Source: a virus
Lineage: Duplodnaviria; Caudoviricetes
Length of the DNA stretch: 61,619 bases
Reading direction: 5' to 3' (one strand)
Virus record (IMG/VR): IMGVR_UViG_3300007541_006356
Span: 1-61,619 of that record
The notes below the pieces were generated by a model. The model worked only from the letters and a program-made list of their open reading frames with translations, was not told the origin of the DNA and did not search any database. Both the position numbers and the translations under genes were made by a program. Positions 1 through 61,619 of this stretch are shown here, one piece after another. The first letter of the stretch is position 1; the number at the start of each line of letters is the position of its first letter.

Positions 1-1
1 A

Positions 2-1447
2 CCCGAAAAAAAAATAAAGGGTAAAGTTAAAAATGTAATTGAGTCTATAAAATTTGAAGGTAAGGTTTACGATGTAGAAACAAGTAAAGGTTTAATTGTG
101 TTGACCCCTCTTGATGATTATATTTTAGAGTCGGAACACAATAAAGAGTTCTTAAAAAAATACTCAAAATCGTTGGTTAAAGCTAGATTTGAAAAACCGG
201 GAAACTGGTTAACCCCTTCTAAAATATTCATATTGCACATAACTCCCATGGGTACTATTGTCGATATGAGACGTAGTTCAAACATATCACCAACCGAACT
301 TCCATTTGAAGTGGAAGATAAGGTAACCATGGGTGATTTATATGATTTTGAAAGAAATTCAGAATATGACTTATCAGTTAATGGGAAAATTAACGAATCA
401 CTTAAATTGGTCAAAGAACAAGATGAGGACGAAGAAGATGAAGACCGTGTTTTAGATCCTGAAAAATATGAATTTTTTAATTTTCCAACTGGGTGGGACG
501 ACGAGAGTATTGATGAGGTAATGTCAGAAATACCAAGTATATTCACTGTTGAAGCTTTATTTAGAATTTGGGGTAAAATGGGTTTTGATTTTTCACATTT
601 AAAACTTATAGACTTACCTGATACGACAGCGATTAGACTAATTCTATTGAAGAAGTACATGGAAAGTACCAATAACCCTATACCGGTTGAATTTACGTTC
701 AAATGTAGTCACTTGTCTGAATTATTTAAAGAATATAGAAATTATGACACAAGTTTTGTCAAAAAATTTCTTTGTAGTGAAGATCCTTTCGATAACGAAT
801 GGTGGTACACTTTTGACTATCAAGATGATATGTTGGATATGGTGGACGCCAAAAACATGGAAACAATATCTAAAATTTTAGGTGTTGAAAATTCAAATGA
901 AAAGGAAAGAAATACAATAATAACTAACATATTGGATGAAGATCCTACAGATGAATACGAAAGTGAGATTATTGACAGTAAGGGGGATATTATAGATGAG
1001 ATTAAAGACAAAATAGTTCGTTCATATAGTATCGAATATGAGGACGCGGTTAAAAGGAACATGTATGACCACGTTATTGATTCACTTAAGAGTCATTTAT
1101 GGGGTGGTGAATTAATTCGAAACAGTTACGATGGTAAATATTCATACACAATGAAGGGAGATTTACGTGATTTTATAAGTGTGGATGATTGGGATGATGA
1201 GGATTATTTCCAAAACCACCCAGACTATTTAGGATCTATTTCCGAAACAATACTGAATTGGTCAAGATCGTATGTAAACCCAAATGAAATCTTTCTTGAG
1301 ATATTTTTAAATGATAAAGTTTTTAAGGGTGACTCGTCTGATGGTATTGAAATTAGTTACATATATCTAGAAGGTACACATTATCCAAAATTAAATAGTA
1401 AATATTTCAATGACATGTTGTCAGATGATTTATACGAACTAACTTGA
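2..1447 (+). CDS. Acidic hypothetical phage protein, 5'-truncated by the window edge
   Basis: The frame of the 98..1447 ORF is open back to position 2 (PEKKIKGKVKNVIESIKFEGKVYDVETSKGLIV...). No recognisable family motif. Confidence 0.7.
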   Translation, partial: PEKKIKGKVKNVIESIKFEGKVYDVETSKGLIVLTPLDDYILESEHNKEFLKKYSKSLVKARFEKPGNWLTPSKIFILHITPMGTIVDMRRSSNISPTELPFEVEDKVTMGDLYDFERNSEYDLSVNGKINESLKLVKEQDEDEEDEDRVLDPEKYEFFNFPTGWDDESIDEVMSEIPSIFTVEALFRIWGKMGFDFSHLKLIDLPDTTAIRLILLKKYMESTNNPIPVEFTFKCSHLSELFKEYRNYDTSFVKKFLCSEDPFDNEWWYTFDYQDDMLDMVDAKNMETISKILGVENSNEKERNTIITNILDEDPTDEYESEIIDSKGDIIDEIKDKIVRSYSIEYEDAVKRNMYDHVIDSLKSHLWGGELIRNSYDGKYSYTMKGDLRDFISVDDWDDEDYFQNHPDYLGSISETILNWSRSYVNPNEIFLEIFLNDKVFKGDSSDGIEISYIYLEGTHYPKLNSKYFNDMLSDDLYELT

Positions 1448-1966
1448 AAAATCCTGATACAGTAAACTTGGTTGTATTCCAAAATTATTCTGATATTTAC
1501 CACTATTGTAGGGTAGGTATTCACCTTCTATTGTGTGAAAGTATATTTGACAAATTTCCACTTCGGGATAAATAATTAACGGTTGGACAACAAATATCTC
1601 CAACGTCCAATAACCATTAAAACCTACATCTCCAAATCCTGCGGTCACATGGACAAACATACCTAAACGACCTATACTACTTCTACCCTCCAGCATTGGG
1701 ACATAGGTGTCAGTTTTTGTATGTTCTACCGTCCTACCCAAATAGAGTTTACCAGGTTCCAAAAGTAAACCACTTTCAGGTATGATGAGTTCCTTGGTTG
1801 GATTTAATTTTTTCATATCCAAAGGTGACTCATCATACACCAAAAGTTTATTGTGTAACCTCAAATTATAACTGTTTGGGTTAAGTTGTTTTGAGTTATA
1901 GGGTGTAATTTGTATATCACACCCCAAACGTTTTTCAATTTCTAAACCACTTAAAATCATAATCAA
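1439..1966 (-). CDS. dcd: dCTP deaminase
   Basis: MILSG..I start, QLNPNSYNLRL, EGRSSIGRLG, AGFGDVGFNGYWTLEI, ICQIYF and YNSGKYQ motifs. Confidence 0.93.
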   Translation of the reverse strand: MIMILSGLEIEKRLGCDIQITPYNSKQLNPNSYNLRLHNKLLVYDESPLDMKKLNPTKELIIPESGLLLEPGKLYLGRTVEHTKTDTYVPMLEGRSSIGRLGMFVHVTAGFGDVGFNGYWTLEIFVVQPLIIYPEVEICQIYFHTIEGEYLPYNSGKYQNNFGIQPSLLYQDFSS

Positions 1967-2787
1967 TAATAACGTAGTTGTTGTCGTTCAACTTTATAGG
2001 TGTATTTGTTTTCACCCAATTCGTCAATCACCTTAACACCAAGATTTATCGCGTTTTGAACGTCTTCCAAAATTACGTACTCACGTTTACTATGCCAACC
2101 ATAATAACCCGCAGCGAAGTTAAGACAACTAAAGTCAAACTTCTCCTTCAAAATCATAGTGTCAGTGTAAGGGTGGTGTTTCCATTTATCAATGCCGTGT
2201 TCCAATATCAAATCTTTACACTTATTAATAAATTCACCATTTTCCTCGTAAAGTTTTAACCCCATAAGTGTTTGGCTCATAGTGTCATTTTCTGTTGAGT
2301 CAAATTGTATCGCGTAACCCACGTTTTTAAAGAATTCGGGATTAGCGTTACGACTACCGTGACAACCAGTTTCTTCAGCGACAGGAAAGAAAGCTTTTAT
2401 ATTGTCAAACCTATCTAAAAGTTCCAAACAAATAAATACCCCTGCTTTGTCGTCACCACCTATACCAGTTCTATTTCCATTACTGTCTATCGCGACAAAT
2501 GATAATTTTTCTTCCTTTTTTGTGTTAGGTAACATCATTTCTTCCACAGTATACTCCTCAATGGGGTGTACCGAGTCTAAATGTGCTACGACACATGGAT
2601 AAAATTCACATTCACCTTTAGTGACATAAATTGAACCCAAGTCGTCAAATTCATATTTGTACCCACGTTCGTCAAGTTGATTACAAATGTGTTCTATCAA
2701 CATTTGTTCTTGCCATGTGTACGTGGGTACTGACAATAAATTTTTTAACCTATGATAACTATCAATTTCTAACATATACTTTTTCAT
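1963..2787 (-). CDS. Zinc metallopeptidase, M20/M28/M42-like
   Basis: Metal-ligand motifs VAHLDSVH, GGDDKAGV, AEETGCHGS, QFD and C-terminal YYGWHS. Confidence 0.8.
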   Translation of the reverse strand: MKKYMLEIDSYHRLKNLLSVPTYTWQEQMLIEHICNQLDERGYKYEFDDLGSIYVTKGECEFYPCVVAHLDSVHPIEEYTVEEMMLPNTKKEEKLSFVAIDSNGNRTGIGGDDKAGVFICLELLDRFDNIKAFFPVAEETGCHGSRNANPEFFKNVGYAIQFDSTENDTMSQTLMGLKLYEENGEFINKCKDLILEHGIDKWKHHPYTDTMILKEKFDFSCLNFAAGYYGWHSKREYVILEDVQNAINLGVKVIDELGENKYTYKVERQQLRYY

Positions 2788-2833
2788 TAAGTGGTAAAAT
2801 TACAACTTTTAAACCACATAACCAAATATTTTT

Positions 2834-4855
2834 TTAAGAAATTTTCATCTTTTCGGTTTTTTTATTGTAACTCATAGTATATTCCTGATTTTCTATGACG
2901 GTACCTCTTAGTATCTCTTCTGAAATGAAATCTTCAATTTCAGACTGTATAGATCGTTTCATTGGTCTCGCACCGAATTTATCGTTGTAACCAATTTCTA
3001 CAATGTGAGATGTGATTGAAGGTCCGAATTTGAATAGGTAGTTTTTACTTTTAAGTCTATTTGTTAACAAATCCAATTCAACTTTTACTATTTCTTTTAA
3101 GTCTTCTTCGTTAAGTCGTTTAAAGAAAATTATATCATCCAAACGGTTTATAAATTCTGGGTTAAAGGTGTCTTTTAACGCTTTTGATATCATAGATCTA
3201 GCGTGTTCTTCAGAAGCTTGACTTTTCGCTTTAGTAGAGAATCCAACACCATTTCCAAAGTCTTCTAACTGTCGTACACCAATATTAGATGTCATAATAA
3301 TAAGTGTGTTTTTAAAACTTACTTTTCTTCCCGACGCGTCAGTAATGTACCCATCATCTAAAATCTGTAACATAACATTAAAAATGTCTTTGTGTGCTTT
3401 TTCAATCTCATCGAATAGTACCAAAGAATATGGGTTATTTTTTACTTTCTCTGTAACTTGCCCACCCTCATTATACCCCACGTATCCTGGAGGTGAACCT
3501 ATTAGTCTGGATATTGAATGTTTCTCTTGGTATTCTGACATATCTATACGAATCATAGAATCTTCACTACCAAATACTTCTTTAGATAAACGTTTCGCTA
3601 AATGTGTCTTACCCACCCCAGTTGGACCCAAAAATATAAAAGATCCTATAGGTTTTGATGTGTCACGGATACCTACACTATTACGTCTAATCGCTTTAGA
3701 TATTTTTTCAATCGCTTCACTTTGGCCTATAACCTTTTCCGATAATTTGTTTTCTAGATTGAGGAGTTGTTTCTTTTCGTCTTTATTTAACCTGTTTAGT
3801 GGTATTTTGGTAGACTTAGATACTACGTCATATACATCATCTTCTGACACTTCTGGTCTCTGAATTTCCAAATCTTCTTCCCACTTGTGTTTTAGAGCTT
3901 CCAATCTATTCACTAATTTTCTTTCAGTATCCCTAATTTCTGCCGCTTTTTCATAGTCTTGACTTTCAACTACTCTACGTTTTTCTATTTTAATTTCTGA
4001 AATTTCTTTCTTTAGATCCTCAATAACTTTAGGGTATTTAATTTCCAATTGAACTTTAGCTCCGACTTCATCCATAATATCGATAGCTTTGTCGGGAAAT
4101 TCTCTGTTGGTAATATATCTTTCAGCTAACATTACACACAGATTCAAACTCTCATCAGTGTATTTAACTTTGTGGTGATGTTCGTATTTACCTTTAATGT
4201 TATTTAATATTTGTAGAGTTTGTTCTGGGGTTGTTGGTTCAACAAATACTTTTTGGAATCTTCTGTCTAACGCACCGTCCTTTTCTATTTTCTCTCTATA
4301 CTCATCCAAAGTTGTAGCACCAACACATTGTACCTCACCTCTAGCTAAAGCTGGTTTGAATATGTTAGCGACATCTAAAGAACCACTAGAATTTCCAGTC
4401 CCAACAACAGTATGTATTTCATCAATAAAAACAATTATGTCTTTATTTTCACGTAATTCGTCCAAAATAGCTTTCATCCGTTCCTCAAACTGACCTCTAT
4501 ATTTTGTTCCAGCGACCAAAGATGTTAAATCCAATGAAATGATTCTTTTTTCCAATAAATTTCTTGGACACTCACCTTCATGAATCATCATAGCTAAACC
4601 CTCAACTATCGCGGTTTTACCACAACCTGGTTCACCAATTAATATAGGGTTGTTTTTCTTCCGTCTAGACAAAGTTTGAGCTATCCTTTTTATTTCCTCA
4701 CTTCTACCAATTACAGGATCTAATTCCCCTAAATCAGCTAACAATGTTAAATCCCTCGAAAAGTTATCCAACACTGGAGTTTTACTAACTGGTTTAGTCT
4801 CTCTGTCTCGTTTTCTTTTTGGCCCATTGTCTGGGGTTTCATCAATATTTGACAT
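2834..4855 (-). CDS. clpC: ClpC-like double AAA+ ATPase lacking the N-terminal Clp-repeat domain
   Basis: [22 protein letters not shown], short UVR-type middle domain ([11 protein letters not shown]), [32 protein letters not shown] loop, FGARPMKR. Confidence 0.9.
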
Positions 4856-4919
4856 AATTCTTTTAATATTTTAATAGAAATGTAATTTATTTGAATGTAA
4901 ACGTCAATACAAATTATTA

Positions 4920-4966
4920 ATGACATTTTGTCATACGTTAATTATGGTAAACTGACATTTTGTCAG
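4920..4966. promoter_or_regulatory. Two palindromic TGACA-TTT-TGTCA operator-like sites between divergent clpC and dnaK
   Basis: ATGACATTTTGTCAT at 4920-4934 and CTGACATTTTGTCAG at 4952-4966, 32 bp apart. Confidence 0.7.
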
Positions 4967-5017
4967 ATTATTTACTTTGGTACGGTATTCGTTAATATGG
5001 TGGTCAAAATAAATAAT

Positions 5018-5046
5018 TTGACTTTACACAATAAAATCAGTAAAAT
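5018..5046 (+). promoter_or_regulatory. Sigma70-like promoter candidate for dnaK
   Basis: TTGACT-N17-TAAAAT, 15 nt upstream of the dnaK ATG. The AT-rich background lowers specificity. Confidence 0.45.
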
Positions 5047-5061
5047 TAAAAACAAAAAACT

Positions 5062-6921
5062 ATGGGAAAAATAATTGGAATTGACCTCGGAACTACAAAT
5101 TCATGTGTAGCGGTAATTGAGGGTAACGAAACTAAAGTTATTGTTAATTCGGAAGGTAAACGAACCACACCGTCAATCGTATCTTATAGGGATGACGAAA
5201 GATTGGTTGGTGATACAGCTAAACGACAAATGGTAGTAAATTCCGAAAATACAGTATATTCAGTTAAAAGATTTATTGGATCTAAATTTAGTGAAATTAA
5301 AAATGAAGCTAAAAAAGTAACTTATACTGTCGTGGAAAACAAAAATGGGACAGTTGGTGTTAAAATTAACGACAGAGTATTTACACCACAAGAAATATCC
5401 GCGACTGTACTTCAAAACATTAAAAAAGCTGCTGAAGATTATTTAGGTCAAGAGGTTACTGGTGCGGTAATTACTGTACCAGCGTATTTCAACGATGAAC
5501 AACGACAAGCTACAAAAGAAGCTGGGGAAATCGCAGGTTTAAAGGTTGAGAGGATTATAAATGAACCTACCGCCGCCGCTTTAGCTTACGGTATGGATAA
5601 AAAAGATACCGATATGAAAATAGTAGTTTACGACTTGGGTGGTGGTACATTTGACGTATCTATACTAGAGTTGGGTGATGGTATTTTTGAAGTATTGTCA
5701 ACAAACGGTGACACCCACTTAGGTGGTGATAATTTTGACGAAGTTATTATTGATTGGATTGTTGATAACGCTAAAAAAGATATTGGAATTGACATTTCAA
5801 AAGATACTCAAGCTATGCAAAGAGTGAGAGAAGCAGCTGAAAAAGCTAAATGTGAATTGTCATCGTCACAACAAACAGACATTAATTTACCATACATTAC
5901 GATGACTGATTCAGGTCCTCAACACATTGTCACTAAATTAACGAGAAGTGAATTTGATAAATTAACTTCAGACTTGATTGACAGAACTTTAGAACCTTGT
6001 AGAAAAGCGATTAAAGACGCTGGAATTAAAAAAGAAGAAATTGATGAGGTTATTTTGGTTGGTGGATCTACACGTATTCCAGCGGTACAAAGAGCGGTTG
6101 AGGAATTTTTCGGTAAAAAACCATCCAAAGGTGTGAATCCAGATGAAGTAGTAGCGTTGGGTGCTGCGATACAAGGTGGTGTTATCGCTGGTGATGTGAC
6201 TGATGTTCTATTATTGGATGTTACCCCACTATCTTTGGGTATCGAGACTATGGGTGGTGTCATGACCCGTCTAATCGATTCAAACACGACAATACCAGTA
6301 TCTAAAAGTCAGGTATTCTCAACCGCGATGGATAACCAACCAGCGGTAGACATCCACGTATTACAGGGTGAAAGACCGATGGCGACGGATAACAGAACTT
6401 TGGGTAGATTTCAATTGACTGATTTACCACCAGCACCTAGAGGTGTACCCCAAATCGAAGTTACATTCGATATTGATGTTAATGGTATCATTAGTGTTTC
6501 AGCTAAAGACAAGGGTACTGGTAAAATTCAAAATATAAAAATAGAATCTGGTAGTTCTTTAAGTGAAGAAGAAATTAAAAGAATGAAAGATGAAGCTGAA
6601 AAATACGCGACCGAAGATAACAAACGAAAAGAAAAGGTTGAAAAATTAAATTCAGCTAACAGTTTAGTTTTCCAAACTGAAAAACAAATTAACGAGTTAT
6701 CAGATAAATTAGAAGATACCGATAAAAGTAGACTTGAAAATTGTCTAACAGAGTTAAAAGAAGTCATCCAAAATGAAGATTTGGAGGGTGTTGACGATTT
6801 AACTAATAAGTTAGAAAAGATTTGGGTTGAGGTGTCGACTAAGTTGTACGAAAATAACACGAATGTAGATGAGGGCGAAGCCTCACGAGACGCGGAGGAC
6901 GTAAAGTTCGAAGAAGTGTAA
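5062..6921 (+). CDS. dnaK: Hsp70 chaperone DnaK
   Basis: [67 protein letters not shown]-terminal EDVKFEEV. Confidence 0.98.
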
Positions 6922-6924
6922 AAC

Positions 6925-6957
6925 AAAAAACCCCTTGATTTTTCAGGGGTTTTTTTT
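6925..6957 (+). terminator. Intrinsic terminator after dnaK
   Basis: AAAAAACCCCTTGATTTTTCAGGGGTTTTTTTT: hairpin followed by a T-tract. Confidence 0.85.
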
Positions 6958-6976
6958 ATGGTTAAAAAAAAAGATT

Positions 6977-7219
6977 ATGGCGATAACAAAAGAGACTATA
7001 GATGGAACTAAGATTAAAAACGATTACCTATCATCTAACCTTAAAAGTTCAGAGTATGATACAAAAACTAAAGAACTCATAGTTGAATTTAAAAATGGTG
7101 TAAAATATTCATACTCTGATGTACCAATGGATGAGTTCACAAAGATGAGAATGGCGGAGAGTCAAGGATCTTATTTTTCTAAAAACATATCTAAAACTTA
7201 CACATTTAAGAAACTATAA
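6977..7219 (+). CDS. KTSC-domain protein
   Basis: SSNLKSSEYD....ELIVEFKNG..YSYSDVP........AESQGSYFSKNI pattern. ATG at 6977 chosen because the longer TTG start overlaps the terminator. Confidence 0.85.
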   Translation: MAITKETIDGTKIKNDYLSSNLKSSEYDTKTKELIVEFKNGVKYSYSDVPMDEFTKMRMAESQGSYFSKNISKTYTFKKL

Positions 7220-7242
7220 TACCTAAGATATATTTATTGGGT

Positions 7243-7974
7243 ATGAAAGCTAGTGAAATAATTAAAAGTTTCTCATTAAAAAATGAACTTAACCCCACAC
7301 TGTGGGACTATTCCGATACAGATAATCCAGTACTTAAAGATGAGGTACGTAAAACATTGTTGGACATTTCTAATAATTTTATAGATTTTGTCGGAGTCGA
7401 TGTTGATATTGATGATGTCACAATGACAGGATCTTTATCTAATTATAATTGGTCTGACTATTCAGATGTTGATTTACACATTTTAGTGGATATTAAGAAT
7501 TCTGAGATGAGTGACGTATTGAAAGAATTATTTTCAGCTAAACAATCCGTGTGGAACTCAATACATGATGTGACAATAAAAGGATATGACGTTGAAATTT
7601 ATGTTCAAGATTCCAATGAACCACATTATTCGACTGGGGTGTATTCTGTAATGTACGATGAGTGGTTAGAAAAACCCTTAAAGACTGATACTGTTTTAGA
7701 TGAGAAAAAAATAATGGACAAATCGAGCAGGTGGATGTCCATCATTGATAATATACAACAACAGTCATTCTTTAAACCATCTGACGACATTTTGAATAGT
7801 ATTGATAAAGTGAAAGATAAATTAAAAAAATTTAGACGTGCTGGTTTAGAAACTGAAGGTGAATTTTCTTATGAAAATTTAGCTTTTAAATTCCTAAGAA
7901 GGAATGGATATTTGAAAAAATTATCTGACCTGAAAAACAATATATTAGATAGTACATTATCTTTAGACCAGTAA
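7243..7974 (+). CDS. Nucleotidyltransferase, Pol-beta superfamily
   Basis: TGSLSNYNWSDYSDVDLHI (GS...DxD) plus a third acidic strand DVEIYVQD. Confidence 0.8.
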   Translation: MKASEIIKSFSLKNELNPTLWDYSDTDNPVLKDEVRKTLLDISNNFIDFVGVDVDIDDVTMTGSLSNYNWSDYSDVDLHILVDIKNSEMSDVLKELFSAKQSVWNSIHDVTIKGYDVEIYVQDSNEPHYSTGVYSVMYDEWLEKPLKTDTVLDEKKIMDKSSRWMSIIDNIQQQSFFKPSDDILNSIDKVKDKLKKFRRAGLETEGEFSYENLAFKFLRRNGYLKKLSDLKNNILDSTLSLDQ

Positions 7975-8022
7975 TTTTATTTTTTACTTTATTAAGAAGT
8001 ATTTATTGAATAAAGTACAAAT

Positions 8023-8418
8023 ATGCCACAAGGAGGGAGTTTCCCAAATATACCCGATACACCGATAGGTGGAGCTGAATTAGTAGCTTTAAAATCAATA
8101 CCATCATCACAAGGTGGTGTTAGTGATTGGTCGTGTTCTAAAATTATATCGACAGGTGCTTCGGGTAGTTTTTCATACGTATATTCCGCAGGTACACCAG
8201 AGGTAACCATATCAATAGGTTCAACCGGTAACTCATTGGATATGATAGTCGAACCCACTAGAGTAGTATCAGCTTCTGGTGTGTTATTTTTATGCAATAA
8301 ATGTAACTGTGACAGTCCAATGACGGGTACAGTAGCTTATATAAACACCGGTTATTACAGTAGTGCAAATACAGCGTTTTCACCAACAATTATTGGTGGT
8401 GGAGGATTAAATAATTAA
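8023..8418 (+). CDS. Small Gly/Ser/Thr-rich protein, probably virion-associated
   Basis: Clean ORF preceded by the TATTTAT motif (8000-8006); CNKCNC cluster. Confidence 0.6.
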   Translation: MPQGGSFPNIPDTPIGGAELVALKSIPSSQGGVSDWSCSKIISTGASGSFSYVYSAGTPEVTISIGSTGNSLDMIVEPTRVVSASGVLFLCNKCNCDSPMTGTVAYINTGYYSSANTAFSPTIIGGGGLNN

Positions 8419-8440
8419 TAGAAAATTAAAACTAATAGAT

Positions 8441-9661
8441 ATGTCAGATTTAAGACCAATTGGTTCAGAAAAACTTCAAGGTGAAGCTAAATTAAAAAGA
8501 ATTATGGAAATAGCTACCTATGGGGATGTGAAAAAAAATACGGAGTACCATACCCAAACAAATTCTTTCATAAAAGAAGCAGCTAATGGTGTTACTTACG
8601 CTATAGTCAAAGAAAAAGATGGATACTATGTTAAGTCTGGTATCAATGAGAGTTCTTTAGATTATGTCGATGGTTTACATAACAAAAACAAAAATAGGTT
8701 CAAAAGTTATTCTTCTGCTATGAGAAGACTAAATCTCATATTGAAACCAATAAATGAACAGTATAATAATGGTTTTGCTGACCCTTTATTTGAACAAGAA
8801 GAGACAGATGATGAAAAATTTGTTTTAAAAGTAGACGACGCGGAAGGTGGTGATGAAGAAATGGATCTAGATATGGATATGGACTTAGGTGGTGATGAAG
8901 AAATGGATCTAGATATGGATATGGACTTAGGTGGTGATGAAGAAATAGACTTAGGTACAGATACTGACTTAGGTGACGAATCAGACGCTGACGAGGGTAG
9001 ACCAACAATGAGATCTATACAAAAACTTACTGGTAAACTGGGTCAAAGATTAAGAGCTTTAGAAGATGATATGAAATCTGAAGATATTAAGTATGTTTTA
9101 AATTCAATAATATCAGCTGTCAATTTAGATAACCTTGACGAAGAAGACTTGGATGATGTTCTTTCTAGATTAGAACCAGAAGATGATTATGGTTTTGAGG
9201 ACACTTTCTCAGATGAAGAAGAATCTGACATGGGTGGTGAAGAAGAAGCTTTAGATATGGATTTCGGTGGTGAAGAAGAAGCTTTAGATATGGATTTCGG
9301 TGATGAAGAAGAAGCTTTAGATATGGATTTCGGTGATGAGGAAAGTGTGGACGAATTGTCAGAATCAATCAACCAAAAAGTGGAAAAAACATTAAAAAAA
9401 TACTTTAAGGAAAGTAACCACGAAAAAACAATTAACGAATCAAAAGCTAAAGAATACTTAAAAGAAACTAAAGAACTAAATAAAAAATTCACACAAATAA
9501 AAAAGTACTCAAACACTAATAAACAAAAATTTGTAGCTGAAAATTTAGTTAGAAAAAATAAGTCTTTAAATTTGATTGGTACAACTAAAAATGGTACTTT
9601 AGTGTTTGAAAACACTAATATTAAAGTTGGTGTGGACACAAAAGGTAACATTAAAAAATAA
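8441..9661 (+). CDS. Acidic low-complexity protein (putative head core/scaffold-like)
   Basis: 406 aa with D/E/M-rich tandem repeats and several L/I-x-E sites; lies in the operon leading to the terminase. Confidence 0.7.
   Translation: MSDLRPIGSEKLQGEAKLKRIMEIATYGDVKKNTEYHTQTNSFIKEAANGVTYAIVKEKDGYYVKSGINESSLDYVDGLHNKNKNRFKSYSSAMRRLNLILKPINEQYNNGFADPLFEQEETDDEKFVLKVDDAEGGDEEMDLDMDMDLGGDEEMDLDMDMDLGGDEEIDLGTDTDLGDESDADEGRPTMRSIQKLTGKLGQRLRALEDDMKSEDIKYVLNSIISAVNLDNLDEEDLDDVLSRLEPEDDYGFEDTFSDEEESDMGGEEEALDMDFGGEEEALDMDFGDEEEALDMDFGDEESVDELSESINQKVEKTLKKYFKESNHEKTINESKAKEYLKETKELNKKFTQIKKYSNTNKQKFVAENLVRKNKSLNLIGTTKNGTLVFENTNIKVGVDTKGNIKK
8846..8971 (+). repeat. 42-bp coding tandem repeat (GGDEEMDLDMDMDL x2 plus a diverged third copy)
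   Basis: GGTGGTGATGAAGAAATGGATCTAGATATGGATATGGACTTA at 8846 and 8888; diverged copy at 8930. Confidence 0.9.
9233..9343 (+). repeat. 33-bp coding tandem repeat (G[G/D]EEEALDMDF x3 plus partial)
   Basis: GGTG[G/A]TGAAGAAGAAGCTTTAGATATGGATTTC at 9233, 9266 and 9299. Confidence 0.9.
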
Positions 9662-10068
9662 TGTATCTAATCTTTGTCAATGAATTAGGTCCTAATTATA
9701 AGGGTGAAAATGTATATGAATTCATATTTTCAGACAAAGTGGACGAACTATGGGGTGAAGATTGGGATTCTGTACCAGCTCATGGTAACCCTGGACCACC
9801 TGAAATGGATTACATCAAAAGTGTTGGTGTACTAAATAAAAGTAAAATAAAAATGGAACTAGTCCAAAATTCTGATTATTTTGGTATGGAACACGCGTTA
9901 GATAGAGTCATAGCTTTAGGTTGGGAAGTTTTTCAAGACGATGATTTTTCTAACGATGAACGGTTAGTTTTTCATTTTGGTGACACACAAGAAGAAGTTA
10001 TGAATAAACTATACGCCAGAGACTTGGTATTAGAATTTGAAAAGAATTTTTTAAATGTTAAGAAATAA
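9661..10068 (+). CDS. Hypothetical phage protein
   Basis: 135-aa ORF translationally coupled to both neighbours. Confidence 0.75.
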   Translation: MYLIFVNELGPNYKGENVYEFIFSDKVDELWGEDWDSVPAHGNPGPPEMDYIKSVGVLNKSKIKMELVQNSDYFGMEHALDRVIALGWEVFQDDDFSNDERLVFHFGDTQEEVMNKLYARDLVLEFEKNFLNVKK

Positions 10069-11134
10069 AATTATCGTTAGTTTAATGAAAGAAGGGTTTT
10101 CGTATAAAACCCTTTCGTCATTTTCAGATAAACAATTAAAAGTTTTATCTGAAAAAGTCACATACCTCCCAAAAGGTACTGATCCAGAAAAAGCTGAGGA
10201 TACCGCAAATAAAATGGGAGGACCTGTCATTGTCGCTGATGAAAAAGATATTGAAACTGACGCTATGGGTAATCCAGACGTAGAGATAGATGACAAAGAT
10301 CTTCTAAGGGACAGAAAAGAATTAGAAGAAAAATCAGTTTCCAAATCTCAACATGGTTTGATGGGTGCTGCTTATTCAGTCAAAAAAGGTGATAAAAAGT
10401 TGTCTGACATACCTAAATCCTACAGGGACAAGGTTAAAAAATTAGTTGACGATATGTCACTTAAAGATTTGAAAGACTTCGCTAAAACTAAAGAAAAAGG
10501 TTTACCTGAAAAAGTTGACGAGATGTTGGAGTCGTGGATTACAACTTTGGTTGAACGTGATAAAAAAATGGTAAAGAAAAAAGATATTTTAACATTGTCT
10601 GAACAACCACAACCAACAATCGCACCACCAAAAACTACGCCAAAAACAACACCTAGACCTGGCAAACCTTTTGATAGGCCAAAAACAACACCTAAACCTA
10701 AAGCTAAAATATTTAGTTCGATAGAACAAGAAATATCTTACGAATTGTTAGAGTCATACATATCTGATATGGATGGTTATGTTCTAAGATTTAGTGAGAA
10801 AAACCCAACCGAAATTAGGTTTAATATTTTTAACGTAGATGGTGATATGTGGGGTGTGAATATCGGTGATGACGGTGTGATTATGGTGGAAGGTACTCCA
10901 ATTAGAAGAAAGTCTGATTTATTTGGGGTGTTAAATGTTGGAATGGGTGGTGAACTATATGAACAACCACAACCAACAATCGCACCACCAAAAACTACGC
11001 CAAAAACAACACCTAGACCTGGCAAACCTTTTGATAGGCCAAAAACAACACCTAAACCTAAAGCTGGTAAAAATAGTATACCAACGTGGTTTAAATTTTC
11101 ATCTATAAACAACAGAAAAACTAGAAAAAAATGA
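10055..11134 (+). CDS. Hypothetical protein with a DUF3008-like segment and a duplicated Pro/Thr/Lys linker
   Basis: KSVSKSQHGLMGAAYSVKKG...DLKDFAKTKEKGLPEKV resembles DUF3008; EQPQPTIAPPKTTPKTTPRPGKPFDRPKTTPKPKA occurs twice. Confidence 0.7.
   Translation: MLRNKIIVSLMKEGFSYKTLSSFSDKQLKVLSEKVTYLPKGTDPEKAEDTANKMGGPVIVADEKDIETDAMGNPDVEIDDKDLLRDRKELEEKSVSKSQHGLMGAAYSVKKGDKKLSDIPKSYRDKVKKLVDDMSLKDLKDFAKTKEKGLPEKVDEMLESWITTLVERDKKMVKKKDILTLSEQPQPTIAPPKTTPKTTPRPGKPFDRPKTTPKPKAKIFSSIEQEISYELLESYISDMDGYVLRFSEKNPTEIRFNIFNVDGDMWGVNIGDDGVIMVEGTPIRRKSDLFGVLNVGMGGELYEQPQPTIAPPKTTPKTTPRPGKPFDRPKTTPKPKAGKNSIPTWFKFSSINNRKTRKK
10600..11065 (+). repeat. Perfect 106-bp direct repeat pair with 360-bp period
   Basis: 10600-10705 is identical to 10960-11065. 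Confidence 0.95.
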
Positions 11135-12486
11135 GTTCTATTAAAAAATTAATATCAAAAGCACTTAAAGAAGCTCCAATAGATTATGAAGGACCTGAAA
11201 GAATGTCGGGTGACATTGAAAGAAAACTTAGGAGTCGTGAACATCCTTTGGGTGGGAACCCTGGGTTTCCCGATATAGATAGAAGTGGTATACCAGATAA
11301 TTTTGAAGAATTAATCGCGTCTAAAAGATTTAGGGATGTGGTTGAAAAAGTTAAAGCAGCGACAGGTTTGGAACGTATAGATCCAATGACTTTCATGTCT
11401 ATACAACCTATGTTTATGCGAGCTGTATCAGAAGTGATTAGTATCGAGAGAGAACACAAAGAAGAATTGGAAAAGTTAGCTGTAGAATTGGTAGTTTCGG
11501 AGTTGGGTGTACCGGAAGGTGATTTACAGTTTGACGCTAAACTGGAAAAACCTAATATGGAAGGGATGTCCAGAGAACCACAAAAACCTAAAAAGAACCA
11601 AGATTTCGAGAATCCACAAGAGGAAATGGAAGCAGCAGAAAGATTGGAAAAGTTTGACTTAGAAAGGCAAAAAAGAAGATTTATCAACTCACTAATTCAA
11701 GGATCATCCAAAAAAGCTCTGTACCTATATTACATGGTTGAAGAAAGGTTAAATGAGTTAGACCCTCGTTTACTGAATTTATATTCTTTGGTGATGTCAG
11801 TGAACGATTTACTATACTGGGTAATTCCTAACTTAGACCAAATGATGTCCATGCCAGGTGGAGGAGAAGAATCAATGGGTGGTCGTGAAGAATTAAATTT
11901 GGAAACAGACCCCCCAACGATTATCGCTAGAGGTATGATGTTCCCAATATTAGTTCATGAGTTATTTAAAGGTGTTATGGACTACGTTTCAGCTCATGGA
12001 TTACCTTCAGATCCTGAAACCGCGGAAGCTGTTGTCGGTATGGAAGATACTTTACCAGCTGAAGTTTGGGACTTGAGATTAGGTCCAGTAATATGGGAAA
12101 AATTTACTGAAGCGTACCCTAGTGAATTATTTGATTCGGATAAAAGAACAATTCAAAATTACTTGTACTTTAAAATTGTCAGTTTAGAACCAGAAGAATT
12201 TTTTAATTTGACTAGAGAGATGTTGTCGGGCACCCAAAAAGGTAAAGACATGGTAAAGGAAATAGTAGATGGTATTATTAGGGAACTCCAACGTGAAGAG
12301 TATGAGGATGTCATGGGTGGAGACGATGAAGGTGGTGAACTTGAGGTTACTGGACCTGACGAACCGATTACTCCTCAACCACGACAAACATCTGAATTAG
12401 ATTTGGATTCTATCTTGGATAAGATATCGAGAAGTGGGATAGACTCACTAACACCAGACGAAAGAAGATTCTTGGATAGTATATAA
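11131..12486 (+). CDS. Hypothetical protein with a C-terminal DUF6576-like motif
   Basis: C-terminus LDLDSILDKISRSGIDSLTPDERRFLD; internal LVHELFKG. Confidence 0.7.
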   Translation: MSSIKKLISKALKEAPIDYEGPERMSGDIERKLRSREHPLGGNPGFPDIDRSGIPDNFEELIASKRFRDVVEKVKAATGLERIDPMTFMSIQPMFMRAVSEVISIEREHKEELEKLAVELVVSELGVPEGDLQFDAKLEKPNMEGMSREPQKPKKNQDFENPQEEMEAAERLEKFDLERQKRRFINSLIQGSSKKALYLYYMVEERLNELDPRLLNLYSLVMSVNDLLYWVIPNLDQMMSMPGGGEESMGGREELNLETDPPTIIARGMMFPILVHELFKGVMDYVSAHGLPSDPETAEAVVGMEDTLPAEVWDLRLGPVIWEKFTEAYPSELFDSDKRTIQNYLYFKIVSLEPEEFFNLTREMLSGTQKGKDMVKEIVDGIIRELQREEYEDVMGGDDEGGELEVTGPDEPITPQPRQTSELDLDSILDKISRSGIDSLTPDERRFLDSI

Positions 12487-12487
12487 C

Positions 12488-12515
12488 AAAAAGACCCCAA
12501 TTAGGGGTCTTTTTT
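12488..12515 (+). terminator. Intrinsic terminator
   Basis: AAAAAGACCCC-AATTA-GGGGTCTTTTTT. Confidence 0.85.
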
Positions 12516-12546
12516 CTTTTTATAGGTGTTACCGTATTTATAATAT

Positions 12547-14283
12547 ATGGATCAACAACACATATTAGAATACGCGAAATGTTTACAAGACACAAATTAC
12601 GCGATTAAATCATATTTAGAAACTTACGACAATACTCAGAGTAAGTATGTCCCTTTTGAGTTGTTCCCCGAACAAGAAGTGATGTTGAATAACTTTGATA
12701 ACTACGGTGAAAACATCATAAAGAAATATAGACAAGCTGGTGTATCTACCGCGACCGCAGCTTGGGTATCAAAAAAATTACAATTCGCGTCCAAAAAGAA
12801 ACCAGAAAAAGTACTGATTCTCGCCAACAAATTGGATACCGCACAAGAATTTGCTAACAAAATACGTGGTTTCCTAACTCAGTGGCCTGATTGGATGAAT
12901 GTGGGGTTTTCTAAAGAAAAAGATTCACAACGTCATTTTAAATTAAATAATGGTTGTGAGGTCAAAGCGGTCGCGACATCAGTCGACGCTCTTAGAGGTT
13001 ATACACCAACAATATTGATATTTGATGAAGCCGCATATATTGAAGCGGGTGACGATTTATGGGCAGCTTGTATGGCGTCTCTATCAACTGGTGGTCAGGT
13101 AATCGTCATTTCAACACCTAATGGTTACGACAAGATTTATTATGAAGTTTATGATCAAGCTATAAACGGTATTAATAATTTTAAAATATCAGAACTCACG
13201 TGGTACAATGACCCTAGATTCACAAAAGATTTAGTTTGGGTTAAAACTAAAGATATAGTTCACTATATGTTGAATCGTGAAGACTATGACGACAGTAGTA
13301 ATTTATTAGAATATGATTCGAGTAAATTTAACGAACTTATACGTAATGGGTATAAACCATTTTCTTCTTGGTTTGAAACCATGTCTAAAAAATTAAAATT
13401 TGATAGGCGTAAAATATCCCAAGAATTGGAAAGTGCGTTCTTGGGTTCTGGGGATAACGTAATACCGATAGACACTATTGAAACGATAAAACAAACTATG
13501 GTTGAAGATCCGAAGGAAAAATACGCTAGTGGTCAAATGTGGATTTGGGAAGAAGCGGTACCAGGTCACAAATACATTATGGGTGTGGACGTATCTAGAG
13601 GTGATTCTGAAGACTTCACATCAATAGTCGTTGTGGATTTCGACGAGAGAAAACAAGTCGCGGAATACTTAGGTAAAATTCCACCTGATTTAGCTGCGGA
13701 TTTAGCTTTTAAATGGGGGACAATGTACAACGCGTATATTGTTGTGGATATTACTGGAGGTATGGGTGTCGCGACATCTAGAAAATTACAAGAATTGGGT
13801 TATAAACATTTATATGTGGAAGGAGCTAATACCGCTGATAAATGGAAATACGACCCAAAATTAATGGATAAAATACCTGGAATTAATTTTAACACTAAGA
13901 GAACACAAATAGTGTCTTCGTTTGAAGAAGCTCTGAGACATGGTTTTATAATAAAATCATCTAGATTATTAAATGAAATGTATACGTTTGTTTTCATAAA
14001 CGGTAAACCTGACCACATGAAAGGTAAACATGACGACCTTATAATGGCTACCGCTATGGCTATTTATGTGGGGGAAAACTCATTTTCCCAATTACAAAAA
14101 GCAGACAACTTGACTCGAGCTATGTTGGATAGTTGGGTTAAGACAGAACACGAATCCCAAGGTAGACCAGTTACGTTAAAACCAACACCAAACAGTTCAG
14201 TATTGACACCACATATAAATCATAACGCTACCCAACAACAAGTCTATAGAGAGTATTCTTGGTTATTTGGGGTTAGAAGATAA
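12547..14283 (+). CDS. terL: Terminase large subunit (T4 gp17-like)
   Basis: FELFPEQ, KYRQAGVST (Walker A), LIFDEAAYI (Walker B), ISTPNG, nuclease MGVDVSRGDSEDF, KHDDLIMA. Confidence 0.95.
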   Translation: MDQQHILEYAKCLQDTNYAIKSYLETYDNTQSKYVPFELFPEQEVMLNNFDNYGENIIKKYRQAGVSTATAAWVSKKLQFASKKKPEKVLILANKLDTAQEFANKIRGFLTQWPDWMNVGFSKEKDSQRHFKLNNGCEVKAVATSVDALRGYTPTILIFDEAAYIEAGDDLWAACMASLSTGGQVIVISTPNGYDKIYYEVYDQAINGINNFKISELTWYNDPRFTKDLVWVKTKDIVHYMLNREDYDDSSNLLEYDSSKFNELIRNGYKPFSSWFETMSKKLKFDRRKISQELESAFLGSGDNVIPIDTIETIKQTMVEDPKEKYASGQMWIWEEAVPGHKYIMGVDVSRGDSEDFTSIVVVDFDERKQVAEYLGKIPPDLAADLAFKWGTMYNAYIVVDITGGMGVATSRKLQELGYKHLYVEGANTADKWKYDPKLMDKIPGINFNTKRTQIVSSFEEALRHGFIIKSSRLLNEMYTFVFINGKPDHMKGKHDDLIMATAMAIYVGENSFSQLQKADNLTRAMLDSWVKTEHESQGRPVTLKPTPNSSVLTPHINHNATQQQVYREYSWLFGVRR

Positions 14284-14323
14284 TTAATATTCACTATTTA
14301 TTCAAGACTAATATATTTAATAT

Positions 14324-16189
14324 ATGGCAAAAAATTTGACAGTATATCAAAGGTTAAGTAGATTATTTGGTCCTGAAGGTCCTAAAACTCAACAACCGAC
14401 CTACCAACAATTTAAATTGAGTGGTAAGGAAATTTTAAAAACCCAATCAAAGGTTGAGTTTGAAAAACAACAATTACAAGCACAGCAAACTTTATATTTA
14501 GCTAAACAATGGCAAAAAATAGATAATGAGTTATATACTCAGTCGATATACTATGAACCAACTAGATTAGCTTCTTACTATGATTACGAGTCTATGGAGT
14601 TTACACCCGAGATTTCAGCAGCTTTGGACATTTACGCTGAAGAGTCAACTACACCTTCTGAAGATGGTTACACGTTGACTATATATTCTGAATCAACACG
14701 TATAAAGTCCATATTAGCTGACCTATTTAATAATATCTTAGACATCACTACAAATTTACCAATGTGGACTAGAAACACTTGTAAGTATGGTGATAATTTT
14801 GTTTACTTAAAAATCGATCCAGAAAAAGGTATAATAGGTTGTTACCAATTACCTAACATTGAAGTGGAACGTGTTGAGAGTGGTAATTACCCAAATGTCT
14901 ACGGTAATGATGAAAACAAAGAACGAAAACTAAAATTTATTTGGAAAGAGAAGAACTTAGAGTTTAATTCATGGGAAATGGCTCACTTTAGACTTTTAGG
15001 TGATGATAGGAGACTACCTTATGGTACATCTATGTTAGAAAAAGCTAGACGAACATGGAAACAATTACTATTGTCTGAAGACGCGATGTTAGTTTATAGG
15101 ACATCTCGTGCACCGGAAAGAAGAGTATTTAAAATATTTGTTGGTAACATGGACGATAAAGATGTGGAAGCTTATGTACAACGTGTCGCTAACAAATTTA
15201 AACGTGACCCGGTGGTTGACCCAACTAATGGAAATGTGGATTTAAGATACAATCAAATGGCTGTAGATCAAGACTTTTTTATTCCAGTGAGAGATCCAGC
15301 AGCACCAAACCCAATTGAAACATTACCTGGTGCAACAAATTTATCTGAAATCGCTGACATAGAATATATACAAAAGAAACTGTTAGCGGCACTTAGAATA
15401 CCTAAAGCGTTTTTAGGTTTTGAAGATGTGGTCGGTGAAGGTAAAAATTTGGCCCTGTTGGACATAAGATTCGCTAGAACTATCAACCGTATACAGAAGT
15501 CTATGATTCAGGAATTGAATAAAATAGCTATTATTCATCTTTACATTTTAGGTTTCGAAGAAGAATTGGACAATTTTTCTTTAGGTTTAACTAACCCATC
15601 TACACAAGCTGATTTATTAAAAATAGAACAATGGTCAACTAAAATAGCACTTTATAAAGACGCGGTAGGTGACCCTGGAACTGGTATCGCTCCAGTGTCT
15701 AGTACATGGGCTAAAAAACACATATTAGGTTTCAGTGATGATGACATTAAATTAGATTTACAACAACAAAGATTTGAAAAAGCGATAGCTCAAGAATTGG
15801 AAAAGACTGGTGAAATAATTAAGAAAACAGGAGTATTCAACACTATCGACAAATTATACGGTGATATTGAAAAAACTGAGGAAGAAGGTGGTGAAACTTC
15901 TGGTGAAGGGGATGATGAGACCGCGACAGGTGCTGAAGGTTTAGGTTTTGATTTTGGTGGCGGTGAGACTGAACCTACCCCCGATTTGGGAGGTATAGGT
16001 GGTGAAACAACACCTGAACCCACTGGTGAAACTGAACCAGCAGCTGAATCGTATAAAATAGAAAAAGATTTACCTCTAATATTGGAACACAAAGGTATAT
16101 TTTTACCAAACATAGATAAAAAAGTTAAAGACACTAATATTGAAATTGGGAAACTAAACAAACAAATAGACGATTTACTCAATGAATGA
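14324..16189 (+). CDS. Portal protein (T4 gp20-like)
   Basis: PEISAALDIYAEE, LSEDAMLVYRTSRAPERRVFKIFVGN, DFFIPVR, IETLPG, DIEYIQKKLLAALRIP; follows terL. Confidence 0.95.
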   Translation: MAKNLTVYQRLSRLFGPEGPKTQQPTYQQFKLSGKEILKTQSKVEFEKQQLQAQQTLYLAKQWQKIDNELYTQSIYYEPTRLASYYDYESMEFTPEISAALDIYAEESTTPSEDGYTLTIYSESTRIKSILADLFNNILDITTNLPMWTRNTCKYGDNFVYLKIDPEKGIIGCYQLPNIEVERVESGNYPNVYGNDENKERKLKFIWKEKNLEFNSWEMAHFRLLGDDRRLPYGTSMLEKARRTWKQLLLSEDAMLVYRTSRAPERRVFKIFVGNMDDKDVEAYVQRVANKFKRDPVVDPTNGNVDLRYNQMAVDQDFFIPVRDPAAPNPIETLPGATNLSEIADIEYIQKKLLAALRIPKAFLGFEDVVGEGKNLALLDIRFARTINRIQKSMIQELNKIAIIHLYILGFEEELDNFSLGLTNPSTQADLLKIEQWSTKIALYKDAVGDPGTGIAPVSSTWAKKHILGFSDDDIKLDLQQQRFEKAIAQELEKTGEIIKKTGVFNTIDKLYGDIEKTEEEGGETSGEGDDETATGAEGLGFDFGGGETEPTPDLGGIGGETTPEPTGETEPAAESYKIEKDLPLILEHKGIFLPNIDKKVKDTNIEIGKLNKQIDDLLNE

Positions 16190-16214
16190 TATTTATTTAT
16201 AAATCATTTTTATT

Positions 16215-16958
16215 ATGAAACCATTTGGATACTACAAGAAAGGGATAGACTCTATTTTAGAAAACACCTATACAAACAAGAAACTATTTAAAGAAAATTT
16301 TCACGTTGTTATGGGTGCTATGAAACTCTCTAAAGATTTTAGAGAATTTTTCACACTTTACAATGACATAGAATCTTCACCAAATGTTGAAAAGTATTCT
16401 GAACAGTATTTAAATGAAACTATCGACTATTTAAGACCTAAAATAGAAAATATTAGAAAAACTTGTAAAATTCTTGACAAAGTTTTTGAATCAAGGGAAT
16501 CAATTATTGACCGTAAAGATAATGTATTTTATGACAATTTAGATTATCTAATTTTTAAAACTGGGTCTAAATCATTAGATAAAAGAATTGAATCTAAACA
16601 TACATTAATAGAATCAATTAAGAATAGAAAAACAATCTCTAGTTTAGGTACTAAAGTATCACCTAACATCCTATCGTATACGTTGTCTGAAAATTTCAAT
16701 AAAGAATATTCTTCACTATCAGACAATGAAAAGAAACTAATAAGTGAAGTCATCACTATGGATTCTAATACAATTAATGAAGAAATAAAATCGGAAAAAA
16801 AGTCTTTATTGACTAAGTTAAATATTTTAATAAGTGAGAATAAAGAAAATTCACTAATTGAAAAATTAGTTGAAACTAAAAATCGTGTACTAGAGTCCAA
16901 AAATGACAAATTAACACTTATAAAACTAAAACAACTGAGTGAAGATTTGAATTCTTAA
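16215..16958 (+). CDS. Hypothetical head-module protein
   Basis: 247-aa helical ORF between portal and protease, preceded by TATTTAT. Confidence 0.7.
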   Translation: MKPFGYYKKGIDSILENTYTNKKLFKENFHVVMGAMKLSKDFREFFTLYNDIESSPNVEKYSEQYLNETIDYLRPKIENIRKTCKILDKVFESRESIIDRKDNVFYDNLDYLIFKTGSKSLDKRIESKHTLIESIKNRKTISSLGTKVSPNILSYTLSENFNKEYSSLSDNEKKLISEVITMDSNTINEEIKSEKKSLLTKLNILISENKENSLIEKLVETKNRVLESKNDKLTLIKLKQLSEDLNS

Positions 16959-16998
16959 CATTTCATGTTTATACTTTTAACAAAGGTATAAAAAAAAT

Positions 16999-17427
16999 AT
17001 GAAAACAGGAAAAAAAATTCCCTTAAATGTGGATTCTAAATTTAAATCACATTTTGGGACAGTTGATTCCAAAAATTTAAAATCAATATATATTCAATTT
17101 TCTACATGGGTTGAACCCATAAATGAGTCTTCTTGTTGGGATTGTGTAGTTAAAAGTTTTGAAAAATCTATAAAGACAAATGTAAACAAATATTTGGATT
17201 TAAAAAAATTTAAACCAAAAACAATTGTTGATTTAGATTTAAGGAGTAGTGGAATTGAAACAAATAAAAGATCATTTTTAAAGTGTGAAATAACTTTATT
17301 CACAAACACCGATTTAAATTTAAAAAGTCCGTTATTGATTGGTGATTTAAATGAAATGACTAATAAGTTAATTGATTGTGAAAAACATAAAAGTGAACAT
17401 TTTAATTTCTTTTCCACTAAATCTTAA
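16999..17427 (+). CDS. Hypothetical protein
   Basis: 142-aa ORF with an A-rich start context. Confidence 0.7.
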   Translation: MKTGKKIPLNVDSKFKSHFGTVDSKNLKSIYIQFSTWVEPINESSCWDCVVKSFEKSIKTNVNKYLDLKKFKPKTIVDLDLRSSGIETNKRSFLKCEITLFTNTDLNLKSPLLIGDLNEMTNKLIDCEKHKSEHFNFFSTKS

Positions 17428-17495
17428 CTAACTTAGTTTTTTTCTTAACCCATTAATATTTATTATGTAGAATAACAAATTAAAAAAATATAGAA

Positions 17496-18011
17496 ATGGG
17501 TTTTATTGACAATTCTAACAGTGGTATTGGTGGTACCGCAACACCTAACACACTTTACGCTTCAGCTGTATCCGAAAACCAGTTAAGTATTTATAACTAC
17601 AATAATGTATATTTCCATTATAGTTTATCTGGTGGTTCAGAAGGCGGTGTATTAACTTTATCTCAACAAGGTTGTTACCACAACGGTCAACCCATGTGGA
17701 CGTTTGAGGATGGTGTTTACAGTAGTGGATCTTTAGGTGTAAGTGACCCTTGTGGTTCCAAATCACACCAATTAAGATATGGTGGTATGGGAAGTCAAGG
17801 TAGCTGGGAGTTGTTAACTCATGGTTACATACATTCGTTTACGACTAATAACTCACTTAACATGTTCCTCACTCAAAGTTCGGGTACCACTGGTTGGAAT
17901 TCGTACAGTGCATCTACCGATAATTACCCATATGGTAGATTTAGATTAGGTTCAGATGTTTATTCAGCAACCACAATAACAGCTATAACCACGACAGGTA
18001 CAATATTATAA
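17496..18011 (+). CDS. Gly/Ser/Thr-rich hypothetical protein (possible capsid decoration)
   Basis: Self-contained unit: TATTTAT at 17457-17463 and its own terminator. Confidence 0.65.
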   Translation: MGFIDNSNSGIGGTATPNTLYASAVSENQLSIYNYNNVYFHYSLSGGSEGGVLTLSQQGCYHNGQPMWTFEDGVYSSGSLGVSDPCGSKSHQLRYGGMGSQGSWELLTHGYIHSFTTNNSLNMFLTQSSGTTGWNSYSASTDNYPYGRFRLGSDVYSATTITAITTTGTIL

Positions 18012-18028
18012 TAATTCATTGAAATTAT

Positions 18029-18056
18029 AAAGCCCTCACTACTGAGGGCTTTTTTT
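18029..18056 (+). terminator. Intrinsic terminator
   Basis: AAAGCCCTCA-CTAC-TGAGGGCTTTTTTT. Confidence 0.88.
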
Positions 18057-18090
18057 ATGCTTGACTTAATATTTATCTAAAAAATATAAT

Positions 18091-18786
18091 ATGAAAATAC
18101 TTGCACCAGGTGAAGTTGGTCGTGGAATTCTTATTGAGTATGACGCTGGATATGTGTCACCAAGTGAGAATTCAAAAATCATAAAAGAAATATCTGACCC
18201 AGATTTCGACAAGGAGGTTGAAATGTACTGTGTACTGCAAAAGTATGACACACCCAATAGGAATGGTAGAATATACCCTGAAAAAATACTAAAACGTGAA
18301 GTTCAGAAATATCAGGACATGATACGTAGAGGTAGTTCAATTTCTGAATTAAATCACCCCGAATCTTCACTTATTGATTTGGAACGAACCTCACACATTA
18401 TAACTGAAACTTTTTGGGATGGTATTAGACTTATAGGTCGGTTAAAACTATTAACGACACCTGGATACCATAAAAGTGGTGTTGTTTCTAGTATGGGTGA
18501 TATAGCAGCTAATCTATTAAGACAAGGTGTAACGTTAGGTATTTCGTCTAGAGGTGTAGGTTCACTTAAAAAGAATGGTCAATATAATGAGGTTCAAGAT
18601 GATTTTGAATTAATATGTTTTGATTTAGTTTCATCACCATCGACACCAGGTTCGTACCTATTTAAAAACTTAGATGATGTGGATAAATATGATGAAGTGT
18701 TAGAAAACCACATAAGGACTAACGACACTACGATGGATAAAGCTTCAAACTTAATGAAAAGATTGGACAATTTTTTAAGTAGATAA
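18091..18786 (+). CDS. Prohead core protease (T4 gp21-like)
   Basis: NRNGRIYP, ELNHP (catalytic His), LGISSRGVGS (catalytic Ser), FDLVSSPSTPG. Confidence 0.93.
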   Translation: MKILAPGEVGRGILIEYDAGYVSPSENSKIIKEISDPDFDKEVEMYCVLQKYDTPNRNGRIYPEKILKREVQKYQDMIRRGSSISELNHPESSLIDLERTSHIITETFWDGIRLIGRLKLLTTPGYHKSGVVSSMGDIAANLLRQGVTLGISSRGVGSLKKNGQYNEVQDDFELICFDLVSSPSTPGSYLFKNLDDVDKYDEVLENHIRTNDTTMDKASNLMKRLDNFLSR

Positions 18787-18869
18787 ATAAAAAATTATAC
18801 TTAAGAATAAAATAAAAATGGTTTTTTATAAAATCAAATATATTTATTAAGAAAATCACAATAAAAAGT

Positions 18870-20123
18870 ATGTCAAAACTAATAGAAAAAGCGTTGCTCG
18901 AAGCTGAACAGTTGGAAGAAACTATGAAAGCTAACGCAAAAGAAATACTTTCTTCAACCATGAAGGAAGAAATTCAAGATTTAGTAAAAGAATCGTTATC
19001 TGAAGAGTACGATTATATTGAAGAGCAGGATGAAGATGAAGAAGGAATTGAATCCGAAATCGAAGCTGAAGATTTTGAAGATTTTGAAGGTCTTGAGGAC
19101 CTTGAAGACTTCGAAGATGAAGGTTTAGAGTTGGGGATGGAATTCGACGTAGAGGACGAGACTGAAGAATTTGATTCTGACGAACTGCCACCTCTCGATT
19201 TAACTGACGCTTCTGATGAAGAAGTAATAAAGGTATTCAAAGCTATGGGAGACGAAGACGGTATCATCATTAAACAAAGTGGTGATGAAATTCATTTGTC
19301 AGACGGTGAGGATGAGTACTTAATAAAATTACAAGAAAACATGAAAAGAAAAGAAGAAATGTCTGAAATGGAAGGCATGGAAGAAACTATGTACGAAATC
19401 GAAATGGATGAGGAAGGCATGGAAGATGAGGAAGTCATGTACGAAATCGAGATGGAAGAAGGTCAAGGTTATGATGACCGAGAAGATGAAAGACTAGGCA
19501 TGAAACACGGTAAAATGTCATCTAAAGATTTAAAATCAATGAAATCTAGAAGAGATGATGCTCGTTTTGAAGATCGAGAAATGGGTGAAGCTGCACGTCA
19601 AAACAATTTAGGTCAAAGAATGAGAACTGGAAACAGAACTAATTCTTATAATAAAGAATCAAGAAAACACGCTGGTATTCGTTTACCAGAAAGTGAAATG
19701 TCTCGTAATTACAAACTCCTTAAAGAAGAAGTGGAGTCACTTAAAACTAAAAATGGTGAGTACAAAAAAGCACTTGTAACATTTAAAGAAAAATTAAATG
19801 AAGTGGGTATTTTTAACTCTAACTTAGCTTACGCGACAAGACTTTTCACCGAACACTCAACAACTAAACAAGAGAAAGTTAACATTCTTAGAAGATTTGA
19901 CAATGTTAAATCATTGAAAGAGTCTAAAGAGTTGTACAAAGTGATTAAGGAGGAATTATCTCAGAATGTTTCTTCTACTAATTCAAAGAAAAATATTTCA
20001 GAAGCGGTAGAAAGAAAAATAACTAATTCTCCGACTAGTGGATCTAAAACAAAACTAATGGAAACCAAAGTTTACGAAAATCCACAGTTTACGAGAATAA
20101 AAGACTTAATGTCTAAAATTTAA
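18870..20123 (+). CDS. Prohead scaffold/core protein (T4 gp22-like position)
   Basis: Very acidic, coiled-coil protein between protease and major capsid genes; many L/I/M-x-E sites. Confidence 0.75.
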   Translation: MSKLIEKALLEAEQLEETMKANAKEILSSTMKEEIQDLVKESLSEEYDYIEEQDEDEEGIESEIEAEDFEDFEGLEDLEDFEDEGLELGMEFDVEDETEEFDSDELPPLDLTDASDEEVIKVFKAMGDEDGIIIKQSGDEIHLSDGEDEYLIKLQENMKRKEEMSEMEGMEETMYEIEMDEEGMEDEEVMYEIEMEEGQGYDDREDERLGMKHGKMSSKDLKSMKSRRDDARFEDREMGEAARQNNLGQRMRTGNRTNSYNKESRKHAGIRLPESEMSRNYKLLKEEVESLKTKNGEYKKALVTFKEKLNEVGIFNSNLAYATRLFTEHSTTKQEKVNILRRFDNVKSLKESKELYKVIKEELSQNVSSTNSKKNISEAVERKITNSPTSGSKTKLMETKVYENPQFTRIKDLMSKI

Positions 20124-20152
20124 TAAACGTTTTTCTAAAAAATCTTAAAAAA

Positions 20153-21988
20153 ATGGGAGCATTATTAGAATCAGGTATGGTAGGTAACATCGGTCTTAAG
20201 CACCTTAAAGTTATCAAAGAAGATACCATCAATAAATGGAACAAGCTTGGGTTCCTAGAAGGCCTAAAAGGTCACAGCAGAGAGAACATCGCTCAGTTGT
20301 ATGAAAACCAAGCAACACACCTAATAAACGAAGCTACGTCATCTGACGCTTCTGGTTCATTCGAAACAGTTGTATTCCCTATCATTCGTAGAGTTTTCTC
20401 TAAATTGTTAGCGAACGACATCGTTTCTGTACAAGCTATGAACTTACCTATCGGTAAATTGTTCTACTTCGTACCTAAAGTGTCATCAAGACAATCTAAC
20501 GGTCAACATTGGGCACCGTTTGGAGCACCTGGTGCTGACGCGTCACAAATTCCAAACTCACCGTTCACTGCAACCACAATTAACTTGTACGATAACTTCT
20601 ATGTAAGTAATGAACCACTTAGTGCGACTGACGGTCTTTATGACATCTCAAAAGGTCGTTATTCAGCTGCTACAGCGACTAACCTACCTGTACAGGTATG
20701 GAACGCAAATGCTAGAACATTAAGTGACGCTACAGCATCTGACACCGCGTTAACCAACTTAACCTCATCAACTAACTGTAACAATACTGTTATCGTTCAA
20801 TTGTCAGGTTTCTCAAGTGCGGGTAACGGTAAATTGATTGGTCCTGTGGGTAACGCTATGGATACTGAAGAGTTCTTAGCTTCATTGACACTAACCACAA
20901 CAGCTGCTACAACTTGTAAATCAGGTTCTACGTTCTATTCAGCAAATGACAACGTATTGTTTAGAGTTGTAACTCAAAAGTACGGTGAAGGAATAGTTCA
21001 AGGTCTAAACAATAGAACACAAACTAGTTTCCCACCAAACCCAGGTGGTTCATATGACAACATTTGTGACGCTAACGGTTACATCTACTTGGAAATCGAT
21101 TTGACTTGTCCAGCTTGTATTAAGTGTGATTCGGTTGATGGTTATGTTTGTTCATATTACAGTTCAGCAGCATTCGAAAATAACACATTAACACCGTTCA
21201 CTGCAACTTGGAGAATCTACGAAGACTTAGAATTTGAAGAAGAAATGGGTGAGGTATCATTCGACCTTGAGTCAGTTACCGTATCTGTTACTGAAAGAAA
21301 ACTAAGAGCACAGTGGTCACCAGAATTAGCACAAGACGTTTCAGCGTTCCATAACATTGACGCAGAAGCTGAATTAACAGCTTTGTTGTCTGAGGAAGTT
21401 GCTGCTGAAATTGACCGTGAAATTCTAAGAGACCTTAGAAAAGGTGCAGCATGGAACCTAAGATGGGATTACAATGGTTGGAAGAGATTCCAGTCTGGTC
21501 AAGCTCCTTACACACAGAAGGATTGGAACCAAACTCTAATCACTGCGATTAACCAAATCTCAGCTCAAATCCACAAATCAACCTTAAGAGGTGGTGCTAA
21601 CTGGATTGTTGTTTCTTCAGAAGTATCAGCAATCTTTGACGACTTGGAATACTTCCACGTATCAAACGCAGCACCTGAACAAGATCAATACAACATGGGT
21701 ATTGAGAAGATAGGTACATTGTCTGGTAGATACACAATTTACCGTGACCCTTACTTCCCACCAAACCAAATCTTGATTGGTCATAAAGGTACATCACTGT
21801 TGGATACTGGTTACGTTTACGCACCATACGTACCGTTACAGTTAACACCAACAATGTACAACCCATTCAACTTTACACCTATCAAAGGTATCATGACTAG
21901 ATACGCTAAGAAGATGGTGAATAACAGGTTCTATGGTAGAATCACTGTTGATGGTGTACGTACATTTGACATCAAAGAGTTAAGATAA
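20153..21988 (+). CDS. Major capsid protein (T4 gp23-like) with a large insertion
   Basis: PIIRRVFSKLLANDIVSVQAMNLPIG, RKLRAQWSPELAQDVSAFHNIDAEAELTALLSEE, GYVYAPYVPL, FTPIKGIMTRY. Confidence 0.96.
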   Translation: MGALLESGMVGNIGLKHLKVIKEDTINKWNKLGFLEGLKGHSRENIAQLYENQATHLINEATSSDASGSFETVVFPIIRRVFSKLLANDIVSVQAMNLPIGKLFYFVPKVSSRQSNGQHWAPFGAPGADASQIPNSPFTATTINLYDNFYVSNEPLSATDGLYDISKGRYSAATATNLPVQVWNANARTLSDATASDTALTNLTSSTNCNNTVIVQLSGFSSAGNGKLIGPVGNAMDTEEFLASLTLTTTAATTCKSGSTFYSANDNVLFRVVTQKYGEGIVQGLNNRTQTSFPPNPGGSYDNICDANGYIYLEIDLTCPACIKCDSVDGYVCSYYSSAAFENNTLTPFTATWRIYEDLEFEEEMGEVSFDLESVTVSVTERKLRAQWSPELAQDVSAFHNIDAEAELTALLSEEVAAEIDREILRDLRKGAAWNLRWDYNGWKRFQSGQAPYTQKDWNQTLITAINQISAQIHKSTLRGGANWIVVSSEVSAIFDDLEYFHVSNAAPEQDQYNMGIEKIGTLSGRYTIYRDPYFPPNQILIGHKGTSLLDTGYVYAPYVPLQLTPTMYNPFNFTPIKGIMTRYAKKMVNNRFYGRITVDGVRTFDIKELR

Positions 21989-22013
21989 TCTAAGATTATA
22001 ACTCAATAACAGT

Positions 22014-22041
22014 AAAAGGTCAGAGAAATCTGACCTTTTTT
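22014..22041 (+). terminator. Intrinsic terminator after the major capsid gene
   Basis: AAAAGGTCAGA-GAAA-TCTGACCTTTTTT. Confidence 0.9.
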
Positions 22042-22106
22042 ATTTGAATATTATTAGTTGTTTTTAATTTTATGTCTCATATATTTATATGTAAACATTC
22101 GAAACT

Positions 22107-23516
22107 ATGGGTAGGAAAATTGTCATACCAGAAAATGAAGTTAAAGAAATTATTAAATTATACGTTGAGGATAAGATCGGTACACCAACATTAAGTGAAA
22201 AATTTGGTTACGGTAAATCAATAATAAATAGGACATTAAGAGAAAATGGTGTAATTGTTGACACACCCGGTAGAAGATTTTTAGGGGGTAAAAAAGTATC
22301 TGACGCTAAATATTACGTAAATAATAAAATCGAAATATTGGAAAGACATAAAAATTGGTCAACCGAAAATAAAGAAAAACTAAAAAACTACCATAAAGAG
22401 TGGAGAAATAACAATAGGGAAAAGATTAATGAGTATAAACGTAATTACGAAAAAAATAAAAAAAGTACAGATCCCACCTATAAATTAAGTTGTAACATTC
22501 GTACCGCGATATATACCGCATTAAAGGAAGGTAATGTAAATAAAAATTCTAAAACTTTTAACATGCTACCCTACGACTTATCTGAATTGATGGGTCACTT
22601 AGAAACACAGTTCACAAGTGGTATGAGTTGGTCTAATTATGGTGAATGGCACGTTGACCACATAATCCCCATTTCTTCATTCAACTTTAATGATTACGAA
22701 GAATTTGAATCCTGTTGGTCACTATCAAATTTACAACCATTGTGGGGTAGTGAAAACATAAGTAAAAATAATAAAATAATCGCTCACCAATATAAGATAA
22801 GGAAACAAAAACAGGAAGAAGAAAAGAATACGTTACCATTTGATCCAAATGAAGTGGTACTTAGAAACAGTACATTAAGAGAAATTAGTCGAAATGAATG
22901 TGAAAAAATTATTAATGAATATGAATGGTTAGGTTATTTACCTAAATATACGAAATACCATTTTGGGTTATATTTCAACGTTGACGGTAAAGAGTATTTA
23001 GGGGGTGTCGTAGCTTTCCAATCCGAATATGGTGATAATATAGGGGTGTGGGATAAATATGGTTTTACACACAAAATAATACAATTAAGTCGTGGTGTAT
23101 GTTTGTGGTGGACACCAAAAAATACAGCGTCATACATGATATCTAAAACACTTAAATGGTTAACCACTAATACAGAATATGAAGTAGTGTCCGCGACAGT
23201 AGATTCTAAAGCTGGTGAGATAGGGACAATTTATCAATCTTTGGGTTGGCATTATGTTGGTTGTATGGGCGGTAACATATTAAAAAATGGGAAAGAAAGA
23301 ATTAGATACGGTTATAAGATAAATGGGAAAATATACAATCAACGACACATTAGATCTATGATTGGTACAGCTAAGAAAGAAACTGTGTTGGAACATTTTC
23401 CTGATGTGGAAATTGTAAATTTAGGTAGGAAAAAAAGGTACTTTAAATTTATAAAAAATCATGACATACATTTAGAAAAAATAAAATCATTATTAAAACC
23501 TTATGAAAAAAGGTAA
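22107..23516 (+). CDS. HNH endonuclease fused to a Mom-like (GNAT-fold) DNA-modification domain
   Basis: N-terminal HTH-like and basic coiled region; WHVDHIIPISSF...NLQPLWGSENISKNNK (HNH); C-terminal QLSRG...PKNTASYMISKTLKWL...VSATVDSKAGEIGTIYQSLGWHYVG (Mom-family pattern). Confidence 0.72.
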   Translation: MGRKIVIPENEVKEIIKLYVEDKIGTPTLSEKFGYGKSIINRTLRENGVIVDTPGRRFLGGKKVSDAKYYVNNKIEILERHKNWSTENKEKLKNYHKEWRNNNREKINEYKRNYEKNKKSTDPTYKLSCNIRTAIYTALKEGNVNKNSKTFNMLPYDLSELMGHLETQFTSGMSWSNYGEWHVDHIIPISSFNFNDYEEFESCWSLSNLQPLWGSENISKNNKIIAHQYKIRKQKQEEEKNTLPFDPNEVVLRNSTLREISRNECEKIINEYEWLGYLPKYTKYHFGLYFNVDGKEYLGGVVAFQSEYGDNIGVWDKYGFTHKIIQLSRGVCLWWTPKNTASYMISKTLKWLTTNTEYEVVSATVDSKAGEIGTIYQSLGWHYVGCMGGNILKNGKERIRYGYKINGKIYNQRHIRSMIGTAKKETVLEHFPDVEIVNLGRKKRYFKFIKNHDIHLEKIKSLLKPYEKR

Positions 23517-23553
23517 ATTCACCTTAATGTAGATATTTATATAAAAAAATATT

Positions 23554-23829
23554 ATGAAAGATTTTATGATGAAAATGTTAAGTAGTAATGGTAAAGTCTC
23601 AAGTAAGAGATTTGTAACATTTACATGTTTATTGTTTATGTTAATCGGGTATACTTGTAATTTGTTTTTTAATTTTGACATAAAGGACTCACTGTTTGAA
23701 TCACTACAATGGATAGTGATGGCGGGTCTTGGTTTTACCGCGTCAGAAAAGTTCGTACCATCCAAAAATCCACCACAAATGGATTACCACGTTGAAGATG
23801 AATATCCACACGATAAAGAAGATATCTAA
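23554..23829 (+). CDS. Small two-TM membrane protein (holin-like)
   Basis: SSKR followed by hydrophobic FVTFTCLLFMLIGYTCNLFF and LQWIVMAGLGFTA; charged tail. Confidence 0.6.
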   Translation: MKDFMMKMLSSNGKVSSKRFVTFTCLLFMLIGYTCNLFFNFDIKDSLFESLQWIVMAGLGFTASEKFVPSKNPPQMDYHVEDEYPHDKEDI

Positions 23830-23833
23830 CAAT

Positions 23834-23860
23834 AAAAAAACCCCTAATTGGGGTTTTTTT
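23834..23860. terminator. Bidirectional terminator between convergent genes
   Basis: AAAAAAACCCC-TAATT-GGGGTTTTTTT. Confidence 0.85.
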
Positions 23861-23878
23861 ATTTATGGTTAATCTTTG

Positions 23879-24418
23879 TTACGCTTTACTAGATCCTTTA
23901 CCTTTAGGCCAATCTTGTTTAGCTCTTTTAGCGAAATACAATTCACTCATTTTTTCTCTATTCTTTTTAGGGACTTTTTTACCTTCTTCTTGGTATTTGT
24001 CATTTTCACTTTTTAATCTTTTAATTTCCTTGTCTATTTGGGAAATGGTCATATCTGAATATTCTCCAGTTGACTCAACTTCGGTTTCACTCTCCCATTT
24101 TTCAAATATACCCATACCATCTTCAGTAGCGTCTGGGTCGTCAACCAAATCCAACTCTAAATCTTCTTTTTCCTCTAAATCTCTATATTTATCGGTCGGT
24201 TTTATTATAGCGTCACTTAGACCCATACCCATACCACCAGTATTACCGAAACCTAAAGACGATGAACCACTCATCATCTCTTTTATTATTCGTTCAATAC
24301 TTTCAACTAATTGACTTTCAGAAACGACAATAGTTTTCTTTTTTGATGATTTAGATTCAGTAATGACTCTATTGACTATTTTTTCTAAATCGTTTTCCGT
24401 TAATTTAATTTTTTTCAT
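23879..24418 (-). CDS. Hypothetical protein with an N-terminal IKLTE.DL..IV..VI.E motif (putative internal head protein)
   Basis: MKKIKLTENDLEKIVNRVITE, repeated as VVSESQLVESIERIIKE. Confidence 0.7.
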   Translation of the reverse strand: MKKIKLTENDLEKIVNRVITESKSSKKKTIVVSESQLVESIERIIKEMMSGSSSLGFGNTGGMGMGLSDAIIKPTDKYRDLEEKEDLELDLVDDPDATEDGMGIFEKWESETEVESTGEYSDMTISQIDKEIKRLKSENDKYQEEGKKVPKKNREKMSELYFAKRAKQDWPKGKGSSKA

Positions 24419-25902
24419 ATTCTACTTACTACTTGGAATTTAGTTATTCTTTTATAAATATTAACTTTTTGGTTGGAGGTCACTTTTATATCAATAAAAT
24501 ATTCATTAGGTATCATATCACCAGTGTCAACTAAAAAGTAGTTATGGTTAAATGTTCTGTTCACTGGTGACCATGGTATTGTCTCGACTTCGGTCGTACC
24601 TTGTCTAACGTACATTCTATACTCGATACCGTCTATCACCACTTGTTGATTAACAGTGTATGGAACCCTTACGGATACAAAAACCTTTCTAATTTCACCA
24701 TTAACCACCTTTTCGTCTTGTTTAATTCCGTCAATAGAATATCCGTATTCTTTTGGTGTTTGGTCTAATGGACCTATTTGGTAATAGCTATTGGGGTCTA
24801 GTAGTGTAAATTCATTTGTTATATTACTTAGTGTGTTACTGTTGATTGATAAGTTAGACCACTGATCTGTAAAGATTGAGGGTGTACCATAAGTGTCACC
24901 AGTAATTTTAAACTCCACGTAATACACACCACACGTTAAATTTGACGCTGTCATAGACGTGTAAACAACATCATCACAATCATATATTGTGACTAACGGT
25001 AAACTATCTAAATTTGTTGGTACACCCAAAGTGTTTGTATATAAAAACAATCTATTGGTCTTGTTCAAATAAAACCTATTCCTGTCATCACCAATATAAT
25101 CATCATAACTTGTCAATAAGTAGGGTTCGTAAAATGTTTGAGTGTGTCTCGTGAAAAACCCTACGGAATATGTGTCAGTTAACCCAGTGATGTTTTCCAA
25201 CGTACCCGTAAACGCGATACCGTATGTGTAATTAATATTTGACGTATTACCACTTAACCTCTCGTTAATTTCATTTGTCATATCAAATGAAATATTTTCA
25301 TTTCCTTGGTCGAAACTCTGAGAGTCAATTACGGTAAATGTTAATGGGTCGGTATTGTCATAAACACCAGGGTTTGACCAATTTTCTAACGTACTACCTG
25401 AAAACCAATTTGACGGTCTTGTTGAAAACGTATTATCGTAATCTGGTTCGAAAAGGTACGGTATCTGAATGTAATCGTAACCAACACCTTCATCCCATTC
25501 AACATCAGTGACTTTAAATAAAATTAAATCAAATGAACTAGCTCTTCTATTACCATTTACCATCTTGTCGTTTAACAAAGCTAAATCGAAAGATGACGTA
25601 TTTGTCATTTTAAGGGTATGTGATGTACCCGTACCACCCGAAAGGTTAATACACCCACTATTAACTTTATTTTGTAAATCTGATAGGTTTAAATCAAAAA
25701 TAAATCTGGAAAAGTTCCCACCATCATTAGAAGTGTAACCAGTAGATCCGTTACAAGTGTCACCACTTAATCCAGTGTATGTACATGGGTTAGGATTAAC
25801 ACCACCGTAAAATAGTTCAGTCACTGGGTTTCTACCTGTATTTACAGTTTTTCTAGAAACTATAGTGTTATTTTTTGAAAAATATGATTTTAAATAAGAC
25901 AT
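24415..25902 (-). CDS. Putative virion structural protein
   Basis: 495-aa beta-rich N/T/S/G composition; late motif upstream; adjacent to the gp5-like gene. Confidence 0.65.
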   Translation of the reverse strand: MSYLKSYFSKNNTIVSRKTVNTGRNPVTELFYGGVNPNPCTYTGLSGDTCNGSTGYTSNDGGNFSRFIFDLNLSDLQNKVNSGCINLSGGTGTSHTLKMTNTSSFDLALLNDKMVNGNRRASSFDLILFKVTDVEWDEGVGYDYIQIPYLFEPDYDNTFSTRPSNWFSGSTLENWSNPGVYDNTDPLTFTVIDSQSFDQGNENISFDMTNEINERLSGNTSNINYTYGIAFTGTLENITGLTDTYSVGFFTRHTQTFYEPYLLTSYDDYIGDDRNRFYLNKTNRLFLYTNTLGVPTNLDSLPLVTIYDCDDVVYTSMTASNLTCGVYYVEFKITGDTYGTPSIFTDQWSNLSINSNTLSNITNEFTLLDPNSYYQIGPLDQTPKEYGYSIDGIKQDEKVVNGEIRKVFVSVRVPYTVNQQVVIDGIEYRMYVRQGTTEVETIPWSPVNRTFNHNYFLVDTGDMIPNEYFIDIKVTSNQKVNIYKRITKFQVVSRI

Positions 25903-25926
25903 ATACGTACCATTTAAATATAAATA

Positions 25927-27723
25927 TCAATTAATACGTATATTTTGATTTAATACTGTGTTAGAGAAGTCATTTAATTTCGATAATATTTCGTTTGTTG
26001 TAGTCACTCCATCAGTACCGACCCTAATTGGTGGTGCACCTGGTACTGGGTGAGTGTGTGAAACGACAAAATTCACTAATAATGTTAAAAATTCTTTTAA
26101 CTTATCACCCCTAACCATCGGTTCAGTCTTACTAATAATATCATCTACTAATTTGTATTGATTAATACCATAATTACTGTCTAATGTAATTTGTCCAAGA
26201 TCATTAGAATCGTGTGAAAATAATATTATTTTCTCACCCGAACCAACAACAAATCCTTGTTGTTTACCCCTCTCAACGTTAAATTCCTTTCTCGTGACAT
26301 TTTCTACGGTAACAGGTACTTTATTTTTTTCAGTACTAAAAGATAAACCAAAACCATCCCTATTAATATCGCTACCCAATAATTTTATTGATTTCACAAA
26401 ATTAAAGACAGTATTACAAATATCGTTGTAATTAGTTTCAGTTACACCTGGAAATAATTGAATGGAGGTATTTTTATCTATTCGTTTAAAAAATCTCCTT
26501 AAATTAGGACCAGGTCTAAAATAAAATGGATGTGAAGTTGATTGTAATTTTTGTAACAAACCTTCATTATTAACTGGGTTAAAATTAATGTTTCTCGGAA
26601 ACGTTTCACCATTTACTGGTTTTAGTAATTGGTTCCAATTATTACTGTTAAAATATTCAATTGTTTCCTTTATATTTTTTTTAATGTTTACCACACTAGT
26701 GTTGAACGAAATGTTCATAACATTTTCAACCAGTTCTTGATTGATTTCCGTATCTAAATTTAAGGTGTTAGTGTCAAATATTTGTTGTTGACCATTAAAA
26801 CTTCTGTTCGGTAATTTAGATATGTTTACATTACCGACTATATTTTCATTAGGATTTAAATGTAAATCTTGTGGTGATACCAAATCATATTCTATTAGTA
26901 TATAAACTAACACGTTTTCAGGTGTATTTTCCACAGTTTCTTGTATTTCCGAAACTGTCACAGTATCAGGAAATGTTGACAACTGTAAAAACGTTAGTTT
27001 ATTATTCGCTTTAGGTTGTGACGGAATTTGAGGTTTGGGTGACTCAATAAATTTACCAGATCTAATTAATATTTGTGGATAATCCGTTGGGTTATTAGGG
27101 GTGTCAGGTTGATTGGAATTATCCTGTGGTCTGTCAGATGGTTGTGGTAATTTATAAGACATCCCTAAAACAATGTCAGCGTTTTTTCTACCAACTATAG
27201 ACACGTCATTTGGGTTGGGGAAACTACCGACAGTATCTGGGTTATCTATTGGGTTAGCTGAAGGTGTTATTCTCGTACCCAATGACGTATGTAGTCTTCC
27301 GTTCCTAAAATCTTCAGAGAATATTTTATGGGGTTGACTTATTAGTGGACCTATATACTCCTTATTTTGTGTCCTATTATCGGGGTTATAATATATAACC
27401 TTAATAGCTTCACCACGTTTGGGAATTACATTCACATTTATAGGTAAAAATGGGGTAAAAACATAAGGATCATTTTTTGACCATTTTTTCCACAACCCAT
27501 TCTTTTCCGCTAATTCAGTCTCTCTTTCAACTTCACCCACCGGGTCAACTAACCTACCATTGTCATTACTTATCGATGTGTCTTCGGTAGCTCTAATTCT
27601 ACCAGCTAATAGAGGATCATTATTATCAACACATACACCAAAGAATATAATAGGATTAAAATCTACACTACTGTCTCTAGTGGGAACCAATGGGTTTCCA
27701 CCATTTTTGCCGTTAATCATCAC
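25927..27723 (-). CDS. Baseplate hub/spike protein (gp5/VgrG-like OB fold)
   Basis: FFGVCVDNNDPLLAGRIR (gp5 N-terminal OB motif), VIPKRGEAIKV, C-terminal SHTHP spike-tip motif. Start uncertain (GTG 27723 or ATG 27720). Confidence 0.72.
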   Translation of the reverse strand: MMINGKNGGNPLVPTRDSSVDFNPIIFFGVCVDNNDPLLAGRIRATEDTSISNDNGRLVDPVGEVERETELAEKNGLWKKWSKNDPYVFTPFLPINVNVIPKRGEAIKVIYYNPDNRTQNKEYIGPLISQPHKIFSEDFRNGRLHTSLGTRITPSANPIDNPDTVGSFPNPNDVSIVGRKNADIVLGMSYKLPQPSDRPQDNSNQPDTPNNPTDYPQILIRSGKFIESPKPQIPSQPKANNKLTFLQLSTFPDTVTVSEIQETVENTPENVLVYILIEYDLVSPQDLHLNPNENIVGNVNISKLPNRSFNGQQQIFDTNTLNLDTEINQELVENVMNISFNTSVVNIKKNIKETIEYFNSNNWNQLLKPVNGETFPRNINFNPVNNEGLLQKLQSTSHPFYFRPGPNLRRFFKRIDKNTSIQLFPGVTETNYNDICNTVFNFVKSIKLLGSDINRDGFGLSFSTEKNKVPVTVENVTRKEFNVERGKQQGFVVGSGEKIILFSHDSNDLGQITLDSNYGINQYKLVDDIISKTEPMVRGDKLKEFLTLLVNFVVSHTHPVPGAPPIRVGTDGVTTTNEILSKLNDFSNTVLNQNIRIN

Positions 27724-27889
27724 CCATACGTTTTTTCATTTCTTTATTTAACCTATTATAATCCTCCTCAACCGTATCTAAGTACATAGTTAAGTCAATA
27801 ATAAGTTGTTTGGTTTTATCAAACTCATCCTTCAAAAAAACCATTTTATCTAATATTTTTTTATTTGGCGTATTTTCTAAATTTTCCAT
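27713..27889 (-). CDS. 58-aa coiled-coil hypothetical protein (not in the ORF track)
   Basis: Read manually: MENLENTPNKKILDKMVFLKDEFDKTKQLIIDLTMYLDTVEEDYNRLNKEMKKRMGDD*. It fills the gap between two minus-strand genes exactly. Confidence 0.7.
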   Translation of the reverse strand: MENLENTPNKKILDKMVFLKDEFDKTKQLIIDLTMYLDTVEEDYNRLNKEMKKRMGDD

Positions 27890-27892
27890 TTG

Positions 27893-29986
27893 TTAAACAT
27901 TAACCCCAATACCTTTAATAGGGGGAACTACTGTCGCTCCAGGTGGTCCTGCCGCGACACTAGGGAAAGTTGTGATGTGTGTCACACCATTTTTAGTGTT
28001 TTCTTCATCTATAGCTTGTATTTGAGCGTACATGGATAATAACCACAAATTAGGTGACCCATCTGGCATATCCCCAGTTGGGATACCCAAAGATTCTAAC
28101 TTACCAATCATACTTTGAAATGTCCTTACTGAGTTGTTACCACTTCTTCCCGCCGCAGCAAATAATAAAAATTGTGGTGGTGGTGGGAAAGGGACATCTA
28201 AACCTACAGCGTCAATTAACCTGAGAACTATATCAAATATTTCTTTACAGTCTTTAGCGTCTTGTAATTCTTCAATAAAGGGTAACAAAAGTGATATTAA
28301 TGATAATATTAGAGCTGTTTGTTTACCTAATTTTGTCTTCAAAAATACTTTAGCTAATTCAGTGAGTATCACCATTAGGTATTGTTTCATCACGTTAAAT
28401 AATTCTTTAGTAATTTCAGACAACAATTCTCGTAGTACCCTAACAAAAAATCTTTTAAATATTTTAGCGAATTCTTGAGCGTTGGACGCTAATAAAGCGT
28501 CTTCATTGAGTAATTTAGCGATAATTGTTACGGGTAAAATAACTTTACTTGACATTAACGCTAACATCATGATTTGTGGTAGGTTAAGTATTACTCCCTC
28601 AACAAAATTAATATTAAAATTCCAGTTTAATTCTTTGAACGCGGGATTAGGTGAATTAGCTACCGACCCTTCCACACCGTACTGTAATATTAAATCGAAA
28701 GCTTTATAACCATCACCACCTTCAATTAATGACGAAATTATTTCATCAGCCCCTTCTTCAAATATCCCATTATCTAGTGGAATTTCTATGTTATCACAAC
28801 TTTCAAATTTAATTACACCCTTTTGTCGTTTGATTGATTCTTCATACAAAATCCTATCTTCTTGTACTGAAAAAGAATAAAACGAATCGTCATCAAATAA
28901 TTCAGCTAAGTGACTAATGGTCTCAGTACTAACTACACCTAAATCAATACCATTACAAGACTCTACAATTTTGTTCATGGTTTTGATTAGTTTGTTAATA
29001 CCCAAAACGTCAGCTAAATTAATTCCCTCATTTCTAGACGATATACTTAAACCAGAAAGAATTTCCAATAACGCACCCAACAAATTATGTAACTCAAACA
29101 CATCAATTTTATCAAAGTAGTCTTGGAGTAGTTCAGCGAATGTAAACTTAGTTCCGTTACCTACAAATGAAGGATCATTTACTGTGTATATGTTTGAGTT
29201 TGGTGATTTATAGTGTGGGCTGATAATTAAAGACTGAGTTAATTCATCATACTCCACGGTAAATAATATCAAATTACTCGCACCATAAATTGGGTATTGT
29301 TGTCCTGGGTTTTGTAATATAAAATACAAATACCTATTCATTGAAAATGGTATTCCACCCGGTGTATCAATCGAGCCCTCAGACTCGTAATAATATTTAC
29401 CTACACCGACATTGGGTTCAACCATTAACTGTTTGAAGAAATCGAACTGATCGATTCTAATCACAATATCAGTTGTTAAACCATCTCCAACAACTGGAAC
29501 CTCTGATTCTAAATCACAATTAAAAGCTCTTAAAATTTCTTCAATTAAAATATTTTTTAACTTAGGTATTGTATTTCGTATCGCACGTCTTAATACGTCT
29601 TTTATAATTCTACCGTATTCGTCGTCGACATTGTTCTTTAACCAAGCGTCAGTTTTAGTTTTTTTTTCAGTAACCCACTGATTAACCGCACCAGGTTGGT
29701 TATCATCTTCAGATCTTCTACGTTTTTTTCGTGATGATCTAAAACCTTTTTCTTCTGAGGGTTCAGATTTTGGATTTTTCTGACTTCTAGATTTTAACGT
29801 TTTAATTAGACCCAAAAGAAAAGGGATAGGGTTGTCGGTTAAATCACCAAAATCTCTGAACGCTTGTTTCCAAGAGTCCAGATTTTGCCTTTCTCTTCTG
29901 ACTTGGGAATCAAACTCCAATGTCGTGAGTATGGAGTTTACCTTACCAAAGATTTCTTTTCTCTGATTTTGATTATCTAAACCCAT
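27893..29986 (-). CDS. Large hypothetical protein (probably structural)
   Basis: 697-aa ORF with helical, hydrophobic C-terminal half; in an operon with the gp5-like gene. Confidence 0.7.
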   Translation of the reverse strand: MGLDNQNQRKEIFGKVNSILTTLEFDSQVRRERQNLDSWKQAFRDFGDLTDNPIPFLLGLIKTLKSRSQKNPKSEPSEEKGFRSSRKKRRRSEDDNQPGAVNQWVTEKKTKTDAWLKNNVDDEYGRIIKDVLRRAIRNTIPKLKNILIEEILRAFNCDLESEVPVVGDGLTTDIVIRIDQFDFFKQLMVEPNVGVGKYYYESEGSIDTPGGIPFSMNRYLYFILQNPGQQYPIYGASNLILFTVEYDELTQSLIISPHYKSPNSNIYTVNDPSFVGNGTKFTFAELLQDYFDKIDVFELHNLLGALLEILSGLSISSRNEGINLADVLGINKLIKTMNKIVESCNGIDLGVVSTETISHLAELFDDDSFYSFSVQEDRILYEESIKRQKGVIKFESCDNIEIPLDNGIFEEGADEIISSLIEGGDGYKAFDLILQYGVEGSVANSPNPAFKELNWNFNINFVEGVILNLPQIMMLALMSSKVILPVTIIAKLLNEDALLASNAQEFAKIFKRFFVRVLRELLSEITKELFNVMKQYLMVILTELAKVFLKTKLGKQTALILSLISLLLPFIEELQDAKDCKEIFDIVLRLIDAVGLDVPFPPPPQFLLFAAAGRSGNNSVRTFQSMIGKLESLGIPTGDMPDGSPNLWLLSMYAQIQAIDEENTKNGVTHITTFPSVAAGPPGATVVPPIKGIGVNV

Positions 29987-29997
29987 GAATTAAAAAA

Positions 29998-30345
29998 TTA
30001 TTCGTTGTTTTTAGCTTGATTAAGTAATTGATTCAATTGTTCTTTCATATCGTCGTCTAAAGAACCAACTTTAACATCACCACTAACATTTTTCTGTAAT
30101 ATAGATGATTGTATTTTTGAAAGTTGTATTTTCTTTTCAATCGCGGAATCAATTATCTTTTGTTGTTCTTTAAGAACAGGTCCGATTAACGCCATATCTG
30201 TCGCTTCTTTCAAAAACATCATCATTTTATTTTGAATACGTATAGCGGTAGTTCTTTGTTCAACAGTTTCGTTGTAGATTTCTTGTAGTAACCCCAACAA
30301 ACTTTCTTGAGTCAAATTAATATCTTTCTTTTTAGGTCTTGGCAT
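29998..30345 (-). CDS. Hypothetical helical protein
   Basis: 115-aa ORF with the late motif 4 nt upstream. Confidence 0.7.
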   Translation of the reverse strand: MPRPKKKDINLTQESLLGLLQEIYNETVEQRTTAIRIQNKMMMFLKEATDMALIGPVLKEQQKIIDSAIEKKIQLSKIQSSILQKNVSGDVKVGSLDDDMKEQLNQLLNQAKNNE

Positions 30346-30362
30346 ACTAATAAATATTACGG

Positions 30363-31091
30363 TTATGTGTTTCTAAAATCGTCAGATAATATCTGATAAA
30401 TTTCTTTGTAACGTTTTAGTGATAACCTAATTTCTTTAGTGGTTAACCCAGTCATTTCCCTAAGACTATATAATATCACATTCTTGTTGAATTTATTACC
30501 CTCACCCGCGACAAAATAAGTCTCAAAATTTTCAAATAAATCAACTAATGATAACCCCACTTTTCTTTCATTATCATTTAGTTTATTATCCACCATAAAT
30601 TGTTTGATATTTTCGGTTAATAAAGTCAACAACATACTAACATCCACCTCAGTATCGTCTAACTCGTAAGTGTAAACATCACTAAATTTAACACTAGATA
30701 ATTCTATACCCTCCTCAATTGAGGGTGCGATATCCTCATAACTAATCTTTCTATTCCTATCCCTTTGATCTTTCATTATTTGACCCATCAAATAGTTTTT
30801 GCATATTGTACCAAAATAGGAATACGCTTTTTTGTTTTCTTCTGGGTCAAATTTTTCAGCTTTGGTAATTAAAAATGAAAGAGTATCTGAATGTATATCT
30901 CTATAGTCCATATCACGTCTATAAAGTTTATACCTTCTAATGATACTCTCAATCATTTTATTCAAAGGAAACCTTAGAAAATCGTTATAAATTAAATTTC
31001 TTTCTTCATAGGTAGTTGCGGTCAGAAAACATCTAACCGCGTTTTCTTCCGTGGGGCCAAAGTAATTTTTATCTTTAGACTTCCTTGGCAT
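30363..31091 (-). CDS. Late-transcription sigma factor (T4 gp55-like)
   Basis: KNYF..., sigma region-2-like KFDPEENKKAYSYFGTICKNYL, comparable to the gp55-family FDP..S.N.FAYFTQI pattern. Confidence 0.72.
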   Translation of the reverse strand: MPRKSKDKNYFGPTEENAVRCFLTATTYEERNLIYNDFLRFPLNKMIESIIRRYKLYRRDMDYRDIHSDTLSFLITKAEKFDPEENKKAYSYFGTICKNYLMGQIMKDQRDRNRKISYEDIAPSIEEGIELSSVKFSDVYTYELDDTEVDVSMLLTLLTENIKQFMVDNKLNDNERKVGLSLVDLFENFETYFVAGEGNKFNKNVILYSLREMTGLTTKEIRLSLKRYKEIYQILSDDFRNT

Positions 31092-31094
31092 TTA

Positions 31095-31892
31095 TTAATT
31101 GTTTTCATAACTTATTTCTCTATCAAAAGTGAAAAAATATTCTTTTTTAGCTGTTTCAACCCAAAATGGTGCTTCATCCAAACTTAATTTTTGTGTTGGG
31201 TGATTTTTATAATTCCAAAACAACGACCATTCTCTCATATTTGTATGTTTATACCCTATCTTTGGGATTGTCATAATTTGTAAATCATTATATGTAGCAC
31301 GTAATAAGAACTCATAAGAAAACGCTAATTTAATGCTTGGCTTGAACATACCAATCTCCTCAAATTTTTCTTTCCGATATATAGCACCAGACGTTTGATA
31401 GTTTTGATAGTTTAAAAGTGTGTTGTTATCCAAATAACCTAACTTCTCGGAGAACTTCATAGCCCAAAGTGATTCATTGGTGAAACCTAAAAATGAATTT
31501 TCAGTATTAACTTCAACCACTAATGGCAAAAATATATCGATGTCAGTGTAAGATTCTTGATATCTATCAAAGTTTTTAAACCAATTACGAGAATACTCGT
31601 CATCGAATTCCAAAATAGAAAACCAAGTAGTGTCACAATTCTCCACACCTAAATTAACTTGTGAACAAAAATCAGATTTACCATCATTTTTAATTTTTGT
31701 AATCTTTAGGTTTGTTGGGAACTCATAATCACTTAAAAATCCAACAACATCACTATCATTTGTGTGTACAATTACCACACTATCTACTTTCCTTTCTTGA
31801 TTGTCGATACTCTTTACCGCTCTATCAAAATACTCTTTAAAATCCCCACTTACATCATTAATTGGGATTATAACTGCAATATCTTTACTCAT
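31095..31892 (-). CDS. Glycosyltransferase family 2 (GT-A)
   Basis: IAVIIPI, SQVNLGVE, WFSILEFDD, YEFLLRA. Confidence 0.8.
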   Translation of the reverse strand: MSKDIAVIIPINDVSGDFKEYFDRAVKSIDNQERKVDSVVIVHTNDSDVVGFLSDYEFPTNLKITKIKNDGKSDFCSQVNLGVENCDTTWFSILEFDDEYSRNWFKNFDRYQESYTDIDIFLPLVVEVNTENSFLGFTNESLWAMKFSEKLGYLDNNTLLNYQNYQTSGAIYRKEKFEEIGMFKPSIKLAFSYEFLLRATYNDLQIMTIPKIGYKHTNMREWSLFWNYKNHPTQKLSLDEAPFWVETAKKEYFFTFDREISYENN

Positions 31893-31896
31893 ATTA

Positions 31897-32961
31897 TTAT
31901 TCGTTTTCTACACCGACTGGGGTTAATTTTTCTAAGTTAATTTTGGTTTCTCTAATTTTTCTATCAAAAATAGATTTAAACGTGTTCTCCACGGATGATA
32001 TGAATGATTCTTTTTCATATCCTTCAACAGTTTTAGCCATCGACTCATATAGTTCTTGTGGGATTTCATCCTCCAACCATTTGTTAATGTAAGAACCCAA
32101 AACGTCAACTACTTTGTTAAACTCATATGTCCAAACACCGTTATTTTCTGTCATCCATTCGGGTTGTAGGTTAGGTACCTTCCCAATTACTGGAACACCA
32201 CATTTCATAGACTCCAATGGGAATGTCCCAAAACCAGAAATATCATCCACCCAAACAGAAGCACAAGAGTCAGAAAGACTTTCAGCGAAAGATTCTCTAG
32301 ACATGTTTCTCAAATCTCTAAATGATATCCACTTATATTGGGGGAATTTGAGATAAAATGACTTAATGATTTTCATAGTATCTCTTGGTTCTCTAGTGTG
32401 GATTGAAATGATTGGTGATTGTGGTTTACTTGTCGGTTTGAAATAATTTGGGATATAGAGTTGTATTTCAGACACATCAACGGTAGGCATTAAAGATTTA
32501 ATCATCTCTGTTTGACCTTTAGTTGTGGTTATCACTCTATGTACACCAAATACAGGCCAAGTTGTACCAGGTGGTAATGTTTCCAAAATGTAATCGTATG
32601 ATTGACATAGAATCATTTTTTCACAAGGCATCGATTTAATCTGTTCCAACACGTGACCAAATATTTCTGGTACAATTACCAAGTCTGACAATTCTACATT
32701 TATTTGTTTAGATTCTATCGATACGTGAGGTACTGAAGATAATTCACTACCCAACCATGATTCAACACCCATATAATCATTTTTTTCATGCATAATATAA
32801 GCGTTATACCCTAAATCATTAAGGGTTTTAACTAATTCATAATTGTACGCTATTGAAGCTTTTTGGACACCTTTAGTATCCATAGTTAAAAGAAATATTC
32901 TAGATTTTTTACTATTTAGTTTATCTAGTGTCTCCTGTAGTTTAAAAACCTGTTCTGTCAT
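31897..32961 (-). CDS. Glycosyltransferase, GT-B/GT4-like
   Basis: DLVIVPE, SGFGTFPLESMKCGVPVIG. Confidence 0.78.
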   Translation of the reverse strand: MTEQVFKLQETLDKLNSKKSRIFLLTMDTKGVQKASIAYNYELVKTLNDLGYNAYIMHEKNDYMGVESWLGSELSSVPHVSIESKQINVELSDLVIVPEIFGHVLEQIKSMPCEKMILCQSYDYILETLPPGTTWPVFGVHRVITTTKGQTEMIKSLMPTVDVSEIQLYIPNYFKPTSKPQSPIISIHTREPRDTMKIIKSFYLKFPQYKWISFRDLRNMSRESFAESLSDSCASVWVDDISGFGTFPLESMKCGVPVIGKVPNLQPEWMTENNGVWTYEFNKVVDVLGSYINKWLEDEIPQELYESMAKTVEGYEKESFISSVENTFKSIFDRKIRETKINLEKLTPVGVENE

Positions 32962-32963
32962 AA

Positions 32964-33266
32964 TTATTTACATTTTTTTAATATTTCATACTCGATAAGA
33001 GTGTTCATCGCTAATCTAAAAGGTAATGTGGTCGCGTCCATTCCCGCGGTACCAAGTTTATCATCAACTTCTTCAGCGTAACCCAACAAGACTTCTATCA
33101 TTATTTTAAAAAATTCGAATTTGGGTAGATTTATCTCCATACCTAAATTAATGTCGGTAGATTCGTCAATTTTGTTAACAATCTCTATTTGTTCTACAAA
33201 TTTATCAACGTCTAAATACATGTATTCACCGTTTATTGGTAATTGTTGGTCAGTTAGTTCATTCAT
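32964..33266 (-). CDS. Hypothetical protein
   Basis: 100-aa ORF coupled to both neighbours. Confidence 0.7.
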   Translation of the reverse strand: MNELTDQQLPINGEYMYLDVDKFVEQIEIVNKIDESTDINLGMEINLPKFEFFKIMIEVLLGYAEEVDDKLGTAGMDATTLPFRLAMNTLIEYEILKKCK

Positions 33267-33807
33267 TTGATTTGAAAATTGAAAGTTCGAATACTTCTCT
33301 TATTTTTTTTACTTTGAAAGTAGAGTTACCTCTACAGTTTACGGTAATTAATACTTTTTCTTTTAGTTTATTTTTAATAATATCTGAATCGTTAGTGACG
33401 ATAACATCAAAATCATTCCAAACATTTGGTTTATCGTCTTTAGTTATAAACCTAATGTTTTTAACTTGTGACCCGTATTTAGCTAAAAACCAAAGTGTTG
33501 CGGGTATACCTCTACCTACTTCATCACTCATTAATGTAACATTTAAATGTTTATTTTCCATTAGAAAATTATTTAAGTGAATAAATGAGTTATTTTCAGA
33601 TTCTTTAGCGTGACCAAAAGTCTCCATAGGTGCTTCTTCGTACAAAAATTTTAAGTATTGTTTAGTAGTTTTAAACCCTAATTTTTTCTTAACATTTTTG
33701 TCCGTCAACTCACCATCAATTTCAGATTCATAATATTTTTGATGTACCTCTTTAATTTTACCTAAAAGGTCTCTAAATATACCGTTTATTGATATAGCTA
33801 CGTTCAT
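33259..33807 (-). CDS. HAD/NT5C-like protein with degenerate motif I
   Basis: MNVAISINGIFRD occupies the place of the usual IAIDIDGVLRD; ATLWFLAKY and FDVIVTND segments. ATG at 33807 preferred. Confidence 0.6.
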   Translation of the reverse strand: MNVAISINGIFRDLLGKIKEVHQKYYESEIDGELTDKNVKKKLGFKTTKQYLKFLYEEAPMETFGHAKESENNSFIHLNNFLMENKHLNVTLMSDEVGRGIPATLWFLAKYGSQVKNIRFITKDDKPNVWNDFDVIVTNDSDIIKNKLKEKVLITVNCRGNSTFKVKKIREVFELSIFKSNE

Positions 33808-33829
33808 GAATAATAAAATAGAATATTTA

Positions 33830-34567
33830 TTATGATTGTAAAGAATCAAAAACTTTTTCTATTTTAGTAATTAGTGGGTTTCTAACCACATCATCACTGG
33901 TCAACTGAACACAACCAATTTCTTCGATATTTTTAAAATTTTCCATTAAAAATTTTAAACCATTAGCACCTTTAGAATCTTGTTGTTTTTCATCACCTAA
34001 AAATATCATTTTAGAGTCAGAACCTAAACGTGTCATAATTGTCCTAATATTTTCCACAGAAATGTTTTGGGACTCATCCACAATTATTATGGAATTGTCA
34101 ATATTTATACCTCTCATATACGCGATTGGCATTTCTTCAATTATTTTCAATTCACGTAATTTAGCTGTAATTGTTTGTCCAACTATTTTCTCAAAATTGT
34201 GCACAAATGAAAACATAAAAGGTTCCATTTTTTCTCTCACCCCACCTTTTAAAAATCCAATCTCTTCATTCTTAAGTGTGGTTACTGATTTTACAATTAT
34301 TATTTTTTTGTACTTACTGTAATTCTTAACCAATCTTAAAGCTTCCGCACAAGCTAAGTATGTTTTTCCACAACCAGCGGGACCTGAACAAATAACAATT
34401 TCTTTAGATTTTATGTTATTTACTAGTTCTTTTTGATTGTCGGTTTTACACTTAACATTGACTGTCATTGTGCCGAGAAACTTCTCTTCCTCGGTGTTGG
34501 ATTTGTTGATATATTCCAGAACTTCTAATTCTATGTCTGGATCAATCTTTTTTTTCCGTCTACTCAT
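33830..34567 (-). CDS. phoH: PhoH-family ATPase
   Basis: KTDNQ, GPAGCGKTYLA, EIGFLKG, PIAYMRG, IIVDESQN, TRLG, GDEKQQD, DVVRNPL. Confidence 0.93.
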   Translation of the reverse strand: MSRRKKKIDPDIELEVLEYINKSNTEEEKFLGTMTVNVKCKTDNQKELVNNIKSKEIVICSGPAGCGKTYLACAEALRLVKNYSKYKKIIIVKSVTTLKNEEIGFLKGGVREKMEPFMFSFVHNFEKIVGQTITAKLRELKIIEEMPIAYMRGINIDNSIIIVDESQNISVENIRTIMTRLGSDSKMIFLGDEKQQDSKGANGLKFLMENFKNIEEIGCVQLTSDDVVRNPLITKIEKVFDSLQS

Positions 34568-34611
34568 TATTATTTATTTGATGTTTATTAATTTAAAAAA
34601 AATTACAACAT

Positions 34612-35592
34612 TTATTTATTGTAATAATTTAACCAAAATTCTACCATTTCGTCTAACATGGTTTCGAAAGTATAATCAGGTTTCCAATTAGTTTTCCTCA
34701 CCAATTTAGAACAGTCACCTTTTAAATCGTGTAATTCTTCTGGTCTAAAATGTTTTTCATCCACAACAACATAATCATTGTAGTTTAAATCTAACTTACT
34801 AAAAACGTGTTCACACAACTCTCTAACCGAATGTGAAATACCTGTAGAACAGACAAAATCATCGGGTTCATCTAGTTGTAAGATTTGCCACATAGCTTTC
34901 ACATAATCTTTAGCGTGACCCCAGTCCCGTGTAGCGTTTAAATTGCCCAATTTTAGTTCGGTAGACAAACCTAATTTTATTTTTACCGCTTCCTTACAGA
35001 CTTTGTTTGTCACAAAATTAGTACCCCGTCTAGGTGATTCGTGGTTAAATAGAATACCATTAGAGATGAATAACCCATAAGAGTTTCTATAATTACGACA
35101 AATATTGTAACTAAATACTTTGGCACACCCATATGGTGATACTGGGTTTAAAGGTGTTGTTTCTCGTTGATACCCATCACTATCAATCGTATTGCCAAAC
35201 ATTTCAGAAGATGATGCTTGATATAATTTAGAGTTCGGTGATACCATTCTAATCGATTCTAAAAGATTTAAAGTACCCAATCCTGTCGCTTGTACAGTAT
35301 AAATTGGTTGATCAAAACTAACCCTAACATGTGATTGTGCTGCTAAATTATATATTTCGTCTGGTTGTACCTTTTGTAAAACCCTAACTAATGAAGCCAT
35401 ATCTGTAAGGTCAGCATATTCTAAATTTATTTTATTAAAAATATGATCAATTCTAACTGATTGCGTTTCAGATACAGAATTTCTTTTAACCGTACCCCAT
35501 ACTTCATAACCTTTCTCTAAAAGGAATTCAGCTAAGTAAGAACCATCCTGTCCGTTGATTCCTGTTATTAATGCAACTTTATTTTTAACCAT
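34612..35592 (-). CDS. gmd: GDP-mannose 4,6-dehydratase
   Basis: ALITGINGQDGSYLAEFLL, YNLAAQSHV, YQASSSEMFG, SPYGCAK, GILFNHESPRRG, RDWGHAKDYV. Confidence 0.97.
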   Translation of the reverse strand: MVKNKVALITGINGQDGSYLAEFLLEKGYEVWGTVKRNSVSETQSVRIDHIFNKINLEYADLTDMASLVRVLQKVQPDEIYNLAAQSHVRVSFDQPIYTVQATGLGTLNLLESIRMVSPNSKLYQASSSEMFGNTIDSDGYQRETTPLNPVSPYGCAKVFSYNICRNYRNSYGLFISNGILFNHESPRRGTNFVTNKVCKEAVKIKLGLSTELKLGNLNATRDWGHAKDYVKAMWQILQLDEPDDFVCSTGISHSVRELCEHVFSKLDLNYNDYVVVDEKHFRPEELHDLKGDCSKLVRKTNWKPDYTFETMLDEMVEFWLNYYNK

Positions 35593-36232
35593 CTTTACGT
35601 TTTAATAAAATTCCGTAATCCACAAATCTACCATCCTTAATCCTATCAAACTCTGGGAAAATTTCTGTTACCAGTGACTCGTAATCGTGTTCTCTAATAT
35701 TCTCTATTAAAAAAATGTATTTACTAGACAGTTTTTTCATGTTATATAAAAACTTCTTAGCTTTATCTAAAGATAGATGTATTGTTACAGCTTGAGTGTA
35801 TACAAATTCATATGTCCCCATAGATTCGAAATCACCATCTACCATGTCTTTTACAATAATTCTTTTAGCGAAGTCGTATTTATCTAATTCATAATACTTA
35901 TAACCTAAATCTATTTGTGATTTTGAATAATCACAACCGTTAATTTCGATATTAGGGTTTATTTTACTTATATTAATTAAATGGTGTACACAACCACACC
36001 CACATTCAAAAACACTGTTAACCCCTAATTTATGTACTTGGTGATAAATTTCCTTCCAATTATCGTGTAGGTTATCTTTGAATTCTATTATCCCATCTAC
36101 TTCATCGAAGTCATTAATAATCATATCATGATTATATTGTTTTTGTAAAATATTAATCATTTCTACTTCATAATGTTTTTGGGTATAAGTTTCCCAATTA
36201 AAGTCGTCTTTAGTTTTCATGTTTGTATTCAA
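35585..36232 (-). CDS. Class I SAM-dependent methyltransferase
   Basis: VFECGCGC (motif I), INGCDYS, YEFVYTQAVTIH. Confidence 0.75.
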   Translation of the reverse strand: MNTNMKTKDDFNWETYTQKHYEVEMINILQKQYNHDMIINDFDEVDGIIEFKDNLHDNWKEIYHQVHKLGVNSVFECGCGCVHHLINISKINPNIEINGCDYSKSQIDLGYKYYELDKYDFAKRIIVKDMVDGDFESMGTYEFVYTQAVTIHLSLDKAKKFLYNMKKLSSKYIFLIENIREHDYESLVTEIFPEFDRIKDGRFVDYGILLKRKDG

Positions 36233-37370
36233 AATTTAAAATTGTTGTTATTGTATTTATATCTGTTTCGGAAAGGTTTTGGTGGTTAGGGACATAAAAA
36301 CCCTGTTTATCGATTAATTCACAATTCGGTAAATCATTTTGTGTTTTACCCCACATTGGTTTATTAGCCATATTACCGGCTATTAACGGTCTAACCTCAA
36401 TACCACTTTCTTGTAAAACTTTAACCAAACGTTCTCTTTCGGGGTGTATTATTGGGATAGCGAAACTAGATATGTAATCACCATCACGTTCCCCCAATTT
36501 TAACTCATTAGCAACCATTAGGTCCCTATATTTAAAAAAGTTTTTTCTTCTTTTTTCCGAATAATCATCCAATCTATTAATGACCTTAAGACCTATAAAC
36601 GCCTGTAGGTCAGTTGACCTCAAGTTCATACCAGGAACATAAAAATTATATAATGAGTCAAAATCGGAACATCCATATTTTTCCCTAAGTTCATTCTGTT
36701 TCCATTCAGGTAAATCTCTATCCCAACCATGACTTCTCATCATTAATAATAGGTGGTAAAAGTCTTCATCATTTGTGTTAATAAAACCACCCTCAATAGT
36801 TGATAGGTGGTGCCCGAAATACATCGAAAAGAATGAAGCAAAACCAAATGAACCTAAGTATTGACCTTGGTATTTGGACCCCATACTTTCACATACATCT
36901 TCCAACAATAACACACCATATTCTTCACACAAACGAATAACTTCATCCATATGTGGTACTAAACCTAATGGTGAAACTAAAATCATAACCGATGGGTTAT
37001 GTTCCTTAAACAATTCTTCTAAATGGTTTAAATCACAAGATAAATCCTCTAAGTTACAATCACACATGATAGTTTCATAACCTAACAACATAGGTGAACT
37101 AACATCCGTAGCCCAACTTAAAGCTGGAACCACAATTTTTCCATTCTTTAATTTTCCTGATTGTTTTAACGCTGCAAGTGTCAATAAGATTGATGATGAA
37201 CCTGAATTCACAAATATGGAATATTTAGTACCAATCTTTTCAGACCACTTCTTTTCTAACTCCCAAGTCAATTCACCTTTTGTGAGTCTTGGTATTTCAT
37301 CCTGAGATAACCATTCAATTAAACTATTGATGTCGTCTCGGTTGATTGTGTCGCTTACTAGTTTTATCAT
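36210..37370 (-). CDS. colD: PLP-dependent DegT-family enzyme, ColD-like GDP-4-keto-6-deoxymannose 3-dehydratase
   Basis: VNSGSSS, PALSWATD, LLEDVCESMG, FSMYFGHHLSTIEGG (His where aminotransferases carry the Schiff-base Lys), RSHGWDR, RPLIAGN. Confidence 0.72.
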   Translation of the reverse strand: MIKLVSDTINRDDINSLIEWLSQDEIPRLTKGELTWELEKKWSEKIGTKYSIFVNSGSSSILLTLAALKQSGKLKNGKIVVPALSWATDVSSPMLLGYETIMCDCNLEDLSCDLNHLEELFKEHNPSVMILVSPLGLVPHMDEVIRLCEEYGVLLLEDVCESMGSKYQGQYLGSFGFASFFSMYFGHHLSTIEGGFINTNDEDFYHLLLMMRSHGWDRDLPEWKQNELREKYGCSDFDSLYNFYVPGMNLRSTDLQAFIGLKVINRLDDYSEKRRKNFFKYRDLMVANELKLGERDGDYISSFAIPIIHPERERLVKVLQESGIEVRPLIAGNMANKPMWGKTQNDLPNCELIDKQGFYVPNHQNLSETDINTITTILNFEYKHEN

Positions 37371-38269
37371 ACCTTATAAGTTTTATAATACTCTCTTATA
37401 CCATCCTCTAAATTTATAAAATTGTAGTTAGGTATAAGTCTTTCGAACTTTTCTATACTTAAATCCTTTCTCATCTGACCGTTTGGTTTGGTTTTATCGT
37501 ATCTAATCTCTAAATGCTCTGAATCTGTAGCTTTTAGTGCTATTTTAGCGATATCATTTATAGAAATATTTTCTTTAGTGGCTATATTAAAAGATTCTTT
37601 TATGTCTTTTTCTATTACTATTTTAATTATTTTAGCCATATCACTAGCGTGCATAAATTGTCTTAAGGGTGATCCGTCACCATATAACATTATATGATTT
37701 TCATTATTAAGATTTGCTAGATATATTTTTTTAATTAAAGCTGTCACAAAATGACTTTTATTTTCATCATCTTTGTCAGATTCACCGTATAAATTACAGG
37801 GTGACATATACATATATTCAGTACCATACTCCTCATTACATGAATCTATTTGGACAGCTAAAGCTCTTTTAGCCATACCGTATGAAAAATTAGTTTTTGT
37901 TGGTGGTCCTAGATGCAGGTCTTCCTCCTTCATAGGGTATGTTTCTACCACATCAGGGAATATACAACTACTAAGAATACCTATAAATTTTTTAACTCCA
38001 TATTGTTGTGCGTATTTAACCATAAAAGTATTCATCAGTATATTTTGTTCAAAATACTCAGAAGGGTGATGTATATTATCAAATATACCACCAACTCTAG
38101 CGGCTAAATGAACCACACAATCTGGCTCATGTGTTTCATACATTTTTTTAACTTCCGATTGGATTGTTAAGTCATAATCTTTTGATGACAAATAAACAGC
38201 ATTTGGTAATATATTTTTTAAGTAATTACCTACCAACCCACTACCACCAGTTACAATTATTTTTGGCAT
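37367..38269 (-). CDS. fcl: GDP-L-fucose synthase / GDP-colitose synthase (Fcl/ColC)
   Basis: VTGGSGLVG, HLAARVGGI, LSSCIFP, YGMAKR, PCNLYG, SHFVTAL, GDGSPLRQF, KPNGQMRK. Confidence 0.9.
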   Translation of the reverse strand: MPKIIVTGGSGLVGNYLKNILPNAVYLSSKDYDLTIQSEVKKMYETHEPDCVVHLAARVGGIFDNIHHPSEYFEQNILMNTFMVKYAQQYGVKKFIGILSSCIFPDVVETYPMKEEDLHLGPPTKTNFSYGMAKRALAVQIDSCNEEYGTEYMYMSPCNLYGESDKDDENKSHFVTALIKKIYLANLNNENHIMLYGDGSPLRQFMHASDMAKIIKIVIEKDIKESFNIATKENISINDIAKIALKATDSEHLEIRYDKTKPNGQMRKDLSIEKFERLIPNYNFINLEDGIREYYKTYKV

Positions 38270-38271
38270 AA

Positions 38272-39543
38272 TTAAAAAATTTTAAAATAGTCAAAATTTT
38301 CTTCGTCTTCAAAAAAATCTAAAACCTGTTTAACACACTGGTCTGTGTTGAAATATTGCCATTGTCCCCATCTCCCTAAACCATATAATTTATACTTTTT
38401 ACAGTAATCTAAAATATTACGTATTGCTTGTTTATACGTTTTGGTTGGTAACGGATATGAGTAAATGTTCTCATGTTCATATAATGGTGTCCCCGCTTTC
38501 CATTTTTTATCATTTTCTAACCATCTTTTTCTATTAATATCTGTCATAACCCCCCCCAGTTTACTATATGGTGCAAAGTTGCAAATGTAAAATTCACGGT
38601 GTTGTTCAACATCTAAGTTAGGGATATATTTCCAATGAGCTTTATGTGTGTAAGGTTCTCTTTCCCAAAGAGATATAACGTTACTCAAGTATTCTAAATT
38701 TTCAAACTCTTTTGGAAAATCAAAGTTGTTTAATTCTATGTTTAATTTTGTCCACGGGGATGTGTTAATAATTTTTTTAGTATAATATTCATCATTTATA
38801 CACCACACTTCATTTTCATTATCATAAGTTAATTTTTTCACATCTACGTTTGTTACAATATAATCGGTAACATTCTTTTTAATTGCGTCTAATATGGATT
38901 GGAACCCACCGTATTTAGGGTAAAAAAATGATTTATGACTTACTACTTGTTCGGTAAAATTAGAATTTCTTTCTATAATTGATTTTAAAACCAATTTAAT
39001 ATCTGTTTCAGGTATTTTCACCAACCAATCTGTATTTAATTTTGAAATATCCATGCACCATAATTTTTTATTATATGGTATCATGTAGTTATCCGCGATT
39101 TTATCCCCAAGATAATTTCTAATCCAAGATTCAAAATTTTCATACTTTATGTCCTTACTTGCTGCCGTTAAATAAGAATATAAGTATTCAACTTGTAAAT
39201 CATTAGGTAGTTGCCATAAATTTAATTCTATTGGGAATTCTACTTCATTACCTTCTAAATCGATTATTACTTTTGTGTCATACTTATTAAAATCTTCTTT
39301 AGGGATGTGGTCAAATATCCATTCTAACACTTCAGGATATTTTGAGTGTAGAACATGTCCACCCCCAATATCTAAATAATGTCCGTCTATATTTACCGTT
39401 CTACAAAGACCACCTATTTCTTTTTCGGACTCCAATATTAAAAAGTTTTCATTACCTTTTTGTTGTAATCTTCTACCTGCGGATACTCCGGTGAAACCGC
39501 CTCCAATTATTATATAATCAAATATATTTTGTGATTTTTTCAT
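38272..39543 (-). CDS. FAD-dependent oxidoreductase, UDP-galactopyranose-mutase-like
   Basis: IIGGGFTG, ESEKEIGGLC, DIGGGH, PYNKKLW, FFYPKYGG, GRWGQWQYFNTD. ATG at 39543 preferred. Confidence 0.75.
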   Translation of the reverse strand: MKKSQNIFDYIIIGGGFTGVSAGRRLQQKGNENFLILESEKEIGGLCRTVNIDGHYLDIGGGHVLHSKYPEVLEWIFDHIPKEDFNKYDTKVIIDLEGNEVEFPIELNLWQLPNDLQVEYLYSYLTAASKDIKYENFESWIRNYLGDKIADNYMIPYNKKLWCMDISKLNTDWLVKIPETDIKLVLKSIIERNSNFTEQVVSHKSFFYPKYGGFQSILDAIKKNVTDYIVTNVDVKKLTYDNENEVWCINDEYYTKKIINTSPWTKLNIELNNFDFPKEFENLEYLSNVISLWEREPYTHKAHWKYIPNLDVEQHREFYICNFAPYSKLGGVMTDINRKRWLENDKKWKAGTPLYEHENIYSYPLPTKTYKQAIRNILDYCKKYKLYGLGRWGQWQYFNTDQCVKQVLDFFEDEENFDYFKIF

Positions 39544-40375
39544 AAATTTCTTCAGTTGTTGGTATGTGTTTAATAAAATCAAATTTTACTTTTGAAAAGT
39601 TAATACAATCCGCATAAAAAGATGGATCTCCTCCGTGTTTTTCCATAAGTTTTGTGTTATCGATTATTGTAATATTAATATTATTATGACCAAAAATCAA
39701 GCAAGGATAAACACCTCCGGTCATAGTACTCATAACATTTTTACAGTTTGTATTTCTAACTATTGAACACCAATCTCTATAGTTTTTTATAAATGTTATA
39801 TTTTCACCGTCACACCATTTTTCAGTTTCTTTACCGAACACAAAAGTTTTTATATTGTTTTCATTTAATTTATTTATTAAATCGTACCAAAATTCGTCAG
39901 TCATATTTTTTTCCGTCCAAGCGGCTCTTTTCCTTATTACTAAACATATAAAAGGTGAGTTTAAATCATATTCTCTCAAATCACTCCAATCTACATCAGT
40001 AATTAAATTTTTATCTCTTTCCCAATTTTGATAGAATGGTACATAAGGAATTAATCTTTTCTCTTTAGGCCCACTAGCCATTTGTAAAAATAAACCATTA
40101 TCTAATAAATCAATTGATTCTATATTACCATGATTTAAAATTTGATATTCTTGGTAACTAATCACGTTATCAAATATTTTAGTATAAAGACATTTTCTTT
40201 CTTCAATAGTTACCACACAATCTGATTTATTTATTTTACCTTCTTGTAATAACATAATTAGGTAAAGTCTAGTTATTACTAACTCAGTTGCAATTTCGGT
40301 CACACTTAAAGGGTCGTGTGCGTCACTTGTGGAATCTCCTTTGTATTTATCTTTTGCGACTATAATATATTTCAT
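39518..40375 (-). CDS. Hypothetical protein in the glycan cluster (possible divergent GT-B)
   Basis: 285-aa ORF coupled to both neighbours; only weak GT-like pattern. Confidence 0.6.
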   Translation of the reverse strand: MKYIIVAKDKYKGDSTSDAHDPLSVTEIATELVITRLYLIMLLQEGKINKSDCVVTIEERKCLYTKIFDNVISYQEYQILNHGNIESIDLLDNGLFLQMASGPKEKRLIPYVPFYQNWERDKNLITDVDWSDLREYDLNSPFICLVIRKRAAWTEKNMTDEFWYDLINKLNENNIKTFVFGKETEKWCDGENITFIKNYRDWCSIVRNTNCKNVMSTMTGGVYPCLIFGHNNINITIIDNTKLMEKHGGDPSFYADCINFSKVKFDFIKHIPTTEEIYEKITKYI

Positions 40376-41952
40376 TTATTTTTAAATATTTTATTTTTTA
40401 TGACTAAAAAGTCTAATTCAGTATTTTCTAAAACGTAAAATGCATCTTCATATCTAGTTAAGATTGGTAACCCTTTTATATTAAATGAAGTATTCAAAAT
40501 TATAGGGATGTGGCCCAATTCATCAAGTTTATTCAAAATTTCGTTAAATAAATTGTGGGTTTTACTCGTGGTTGTTTGTAGTCTCGTTGTGTTATCTTCA
40601 TGTACAATTGATTTAACCCTATCCGTATATTCAGATTTAATCATCGGAGCATAACTCATGTAGTTAGATTCTTTAGGGTTTTCAAAATATTTTTCAATAT
40701 CTTGTAATCTACAAACAGGCGCAAATGGTCTAAACCATTCTCTAAATTTAACTTTAGCGTTTAATATATCTTTCATGTTAGGAAAAGATGGGTCACAAAT
40801 GATACTACGATTACCCAGAGCTCTTGGACCAACTTCTGAATGACCATTAACTAAACCTAATATTTTTCCTTGTTTTAAATACTGAACAATTTTATCAACC
40901 GTCAAATCTTCATTTGGGTATTCGGATAAAAATTTATCATACAATTCCGCATCAAGTATTTCAATTCCACTGTAACATATTTCTTGAGTTCCTAAATTTG
41001 GGAACATCGTTAAAAACATACCATAAGACAAACCACAATCATTAGGGTTTGACGGTACATATAATTCTAAATTTAATTTTTTTAAATACTCGTGAAGTTT
41101 TTGATTATATAAAACGTTTAAAGCACAACCACCAACTAAAACAACATTAGTTTTATATTCATTAACAAATGGAATAACTAACTCATTCATTTTACGTTCA
41201 AAAACGTATTGTGAAGTTGTGGATACGTCAAAAGAATCTTGGCCCGATAAAACATTTTTTTCACATTTAATACCTAAAGATGAACATAAACTTTCTAAAT
41301 TTTTGTTAACATAATAGCTTTCAAAATGCTCAATCCATTCATTTCTAACTTTCCCATAAGCACAAAGACCCATTACTTTCCCAGCGTTAGTTAAAGAGTG
41401 TTCGGTTTTATGTTCAGGACTAATTTCCGAAATTAACCAACCAATCGCAGAATATGGATTACCAAAATCATAATTTTGACAATTTAATTCATTAATTTTA
41501 TCACCTTCCCCTAAATAAGCTCTTGTAGTATAAACTAAGTTAAAGTCCCAACCACCACCATCAACGGAAAAAATTAAAGATTTTTTAAATTTTGAAGTAT
41601 AATATCCTGAAGCTGCATGAGAAAAGTGATGTTTCATTAATACAAATTCAGCGTTAGGAAAAAAACTTTTTATTAAGTTTTTATCATCATCATTAAGTTC
41701 TAAATATAAAATTAATTTTATGTTAGTGTTATTTAAATTGTTTTTTATATGTGTTAGGAATTGAATTCTTTCATTTTGATTTGAACCCATTAAATCCCAC
41801 CCGTCAAATCTTGAAGAAAACATTGCATATCTTTTTTTTACAAATCTTTCATATTCGTAAACTCTTATAGTATTATTTTTATCTATGAATGTTATTGATG
41901 CATCGTGTGATCCATAAATTGAAATGACTTCGTTTGGGTTATAATTTTGCAT
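40372..41952 (-). CDS. Carbamoyltransferase (NodU/CmcH/TobZ family)
   Basis: GSHDAS, ERFVKKR, HHFSHA, DGGG, GKVMGLCAYG, GGCALNV, PNDCGLSYG, EVGPRALGNRS, KFREWFRPFAP, LNTSFNIKG. Confidence 0.93.
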   Translation of the reverse strand: MQNYNPNEVISIYGSHDASITFIDKNNTIRVYEYERFVKKRYAMFSSRFDGWDLMGSNQNERIQFLTHIKNNLNNTNIKLILYLELNDDDKNLIKSFFPNAEFVLMKHHFSHAASGYYTSKFKKSLIFSVDGGGWDFNLVYTTRAYLGEGDKINELNCQNYDFGNPYSAIGWLISEISPEHKTEHSLTNAGKVMGLCAYGKVRNEWIEHFESYYVNKNLESLCSSLGIKCEKNVLSGQDSFDVSTTSQYVFERKMNELVIPFVNEYKTNVVLVGGCALNVLYNQKLHEYLKKLNLELYVPSNPNDCGLSYGMFLTMFPNLGTQEICYSGIEILDAELYDKFLSEYPNEDLTVDKIVQYLKQGKILGLVNGHSEVGPRALGNRSIICDPSFPNMKDILNAKVKFREWFRPFAPVCRLQDIEKYFENPKESNYMSYAPMIKSEYTDRVKSIVHEDNTTRLQTTTSKTHNLFNEILNKLDELGHIPIILNTSFNIKGLPILTRYEDAFYVLENTELDFLVIKNKIFKNK

Positions 41953-42011
41953 TTGTTATATTTTTTTTTGGTGTATAAAAATTAATAAAATAAAAAATGA
42001 AGATTAAGTTT

Positions 42012-42785
42012 TTATAATACAATCCATTTTTCACAATAAATGTCGTCAGTTACAAATCCGTTTTTTGACGGACCAAACCATTTTTTTGGTGCAATTACTA
42101 TTTTGTTTTTATTTTTATTTAAGCATGACCCCCACCAAGAAAAAGAAGAGTTTGCAATAATATTATTTCTACATAAAGACATTAAATACAAATCTTCATA
42201 ATCTTCATTACCCTCAACAAAAACTACATTTTTTAAATGTTTGAAATTTTCCTTGCACCATTCAATATCGTCAGAAAATATGAAAAAAGTTTTATCTTTA
42301 CCAATGTATGAAACAGCCTTATCGTAATAATTCATATCTTGTGTTGGGTGATGTTCTAATAATTTTAGATAATCACCTCGCCTAACATGTATAGCACAAG
42401 TTTCTGTTTTTAAATTATCCCCATATCGTTCCTTTAGACCACATATAGTCTTATCATCGATAAAGAATTCTAATATCTTATCTTTATTGTTTTTAAAATA
42501 TTTTTCGGATTGGAAATACCCGTGTAAAATCGTGTCCGACATAAAGTTGGGTATTGGTGAATAATGAAAATATGGTTCATAATAAATTTGATTTATGACC
42601 ATATCTTCATTAAGTGATACGTTTTTTAATATGTTTTTGGTGTAATTTGAAAGGGGATTATGGACAATTTGTATATTATTTGGGTTAACAACAAAATCAA
42701 CTCCCAAATCTAAAGATTTTGAGTACGCGGCCGCAATTTGAAATAAATAATTACCTAAACCACCTTGTAAATAACAACTAATCAT
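42012..42785 (-). CDS. Alpha-1,2-fucosyltransferase-like (GT11)
   Basis: GGLGNYLFQ, GYFQSEKYF, IHVRRGDY, FSDDIEWC, IIANSSFSWWG, VIAPKKWF. Confidence 0.92.
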   Translation of the reverse strand: MISCYLQGGLGNYLFQIAAAYSKSLDLGVDFVVNPNNIQIVHNPLSNYTKNILKNVSLNEDMVINQIYYEPYFHYSPIPNFMSDTILHGYFQSEKYFKNNKDKILEFFIDDKTICGLKERYGDNLKTETCAIHVRRGDYLKLLEHHPTQDMNYYDKAVSYIGKDKTFFIFSDDIEWCKENFKHLKNVVFVEGNEDYEDLYLMSLCRNNIIANSSFSWWGSCLNKNKNKIVIAPKKWFGPSKNGFVTDDIYCEKWIVL

Positions 42786-42790
42786 TCTAA

Positions 42791-43603
42791 TTATAGTGTT
42801 TTAGTGAATTGATAAACAAATTCATCGGGTAATAAATAATTTTTAGCTAAATTAAAATTACTTTTAATGTGACTTAATTTTGAATTATACATTTCTTCAT
42901 TACAACCATCCAATATTTTTTCCAAATCTTCTAAATTGTCAAAAATCAACATACCATCAGTGTTAAAAAAATCACCTATGGATGGACATCCCCAATAAAT
43001 TGGGATTGTACCAGTCATAAAACAGTCAATTAATTTTTCAGTAAACCAATAATCTCTTTTACAATTTTCAATAACAACAGAAAACCTATATTCTTTTAAA
43101 CCTTCTAATTTAAATTCAATAGGTGAATATCCTCTCCCAAAAACATCCATTTTGTTCCCAAATTTTTGAATAACTTTGTGTCTTAATTTATGACCATCAG
43201 TAAATGATTTACTTGATGATATTGTTGAGACATTTTTACTTTTTTCGTAAATTTTTTGGTTATCTTCAGGTATCCAACAACATCCAAACGGGACAAACTT
43301 TGTATTAAACCCCTTATCTAATAAAGTTTTTTCATGGGTCAATATATAGTCAAATTTCATTAAATTGTTTTTAATGTAATCATAGTGGTGAGGTGCAACA
43401 CACACTGGTTCAATTAACCATGCAATTTTATTTTTACTTGGTGGTAAATTTGATGTTAAAAAATTATCTGTGACAACTAAATTATCGTTATAACTAACAT
43501 TTAACCTATCCCATATAAAGGTCTCTGATTTTTGGAAATCAGAACAATATCCTAATACTGAATGTGAAAACGTATTGTCGATTATTTTTAATTTATCTTT
43601 CAT
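42791..43603 (-). CDS. Alpha-1,3-fucosyltransferase-like (GT10-like)
   Basis: YRFSVVIEN...YWFTEKLIDCF..GTIPIYWG matches the GT10 donor-binding motif. Confidence 0.8.
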   Translation of the reverse strand: MKDKLKIIDNTFSHSVLGYCSDFQKSETFIWDRLNVSYNDNLVVTDNFLTSNLPPSKNKIAWLIEPVCVAPHHYDYIKNNLMKFDYILTHEKTLLDKGFNTKFVPFGCCWIPEDNQKIYEKSKNVSTISSSKSFTDGHKLRHKVIQKFGNKMDVFGRGYSPIEFKLEGLKEYRFSVVIENCKRDYWFTEKLIDCFMTGTIPIYWGCPSIGDFFNTDGMLIFDNLEDLEKILDGCNEEMYNSKLSHIKSNFNLAKNYLLPDEFVYQFTKTL

Positions 43604-44319
43604 TTTATTAATTTCTCATATGGTTTATATGCCCGTATAATGTGATTCATTCTTTGAACTTCGTGTATATTTACTTTGTGTTCATTAAGAGGGTTACTTT
43701 CGTTATATATGTAATTTATATCATACATAAATTTATAATGTTCGGGACCACACATTTCAACCATAGGGAACATGAATGCCAAATCACAAGCAATTTTCCA
43801 ATTGTTACCCTCACTATCTTTTAAGTCTTCTGGTTTTATATTCCTCCATAAAAATACCTTCCAAGTTCTAAGGTGGGATAGTGTAAAAGGTTTCTGTCTA
43901 ATACCCTCAAATGTTGTGTGGGGTTGTGAAAAACCAGGTCTCCCATCGTGGTACCTAAAACTACCATTTGCTAACCAAACATCACCACTATTGTACGTGT
44001 CAACAACTCTTTGGAAAACGTTTGAGTCGGGCAACCAATCATCACCATCAACTTCGACACAGATATCTTCATCATCAATGTCAAATTCACCCCTAATTAC
44101 TTGGTCATAATTTCCTGATTGGTACATTTTAGATTTGTTTTCAATTAAAATAAACCTATCGTCATCTTTAATAATTTTTTTTATTTTACTAATTGTGTTG
44201 TCAGTGGACATGTCATCGGTTATGTAACATTTGAAATTTTTATAGGTTTGAGTCATAATACTGTTTAAACATTTTTCAATATAAGACTCACAATTGTAAG
44301 TTGTTGTTAATACTACCAT
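43600..44319 (-). CDS. Glycosyltransferase family 2
   Basis: TTTYNCESYIEKCLNSIMTQ, DDMSTD, VDGDDWL. Confidence 0.88.
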   Translation of the reverse strand: MVVLTTTYNCESYIEKCLNSIMTQTYKNFKCYITDDMSTDNTISKIKKIIKDDDRFILIENKSKMYQSGNYDQVIRGEFDIDDEDICVEVDGDDWLPDSNVFQRVVDTYNSGDVWLANGSFRYHDGRPGFSQPHTTFEGIRQKPFTLSHLRTWKVFLWRNIKPEDLKDSEGNNWKIACDLAFMFPMVEMCGPEHYKFMYDINYIYNESNPLNEHKVNIHEVQRMNHIIRAYKPYEKLIK

Positions 44320-44322
44320 TTT

Positions 44323-45975
44323 TTAAATTGTTTTAAAAATTACCTCAATTATCTCACACATAATGTTATTAGATTTAAATTTTCCAATATCATTCGGTGG
44401 TTCATTATAACTCACATCAATTATTTCACCACTATTATCCACGTTATATATCCAACCTGGTTTACCACATAACCACCCTTCTATTGTTGTTCTACCCAAC
44501 AATATCCCAGCGGTTTCATGACATTCTTTAATGTATTCTTCAACTTTCCATGTTGGTGGGAAATATCTAACATGTGAATTATTTAACTGGGGTATATCGA
44601 TTCTTTTCTTGCCGACAACCCATAATTCTTTATTGTCATTTTTAGTTTTTTCCACCAAATCAATAATACTTTTTTCACGTAAATAGTCAATTGTTCCAAC
44701 AAATAACACTCTTTTTTTATCACTTTTAGGTTGTGGATAATTTTTAAATCTATCGGTATCAAAAGGGTTATAAATTACAGATGTTTTTTCTTTAGGAATA
44801 TTGAATCTATCTACAATATATTCTTGAATTTCAGGTCTAATACAAATGTAATGTGATATCCTATCAGAAATTACAGGTTCCTCCAACTCTATAACTTCAG
44901 AGTGAATCGTACATATCGACGGTATATTAGGGTATAGATTTAGAAAATACTCAGTTACTGGTTTGTGATTTAAGTGTAAAATATCAAATTTAACATCTGA
45001 AACACGATATAATTGTCCTTGAGGTATTCTAACTGGACCATTAGGTGAATTTACCATTATATTACCATCACTTCGTTTAAAACCTGGTGGTTCGTCAAAA
45101 CTAAATGTTTCAATACCCAATGATTTAACTTTTTTAACCATCTCACCACCAATATTTGAACATATTGTGACGTTGTGACCTAATTTCTTATATCCTCTAG
45201 CTAATTCATAAACGTACAATTCAGAACCAGTATAATCATTGAAATTCAAACAACCAATAAGTATGTTTAGACTATCAGAATCATCAATCACCCTATTAAT
45301 TTTAATAGGTAAATGTTCTTTATATTTTTCAGCAAAAATTTTTCTATTTTCCTCCCATTGTTCGTTTGTTTGACCTATAGATAAGTGAGTTAGTTTGATG
45401 TCAGTACACACGGATACTTTCACATCTTTTAAGTAATTTCTTAAACAAAAATCAACCTCATAAAAATGAAATCCTTTTACATTTTCATCAAAATATTCTT
45501 TTATGTTGTTTTTATTTATCGTGAAAAATAAACCATCAACAAGAATAACATTATCTAATTTAGATCCTTTGTCTTTGGAATATCTACTTAACCAACGTTT
45601 ACCTTCGTGTTCGTGGTAAACCGCTCCATGCATTTTACCAAAATCTTCCCACCACTTTCCACTATCCGACAAATAACGTGTCCCAGCTACACCCAAAATA
45701 CCTAAATCACTGTTTCGTTTAAAATGGCCGAGTAATTTTTTACCCCAATTTTTTGTATCAAATTTTAAGTCATCGTGACAAAATAAAACAATATCGTTAG
45801 ACGAAGATTCTAAACCTTCATTATATATCTCAGTTAAAGATTTACCGTTTGGGTTTTCAAAGGGAATAATTTCAATGTGGTGTAAACCAGAAGTCTCCCT
45901 AATAATTTCAATATAGTTAGGATCTAACTTTCTAGTTGAGAAAATTACTGTTAGATTATTTTCCATATTTTTCAA
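44323..45975 (-). CDS. Bifunctional glycosyltransferase (GT-A plus GT-B fusion)
   Basis: N-terminal SLTEIYNEG..LFCHDD..DGLF..FHFYEVD; C-terminal TGSELYVYELA, LFVGTID, GRTTIEGWLCGKP. Confidence 0.8.
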   Translation of the reverse strand: MKNMENNLTVIFSTRKLDPNYIEIIRETSGLHHIEIIPFENPNGKSLTEIYNEGLESSSNDIVLFCHDDLKFDTKNWGKKLLGHFKRNSDLGILGVAGTRYLSDSGKWWEDFGKMHGAVYHEHEGKRWLSRYSKDKGSKLDNVILVDGLFFTINKNNIKEYFDENVKGFHFYEVDFCLRNYLKDVKVSVCTDIKLTHLSIGQTNEQWEENRKIFAEKYKEHLPIKINRVIDDSDSLNILIGCLNFNDYTGSELYVYELARGYKKLGHNVTICSNIGGEMVKKVKSLGIETFSFDEPPGFKRSDGNIMVNSPNGPVRIPQGQLYRVSDVKFDILHLNHKPVTEYFLNLYPNIPSICTIHSEVIELEEPVISDRISHYICIRPEIQEYIVDRFNIPKEKTSVIYNPFDTDRFKNYPQPKSDKKRVLFVGTIDYLREKSIIDLVEKTKNDNKELWVVGKKRIDIPQLNNSHVRYFPPTWKVEEYIKECHETAGILLGRTTIEGWLCGKPGWIYNVDNSGEIIDVSYNEPPNDIGKFKSNNIMCEIIEVIFKTI

Positions 45976-46930
45976 TGTAATGTTGTATTGTTGTTTTTAA
46001 ATTTTCTTTAAAGTTTTTACTTGGTGACCACATTAGTTCTTTTGTTAATTTATCATGATTTACTGAATACCTAAAATCATGACCTGGTCTATCAGTCACG
46101 AAGTCTTTAAGATTACATGAGTTTTCGTTCCCAGTTATCTCATCAAAAATTTCACAAATCAAATCAATGATTTCCAAGTTTTCCAATTCATTATCACCAC
46201 CTATATTGTATTTTTGTCGTGGTTTACCATATCTAAAAACCTTATCTATAGCGTCACAATGGTCTAAAACGTACAACCAATCTCTAATGTTGGTACCTTC
46301 ACCGTAAACTGGTATGGGTTTACGTTTAACTAAATTACGTACCACAGTTGGGATTAATTTTTCGTCGTGTTGATTTGGTCCAAAATTGTTTGAACAATTT
46401 GTTATCACATAGTTTAACCCGTAAGTGTTACCATAAGATTCAACAAAATGATCTGAAGACGCTTTTGACGCGGAGTATGGTGATCTTGGTTTATATAACG
46501 ATTCCTCAGTTGAGGAACTCTCATAAGGTGTTAATGATCCGTAAACCTCATCTGTAGATACGTGATGGAATCTTTTTACATTATGTTTTATAACTAAATT
46601 TAATAAATTAACCGTACCCATCACATTGGTTTCTAAAAACAGGTTGGGATTATCGATGGAATTGTCAACGTGTGACTCAGCGGCTAAATGAATGATACCA
46701 TCTAAATTATCTAAATTTAGTAACCCATCTAATCTATCAAGGTATCTTATGTCTTGTATAACATTAGTTAGATTTGGGTGATGTAAATAACCACCCAAAT
46801 TACAAATTTTACCAGCGTAAGTTAATGAGTCCATATTAATTATCTTCAATGTGGGATATTTGTCCAACATATATTTAATTAAGTTAGAACCGATGAACCC
46901 AAAACCACCAGTTACTAAAATTCTTTCCAT
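45956..46930 (-). CDS. rfbB: dTDP-glucose 4,6-dehydratase
   Basis: LVTGGFGFIGSN, LTYAG, HLAAESHVD, HVSTDEVYG, SPYSASKA, NCSNNFGP, RDWLYVLDH, DRPGHDFRY. Confidence 0.96.
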   Translation of the reverse strand: MERILVTGGFGFIGSNLIKYMLDKYPTLKIINMDSLTYAGKICNLGGYLHHPNLTNVIQDIRYLDRLDGLLNLDNLDGIIHLAAESHVDNSIDNPNLFLETNVMGTVNLLNLVIKHNVKRFHHVSTDEVYGSLTPYESSSTEESLYKPRSPYSASKASSDHFVESYGNTYGLNYVITNCSNNFGPNQHDEKLIPTVVRNLVKRKPIPVYGEGTNIRDWLYVLDHCDAIDKVFRYGKPRQKYNIGGDNELENLEIIDLICEIFDEITGNENSCNLKDFVTDRPGHDFRYSVNHDKLTKELMWSPSKNFKENLKTTIQHYIEKYGK

Positions 46931-46933
46931 GAT

Positions 46934-47545
46934 TTAATTTTTACCAGTCGAACCAAAACCACCCTCACCACGTGAGGTATCATTTAATTTATCAGTTTTT
47001 TTGAAATTAATCCATTTAGGTTTTAACACATAAGACACGACACCTTGTGCTACTCTATCACCCCGTTTAATTGTGTAAACCTCATTTGAGAGATTAACTA
47101 AAATAACTTTTACTTCACCCCTGTAGTTAGAATCAACAGTACCAGGTGTGTTTAATACCGTAATACCGTGTTTTGCCGCTAAACCACTTCGGGGTCTAAC
47201 TTGTAATTCGTATTCTGGGTGGATTTGGAAATATAAACCTGTGGGGACTAAAACCCTCTCCAATGGTTTAAGTTGAATGTCGTCACTTATATTAGCTCTT
47301 AAATCAAATCCAGAATCTTCTTCGTGGTTATAAATAGGATCATCTAAATCGGATAAGTTTATGAATTTTATTTCAATTTTTTGAACCATTGAATTAAAGT
47401 TTTCTTCCGATGTTTTTTCAAGTTTATCTAAGTCTAAACCCATAGACTTTACAACCCCACTTACATTATTGTCTAACTTATTAGACATCATTTTTTGGAT
47501 TTCTTTAATAGTGTTTTCCATACCACCTATAAAATTATTCTCCAT
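46934..47545 (-). CDS. dut: Trimeric dUTPase with N-terminal extension
   Basis: SGFDL, QVRPRSGLA, NTPGTVDSNYRGE, GDRVAQ, RGEGGFGSTG. Confidence 0.95.
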   Translation of the reverse strand: MENNFIGGMENTIKEIQKMMSNKLDNNVSGVVKSMGLDLDKLEKTSEENFNSMVQKIEIKFINLSDLDDPIYNHEEDSGFDLRANISDDIQLKPLERVLVPTGLYFQIHPEYELQVRPRSGLAAKHGITVLNTPGTVDSNYRGEVKVILVNLSNEVYTIKRGDRVAQGVVSYVLKPKWINFKKTDKLNDTSRGEGGFGSTGKN

Positions 47546-48242
47546 ATATCTCTTTTATTTTTTTAACCAAATTAATTGTGGATTCGACATCACCTACACA
47601 GTATTCTTCTATTTTTTTAATGTCACCATCATTGTAGAAATATTTATGTAGATTTTCACCCTTAACTTCACCCATTTTTGGATTTTTTAACCCCATTGAA
47701 GCTGTCACCAATTGTAACGAAGATAACCCCTTAAATGAGTTAAAATTCCACAGTTCTTTAGTGTCAATCACATTAGCGTCCCATGGTTTGGTGTTGAAGT
47801 CCGGAATTATCTTAGGTACCGATATGCCATTAATTAACATTCTTTTAGCGATATATGGTAAATCAAATGTTTTTATGTTATGACCACACAATGTAAAACC
47901 TAATTTATCTACTCTGTCGAGTAGGGTTTTTGTTTTTTCTAAGATTTCTATTTCATCACCAATGTAAGATTCAAATTTGTTTTCACCTTTAGGTGTGACA
48001 AAACCAACCGACACACACACAATTCTACCAAATTCAGGTAATAACCCACTTCGTTTTTCAAATACCTCACTTGGTGTTAGTGTAGAATCCTCGGGGTAAT
48101 GTCTACTAAAATAGTCATACCCACTTAACTCCCAAACATCATATAGTTCTGGGTAATCTCGTTTGAAACACTGTGTGTTTTTACAAATACCCACAGTTTC
48201 AATATCTAAAAATAGAATTTTATTGATTTCGTTCTTAATCAT
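47535..48242 (-). CDS. PolB-like 3'-5' exonuclease (DnaQ/RNase H-like fold)
   Basis: LFLDIET, PEFGRIVCVS, GHNIKTFDLP, DTKELW, YCVGDV. ATG at 48242 preferred. Confidence 0.85.
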   Translation of the reverse strand: MIKNEINKILFLDIETVGICKNTQCFKRDYPELYDVWELSGYDYFSRHYPEDSTLTPSEVFEKRSGLLPEFGRIVCVSVGFVTPKGENKFESYIGDEIEILEKTKTLLDRVDKLGFTLCGHNIKTFDLPYIAKRMLINGISVPKIIPDFNTKPWDANVIDTKELWNFNSFKGLSSLQLVTASMGLKNPKMGEVKGENLHKYFYNDGDIKKIEEYCVGDVESTINLVKKIKEIYGE

Positions 48243-48299
48243 GTCTTTTTCTTTAATTGTAAAAAAAAATAGGTTATCTGTCAAACCGATTTATTTTAA

Positions 48300-48527
48300 T
48301 CAATAATATTGTGGTGTAATTCCTGGATGTATGACCTCTTCAATTGGTGCTTTAATAACTGAAACAACTTCAGAATCTCTAGCGTCATCGGATAGGTATT
48401 TACTCATTCTTTGGTGAGCTTCAAATACAGATTCAGATTCTATAATGTATTTGAATTTTTTTACTTTAGGGTTACCTTGATTGTCGACTGAACCCATGTC
48501 GAAAGCTACTGTTACTTGATAATACAT
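48300..48527 (-). CDS. DUF4494-like small protein
   Basis: MYYQVTV....G..KVKKFKYIIESESVFEA..R pattern resembles Bacteroidota DUF4494. Confidence 0.6.
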   Translation of the reverse strand: MYYQVTVAFDMGSVDNQGNPKVKKFKYIIESESVFEAHQRMSKYLSDDARDSEVVSVIKAPIEEVIHPGITPQYY

Positions 48528-48539
48528 AATTTTTAATTT

Positions 48540-49775
48540 TTAAGATTTTCTAATTAATTCTCGATATATTTCCGCTCTATTTTTGGTTACAACATCAATG
48601 TGGTAAAGTGGTGATACGGTTTCGTAAAGTTTTTCACCCAAATCTTCAATCAACGAAGGATTTTCAATTAATCGTTTTATCGATCTGTACCAATCTTTAT
48701 GATTCTTAGAAGTGTCAACCAATATTGAATTACCTTTAGAGTTAATTGAACCACCAGACTCAAAAGCGTTCACACAGTCTATTTTGTAAGGACCAAAATT
48801 TTGTGCTATTAACGCTTTTTTATGGAATCCAGCTTCAATTACTTTGAGTTGTGATTTTACTTTATTGAATATGTGTTCCTTTAATGGAGCTAAAGAAATG
48901 TCAAAATAGTTATAATTTGAAGCGTAAGTCGTAATTGGTTTTGTCCAAACCCTTCTATATGGTAAATTTTCTTCACCGTCATACTCACCCTTTTCAAATC
49001 TCTCTAAAAACTTTTTATAATCTCCACCAACAATGTTATAGTTGTCCGTGAATATTTTTTCATACATGTACCAAACCGATTCATGTGGTTTAATTGGTCT
49101 TTGTTTCTGTTCGTTAGTTTGTGGATTTATTTCGGTGACCGAACCCCTTAAATCGTACCCACATAAAACAAATTGAAATTTATCTTTATGTGTAGTGTTT
49201 AACACATTAGAAACACCATTTAATATCTCCAAATCTTTTAAATGGGATGAACCACCCAACCAACCAATTCTAACCAATTCAGATTTTGGTTTGTTAATTT
49301 GGAATTGTTTTTCTCTTGGATTTATAGCGTTAGGTAATACAAATACGTTCTTGTTCAATTTAGAAATTTCGTCAGCGAAAACTGTCGTAGTTGTTGTCAC
49401 ATTTTGAGCTTCCTTAACACTATTTTTAATCAACTCATCCAATTTATTTTGTTTCACAATCGCATGAGCTGGATGGTCGACAGTAGGTAGCCAATAATCA
49501 TCAAGATCCATAATGGATGGTATACCTAATTTTTTTAGACGTTCTATAGCCCGTGAAGATCTAGCGAAGTCTGGACCCAAACTTCTGTGGTAATGAATTA
49601 AATCATATTGTTTAAGGAACTCATCGTCTTCTAATTTTGGGTTATAATCGATGTCAACCCAAAATTCGTCTGGGTACATTTTTTGTAGATTTAGGTGAGG
49701 ATCTACTGACCTAAATTTACTAACCCCAGTCCTATCACTAGGTACAACAAGTATTTTATATTTATTATTTTTCAT
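48540..49775 (-). CDS. Glycosyltransferase, GT-B/GT4-like
   Basis: GVSKFR, MDLDDYW, VLPNAI, IGWLGGSSH, FDISLAPL....FNKVKSQLKVIEAG. Confidence 0.82.
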   Translation of the reverse strand: MKNNKYKILVVPSDRTGVSKFRSVDPHLNLQKMYPDEFWVDIDYNPKLEDDEFLKQYDLIHYHRSLGPDFARSSRAIERLKKLGIPSIMDLDDYWLPTVDHPAHAIVKQNKLDELIKNSVKEAQNVTTTTTVFADEISKLNKNVFVLPNAINPREKQFQINKPKSELVRIGWLGGSSHLKDLEILNGVSNVLNTTHKDKFQFVLCGYDLRGSVTEINPQTNEQKQRPIKPHESVWYMYEKIFTDNYNIVGGDYKKFLERFEKGEYDGEENLPYRRVWTKPITTYASNYNYFDISLAPLKEHIFNKVKSQLKVIEAGFHKKALIAQNFGPYKIDCVNAFESGGSINSKGNSILVDTSKNHKDWYRSIKRLIENPSLIEDLGEKLYETVSPLYHIDVVTKNRAEIYRELIRKS

Positions 49776-49817
49776 GACTAAAGAATAAGTCATAGAAAAA
49801 TAAAAGTCAAAGGATTT

Positions 49818-50432
49818 CTATTTTAATTCTCGTGTACCGACAATTTTACCCTCCAAAACCGTGTTACCAATAACTATTTTAATAGTCTCGTTAGTTTGTT
49901 TGGTTTCACTAATAAGTTTGTTTAATTTAGATTCCAATAACTCATCCAATGATTCATTTAGGGCTTCTTTAAACATTTTTTTAAGTGATGTTTCGGTTAG
50001 TTTTTGTGTTTTTTTTGGTTGTTCTGTTTGACTTGTTTGAGTTTTTGTGACCTGTTTGTTACCCCCACTAGTTAAACCCATTTTTCTCATTTTTTCAGAT
50101 ACTTGATCTACAAAATTTTCAGACAAAACAGAATTGTTAAACGCTATTTCAGGTATTGGATTTTCAATCATTATTTTTTTGATTTCGTCAGGAAGTTTAG
50201 AATTCAAAATACCTTCCTCAGTAAGTTTGGGTTTACTGATGTTGTTTGATGACGCTGTTTTTTCAACACTATCTAAATTATAATTGTTGGAAATGGGTGG
50301 TAACTCATTTGTGGTGGACTCATATAATTTTGATTTATCTACATTGCCTTTAGTGTAATTACCACCTTCAACAACATTCATAAGTTGTTTTGATTTTATC
50401 AATTTTTCGAAAAGTTCAGATTCACTGCCCAT
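49818..50432 (-). CDS. Hypothetical protein
   Basis: 204-aa ORF at the end of a minus-strand late-motif operon. Confidence 0.7.
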   Translation of the reverse strand: MGSESELFEKLIKSKQLMNVVEGGNYTKGNVDKSKLYESTTNELPPISNNYNLDSVEKTASSNNISKPKLTEEGILNSKLPDEIKKIMIENPIPEIAFNNSVLSENFVDQVSEKMRKMGLTSGGNKQVTKTQTSQTEQPKKTQKLTETSLKKMFKEALNESLDELLESKLNKLISETKQTNETIKIVIGNTVLEGKIVGTRELK

Positions 50433-50434
50433 AA

Positions 50435-50821
50435 TTAAAATTTACTTTTTACGTCAACTCTATTCATTGACCTGTCCCCATTAGGGTTATATAGTGGTGG
50501 TTCGGTAAAAGTTTCACCCTGTATTGGTTTAAAGTATTTCATTTTATCTACCCTAAAAAGTCTCCAGTCGGGTAGTGGTATACCTTTTTCGTTAACTTTT
50601 AATGAGGGTCCTTCGGTTTGATAAGCTCTAACCACCGTATTATTTCGTTTAGACTTACCTAACGCTACTGGTTTTATAATTCTTTTTTCAGTACCTCTAG
50701 GTAATTTGTCATCATCCTCATATTTTAACTCACACACGTACTTATTTTTAATCGCGTCAACAATTTTAGACTGTTGTACTTGTTCAATAATAAGGTCTTT
50801 TATTGTGTTGTAAAGTTTCAT
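50435..50821 (-). CDS. Stand-alone WYL-like domain protein
   Basis: AIKNKYVCELKY...RIIKPVALG....VVRAYQ....WRLFRVDKM. Confidence 0.72.
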   Translation of the reverse strand: MKLYNTIKDLIIEQVQQSKIVDAIKNKYVCELKYEDDDKLPRGTEKRIIKPVALGKSKRNNTVVRAYQTEGPSLKVNEKGIPLPDWRLFRVDKMKYFKPIQGETFTEPPLYNPNGDRSMNRVDVKSKF

Positions 50822-51168
50822 TATCTTGTTTGATCTACGGTAGGTTGGTATCCATTACCAGAGTCTAAATTACCCGCTGAGTATTCGTTATTTTTTGAGT
50901 ATAGGTTATTTTTTAAGTTACCCACTCTACCAGTGTTAGCTTCACCGTTACCCAGTTTATCCACTGAACTACCAATATTATCATCATATACACTTAAAAA
51001 TTGAGCATTACCTTTACCTTTAGTATCCCCATTAGCTACCGCGTTAGGGTGGTTAACACCGTAACCATCATTTGGTTTATACGTGTTTCTAACTAATAGT
51101 TTTTCTCTTTCCATTTCTGATGACTTGGTAAGTCCTTCACCAGGTTTTTTTTGATTAAAATCAGGCAT
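50821..51168 (-). CDS. Hypothetical Asn/Gly-rich protein
   Basis: 115-aa ORF coupled to both neighbours. Confidence 0.65.
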   Translation of the reverse strand: MPDFNQKKPGEGLTKSSEMEREKLLVRNTYKPNDGYGVNHPNAVANGDTKGKGNAQFLSVYDDNIGSSVDKLGNGEANTGRVGNLKNNLYSKNNEYSAGNLDSGNGYQPTVDQTR

Positions 51169-51169
51169 A

Positions 51170-51634
51170 TTATATAACTTTTTTAATTATTTCATTTATT
51201 CGGGATATGTTTTCATATACCCCTCTATTATTAATTATTTCGTCAGAGTTTTTTTGCACTTTAGCTACCCTAACTTTAGTAGGATTTTTAGATTTATCTT
51301 TGGTGTGTTCTTTTTTAAATTGGTTTTCCATACCCGCGTTCATTTTACTTTTCTTAGTTTGATACACCGAACGTCTCCTTTCGTCTAATTTACCACTAAT
51401 CCATTCCAACAACTCATCACCACCAATTAATTTATAAACTTCGGGATTCATCCCGTTCTTCATTTCATGTTTTATTTTTTTAGCTTGTTGATAACCCACA
51501 CCTTTTTCGTCACAAAGTGATTTTAGTCTTTTGTAACCCGACATACTTTTGTCCGAATGTTTTAAATTATCATTTAATAACGATAACAATTCGGGTGGTA
51601 TTTTGTAAAAGTCGTTTTTTAGGTCTTTATTCAT
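51170..51634 (-). CDS. Hypothetical basic protein
   Basis: 154-aa ORF ending YENISRINEIIKKVI. Confidence 0.7.
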   Translation of the reverse strand: MNKDLKNDFYKIPPELLSLLNDNLKHSDKSMSGYKRLKSLCDEKGVGYQQAKKIKHEMKNGMNPEVYKLIGGDELLEWISGKLDERRRSVYQTKKSKMNAGMENQFKKEHTKDKSKNPTKVRVAKVQKNSDEIINNRGVYENISRINEIIKKVI

Positions 51635-52490
51635 AACCTTTTAATTTTTCAATTATAGATTTTAATGGTATACCTTGTCTGTCTGCGTATTTTTTAAGTG
51701 ACTTTAATTTTTTCTCAAATATTTCATCACTTACTTCGTTTTTTTCAGAAATTTCTTTATCGTTATCTTTAGATTTTAAAATAATTTCCATCATTTTCAT
51801 TACTTCGTCATCCTCGAATAACCTTTTTTTTCTACCTTTTATCGCTCCACTAGTTTTAGTCCTGTCTTCAGCTTCACTATCATCAAACCCATATTGTTTT
51901 TTATATCTAGATTTAATTTCATTTTTACTCATAGTGTCAGTATCAATAATGTCGTCACCATCTGAGTCCATACCCAATACTTTAGTCATGTCTTCTTCAC
52001 CTACACGTTCTACTGATTCACCCCAGTACCTTTTATAAAAATAACCTCTACCCTGTTCACCACCTTGTCTGGTCGCTGGAACTACAGCGTCAGTAGTTTT
52101 TTTACTTGACACTGTTTTATTGTTCATATACCCTAAAGGTGTTTTACCACCTAAAACCGATCCATCATAGTCTACAAGTTCATCCAATTCTTCTTCTGTG
52201 TTACCATAATCGTTAACCCAATTATCCAATAATTTTTTAACTACTGTATTAGGGTAAGAATTACCTTTTTTCATTTGATCATTGTTAAACTTTTCTAGTG
52301 TGTTTAATAAAGCTTGTATTTGTGTTTTATTAACACCACTAACTGACACTTTATTTGTAGGTTGATCGGACATTTTTTTAGCGGTTTCTTTGTCTATTGA
52401 CACACCAAAAGAAATCTCAAAAGCACCATTTTTCAATTCACTAACATTAACGTATAGTGGTTTATTGTACACTTCACTTTTAAAAGCCAT
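51627..52490 (-). CDS. Hypothetical protein
   Basis: 287-aa ORF, first of its operon, late motif upstream. Confidence 0.7.
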   Translation of the reverse strand: MAFKSEVYNKPLYVNVSELKNGAFEISFGVSIDKETAKKMSDQPTNKVSVSGVNKTQIQALLNTLEKFNNDQMKKGNSYPNTVVKKLLDNWVNDYGNTEEELDELVDYDGSVLGGKTPLGYMNNKTVSSKKTTDAVVPATRQGGEQGRGYFYKRYWGESVERVGEEDMTKVLGMDSDGDDIIDTDTMSKNEIKSRYKKQYGFDDSEAEDRTKTSGAIKGRKKRLFEDDEVMKMMEIILKSKDNDKEISEKNEVSDEIFEKKLKSLKKYADRQGIPLKSIIEKLKGYE

Positions 52491-52544
52491 AATTATCTCT
52501 TTATAAATAAATATCTATAAGTGTGGTAACGATATTTATATTTG

Positions 52545-54764
52545 ATGGGAACACAAAATTTAAACAATTATTATTTTAATCGATTGGACGTTAAGTTAAA
52601 TTACAGTTCTTATTATGATTTTTTTTTATCTTCGGATGAAAAAGATTTTAATAGAGAAGTTGTATATTCAAATAATTTAATAGGTTACGACAATGGTAAT
52701 GTTTTACCAGTACTTATAGACTTATCCCAAAGTGGTTGTTCAACACAACCAACAATATCCTGTGACGTACAAAGTGGTACACCACAAGTAATATTGAGTA
52801 AAAATTATTGGTCAGAATCTACATCCACATGTGATTGTCCATATACAGGCACATCATCAAATAATTCAGCATACACAATTTACAACATAAATTTAACTGG
52901 AATTGATAATGGTTTGTTTACTGGAATGACTTCGGGTGAAACTATAGAATTACACAGTACTATACCTATAGGTGATACTTTTTCACCAACAAAATACGAC
53001 AAAAGATTAAAGTTACATCAAGTTACCGCTTCAACATATAGTCCAAACAATATATCGTATTCTATTAGTTCAACAACTGATAGTTCTGGTTATTACCAAG
53101 AATTGAACGGTGGTTTTTATCAAGGTTTTTATAAACTTTATGGTTACCCTTATGAAATTTTACCCGATAGACCAACTTGTGGGTGGACAATGGAAACGTT
53201 GTTGAAGATACGTACAAGTGGTAATACGTCTGGTAATTGTTTTACAACCCTCGAAAACAATTGTGAATCTACACAAACACTGAATGACGTGTACCCAAAC
53301 AACTCTGGATTTTTTTATTATGTGGGTACGAGAGCTGAAAATAAGTTTTGGGCAGCTTTTAGTTCAGAAACAGGTTGTACAAGTTTTAGTGGTTATTGTT
53401 CGGAAACTGGTAATTCGGGTGACAGTTGTACGATAAATGTCAGTAGTGGTGTTACTGGTTATTCTAACACATACGAGTTAGATTGTTGTAACAACCCAAT
53501 CGAATCACACCCTTTAGGTCCTGTTAGTTTAAATATTAACACCGGTACAACACCTTGTGGTCAATCATATTCACCATTTACGTTACCAGTATCAGCTATA
53601 ACTGACACGTACTCTAATTCTTTTGGTGTTAGGTTAACACCCGACTTTAGGTTAGGGTATAGAACTTTAAGGTTTACTGGTTCTTGTGTAACCACTGGTA
53701 CTTCAATTGATTGTAATACTGGTGGAACATTTAACTGTGGTTACGCTATCGAAGAATATTATACCGATGTTATTTGTCCGTCTATAATCAACTCTGGTAC
53801 CTGTGAAAATACTTGGTTATCCGTGTCGGTGACATTTGAAAGGGATTTCTGTTTAAGTGGATGTAACGTACAAAACGAAGGTGGGTTGTATGATTTATTG
53901 AAAGTTCCCACAGTGTACAGATACCAAAGATACGCTTCTGATGATATCGTGAGGTGTAAAAACACATACCCATTAATACCAGAAGATGGTTATTATGATT
54001 TAGAGTGCAGTGGTTCTTCCAATGGTAACATATCTATGACTTCAAACACCACCTACGGTAAATGGTTAAATCAAAAATACCTAAGACAAGGTACATTAAC
54101 ATTCTACGTAAATGGTAGGCGTGTAGGTAAAGTGGAAAACTTTGAGGAAATTATTCCCAGACCTCTAAATACTCACAGAGATTTACAGGTGGGTGTACCT
54201 TACAACATTTCTTGGGGTGGTGGTTCTCAAGGGTTATATGAAAATATGACATATGGTACTAGTGGTTGTTCCCAAAACCCACCTTACCAACAAGATCCAA
54301 ATGATTTGGGTTTATTAATACAAGAAAATTTTGCGGGTTCTTGGTTGGGTGGTATATCCCAATTTAGATATTATATAAAACCATTACAATCGGATGAAAT
54401 TTACCACAATTTTTTAGTGAACAAAGATAGGTACTCGTTAATTGACTGTCAATTCACTAAAAACTGTACATCTAAAGGTTGTAATTCACCACAAACATTA
54501 TACTTAAGAGATGGTGATTCCTTGGATATTAAAATTATTTTTGGAACCAATTCGGATAACGTATACACAAATACTAATGGTAATAATGTGAGGATAAAAT
54601 CGATACAACAAGATAACGTCTCTTCTGTAACCATAAAGAAAAATGATAATGTGGTTAACACACCGTTTAATGTGTATAGTGATGACACGTTAGAGGTAAT
54701 TATTACTAAGATGGATAGTGATTTAAATTCTAATGTAACTTTAATTAGTAATTTAATTAAGTAG
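52545..54764 (+). CDS. Cys/Ser/Thr-rich virion protein with a LamG/concanavalin-like core
   Basis: GWTMETLLK, WLSVSVTF, GTLTFYVNG, FAGSWLGGISQFRYYIKPL..DEI..N are LamG-like strands interrupted by Cys-rich inserts. Confidence 0.65.
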   Translation: MGTQNLNNYYFNRLDVKLNYSSYYDFFLSSDEKDFNREVVYSNNLIGYDNGNVLPVLIDLSQSGCSTQPTISCDVQSGTPQVILSKNYWSESTSTCDCPYTGTSSNNSAYTIYNINLTGIDNGLFTGMTSGETIELHSTIPIGDTFSPTKYDKRLKLHQVTASTYSPNNISYSISSTTDSSGYYQELNGGFYQGFYKLYGYPYEILPDRPTCGWTMETLLKIRTSGNTSGNCFTTLENNCESTQTLNDVYPNNSGFFYYVGTRAENKFWAAFSSETGCTSFSGYCSETGNSGDSCTINVSSGVTGYSNTYELDCCNNPIESHPLGPVSLNINTGTTPCGQSYSPFTLPVSAITDTYSNSFGVRLTPDFRLGYRTLRFTGSCVTTGTSIDCNTGGTFNCGYAIEEYYTDVICPSIINSGTCENTWLSVSVTFERDFCLSGCNVQNEGGLYDLLKVPTVYRYQRYASDDIVRCKNTYPLIPEDGYYDLECSGSSNGNISMTSNTTYGKWLNQKYLRQGTLTFYVNGRRVGKVENFEEIIPRPLNTHRDLQVGVPYNISWGGGSQGLYENMTYGTSGCSQNPPYQQDPNDLGLLIQENFAGSWLGGISQFRYYIKPLQSDEIYHNFLVNKDRYSLIDCQFTKNCTSKGCNSPQTLYLRDGDSLDIKIIFGTNSDNVYTNTNGNNVRIKSIQQDNVSSVTIKKNDNVVNTPFNVYSDDTLEVIITKMDSDLNSNVTLISNLIK

Positions 54765-54808
54765 TTTATCTACTTTGGAAATAATTATATAGTAAACACA
54801 AATAAATT

Positions 54809-55165
54809 ATGCCGTCATTCATTCGACTTTTAACAGAAACACCAACAAATATTAATACACCACCATCTGGTTATACTTCATTATACGCTTCGAGTGGAAC
54901 AAGTAATGAAAATCAGTATCAATTATACATTAAAGACCCGTATGGTAATTCTTACCAAGTAGGTGGTTTCGCTAGTGGTGGTACGTTTTCCGCTATGACA
55001 ACATTTAATTCGGGAGCTACTTTTTACAATGGTGTTTATTTGGGTCAACCAGCTAGTGAAGGTACATGGAGAATATCCGCTGACACCACAAATAATAATT
55101 TAGTATTCCAACTATTTACCGGTGGAACTTACGTAACTAAAAATACCATTAGTGGGGTATCGTAA
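54809..55165 (+). CDS. Small Gly/Thr/Ser-rich protein, probably structural
   Basis: 118-aa ORF; TPPSGYTSLYA and GTWRI segments typical of fibre-associated proteins. Confidence 0.65.
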   Translation: MPSFIRLLTETPTNINTPPSGYTSLYASSGTSNENQYQLYIKDPYGNSYQVGGFASGGTFSAMTTFNSGATFYNGVYLGQPASEGTWRISADTTNNNLVFQLFTGGTYVTKNTISGVS

Positions 55166-55170
55166 AAGAT

Positions 55171-55560
55171 ATGGAGTTTTTTATTAGAAAAAATTCATTA
55201 GAACCAATACTTAAAATGCAGTTGGTTCAAGACGGTAGAAATGATTTTAGTTCGTTCTATGACAAATTATCTAATTCTTCCATAAAATTCTCTATGCGTA
55301 ATGAAGAAACTGGTGTTTTTAAAATTTTAAATCAACCCGGTGGTATCGTACAAAAAACAAAAACAAGTGATAATTCACCCACAGAATACTACATCTACTA
55401 TAGATGGAGGAAAAAAGACGTTAACACAGTTGGCAGGTATCAGGGCATGTTTTCTATTTACTTATTTGATGATTGTACTGAGTTAAAGGTTCCAATTAGG
55501 GAGGATTTGTATATTAATATTACTGATTCATTCGGTCAAACTTCTTGTGATTGTGGGTAA
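55171..55560 (+). CDS. BppU-N-like Ig-fold structural protein
   Basis: FFIRKNSLEPILKMQL...IKFSM...IYYRW...DVNTVGRYQGMFSI...VP pattern. Confidence 0.55.
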   Translation: MEFFIRKNSLEPILKMQLVQDGRNDFSSFYDKLSNSSIKFSMRNEETGVFKILNQPGGIVQKTKTSDNSPTEYYIYYRWRKKDVNTVGRYQGMFSIYLFDDCTELKVPIREDLYINITDSFGQTSCDCG

Positions 55561-55561
55561 C

Positions 55562-55969
55562 ATGAAATCATTAATCGAGAAAATATTAAAAGAAGAGGTT
55601 CATGATCTTTTAAAGAAGCATTTATTTAAATTATTAAATGAATGGTTATTGGATGAATGTGATCAAATTACATCTGAAAAATACCCAGATTACATATTTT
55701 TTAAAAGAAGAAGTGATGGAAAAATTGTTGCGGAGATGGATAAAAAATATAAAGATTTTTGGTTACATTATGATGAAATTTGGTCATTTTTTGAAAAGCA
55801 TTTTGACCTAAATTATGAGGAAATACAGGAGATTGCTCGTGACTGGCTGGAAGAGGATTTCAAACTGAAGGGGTATACACCAGCCCCTGACTACGGATCA
55901 GGAGGTTTTAGGTTGGAAGAGACTTTCAAACTGAGGGGATATACACCCCACCTGTGGTGGAAACATTGA
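55562..55969 (+). CDS. Small aromatic-rich hypothetical protein whose C-terminus is encoded by the mini-array
   Basis: ATG at 55562, 1 nt after the previous stop; 135 aa ending WLEEDFKLKGYTP-APDYGSGGFR-LEETFKLRGYTP-HLWWKH*. Confidence 0.8.
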   Translation: MKSLIEKILKEEVHDLLKKHLFKLLNEWLLDECDQITSEKYPDYIFFKRRSDGKIVAEMDKKYKDFWLHYDEIWSFFEKHFDLNYEEIQEIARDWLEEDFKLKGYTPAPDYGSGGFRLEETFKLRGYTPHLWWKH

Positions 55970-56043
55970 CGCATTGTGCTGGAAGATGCTTTCAAACTGA
56001 GGGGATATACGTCAGGGACTATCGGTCAACAAATTTGGTTCAC
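55846..56043 (-). CRISPR. Cas-less CRISPR-like mini-array: 3 x 36-nt repeats, 30-nt spacers, type VI-B-like on the minus strand
   Basis: Plus strand: R1 55846-55881 GCTGGAAGAGGATTTCAAACTGAAGGGGTATACACC; S1 55882-55911 AGCCCCTGACTACGGATCAGGAGGTTTTAG; R2 55912-55947 GTTGGAAGAGACTTTCAAACTGAGGGGATATACACC; S2 55948-55977 CCACCTGTGGTGGAAACATTGACGCATTGT; R3 55978-56013 GCTGGAAGATGCTTTCAAACTGAGGGGATATACGTC; putative S3 56014-56043 AGGGACTATCGGTCAACAAATTTGGTTCAC. Exact 66-nt period; R1 and R3 each differ from R2 at 5 of 36 positions; spacers unrelated to each other. Confidence 0.8.
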
Positions 56044-56129
56044 CACTAAGTGATACTTTAAATATAAAATCCCAAGCTTAATTGATTTTTTAGTTCATTT
56101 GTATTATTTTTTTATAAAAAAATTGACAA

Positions 56130-58925
56130 ATGAATATACCGACACAAGAGCAAATAGAACAGTTTTTACACGGTTCTGACCCAGAAAAATACATAGTGGG
56201 GTTAGAATTCGGTTTTAGAAGTGGCAAAATATATAAAATCAAAGAATACCCAGATAAGGGAAAGGTTATTGAGGTTGATACCTTCACACCTTTTTGTTGG
56301 GTGGGTGATTTACGTTCTAAAAATTTTTACAGAGGAAACAAACAAGTTCAAAAAGAAGCTATCAGTAAACACGGTATCATTATAGAAAAGTTGGAAACTT
56401 ATGGTAATGATCGTTTAGAGAATGGGTTAACATATTTGGTTAAGACGACTAAAGATTATAATCATTTGGTTTCGTTTTTTAGGGAAGGCGGTCTTAATCC
56501 TTGGGGTGAAGATTCTAGAGATTTTATATTAATGTTACCACCGATAGAACAGTACTTAATACAAAAAGAAAAAAGATTATTCAAGGGTTTTGAGGATTAT
56601 AATGACGTACATCGTTTCGTTTTTGACTTGGAAACCACTAGTTTATCACCTAAAGATGGTAGGATATTCATGATTGGCATGAAAGACAATCGTGGGTTTG
56701 AAAAAGTCATTGAAGTTGAGGATAATGATTATAATGAAATATTAGCTATTACCGAATTTTTCGAAACAATAGATAAACTAAAACCGACAATAATTGGTGG
56801 TTACAACTCATCTAACTTCGACTGGGATTGGTTATTTGAACGTTCTCGTATTTTAGGTTTGGATATTTCGGAGTTTAAAACACTAAACCCTAACGAAAAA
56901 TTTAAAATGTCCAAAGGTACACTCAAGTTGGGTGCGGAAATGGAAGAATACAATAAAATTGAAATCTGGGGTTACAACTCTATAGATATCGCACACTCTG
57001 TTAGGAGAGCACAAACAATCAATTCAGACATAAAAAGTTGGGGTCTTAAATATATTACTAAATTCACTAATTCTGAAAAACCTAATCGTGTTTATGTTCA
57101 AGGGGATAAAATCGCTTCAACATATAAAGAAAATTTAGAATATTTTTTTAATCCCAAAACTGGTCAGTATCGTTTAGTTACAGATCCAAAAGTTAAAGAC
57201 ATAGAAACAAAATACCCAGGGGTGTATGAACGTGTCAACGGTAAATACATTGTTGAAAGATATCTATTGGATGATATTTGGGAAACTTTGGAGGTTGATG
57301 CTCAGTTTAACCAAGCGTCATTCCTTTTATCTTCTATGGTACCAACGTCATACGAGAGAGCGTCAACAATGGGTACCGCAACATTGTGGAAGATGTTGAT
57401 GTTAGCTTGGTCATACACTAACAATTTAGCTATACCCAAAAAAGACGAAAAAAGACCTTTTGTGGGTGGACTATCACGCTTGTTAAAAACGGGTTATTCG
57501 ACAAACGTGTTGAAGTTGGACTTTAGTTCACTTTACCCGTCAATACAATTAGTTCATGATGTTTTTCCAGAGTGTGATGTGACTGGTGCGATGAAATCTA
57601 TGTTAAAATATTTTAGAGACACACGTATTAAGTATAAAAATTTAACATCAGAATACAAAAACATAGATAAGAAAGTATCAGAAACTTATGGTAGGAAACA
57701 ACTACCTATTAAAATTTTTATTAACTCCATGTTCGGTTCACTATCCGCACCACAGGTATTTCCGTGGGGTGACATGAACAAAGGTGAAGAAGTTACATGT
57801 ACTGGTAGACAATATCTAAGACATATGATTAGATGGTTTATGGATAGGGGGTATGAACCTTTGGTGTTAGATACTGATGGTGTGAACTTTTCAGCTCCAA
57901 AGGGTGTAGAAAATATAGAATACGTTGGTAAAGGTAATAATGACTTAGTTGTTAAAGACAAGGTTTATGTAGGTACTGACGCACACGTAGCTGAATACAA
58001 TGATTTGTATATGGTAAATGAGATGGGTTTGGATACTGATGGTACTTGGCCAGCTTGTATTAATGTAGCCAGAAAAAACTACGCTCTTTTAACTGATAAA
58101 GGTAAAGTTAAACTAACTGGTAATTCAATCAAATCAAAAAAATTACAAGGATATGTAGAGGAATTTATAGATAAAGGTTTGACAATGTTACTTAACGGTG
58201 AGGGTCAGTCATTTATTGATTACTATTACGAGTACATCGAAAAAATTTACAATAAAGAAATACCATTAAGTAAAATCGCTAACAAATCAAACGTAAAACA
58301 AAGTGTTTCTGATTATAAGATTCGTAGTAAACAAACTTCAAAGTCTGGAAGTTTGATGTCTAAACAAGCTCACATGGAACTAATCATCCAAGAAGGACTT
58401 AAGGTGGATTTGGGTGACACGATTTACTATGTGAATAATGGTACCAGAAAATCACACGGTGACGTTCAAAACGTAAATAAACCAAAAAAGGGGTGGACAC
58501 AAGAACAACTTGATAGTTTCTTTGGGACTTATGGCGTTTACCCACCAGATTCATTAACAACTATGGTGAAACTAAATTGTTACCGTATCCCTAAAGAAGA
58601 TATTGAAAACAACCCTGGACTGACTGGTGACTATAACGTACCTAGATACATCAGTACTTTCAATAAAAGAATTGAACCTTTGTTGGTTTGTTTTAAACCT
58701 GAAATCAGAGACAATATTCTAATAGAAGATCCTAAAGACAGACAATATTTCACTAAATCACAATGTGAGTTAATAAATGGAATACCTAGAAAACCTGAAG
58801 ACCAAGATTCGTTAGGTGAAATATTAGACCTATCAGAAGATGAGGTTAACTTTTGGTCTAATGTAAAACAACAAAATGAAAATTATTTTATGGAAAGTTT
58901 AGGTATTTTTGATACCGTCAGATGA
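56130..58925 (+). CDS. polB: Family B DNA polymerase
   Basis: Exo FDLETT, GGYNSSNFDW, YLLDD; polymerase LDFSSLYPSI, KIFINSMFG, LDTDG, RKNYA. No intein evident. Confidence 0.95.
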   Translation: MNIPTQEQIEQFLHGSDPEKYIVGLEFGFRSGKIYKIKEYPDKGKVIEVDTFTPFCWVGDLRSKNFYRGNKQVQKEAISKHGIIIEKLETYGNDRLENGLTYLVKTTKDYNHLVSFFREGGLNPWGEDSRDFILMLPPIEQYLIQKEKRLFKGFEDYNDVHRFVFDLETTSLSPKDGRIFMIGMKDNRGFEKVIEVEDNDYNEILAITEFFETIDKLKPTIIGGYNSSNFDWDWLFERSRILGLDISEFKTLNPNEKFKMSKGTLKLGAEMEEYNKIEIWGYNSIDIAHSVRRAQTINSDIKSWGLKYITKFTNSEKPNRVYVQGDKIASTYKENLEYFFNPKTGQYRLVTDPKVKDIETKYPGVYERVNGKYIVERYLLDDIWETLEVDAQFNQASFLLSSMVPTSYERASTMGTATLWKMLMLAWSYTNNLAIPKKDEKRPFVGGLSRLLKTGYSTNVLKLDFSSLYPSIQLVHDVFPECDVTGAMKSMLKYFRDTRIKYKNLTSEYKNIDKKVSETYGRKQLPIKIFINSMFGSLSAPQVFPWGDMNKGEEVTCTGRQYLRHMIRWFMDRGYEPLVLDTDGVNFSAPKGVENIEYVGKGNNDLVVKDKVYVGTDAHVAEYNDLYMVNEMGLDTDGTWPACINVARKNYALLTDKGKVKLTGNSIKSKKLQGYVEEFIDKGLTMLLNGEGQSFIDYYYEYIEKIYNKEIPLSKIANKSNVKQSVSDYKIRSKQTSKSGSLMSKQAHMELIIQEGLKVDLGDTIYYVNNGTRKSHGDVQNVNKPKKGWTQEQLDSFFGTYGVYPPDSLTTMVKLNCYRIPKEDIENNPGLTGDYNVPRYISTFNKRIEPLLVCFKPEIRDNILIEDPKDRQYFTKSQCELINGIPRKPEDQDSLGEILDLSEDEVNFWSNVKQQNENYFMESLGIFDTVR

Positions 58926-59831
58926 GACTATTAACCAACAATTTAAAGGATCATAGAATCTTAATTCCACTGAACTCTCTGGGGTTAACCTCAGAGAGTT
59001 CCAATTATTATCTATAAGACCAACGTCTGGTAATATCCTACAATCTGAAAGTGATTTAAGTGTGTATTTTTTAGAAACTTCACGATTCAAAACATAATCC
59101 CCATTTTCAGTTAACACAACAAACTCCTCATCGTCTTTTTTGGTACCATAAATTTTAAGATACTCAATCAACATTATGGATAGTTTTTTATATTTTACTG
59201 AGTCAGGTGACCCACCCTCATAGTTAACTAAGTCTACCAACCCTAAGTTGTGTACATCTTCAGCTATATACCCCCAGTCGTCAGTATGATTAGATTTCCA
59301 TTTGAAACTTTTAGGTGTCAAACTTAGGAGTTTGTTTAAGTTTTGGAATGAAACATCTTTGATACCGTATTTGTACCTTATTGATGACGTATCTTTTACC
59401 ACGTTCCCTAAACTATCAATACCCAAATCTGTCGCAGCGGCTGAAATTAGGTTTGACGTATTAATCTGTAAACAACTCGCGGTTATGGATATAGTAGCTG
59501 CGGTAGTGTCAACAGGAATTAAAGGTGGTTGTGAAATCGCTACAACAGTATTACCAGTAGTTTTACCCGAAAACGCTGTAACAGAAACCCCATATGTAGA
59601 TATTCTACCATCAGAATAAAAATTTGATACACCATCATTGTCTGACGCGTATTGTACTATAAATGTATATCCAGAATTACCACTATATGAAGGATCACTA
59701 CCATCGGTAACATATTGTGGTAAACCAACCCAAAATAATCCTTCAATGTTTGTGTTACCCGAAAATGTCGCAGTATCACCCGAAGGTTGTATTAACTGTC
59801 TACTATAATCAATTCTTGTTGAAAATGCCAT
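58899..59831 (-). CDS. Tail-fibre-like protein with peptidase S74 intramolecular chaperone domain
   Basis: TSSIRYKYGIKD, LTPKSFKWK, WGYIAEDV, VKYKKLSIMLIE. Confidence 0.8.
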   Translation of the reverse strand: MAFSTRIDYSRQLIQPSGDTATFSGNTNIEGLFWVGLPQYVTDGSDPSYSGNSGYTFIVQYASDNDGVSNFYSDGRISTYGVSVTAFSGKTTGNTVVAISQPPLIPVDTTAATISITASCLQINTSNLISAAATDLGIDSLGNVVKDTSSIRYKYGIKDVSFQNLNKLLSLTPKSFKWKSNHTDDWGYIAEDVHNLGLVDLVNYEGGSPDSVKYKKLSIMLIEYLKIYGTKKDDEEFVVLTENGDYVLNREVSKKYTLKSLSDCRILPDVGLIDNNWNSLRLTPESSVELRFYDPLNCWLIVSSDGIKNT

Positions 59832-59832
59832 A

Positions 59833-60963
59833 TTAAATTACATATAAACTACCAGGATTCATTGGTCTATAACCCAAAGCTTTATTTAAGTTTTCAGCTT
59901 CCAAAGCTTTTCTTTCTAACATTTTATCATTTCTAAGTCGTTCTAACCTTAATGTTAACTCCTCTATTAGTTTAGAGTACTCGTCTTTAGCTTCAGTCAA
60001 TAGAGAATCATACTCAAGTTGTAATTCAGCGTCTGGTGTTTTTAAATTACCACTAAACTTACCTCTCACTCTACCTAACATTTCTTTACACTTCGCGAAG
60101 AAATATCTCCTAACCCAAGATTGTGCGGGAGGATTTAATTGGTCAAAATTAATTTCATCCAACCTAACATCACTAGGTAGTAACACAATATCTTTGTTTT
60201 GAGCTAAACATTCATTTCTGTTTTCGGGTCCTACATCATAATACCAATAATAAACCCTATGTTGATTCGTTCTGATATTACCAAAATCAAATCTACCACC
60301 AGGTACGTTATACAAGTGTAGGTATTTAGGACCATTAACACCACCTGCACCAGCGGTTATCCTGTATGTCATGTCACCACCTATTATTCTGTTCTTTAGG
60401 TTTCTATCTTGCATTCTAAGTAAAATGTCAAAAGCGGGCATCATGTAGTAAGATCCTTGTATCCCCATTTGAGCAAATCCACCTGGACCTCCAACACCAA
60501 AACCACCAAAACCACCAAAAGCACCTAAAAATGGATCAATAAAAGATTCATTTAATTCCGCTCTAGTATACCAAAGAATTTCGTTTATTTCACGACCAGC
60601 TGGGATTTGATATATTTGTGTGTTAGCGGATAATGTTACATAGTCTTGTTTTAGTTGGTAAGGACCTCCCGCTTGGAGTCCCACGATTTTTGAATACGCG
60701 TAAGTAAATGACGTTTCGAATGATAAATCTCTTGTCATAAAAGCGTTTGTGAGTGATATAACATCTTGATCTTGACCGTACACTGAAGACCATTGATTTT
60801 CAATTAACCAATCTTGGATGTATTGTCCGTAATCCTGTACCGCAATCTCTAACGCGGTATCTAACATCTCGTCTTCCAATTCGACACTTCTTATTGGTGC
60901 ACCCAACAAGTGTTTTACCTGTGTAAATAATTTATCTCTTTTTTCTGGTTGAATAATAGACAT
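59833..60963 (-). CDS. Neck/head-completion protein (T4 gp13-like)
   Basis: LLGAPIRSVELEDEML..ALE.A, WVRRYFFAKCKEMLGRVRGKF, LLTEAKDE..KL.EEL. Confidence 0.8.
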   Translation of the reverse strand: MSIIQPEKRDKLFTQVKHLLGAPIRSVELEDEMLDTALEIAVQDYGQYIQDWLIENQWSSVYGQDQDVISLTNAFMTRDLSFETSFTYAYSKIVGLQAGGPYQLKQDYVTLSANTQIYQIPAGREINEILWYTRAELNESFIDPFLGAFGGFGGFGVGGPGGFAQMGIQGSYYMMPAFDILLRMQDRNLKNRIIGGDMTYRITAGAGGVNGPKYLHLYNVPGGRFDFGNIRTNQHRVYYWYYDVGPENRNECLAQNKDIVLLPSDVRLDEINFDQLNPPAQSWVRRYFFAKCKEMLGRVRGKFSGNLKTPDAELQLEYDSLLTEAKDEYSKLIEELTLRLERLRNDKMLERKALEAENLNKALGYRPMNPGSLYVI

Positions 60964-60996
60964 AACTTTTTTATATAAATACCTATTATATCAAAT

Positions 60997-61023
60997 AAAA
61001 AAGTGGTCAAATTTGACCACTTT
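60997..61023 (-). terminator. Intrinsic terminator for the 61047-61439 gene
   Basis: Minus strand AAAGTGGTCA-AATT-TGACCACTTTTTT. Confidence 0.8.
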
Positions 61024-61046
61024 AATTTTTATGTTTAAAAATTTTG

Positions 61047-61439
61047 TTATTTGATAAAATTAACCACGGTTAAATCATCGTCATCTTCTTTTATTTTTCT
61101 TCTAACTATTCTTCTAATGTCAGATTCTTTTAATCCCAAACCTTTAAATGTACCGTACCCTTCAGATTTTTCATTTTTTCTTATGACTTCATCTTCCTCT
61201 TCGGTTTCAACTTCAGACAACTCCTCATCTTCCATTTCTTCAATTTGGTCAGACAACTCCCTCATCGTCGTTTTATATTTTTTAAGGTCACTGTTCTTTT
61301 TACCTAATTCTTTTAATTCTTTTCTAACTTTTTTTAGTTTTTCGTAAGCGTCCTTAAGTTCTTTTTTAGGATCTTCACCTTCTGAAATAATTTTATTTAC
61401 GATAGATTTTAATTTTTTCTCAAGTAATATGTTTTTCAT
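61047..61439 (-). CDS. Charged hypothetical protein with L.E..L..IV..II.E motifs
   Basis: MKNILLEKKLKSIVNKIISE and LKESDIRRIVRRKIKE; late motif upstream. Confidence 0.7.
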   Translation of the reverse strand: MKNILLEKKLKSIVNKIISEGEDPKKELKDAYEKLKKVRKELKELGKKNSDLKKYKTTMRELSDQIEEMEDEELSEVETEEEDEVIRKNEKSEGYGTFKGLGLKESDIRRIVRRKIKEDDDDLTVVNFIK

Positions 61440-61473
61440 GGTTAAAACTTTTTATATAAATATCACATAAAAC

Positions 61474-61503
61474 AAAAAACCCCTCTATAGGGGAGGGGTT
61501 TTT
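61474..61503 (-). terminator. Intrinsic terminator (bidirectional geometry)
   Basis: AAAAAACCCCTC-TATAGGG-GAGGGGTTTTT. Confidence 0.8.
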
Positions 61504-61521
61504 AAATATCATTTAAAATTA

Positions 61522-61619
61522 TTAATCTGTATGTTCATTCAAAAATGAAATAAAGTTAGAAATACAATCAGATGCATAATCTTCCAAATCAAAAAAATCC
61601 TCATCAGACATTTCATCGT
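61522..61619 (-). CDS. 3' end of a gene entering from beyond the window
   Basis: Minus-strand frame reads ...DEMSDEDFFDLEDYASDCISNFISFLNEHTD* and is followed by a terminator. Confidence 0.55.
   Translation of the reverse strand, partial: DEMSDEDFFDLEDYASDCISNFISFLNEHTD

Follow-up and report, generated by a model that had tools for sequence, protein, structure and literature searches.

A CRISPR-type mini-array embedded in the 3' end of a small phage gene carries a spacer identical to part of a bacterial tRNA-Arg(ACG) gene

The stretch of viral DNA analysed here (the window, 61,619 nt in full) contains a CRISPR-type mini-array of three repeats and two spacers at positions 55846-56013. The array begins within a small conserved phage ORF and runs past its stop codon. 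The features of the locus are as follows.

55562..55969, + strand: small conserved phage ORF, 135 aa from its ATG (taken from the ORF list; 26 homologues)
55846..55881, + strand: repeat 1 (R1), 36 nt, within the ORF, located by repeat search and Hamming scan
55882..55911, + strand: spacer 1 (S1), 30 nt, a tRNA-sense copy of bases 24-53 of a tRNA-Arg(ACG) gene
55912..55947, + strand: repeat 2 (R2), 36 nt, with first bases GTTGG (family repeats have GCTGG in 19 of 21 distinct forms)
55948..55977, + strand: spacer 2 (S2), 30 nt, containing the ORF stop codon
55978..56013, + strand: repeat 3 (R3), 36 nt, the terminal repeat, with the 3' end ACGTC where ACACC is usual
56014..56053, + strand: trailer, which in the R3 frame reads SGTIGQQIWFTTK*, the same C-terminal tail as in a single-repeat homologue (P0016)

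A repeat search recovered three 36-nt repeats at a spacing of 66 nt, separated by 30-nt spacers. A preliminary description of this DNA had placed a tRNA-derived spacer at 55882-55911, and both its coordinates and its parse of the segment are correct: a 30-nt spacer lies there, flanked by 36-nt repeats. The three repeats are 82-84% alike, a divergence which means that this copy of the array may be decaying. The S1 unit is identical in DNA contigs from three sequencing runs, which contain further spacers as well. Because neither ARAGORN nor Rfam finds a tRNA gene in the window (0 predictions each), S1 is a 30-nt fragment rather than a gene.

Nine distinct arrays were identified in related phages. 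The repeat is kept throughout, each array has 3-4 repeats, and together they hold 22 distinct spacers with lengths of 29 nt (n=7) or 30 nt (n=15); once the single-repeat P0016 form is counted, the number of repeats ranges from 1 to 4. The 54 repeat copies collapse to 21 distinct sequences in which 18 of 36 positions are invariant, and most arrays close with a repeat whose 3' end is degenerate. One relative (L001) has repeats at the same places as the window and unrelated spacers, and elsewhere in the family the ORF and its array recur as tandem modules. Matches between any spacer and the window or its sister loci do not exceed 13 nt. The family has the general properties of CRISPR arrays, namely constant repeats, spacers of near-constant length, spacer turnover and protospacers located elsewhere. 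The carrier is a T4-like large phage that has no cultured relative, since its DNA polymerase B (931 aa, the largest ORF in the window) is only ~25% identical to Salinibacter phage polymerases. A blastn search of positions 55000-57000 against a phage genome collection returned no match, and the repeat core was not found in the literature.

The region 5' of the first repeat lacks a non-coding leader; a conserved ORF that is predicted to fold occupies this place. AlphaFold2 assigns the ORF product a pLDDT of 83-89 at residues 11-110 and below 50 past approximately residue 113, and repeat 1 supplies the codons for the final folded segment, LEEDFKLKGYTP. The reading frame continues past repeat 1 across spacer 1 and repeat 2 to a TGA stop inside spacer 2. 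All 26 homologues are conserved up to DWLEETFKLRGYTP, residues encoded by repeat 1, after which their tails vary, with the second repeat translated either in frame (LEETFKLRGYTP) or out of frame (WKRLSN*). Differences between homologues are mainly non-synonymous. No Pfam or PHROG family was found for the ORF, a Foldseek search of the PDB with the predicted model gave no significant match (best E 0.03, TM 0.29), a BFVD search returned uncharacterised phage proteins only, and an ESM Atlas search gave no usable match.

In the single-repeat homologue P0016, the C-terminal tail matches R3 and the trailer of the window, and by this sequence comparison the trailer is a remnant of the unexpanded end of the ORF. 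The array may thus have arisen through the insertion of two spacer-repeat units at the 3' end of a phage gene that is small and evolves fast, a scenario that forms part of the explanation developed below and is held as tentatively. The embedding of the array in an ORF is the unusual part of the system, and the ORF-array module is a candidate new anti-defence locus.

Spacer 1 is identical over 30/30 positions to a sequence in a Bacteroidota genome (G419:C111:2200-2229). ARAGORN places this exact match within a 75-nt tRNA-Arg(acg) gene at bases 24-53 (linear count), where it covers the anticodon arm (with the full 5-bp stem and 7-nt loop), the variable loop and the start of the T stem. The preliminary description had read S1, from the letters alone, as a tRNA-Arg(ACG) anticodon-arm fragment with the tRNA sense on the window's + strand; the bacterial gene bears out the identification and the strand is confirmed. 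The tRNA match extends a further 7 nt into repeat 2 with one mismatch (36/37). Two other genomes of the same family, G104 and G409, match S1 at 29/30, and overall 3 of 41 genomes of the best match's family carry the sequence with at most two mismatches, one of them exactly. With up to three mismatches it was found in 10 of 401 sampled Bacteroidota genomes and never with a reversed-pattern control, in a bacterial 30-mer search that covered Bacteroidota only, such that other phyla could carry the S1 sequence too. Judged on these alignments, the match between S1 and tRNA-Arg is far beyond chance.

Related tRNA genes also occur in viruses. The central 22 nt of S1 are found exactly in 29 IMG/VR stretches, many of them in phage tRNA clusters, and at most of these loci ARAGORN predicts a tRNA-Arg(acg) spanning the match on the same strand (predictions are absent at L008, L009, L018 and L023). 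Virus-borne mini-arrays directed against related viruses are known (PMC7162821), and S1 could by analogy be aimed at the tRNA-Arg(ACG) gene of rival tRNA-carrying phages rather than at a host. However, the full 30-mer reaches a best identity of 28/30 in IMG/VR and the bacterial match is better at 30/30, no spacer matches the window or its sister phages, and four more of the family's spacers map to chromosomal genes in that bacterial lineage, one of them the 23S rRNA gene, which is absent from phages. We accordingly regard a role in conflict between phages as improbable.

These additional matches bring the number of spacers traced to the same Bacteroidota lineage to five of 22, three of them at 29-30/30. 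Spacer sp11 is identical (30/30) to a segment within the 23S rRNA gene of G104, sp5 matches a ResIII/DEAD helicase gene of G419 (29/30), sp7 matches the ribosome-binding site and start codon of an Endonuclease I gene of G419 (25/26), and sp13 (25/30) adjoins the start codon of a racemase gene. Per-genome E-values for S1, sp11, sp5 and sp7 range from 4e-11 to 5e-5. By class, two targets lie in stable-RNA genes (tRNA and 23S rRNA), two are start-codon regions and the fifth falls ~150 nt inside a gene. Sources were not found for the other 17 of 22 spacers (S2, sp2-4, sp6, sp8-10, sp12 and sp14-21). A single 22-nt match for sp3 (E 0.003, in 1/41 genomes) was treated as chance, and S2 had no match in three and subsequently in 41 candidate-host-family genomes, with 0 occurrences of its 20-nt core in IMG/VR, where the spacer scan covered S1 and S2 only.

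From these spacer matches, the Bacteroidota lineage is the probable host of the phage. The two differ in composition, with a GC content of 0.28-0.36 for the phage versus 0.43-0.56 for the matching bacterial loci. They also differ in arginine codon use: AGR accounts for 77% of arginine codons in the phage, whereas CGT, CGC and CGA account for 77% at the loci of the matching bacterium. The flanks of the five protospacers show no PAM. Relative to a + strand array RNA, three targets are antisense (23S, helicase and racemase) and two are sense (S1 and sp7), with no strand bias evident among these five. The lack of a PAM and of strand bias fits unselected capture as well as it fits function.

The varied origin of the spacers also bears on whether the locus encodes guides at all. 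The 66-nt period could instead reflect a protein-coding repeat, or the + strand RNA could act as a free tRNA-Arg anticodon stem-loop that decoys a host anticodon nuclease. Translation of repeats 1 and 2 in frame, the synonymous or conservative nature of several differences between repeats, and the presence in S1 of the whole 5-bp stem and 7-nt loop are in keeping with such readings. Yet repeat 3 lies beyond one stop codon in the window and beyond two in L001, 29-nt spacers shift the frame in many relatives (giving the WKRLSN* tails), and the residues encoded by spacers are predicted by AlphaFold2 to be disordered. The other 21 spacers, moreover, do not resemble tRNAs; four or more of them are fragments of other host genes. 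The frame shifts and stop codons led us to reject the coding-repeat reading, and we consider it extremely unlikely that the array serves some purpose other than encoding guides. An att-site relic was rejected as well; the tRNA fragment sits between array repeats and four sister spacers come from other host genes.

The direction of transcription determines what an S1 guide could recognise. Every array lies on the strand of the ORF whose 3' end contains its first repeat, with the degenerate repeat distal (9/9 distinct arrays), and all genes flanking the window's array, from 52542 to 58925, are on the + strand. A repeat hairpin (CUUUCA/UGAGGG) requires G.U pairs that are possible only in + strand RNA, and computed folding energies are -2.3 to -4.9 kcal/mol for the + strand and -0.5 to -1.5 for the - strand, with folding on neither strand better than that of shuffled sequences. 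Between 55000 and 56400, a terminator scan found none and promoter-like sites are no commoner than in shuffles. Going by the strand of the ORF, transcription of the array from the + strand is likelier. A transcript of the strand that the array shares with the ORF would carry the tRNA's own sense, and an S1 guide produced from it therefore could not pair with the mature tRNA. The preliminary description had proposed a guide antisense to the tRNA; on this reasoning from strand, S1 is probably not one. A hairpin 3' of the L044 and L045 arrays has T runs on both strands and for this reason was not used for orientation.

The antisense proposal was part of a larger model, in which a type VI-B array produces a crRNA complementary to mature host tRNA-Arg(ACG) and Cas13b cleaves the tRNA or fires as a collateral RNase. 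Several observations accord with this: the 36-nt repeats, the 29-30-nt spacers and the GYUGG repeat start have VI-B geometry, S1 matches a bacterial tRNA-Arg(ACG) at 30/30, phage and bacterium prefer AGR and CGN codons, respectively, and three of five matched spacers are antisense to RNA if the + strand is read. VI-B repeats are defined by 5'-GUUG/CAAC-3' ends and a poly-U loop, alongside a 36-nt repeat and 30-nt spacer (bioRxiv 10.1101/092577). In the present family, 19 of 21 distinct repeats start with GCTG and most end with CACC (GCUG/CACC in RNA, with 3/4 end positions pairable), and the only recurrent hairpin loop is AAC or AAU.

Searches for VI-B components were likewise negative. PADLOC gave only weak helicase matches on the 46 ORFs of the window and no Cas protein among eight large ORFs of a relative (G440, a 48.7-kb record), and the R[NHQKD]xxxH motif is absent from seven large ORFs of the same record. 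No Cas13b-like protein was found in the G440 record or in the window, which represents ~17% of the phage genome; no RxxxxH pair is present in the large ORFs examined, and neither Csx27 nor Csx28 was seen with the array. Within the 41 candidate-host-family genomes, a VI-B-like two-repeat pattern occurs in three, with non-identical 'repeats', and the control also gave three, so that VI-B-like arrays are not above the control rate. S1 and sp7 would be in sense under + strand transcription. In mature tRNA, base pairing and modifications leave the anticodon arm poorly suited to Cas13 targeting. We therefore find a Cas13b attack on the tRNA very unlikely. Compared with the type VI-B systems described by Smargon et al. 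(bioRxiv 10.1101/092577), the array is alike in its 36/30-nt lengths, GYUGG start, small internal hairpin and Bacteroidota setting, and unlike in having no GUUG/CAAC ends or poly-U loop, with no Cas13b, Csx27 or Csx28 seen and no bias towards the transcribed strand evident among the five targets. The original VI-B assignment fits the repeat and spacer lengths and is otherwise not supported.

We also searched bacterial genomes for a source or partner of the phage repeat. The 21-nt repeat core, searched in the genomes of 185,579 species, gave no array and two chance matches in coding DNA. No phage-like repeat was found in G419, G104 or G409 with the array as BLAST query (a degenerate pattern was also absent in G104), nor in the 41 candidate-host-family genomes. 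The one CRISPR locus seen in the host lineage is in G104, and its repeat is unrelated to that of the phage. With no Cas protein and no matching host repeat, any partner effector is therefore one that we purely infer.

The explanation we tentatively favour, at a probability of roughly 0.4, is that S1 came from the host and belongs to an orphan phage array whose guides are aimed at host DNA through a Cas effector. It starts from what is observed directly, namely the anatomy of the array, conserved repeats with spacer turnover, exact bacterial matches and a constant strand relative to the ORF. S1 would derive from DNA capture at the tRNA-Arg(ACG) gene of the probable Bacteroidota host, and sister arrays would have captured pieces of the 23S rRNA gene and 5' ends of chromosomal genes from the same lineage, presumably by means of a Cas1-Cas2-type integrase. 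The array would be co-transcribed with the ORF on the + strand, and the only partners open to the S1 guide would be an antisense transcript and, in the DNA, the template strand of the tRNA gene. Loaded into a putative Cas effector, supplied either by the host or by the rest of the phage genome (about five-sixths of which lies outside the window), the guides would direct it at tRNA-Arg and rrn loci and at gene starts in the host chromosome. For a lytic phage, such an attack on the chromosome may be harmless or useful.

A more elaborate version is rather doubtful. It would make the ORF and its 3' repeat a phage device that recruits a host spacer integrase and effector, fills itself with fragments of host gene starts and of host stable-RNA genes such as tRNA-Arg(ACG) and 23S rRNA, and turns the effector on the host translation apparatus. 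An AGR-preferring phage would be much less dependent on a CGN-decoding tRNA, and the 'leader' of the array would be a protein-coding gene, duplicated as ORF-array modules.

There is also a real possibility that the spacers are neutral by-products without function for the phage. The phage repeat would in this case be a substrate or mimic (an RNA anti-CRISPR-like decoy) for host adaptation machinery, and tRNA genes, rRNA genes and gene starts would be the sites favoured during infection by an integrase indifferent to PAM and strand. Adaptation by the type III-A system of S. thermophilus is independent of PAM and orientation and samples rRNA/tRNA gene clusters and gene starts most, with at least 30% of new spacers derived from highly expressed non-coding genes (PMC8860593). 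Genes for tRNA and rRNA are known to be captured preferentially, and S1 may be a by-product of capture. All five matched spacers resemble the reported type III-A pattern, lying in stable-RNA genes, at gene starts or ~150 nt into a gene, without a PAM and in either orientation. The type III-A array differs in being bacterial, in having longer spacers and in coming with a Cas1-Cas2 of its own, whereas the present arrays are phage-borne with spacers of 29-30 nt (PMC8860593).

Several further features fit a by-product: the repeats in the window have diverged, and the ORF shows the rapid evolution that is frequent among anti-defence genes. Against it, 29-30-nt spacers are short for type III arrays, no host repeat to mimic exists in the genomes searched, and the arrays have persisted across the family, with spacer turnover and with duplication of ORF and array as one module, which suggests that they are not mere scars. 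Perfect matches do not discriminate between by-product and function, since they are expected in conserved genes either way. The single-repeat state of P0016 resembles the solitary repeat units called RNA anti-CRISPRs (PMC10651486), and phage CRISPR repeats without cas genes are common to those units, to the crRNA-like RNAs of phages (bioRxiv 10.1101/2024.10.29.618823) and to the family described here. Those RNAs, as these sources describe them, mimic an identified host repeat, whereas none was found here and the present arrays have spacers of full length, some of which match the host perfectly.

Spacers against the host have been reported in phage arrays before. The preliminary description knew of no phage mini-array aimed at a tRNA anticodon arm. 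Huge phages carry arrays without nearby cas genes whose spacers target the host chromosome, including genes of transcription and translation (PMC7162821, Al-Shayeb et al. 2020). We found no phage array with a tRNA-gene spacer in the literature, with the proviso that the supplementary target tables of PMC7162821 may list tRNA or rRNA targets. The arrays of huge phages, so far as that article describes them, are like the present ones in being compact, in having no acquisition or interference genes nearby and in matching the chromosome of a presumed host. They are unlike the present arrays in that here the first repeat is coding, ORF-array modules occur in tandem, the targets include tRNA and 23S genes, and no host array with the phage repeat was found.

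If the guides are used, a lytic phage family programmes a CRISPR effector against host tRNA and rRNA genes, a route to host shutoff other than the known phage nucleases. Should the spacers be by-products, the arrays would still record the host of uncultured T4-like phages, providing a phage-host link from the phage side, and they would represent natural spacer integration into a coding gene, with spacers drawn from the tRNA, rRNA and gene-start hot spots that laboratory adaptation experiments also show. Neo-CRISPR arrays, which form by off-target spacer integration, likewise start from a repeat-like sequence outside the canonical location, in the present case inside a gene. The phage arrays differ from them in being conserved, multi-copy and turned over across a phage family.

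Every array of this kind begins within the 3' end of a small open reading frame (ORF), as the following features of the window illustrate:

55562-55969, plus strand: small ORF whose 3' end contains the start of the array
55846-56013: mini-array of three 36-nt repeats at 66-nt spacing, with two 30-nt spacers between them
55882-55911: first spacer (S1), a tRNA fragment

A related phage contig, L001, encodes the same upstream ORF (75% identical) and has three repeats positioned as in the window, with 30-nt spacers wholly unrelated to the window's. Adding 14 further loci from a metagenome scan (one of which, L047, stops before its array) gave nine distinct arrays of 3-4 repeats; of their 22 distinct spacers, 15 are 30 nt long and 7 are 29 nt long. 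The 54 repeat copies represent 21 distinct sequences in which 18 of 36 positions are invariant, and in most of the nine arrays the terminal repeat has a degenerate 3' end. The S1 unit is unchanged in contigs from three freshwater runs, and the same contigs show further spacers. The mini-array of the window is thus a real array. The second spacer (S2) starts with a perfect small hairpin (55948-55960, CCACC-TGT-GGTGG). Directly 3' of the array trailer, at 56055, contigs of two runs and locus L046 contain a 24-nt insertion, a polymorphism among otherwise identical phages.

All 26 homologues of the ORF that we found are conserved through DWLEETFKLRGYTP, which is encoded by repeat 1, and diverge beyond it, with repeat 2 read in frame as LEETFKLRGYTP or, where the spacer before it has 29 nt, in a shifted frame (WKRLSN*). 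AlphaFold2 places the repeat 1-encoded residues within the folded part of the protein (pLDDT 83-89 to residue 110) and predicts a disordered spacer-encoded tail. In one homologue, P0016, SGTIGQQIWFTTK follows a single repeat; the window has an identical tail, encoded in frame 3' of repeat 3, which suggests that its array represents the insertion of two spacer-repeat units into the ORF end. Two ORF-array modules lie in tandem 404 nt apart in locus L039 (L039:2285-3089), and two occupy one 24-kb contig (that of loci L038 and L043). Across the 10 loci compared, which comprise window 55562-55845 and its homologues, the ORF is never interrupted, and most changes are non-synonymous; L001 and the window, for example, differ at 4 synonymous and 23 non-synonymous codons. 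Its product is a fast-evolving protein, and fast evolution is often seen for anti-defence genes. The protein has no relative in Pfam, PHROG, PDB or Atlas, and its sole structural neighbours, found in BFVD, come from uncultured Caudovirales phages and are themselves uncharacterised. The closely numbered accessions of these neighbours suggest that the ORF belongs to a multi-copy paralogue family.

The preliminary description had read S1 as the anticodon arm of tRNA-Arg(ACG), and this observation and its parse are correct, though the interpretation built on them holds only in part. The central 22 nt of S1 are present in 29 IMG/VR stretches, most of which have a tRNA-Arg(acg) called by ARAGORN over the match on the same strand, with a top 30-nt identity of 28/30. 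Among 401 sampled Bacteroidota genomes, 10 contain the 30-mer at up to 3 mismatches (control, 0), the best being G104 with 1 mismatch. Within the family of G104, 3 of 41 genomes contain it at up to 2 mismatches, and G419 matches exactly (30/30), S1 corresponding to bases 24-53 of a 75-nt tRNA-Arg(acg) called by ARAGORN. The tRNA match extends 7 nt into repeat 2 (55912-55918) with one mismatch (GTTGGAA versus GTTCGAA in the tRNA), which we take to be chance or slipped integration; of the 21 distinct repeats, repeat 2 is one of just 2 beginning GTTGG rather than GCTGG.

Spacers of sister arrays point to the same bacterium. Spacer sp11 (L039) matches G104 at 30/30, antisense to 23S rRNA near position 2400; sp5 matches a ResIII/DEAD helicase gene of G419 at 29/30, antisense; sp7 covers both the start codon and the ribosome-binding site of a G419 Endonuclease I gene at 25/26, sense; and sp13 lies directly beside an Asp/Glu racemase start codon at 25/30, antisense. 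No credible source was found for the other 17 spacers, including S2, and no spacer has a match in the window or in sister phages. The exact host is not among the reference genomes, so matches show most readily in conserved genes, and the share of stable-RNA targets is therefore partly detection bias.

Sequence identity shows capture of DNA fragments from the probable host into a phage-borne repeat. As to what the guides do, we infer that they may serve deliberate targeting of the host at the DNA level (probability about 0.4). A neutral by-product of capture is nearly as likely, since the matched spacers lack a PAM, are in mixed orientation and come from tRNA genes, rRNA genes and gene starts, three features also seen at the hot spots of unselected spacer capture from the host genome in type III-A adaptation (PMC8860593). 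Arginine codon use (AGR 77% in the phage; CGT/CGC/CGA 77% in G419 loci) is compatible with a phage benefit from hitting tRNA-Arg(ACG) and proves nothing.

A guide antisense to the tRNA and acting through Cas13b, as first proposed, is very improbable. In every case the array overlaps a plus-strand ORF, and the neighbouring genes (52542-58925) are all on the plus strand. The repeat most distant from the ORF is the degenerate one, and the sole recurrent repeat hairpin requires G.U pairs possible only in plus-strand RNA, with folding energies not better than shuffles. On this evidence the array is probably transcribed on the plus strand; S1 would then be in the tRNA's own sense, and the guide could not pair with the tRNA. 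The array fits type VI-B only in its lengths. In its published definition (10.1101/092577), type VI-B has a 36-nt repeat with a poly-U loop and complementary GUUG/CAAC ends, and 30-nt spacers; the phage array shares the lengths but differs in repeat ends (GCUG...CACC) and loop (AAC). No Cas protein was found among 46 window ORFs or 8 large ORFs of a relative's 48.7-kb record (G440). The repeat core is absent from the genomes of 185,579 species save for two chance coding matches, and neither a similar repeat nor a VI-B-like array was found in 41 genomes of the candidate host family. The CRISPR array of G104 has a repeat unrelated to the phage's; we therefore assign the phage array to no CRISPR type. 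The G104 locus (L081; G104:C3, 4642-10131) encodes Cas1 within a 575-aa ORF, a possible fusion, followed by a small ORF and 45 copies of a 36-nt repeat at ~71-nt spacing up to the contig end.

Phage arrays without cas genes and with host-chromosome spacers, including some against transcription and translation genes, are described in PMC7162821, so this kind of array is known. New here are a first repeat that is part of the coding sequence of a predicted folded protein, duplication as ORF-array modules, exact spacers from a tRNA gene and a 23S gene, and a host assignment read from the phage side; our literature search, which covered papers exclusive of supplementary tables, found none describing any of the four.

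The phage is T4-like. The window, a 61.6-kb piece of an IMG/VR virus record (completeness estimate 17%; phage GC 0.28-0.36), encodes a Gp23-type capsid protein, Gp20 portal, prohead protease and family B polymerase, along with many sugar-modifying enzymes and chaperones resembling Hsp70 and ClpB. In the relative G440 (L082-L084), the array is followed downstream by seven ORFs (646-1327 aa) that belong to no Pfam, PHROG or PADLOC family. Their products have a high content of Ser, Thr, Asn and Gly and are presumably structural. The window chaperones are a ClpB-like double AAA+ protein (2834-4855, minus strand) and a full-length Hsp70/DnaK (5062-6921, plus strand; Pfam E 5e-258), and further genes encode three GDP-mannose-dehydratase-like proteins, several glycosyltransferases and one Mom-like protein. 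The ORF at 8441-9661 contains two in-frame tandem repeats (8845-8975 and 9233-9343; periods 42 and 33 nt, 91-97% matches) that encode acidic units rich in Gly, Asp, Glu and Met.

Follow-up and report, generated by a model that had tools for sequence, protein, structure and literature searches.

The element described here is probably a genuine orphan CRISPR array of a large T4-like phage, fused to a small protein gene. The element and its relatives behave as true CRISPR arrays: repeats of one length alternate with unique spacers that vary little in length, growth is polarised, with gains at the leader end, and the terminal repeat is decayed. The generic non-coding, AT-rich leader is absent, and its place is taken by a conserved coding frame that includes the first repeat (R1). 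Comparison of homologues suggests that hundreds of sequence clusters keep this first repeat as coding sequence, an arrangement of which no description was found.

The window, the whole 61,619-nt stretch of DNA that was analysed, contains one repeat family of three 36-nt copies on the + strand. These start at 55846, 55912 and 55978, with spacings of 66 and 66 nt, and are identical to one another at 31, 30 and 31 of the 36 positions. The leader-proximal R1 (55846..55881) is followed by spacer 1 (55882..55911; 30 nt, 53% GC), repeat 2 (R2; 55912..55947), spacer 2 (55948..55977; 30 nt, 50% GC) and the terminal repeat 3 (R3; 55978..56013), the 3′ end of which is decayed (ACGTC in place of ACACC). 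The two spacers are alike at only 9 of 30 positions. The exact R1 sequence has a single occurrence in the window (expected 0, from 100 shuffles), and a 21-nt degenerate repeat core was found three times in the forward direction, with none in reverse and none in the backward control. Repeats spaced by 66 nt inside and after an ORF had been noticed in the original prediction, and the three 36-nt copies confirm them.

The repeats begin with GCTG or GTTG and end with CACC. Their centre reads CUUUCAAACUG, there is no poly-U loop, and the folding energies are no better than those of shuffled sequences (z = +0.4 to +1.6). A further decayed trace had been proposed near 56045. The 36-mer at 56045..56080 (+), equivalent to a 67-nt unit, is identical to R1, R2 and R3 at 14, 14 and 16 of 36 positions, and among 36-mers from the rest of the window 5.7% reach 14 matches to R2 and 1.2% reach 16. 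The heavily decayed trace is possible as a fourth repeat but not significant. An Rfam scan of 55000-56700 returned chance-level matches only, with the CRISPR-DR family absent, and a scan of 54700-56300 returned promoter-like sites at shuffle level and no terminator. No tRNA genes were found in the window.

The protein gene lies at 55562..55969 on the + strand and, as read from the ATG at 55562, encodes 135 aa; an alternative GTG start at 55547 gives 140 aa. The C-terminus reads ...RDWLEEDFKLKGYTPAPDYGSGGFRLEETFKLRGYTPHLWWKH, with translation ending at the TGA at 55967-55969, within spacer 2. The conserved domain comprises residues 1-107 (55562-55882, +), and spacer 1, R2 and part of spacer 2 supply the codons for the last 28 aa. 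R1 opens with the third base of an invariant Trp codon, continues with 33 nt that read LEEDFKLKGYT, and closes with the first two bases of a Pro codon. Spacer 1 is read as (P)APDYGSGGF and the in-frame R2 as LEETFKLRGYT(P). In full, the ORF frame encodes LEEDFKLKGYTP in R1, LEETFKLRGYTP in R2 and, past the stop, LEDAFKLRGYTS in R3. The translation agrees with the original prediction, which had R1 and R2 coding within the ORF and R3 in the same frame beyond the TGA of spacer 2, and the differences it listed between repeats (CTG/TTG, GGG/GGA, ACA/ACG, K/R, E/D) are all present. It had also found no non-coding leader on the left side, and the gene body, at 26% GC, indeed adjoins R1, at 47% GC, directly. 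The codons of R1 are atypical for the gene, with TTC, CTG and GGG used against TTT and TTA elsewhere.

The twelve codons with which the conserved part of the family ends, [LV]EE.[FY][KN]L.G[YV]T[PT], coincide with the 36-nt first repeat and are preceded by the invariant Trp. A profile search recovered 696 cluster representatives at E<=1e-3, and among 26 close homologues the ORF continues through R1 in the same frame in 25. In AlphaFold models of the protein (pLDDT 77.5) and of its relative P0031 (pLDDT 93.6), the residues encoded by R1 lie within blocks of pLDDT 83-97, and the fold is predicted to include a β-strand made of the first three residues that the spacer encodes. Both the in-frame read-through and the place of R1 in the confident core of the fold bear out the claim that this repeat is dual-coding. 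Variation in R1 is largely synonymous or conservative. The proposal that its DNA is conserved beyond the need of the protein was not supported: synonymous sites are not more conserved in R1, with synonymous differences in 18% of codon pairs compared with 4% elsewhere in the gene. Codon pairs from close paralogues differ in the amino acid much more often (16%) than synonymously (4%), so that simple purifying selection does not describe the protein.

The protein has no family match in Pfam or PHROG, and none of 19 distant family members gave a Pfam match above the curated cut-offs. BLASTN of the locus and TBLASTN of the protein against cultured phages gave no match, and a search of the ESM Atlas gave no usable one. 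The best Foldseek E values against the PDB, 0.03 with the first model and 0.23 with the other (TM about 0.3), are not significant, and ricin-like and Shiga-toxin-like rows for the first model were rejected as noise. A wide VIA-align search reached best Z values of 5.4 and 4.2, which do not identify any relative by fold; winged-helix and homeodomain rows were scattered and fell below the meaningful level. All matches in the BFVD were to uncharacterised proteins from uncultured Caudovirales phages, with 8 at E <= 0.001.

Gene and array together form a recurrent module of about 450 bp. It is abundant in metagenomes from fresh water and estuaries, and a genome carries several copies of it. In 14 of 15 related loci the ORF ends in R1 and is followed by two or three further repeats, the fifteenth (L018) being truncated before the end of the gene, and of the 22 more distant loci that were inspected, 21 have at least two repeats. 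The expectation that homologues would be followed by variable units is borne out by these counts, and the opposite case, of homologues never associated with arrays, is contradicted by arrays at nearly every locus examined. The module persists from one repeat family to another, to protein identities as low as about 36%. Each array repeats the R1 of the gene to which it is attached, also in a genome with several repeat variants, and the repeat families co-vary with the C-terminus of the protein. The complete relative G002 (309 kb) has eight paralogues, four with arrays and four without.

Across the family, 31 distinct arrays were counted, each of 2-6 repeats (1-5 spacers), and in relatives, as in the window, the terminal repeat has a decayed 3′ end. 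The 69 unique spacers measure 29 nt (21), 30 nt (44), 31 nt (2) or 32 nt (2). The array pairs L083/L084 and L078/L085 have trailer spacers in common and different spacers at the gene end, and the single spacer of L066 reappears at 29/30 in L072, farther from the gene. New spacers thus enter at the gene end. The original prediction held that integration at R1 duplicates the repeat in frame and rewrites the C-terminus; entry at the gene end agrees with this, but the frame is not always kept. DNA contigs at the window's locus are fragmentary at the repeats and show alternative spacers between R1-like repeats, which are unassignable between the locus and a paralogue. Among RNA runs, none was listed as containing the stretch.

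Five spacers were scanned against IMG/VR, with the outcome of one clean protospacer, one partial match to a tRNA, one match to its own array only and two without any match. The clean protospacer, for spacer 2 of array 2 in L010, is a 29/30 match that falls in an ORF of G007, a contig of an unrelated phage (47.5% GC). Spacer 1 of the window matches phage contig G008 at 26 of 30 positions, including an exact core of 23 nt. This match falls within a tRNA-Arg(ACG) called by ARAGORN, in the anticodon-arm region and in the tRNA-sense orientation. In runs X9 and X10, contigs span 55882-55918 with 1-4 other letters and have tRNA-like loose ends. BLAST of the window's array against cultured phages gave weak matches to phage tRNA genes only, spacer 2 had no significant match there, and the arrays of six relatives gave only AT-rich chance matches (E >= 0.006). 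The origin of spacers in foreign elements, generic to CRISPR, is found in the G007 match and in the tRNA-Arg genes. No spacer matched the 606 kb of carrier-type phage DNA, which includes the complete G002, and the GC content of spacers in the window's subfamily is 44% compared with 32% for the carrier phages. Both matched protospacers (two cases only) are sense to the target transcript, an orientation which is a poor fit to RNA targeting by a guide from the + strand. From two protospacers, a II-C-type PAM was not derivable.

The original prediction had each 66-nt unit add 22 codons. Only 44 of the 69 spacers are of 30 nt, and in close homologues R2 falls in each of the three frames, which contradicts this as a rule. 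The other 25 spacers (29, 31 or 32 nt) break the frame, those of 29 nt making up 30% of the set, and the repeats downstream of R1 are therefore not selected as codons. The spacers themselves are another matter. In the frame equivalent to that of the ORF, 10 of the 69 bear a stop, against 25 and 35 in the other two forward frames and 27, 31 and 27 in the reverse-strand frames. Shuffled spacers gave a mean of 31.6 with a stop (sd 4.1), and 10 or fewer were reached in 0 of 5000 shuffles. No stop falls within the first three spacer codons in this frame. In an independent set, 42 of 51 motif-bearing representative proteins have tails of at least 9 aa, where about 54% would be expected (P = 2.5e-5). 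From this strong depletion, the spacer-encoded tail appears to be translated and under selection. Each spacer is evidently filtered against stops in the frame of the preceding repeat, and the protein evidently needs translation past R1 through the newest spacer, as judged from codon content.

The machinery that would fill and use the arrays is probably that of the host. No cas genes were found in a Pfam scan of the window's ORFs, and neither Cas1 nor Cas2 exceeded the Pfam cut-off in the window (G000), G002, G003, G004 or G005. PADLOC detected no Cas9 or Cas13 among 119 ORFs of G002 of at least 230 aa, a scan outside which fell seven dropped ORFs, 13 boundary-crossing ORFs and all ORFs below 230 aa; its sole find was one TnpB/Cas12f-like protein. 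A Shine-Dalgarno-like core precedes 0 of 51 ORFs in the window and 8 of 209 in G002, which is the background level, and 0 of 22 in the target phage G007. Low use of Shine-Dalgarno sequences is characteristic of Bacteroidota. The host system is likely to be of the Bacteroidota II-C/VI-B type. Arrays of Cas13b have been described with 36-bp repeats, 30-nt spacers and ends of the GTTG/CAAC type (10.1101/092577), and PMC8092290 reports the same format, with adaptation in trans, for the II-C and VI-B systems of F. columnare.

A search for the window's repeat core found no array among 185,579 cellular species-representative genomes; the 43 single hits are roughly the number estimated for chance. The repeats may therefore be phage-specific, or the host may be missing from the sample. 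Among the Flavobacteriales sampled, a 36/30 array of the GTTG..CAAC type was seen in 1 of 401 genomes, and 19 of its 36 repeat positions are shared with the phage family. A 26-nt identity in an archaeal MAG (L039/L063) was set aside as chance (roughly 1 in 100), being a single copy in a GC-rich gene. The carrier was also compared with the bS21-encoding huge phages of Bacteroidetes, as presented in PMC9723584, and this candidate was rejected, with S21 unmatched in G000, G002, G005 and G006.

In the favoured explanation, the gene occupies the leader position and R1 doubles as the end of its conserved codons. Spacers of 29-32 nt, taken from other phages, are inserted at R1 with duplication of that repeat, and every acquisition replaces the residues after ...GYTP. 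The reading frame continues to the next stop, with a 30-nt spacer giving 22 extra codons per unit and a 29-nt spacer shifting the frame onto a stop built into the next repeat. The array may be transcribed together with the gene from the + strand. Adaptation and effector proteins are probably borrowed from a Bacteroidota host with a system of 36-nt repeats and 30-nt spacers, as a II-C adaptation module with a II-C or VI-B effector, and the guides may be used against competing phages. Of the readings offered by the original prediction, the best fit is that host Cas1-Cas2 came to use a gene end as an integration site. The co-option of adaptation to diversify a protein is helped by the stop-codon result, and direct support for a protein partnering its own antisense guides is nil. 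It is conceivable, if doubtful, that acquisition is coupled to coding, either by an ever-changing C-terminal peptide on a multi-copy protein family or by a tie between protein production and the processing of mRNA into guides. Under such coupling, cutting at the repeats would leave a message without a stop, and translation through the newest spacer would be essential rather than a side effect.

Several other explanations compete with that of an orphan array in use by the phage. The arrays might be ‘neo-CRISPR’ by-products, formed where the 3′ end of a gene resembles a host repeat and Cas1-Cas2 mis-integrates into infecting phage genomes. They would then be useless to the phage, with selection merely purging insertions harmful to the protein. 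Cas1-Cas2 of E. coli has been reported to integrate ectopically at repeat-like sites. The short arrays of 1-5 spacers, the lack of cas genes in the complete relative and the equal numbers of its paralogues with and without arrays all suit this account, in which the stop-codon depletion can be read as damage control. However, a stop in a spacer would only shorten a tail of no evident role, so the depletion is not predicted by damage control. The tolerance of frame-breaking 29-nt spacers, the persistence of the module to such low protein identity with arrays at nearly every locus, and the lack of a host array with this repeat in the species representatives also argue against a by-product, which is held to be unlikely. 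It is more improbable still that the module is an RNA decoy similar to Racrs, in which repeats in a highly expressed mRNA would soak up a host Cas effector or processing enzyme and the spacers would be incidental. Orphan arrays without cas genes, their many copies per genome (eight paralogues in G002) and a metagenome contig depth over the gene 10-25x that of its flanks are in keeping with such a decoy, and PMC10651486 describes Racrs as repeat mimics in viral genomes. Racrs are solitary units, whereas arrays with turnover and real protospacers are found here, and no host array for the mimic to match was detected.

A phage-encoded miniature type V system, in which a TnpB/Cas12f-like protein uses the arrays as guides and the arrays are not orphans, is given a low probability, between those of the by-product and the decoy. 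It draws on the 443-aa TnpB/Cas12f-like ORF of G002 (PADLOC Cas12f, E = 1.7e-31), about 200 nt from the 3′ end of which lies an array of four clear 36-nt GTTG..CAAC repeats and a decayed one, with 29-30-nt spacers. By eye alignment this repeat resembles the ORF-linked ones. The same TnpB-like gene occurs in G003 and G004, and a TnpB-like ORF also begins 140 nt beyond the ORF-linked array of L008, a close relative of the window's module. Against it, a TnpB gene adjoins the module in only one of nine context loci of the window's subfamily, the TNB-domain match is absent in G005 and G006, and the TnpB family is absent from the window's ORFs (Pfam). As all contigs except G002 are fragments, these absences are weak evidence. 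The two TnpB proteins are 34% identical over 225 residues only, the G002 unit is flanked by similar direct repeats in the manner of a mobile insertion, and no anti-repeat or tracrRNA was found. Hardly credible is the reading without any CRISPR, as a 22-residue C-terminal tandem repeat with hypervariable linkers, of the kind found in multi-core peptide precursors, the periodicity of the DNA being a consequence of the protein repeats. The 12-aa motif does recur in frame at 22-aa spacing in 24 of 172 proteins, and stops are depleted in the ORF frame of the spacers. A protein repeat asks for units that are multiples of three with an open frame, and is already contradicted by the frame-breaking units (25 of 69), by R2 in all three frames among close homologues and by the window's own ORF, which ends in spacer 2. 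Spacer matches to foreign phage DNA, decayed terminal repeats and turnover at the leader end are further points against it.

Phage-borne orphan arrays are already known (PMC11656645). In the literature on phage-borne arrays and Cas13b repeats, no published description was found of an array with a gene as its leader. If the orphan-array explanation is true, adaptation machinery would be able to use a coding leader and repeats that drift with a protein motif. Each immune memory event would edit a protein, linking nucleic-acid memory to peptide sequence, and spacers would be under selection at the level of translation, a constraint on content not considered in CRISPR biology. The module would also be a tractable system for target recognition by integrases of the Bacteroidota II-C/VI-B type.

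The closest comparison is with the viral mini-arrays, the repeats of which are identical to those of the host and most spacers of which target relatives of the carrier, according to PMC11656645. As described there, the likeness extends to a short phage array with no adjoining adaptation or effector genes and to at least one spacer matching another virus, which suggests inter-virus conflict with borrowed Cas proteins. Here, in contrast, no cellular array with the repeat was found, the 606 kb of relatives is unmatched, and the clean target G007 is unrelated (47.5% compared with 32% GC). The first repeat also lies within a protein-coding gene with which the repeat co-evolves, and there are up to five spacers per array and several modules per genome. 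With type VI-B and Bacteroidota II-C systems, the module shares 36-nt repeats, 29-31-nt spacers, a 66-nt unit and arrays without their own cas1/cas2 that are fillable in trans (10.1101/092577; PMC8092290). Its carrier phages show translation signals similar to those of Bacteroidota. The GTTG...CAAC ends of type VI-B occur in other repeat families of the gene family, in full for example in L093 and in part in L082 and L087 (GGTG...CAAC), whereas the window's repeat lacks them, ending in CACC, and has no poly-U loop or defined fold. It differs from these systems in having a gene for a leader, no cas13b or cas9 in sight, and two protospacers that are both sense to the target transcripts.

In the omega-RNA genes of TnpB and IscB, the guide scaffold overlaps the 3′ end of its own ORF. 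The module is similar in that one stretch of DNA is both the end of a coding frame and the guide element before a variable guide. It differs in the protein, a 107-aa domain with no RuvC or recognised nuclease family, and in the guides, which form an acquisition-filled array rather than a single guide derived from the flank. RNA anti-CRISPRs, or Racrs, are likewise phage-borne CRISPR-repeat sequences without cas genes (PMC10651486); all 31 arrays here have 2-6 repeats with spacers and are embedded in a coding frame. As in ectopic or ‘neo-CRISPR’ integration, the insertion site is not the canonical leader-repeat junction, but here the site is conserved and reused across a large gene family, with its frame kept open.

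The three 36-nt repeats of the window array (R1, R2 and R3) begin at 55846, 55912 and 55978, a spacing of exactly 66 nt. They agree with one another at 30-31 of 36 positions, a similarity beyond chance expectation, and the two 30-nt spacers at 9/30. The frame opened by the ATG at 55562 crosses R1, spacer 1 and R2 before ending at a TGA within spacer 2; translated in a single frame, the repeats read LEEDFKLKGYTP (R1), LEETFKLRGYTP (R2) and LEDAFKLRGYTS (R3). The GC content is 26% in the gene body, 44-47% in the repeats and 50-53% in the spacers. The original observation of a dual-coding repeat at the end of a gene is confirmed, and it extends to a large family. A decayed fourth repeat, proposed near 56045, is possible, although its match is not significant.

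The association between gene and array is not a single coincidence. A word-indexed protein search gave 26 homologues among 41 candidates, and in 25 of these the frame passes through ...ARDWLEETFKLRGYTP into variable sequence; the exception, P0012, has a frameshift just upstream of R1. At the DNA level, the relatives of the module are one viral and 14 metagenome loci. Arrays of 3-4 repeats, in units of 65 or 66 nt, lie downstream of the gene in 14 of the 15 listed loci, the fifteenth (L018) breaking off ahead of the 3′ end of the gene. Two of the loci (L009 and L014) lie on a single contig, and L010 carries a tandem pair of gene-plus-array modules. Among more distant relatives, a scan of IMG/VR with 12 family proteins yielded 35 loci; at least two repeats, anchored on the invariant Trp codon, are present at 21 of the 22 that are not duplicates.

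Searching 1.84 billion cluster representatives with a profile gave 696 proteins at E <= 1e-3, 56 of them at E <= 1e-10. In distant members a member-specific form of the C-terminal motif recurs every 22 residues, with five copies of LEETDKLREYTP in P0035, and some of the long proteins result from read-through across several modules. The repeat families are distinct, pairing a GTTGGAAGAG start with an ACACC end, a GGTGGAGGAAC start with a ACAACAAC end, or GTTG with CAAC. In every case examined the downstream repeats are those of R1 of their own gene. This rule also holds within the complete 309-kb relative G002 despite its several repeat variants; it has eight paralogues, four with arrays of differing repeat variants and four without arrays. 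Across the sequences compared, the repeats co-vary with the protein throughout a large family.

The small domain occurs alone, in tandem modules or fused to long N-terminal regions. At L016:532-3351 and G002:C1:303340-304761 it forms the C-terminal end of far longer ORFs (939 and ~474 residues) that match no known family, with the array still 3′ of it. The viral contigs L092-L097 form a subfamily with one conserved ‘spacer’, which codes for an acidic tail (DEVDEEDDEL...), and a lone decayed repeat after it; the arrangement resembles a fossil or a proto-array that has become fixed as part of a coding sequence. A GC-rich gene of an archaeal MAG (L063, G001:C36:7974-7999) contains a single copy of 26 nt from the 3′ portion of the window R1, without mismatch and read in the frame of R1 (DFKLKGYTP), an identity that is probably due to chance (~1 in 100 by a rough estimate). 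Genes of RNA-repair type flank several modules (L008, L012 and L013): an RNA ligase with a PHA02142 OB domain, a Thg1-like tRNA-His guanylyltransferase, a HAD domain of ‘Swiss Army Knife’ RNA repair proteins and a cyclic-phosphate receiver domain.

The loci are CRISPR arrays rather than tandem repeats within a protein. Among 31 distinct arrays of 2-6 repeats there are 69 unique spacers, of 29 nt (21), 30 nt (44), 31 nt (2) and 32 nt (2), and 36% of the units break the frame. Among homologues, R2 is read after the first spacer in all three frames (LEETFKLRGYTP, WKRLSN-stop and AGRGFQTEG), therefore spacer length varies. The proposal that each 66-nt unit adds 22 codons is, as worded, unsupported on both counts; the claim of an in-frame C-terminus holds for R1 and the next spacer and does not extend to the entire array. 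The 3′ ends of the terminal repeats are decayed, and turnover is found at the gene end. L083 and L084 have their last two spacers in common, preceded on the gene side by one and three unique spacers, respectively; L078 and L085 likewise differ on the gene side and agree at the trailer end; and the single spacer of L066 is found again, at 29/30, farther from the gene in L072. Such a pattern is the mark of insertion at the first repeat. The frame-breaking units, terminal decay and gene-end turnover make a protein tandem repeat very unlikely. Spacer GC in the window's subfamily is 44% vs 32% in the carrier phages, and 38.5% over all repeat families.

Judged by codon comparisons and predicted folds, R1 is protein-coding. 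Between ten close gene copies, amino-acid differences occur in 9% of R1 codon pairs and synonymous ones in 18%, the variation falling mainly at synonymous or conservative positions. R1 is therefore not frozen at the DNA level beyond the need of the protein. TTC, CTG and GGG codons are used in R1 and avoided elsewhere in the gene, which points to a second constraint. AlphaFold predicted the window protein with a mean pLDDT of 77.5 and its relative P0031 (modelled from 125 sequences) with a pLDDT of 93.6 and a pTM of 0.83. In both predicted folds the residues encoded by R1 form the end of the last core helix, a short loop and a ß-strand; the strand of P0031 (residues 98-102) takes in the first three spacer-encoded residues.

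Outside R1, 16% of codon pairs in the ten copies differ in amino acid and 4% synonymously, rough counts that suggest either gene conversion between paralogues or selection on them that is diversifying or relaxed. Together with a metagenome contig depth over the gene of 10-25x that of its flanks, this excess indicates that window 55562-55845 and its paralogues are a multi-copy, fast-diversifying gene family. The small protein has no Pfam, PHROG or PADLOC-relevant family, no Atlas match and no significant match to solved structures; the only proteins structurally related to it come from uncultured Caudovirales phages and are themselves uncharacterised.

Stop codons are depleted from the spacers in the frame that continues from the repeat before each one, occurring in 10 of the 69 unique spacers, vs 25 and 35 in the other two forward frames and 27, 31 and 27 in the reverse-strand frames. 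Mononucleotide shuffles gave a mean of 31.6 (sd 4.1), with 0/5000 at <=10, and the first three spacer codons contain no stop in the ORF frame. The 17 spacers now lying past a stop or frameshift retain the pattern (3 with a stop in the ORF frame vs 6 and 12 in the other two), as expected if filtering happened while each spacer was newest. In an independent set, 42 of 51 motif-bearing representatives from the profile search have at least nine residues after the motif, vs ~54% expected (P = 2.5e-5), and none has fewer than four. Capture of spacers in frame does not account for the depletion, because base composition by codon position shows only weak periodicity (P = 0.046) and the one clean protospacer has a reading frame that differs from that of the array. 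The simplest reading of these counts is selection for translation through the newest spacer.

Five spacers were scanned against IMG/VR; one matched its own array alone and two matched nothing. The second spacer of L010 array 2 matches G007, an unrelated viral contig (21 kb, 47.5% GC), at 29/30 within an ORF of 278 aa; 0/22 ORFs of this contig have a Shine-Dalgarno-like core. Window spacer 1 matches the tRNA-Arg(ACG) gene of an 80-kb phage (23-nt exact core, 26/30 overall), and window 55882-55918 is covered, with 1-4 differences and inside an apparent tRNA, in contigs of two metagenome runs (X9/X10). The tRNA-Arg match runs on for 7 nt into repeat 2 (GTTGGAA), so that the 3′ flank of the protospacer equals the repeat start; the agreement may be accidental, or may hint that microhomology or a preferred flank plays a part in acquisition. 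No spacer match was found in 606 kb of carrier-type phages, and no array had a convincing match in cultured phages.

The window, an entire IMG/VR virus record (61,619 bp, 32.5% GC, CheckV completeness 17%), is a piece of a large myovirus genome, as T4-type terminase, portal, prohead protease and major capsid genes accompany Hsp70, ClpB, PhoH, a family-B DNA polymerase and a large sugar-modification cluster. The chaperone cluster (2834-7219) comprises a ClpB-like AAA+ protein (673 aa), a full-length Hsp70/DnaK (619 aa, E = 5e-258) and a KTSC-domain protein. The sugar-nucleotide and glycosyltransferase block (31095-47545) encodes a GDP-mannose dehydratase, epimerases, an aminotransferase, a carbamoyltransferase and GT2/GT4/GT10/GT11 enzymes, and suggests modification of the host surface, virion surface or DNA. 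A 406-aa ORF contains in-frame tandem repeats at 8845-8975 and 9233-9343 (periods of 42 and 33 nt, 3.1 and 3.4 copies, 91-97% matches) encoding acidic GGDEE..DLDMD-type units. A Shine-Dalgarno-like core precedes 0/51 window ORFs of at least 150 aa, whose upstream regions are 50% A.

No Cas proteins were found in the window, and six-frame searches of the complete G002 for Cas1/Cas2 gave nothing over the cut-off. PADLOC on 119 G002 ORFs of at least 230 aa, a set leaving out 7 ORFs by size, 13 crossing piece boundaries and those below 230 aa, detected no Cas9/Cas13 and one TnpB/Cas12f-like protein (443 aa; L113, G002:C1:291950-293790, outside the window). This gene has its own array ~200 nt beyond its 3′ end, with four clear and one decayed 36-nt GTTG..CAAC repeats and spacers of 29-30 nt; a GC-rich, structured-looking stretch lies between the two. 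The 2.4-kb unit is flanked on both sides by similar direct repeats (GGGATTCC.TCGAACGAAGTGAG...) and may be a phage-carried mobile TnpB-to-Cas12 intermediate. At L008, an IS605-type TnpB ORF (3660-4892, 410 aa; HTH_OrfB, OrfB_IS605 and TNB domains), 34% identical to the G002 protein, starts 140 nt past an ORF-linked array. Both cases favour the minority view that a phage-encoded type V effector uses the arrays. Cellular arrays with the repeat core of the window are absent from 185,579 species-representative genomes, and a 36/30 GTTG..CAAC array was present in one of 401 sampled Flavobacteriales genomes, its repeat 19/36 identical to the phage family.

In the available text of the literature on phage-borne arrays and Cas13b repeats, no description was found of a first repeat lying inside a gene or of spacers being filtered at the level of translation. 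Two features stated for the VI-B repeat in 10.1101/092577 are missing from the window's own repeat. Bacteroidota systems of II-C/VI-B type are described in 10.1101/092577 and PMC8092290, and a system of this kind would probably be used in trans, given the 36/30 geometry, the GTTG/CAAC-type ends of some families, the lack of cas1/cas2 and the fact that carrier and target genes alike are Shine-Dalgarno-free.
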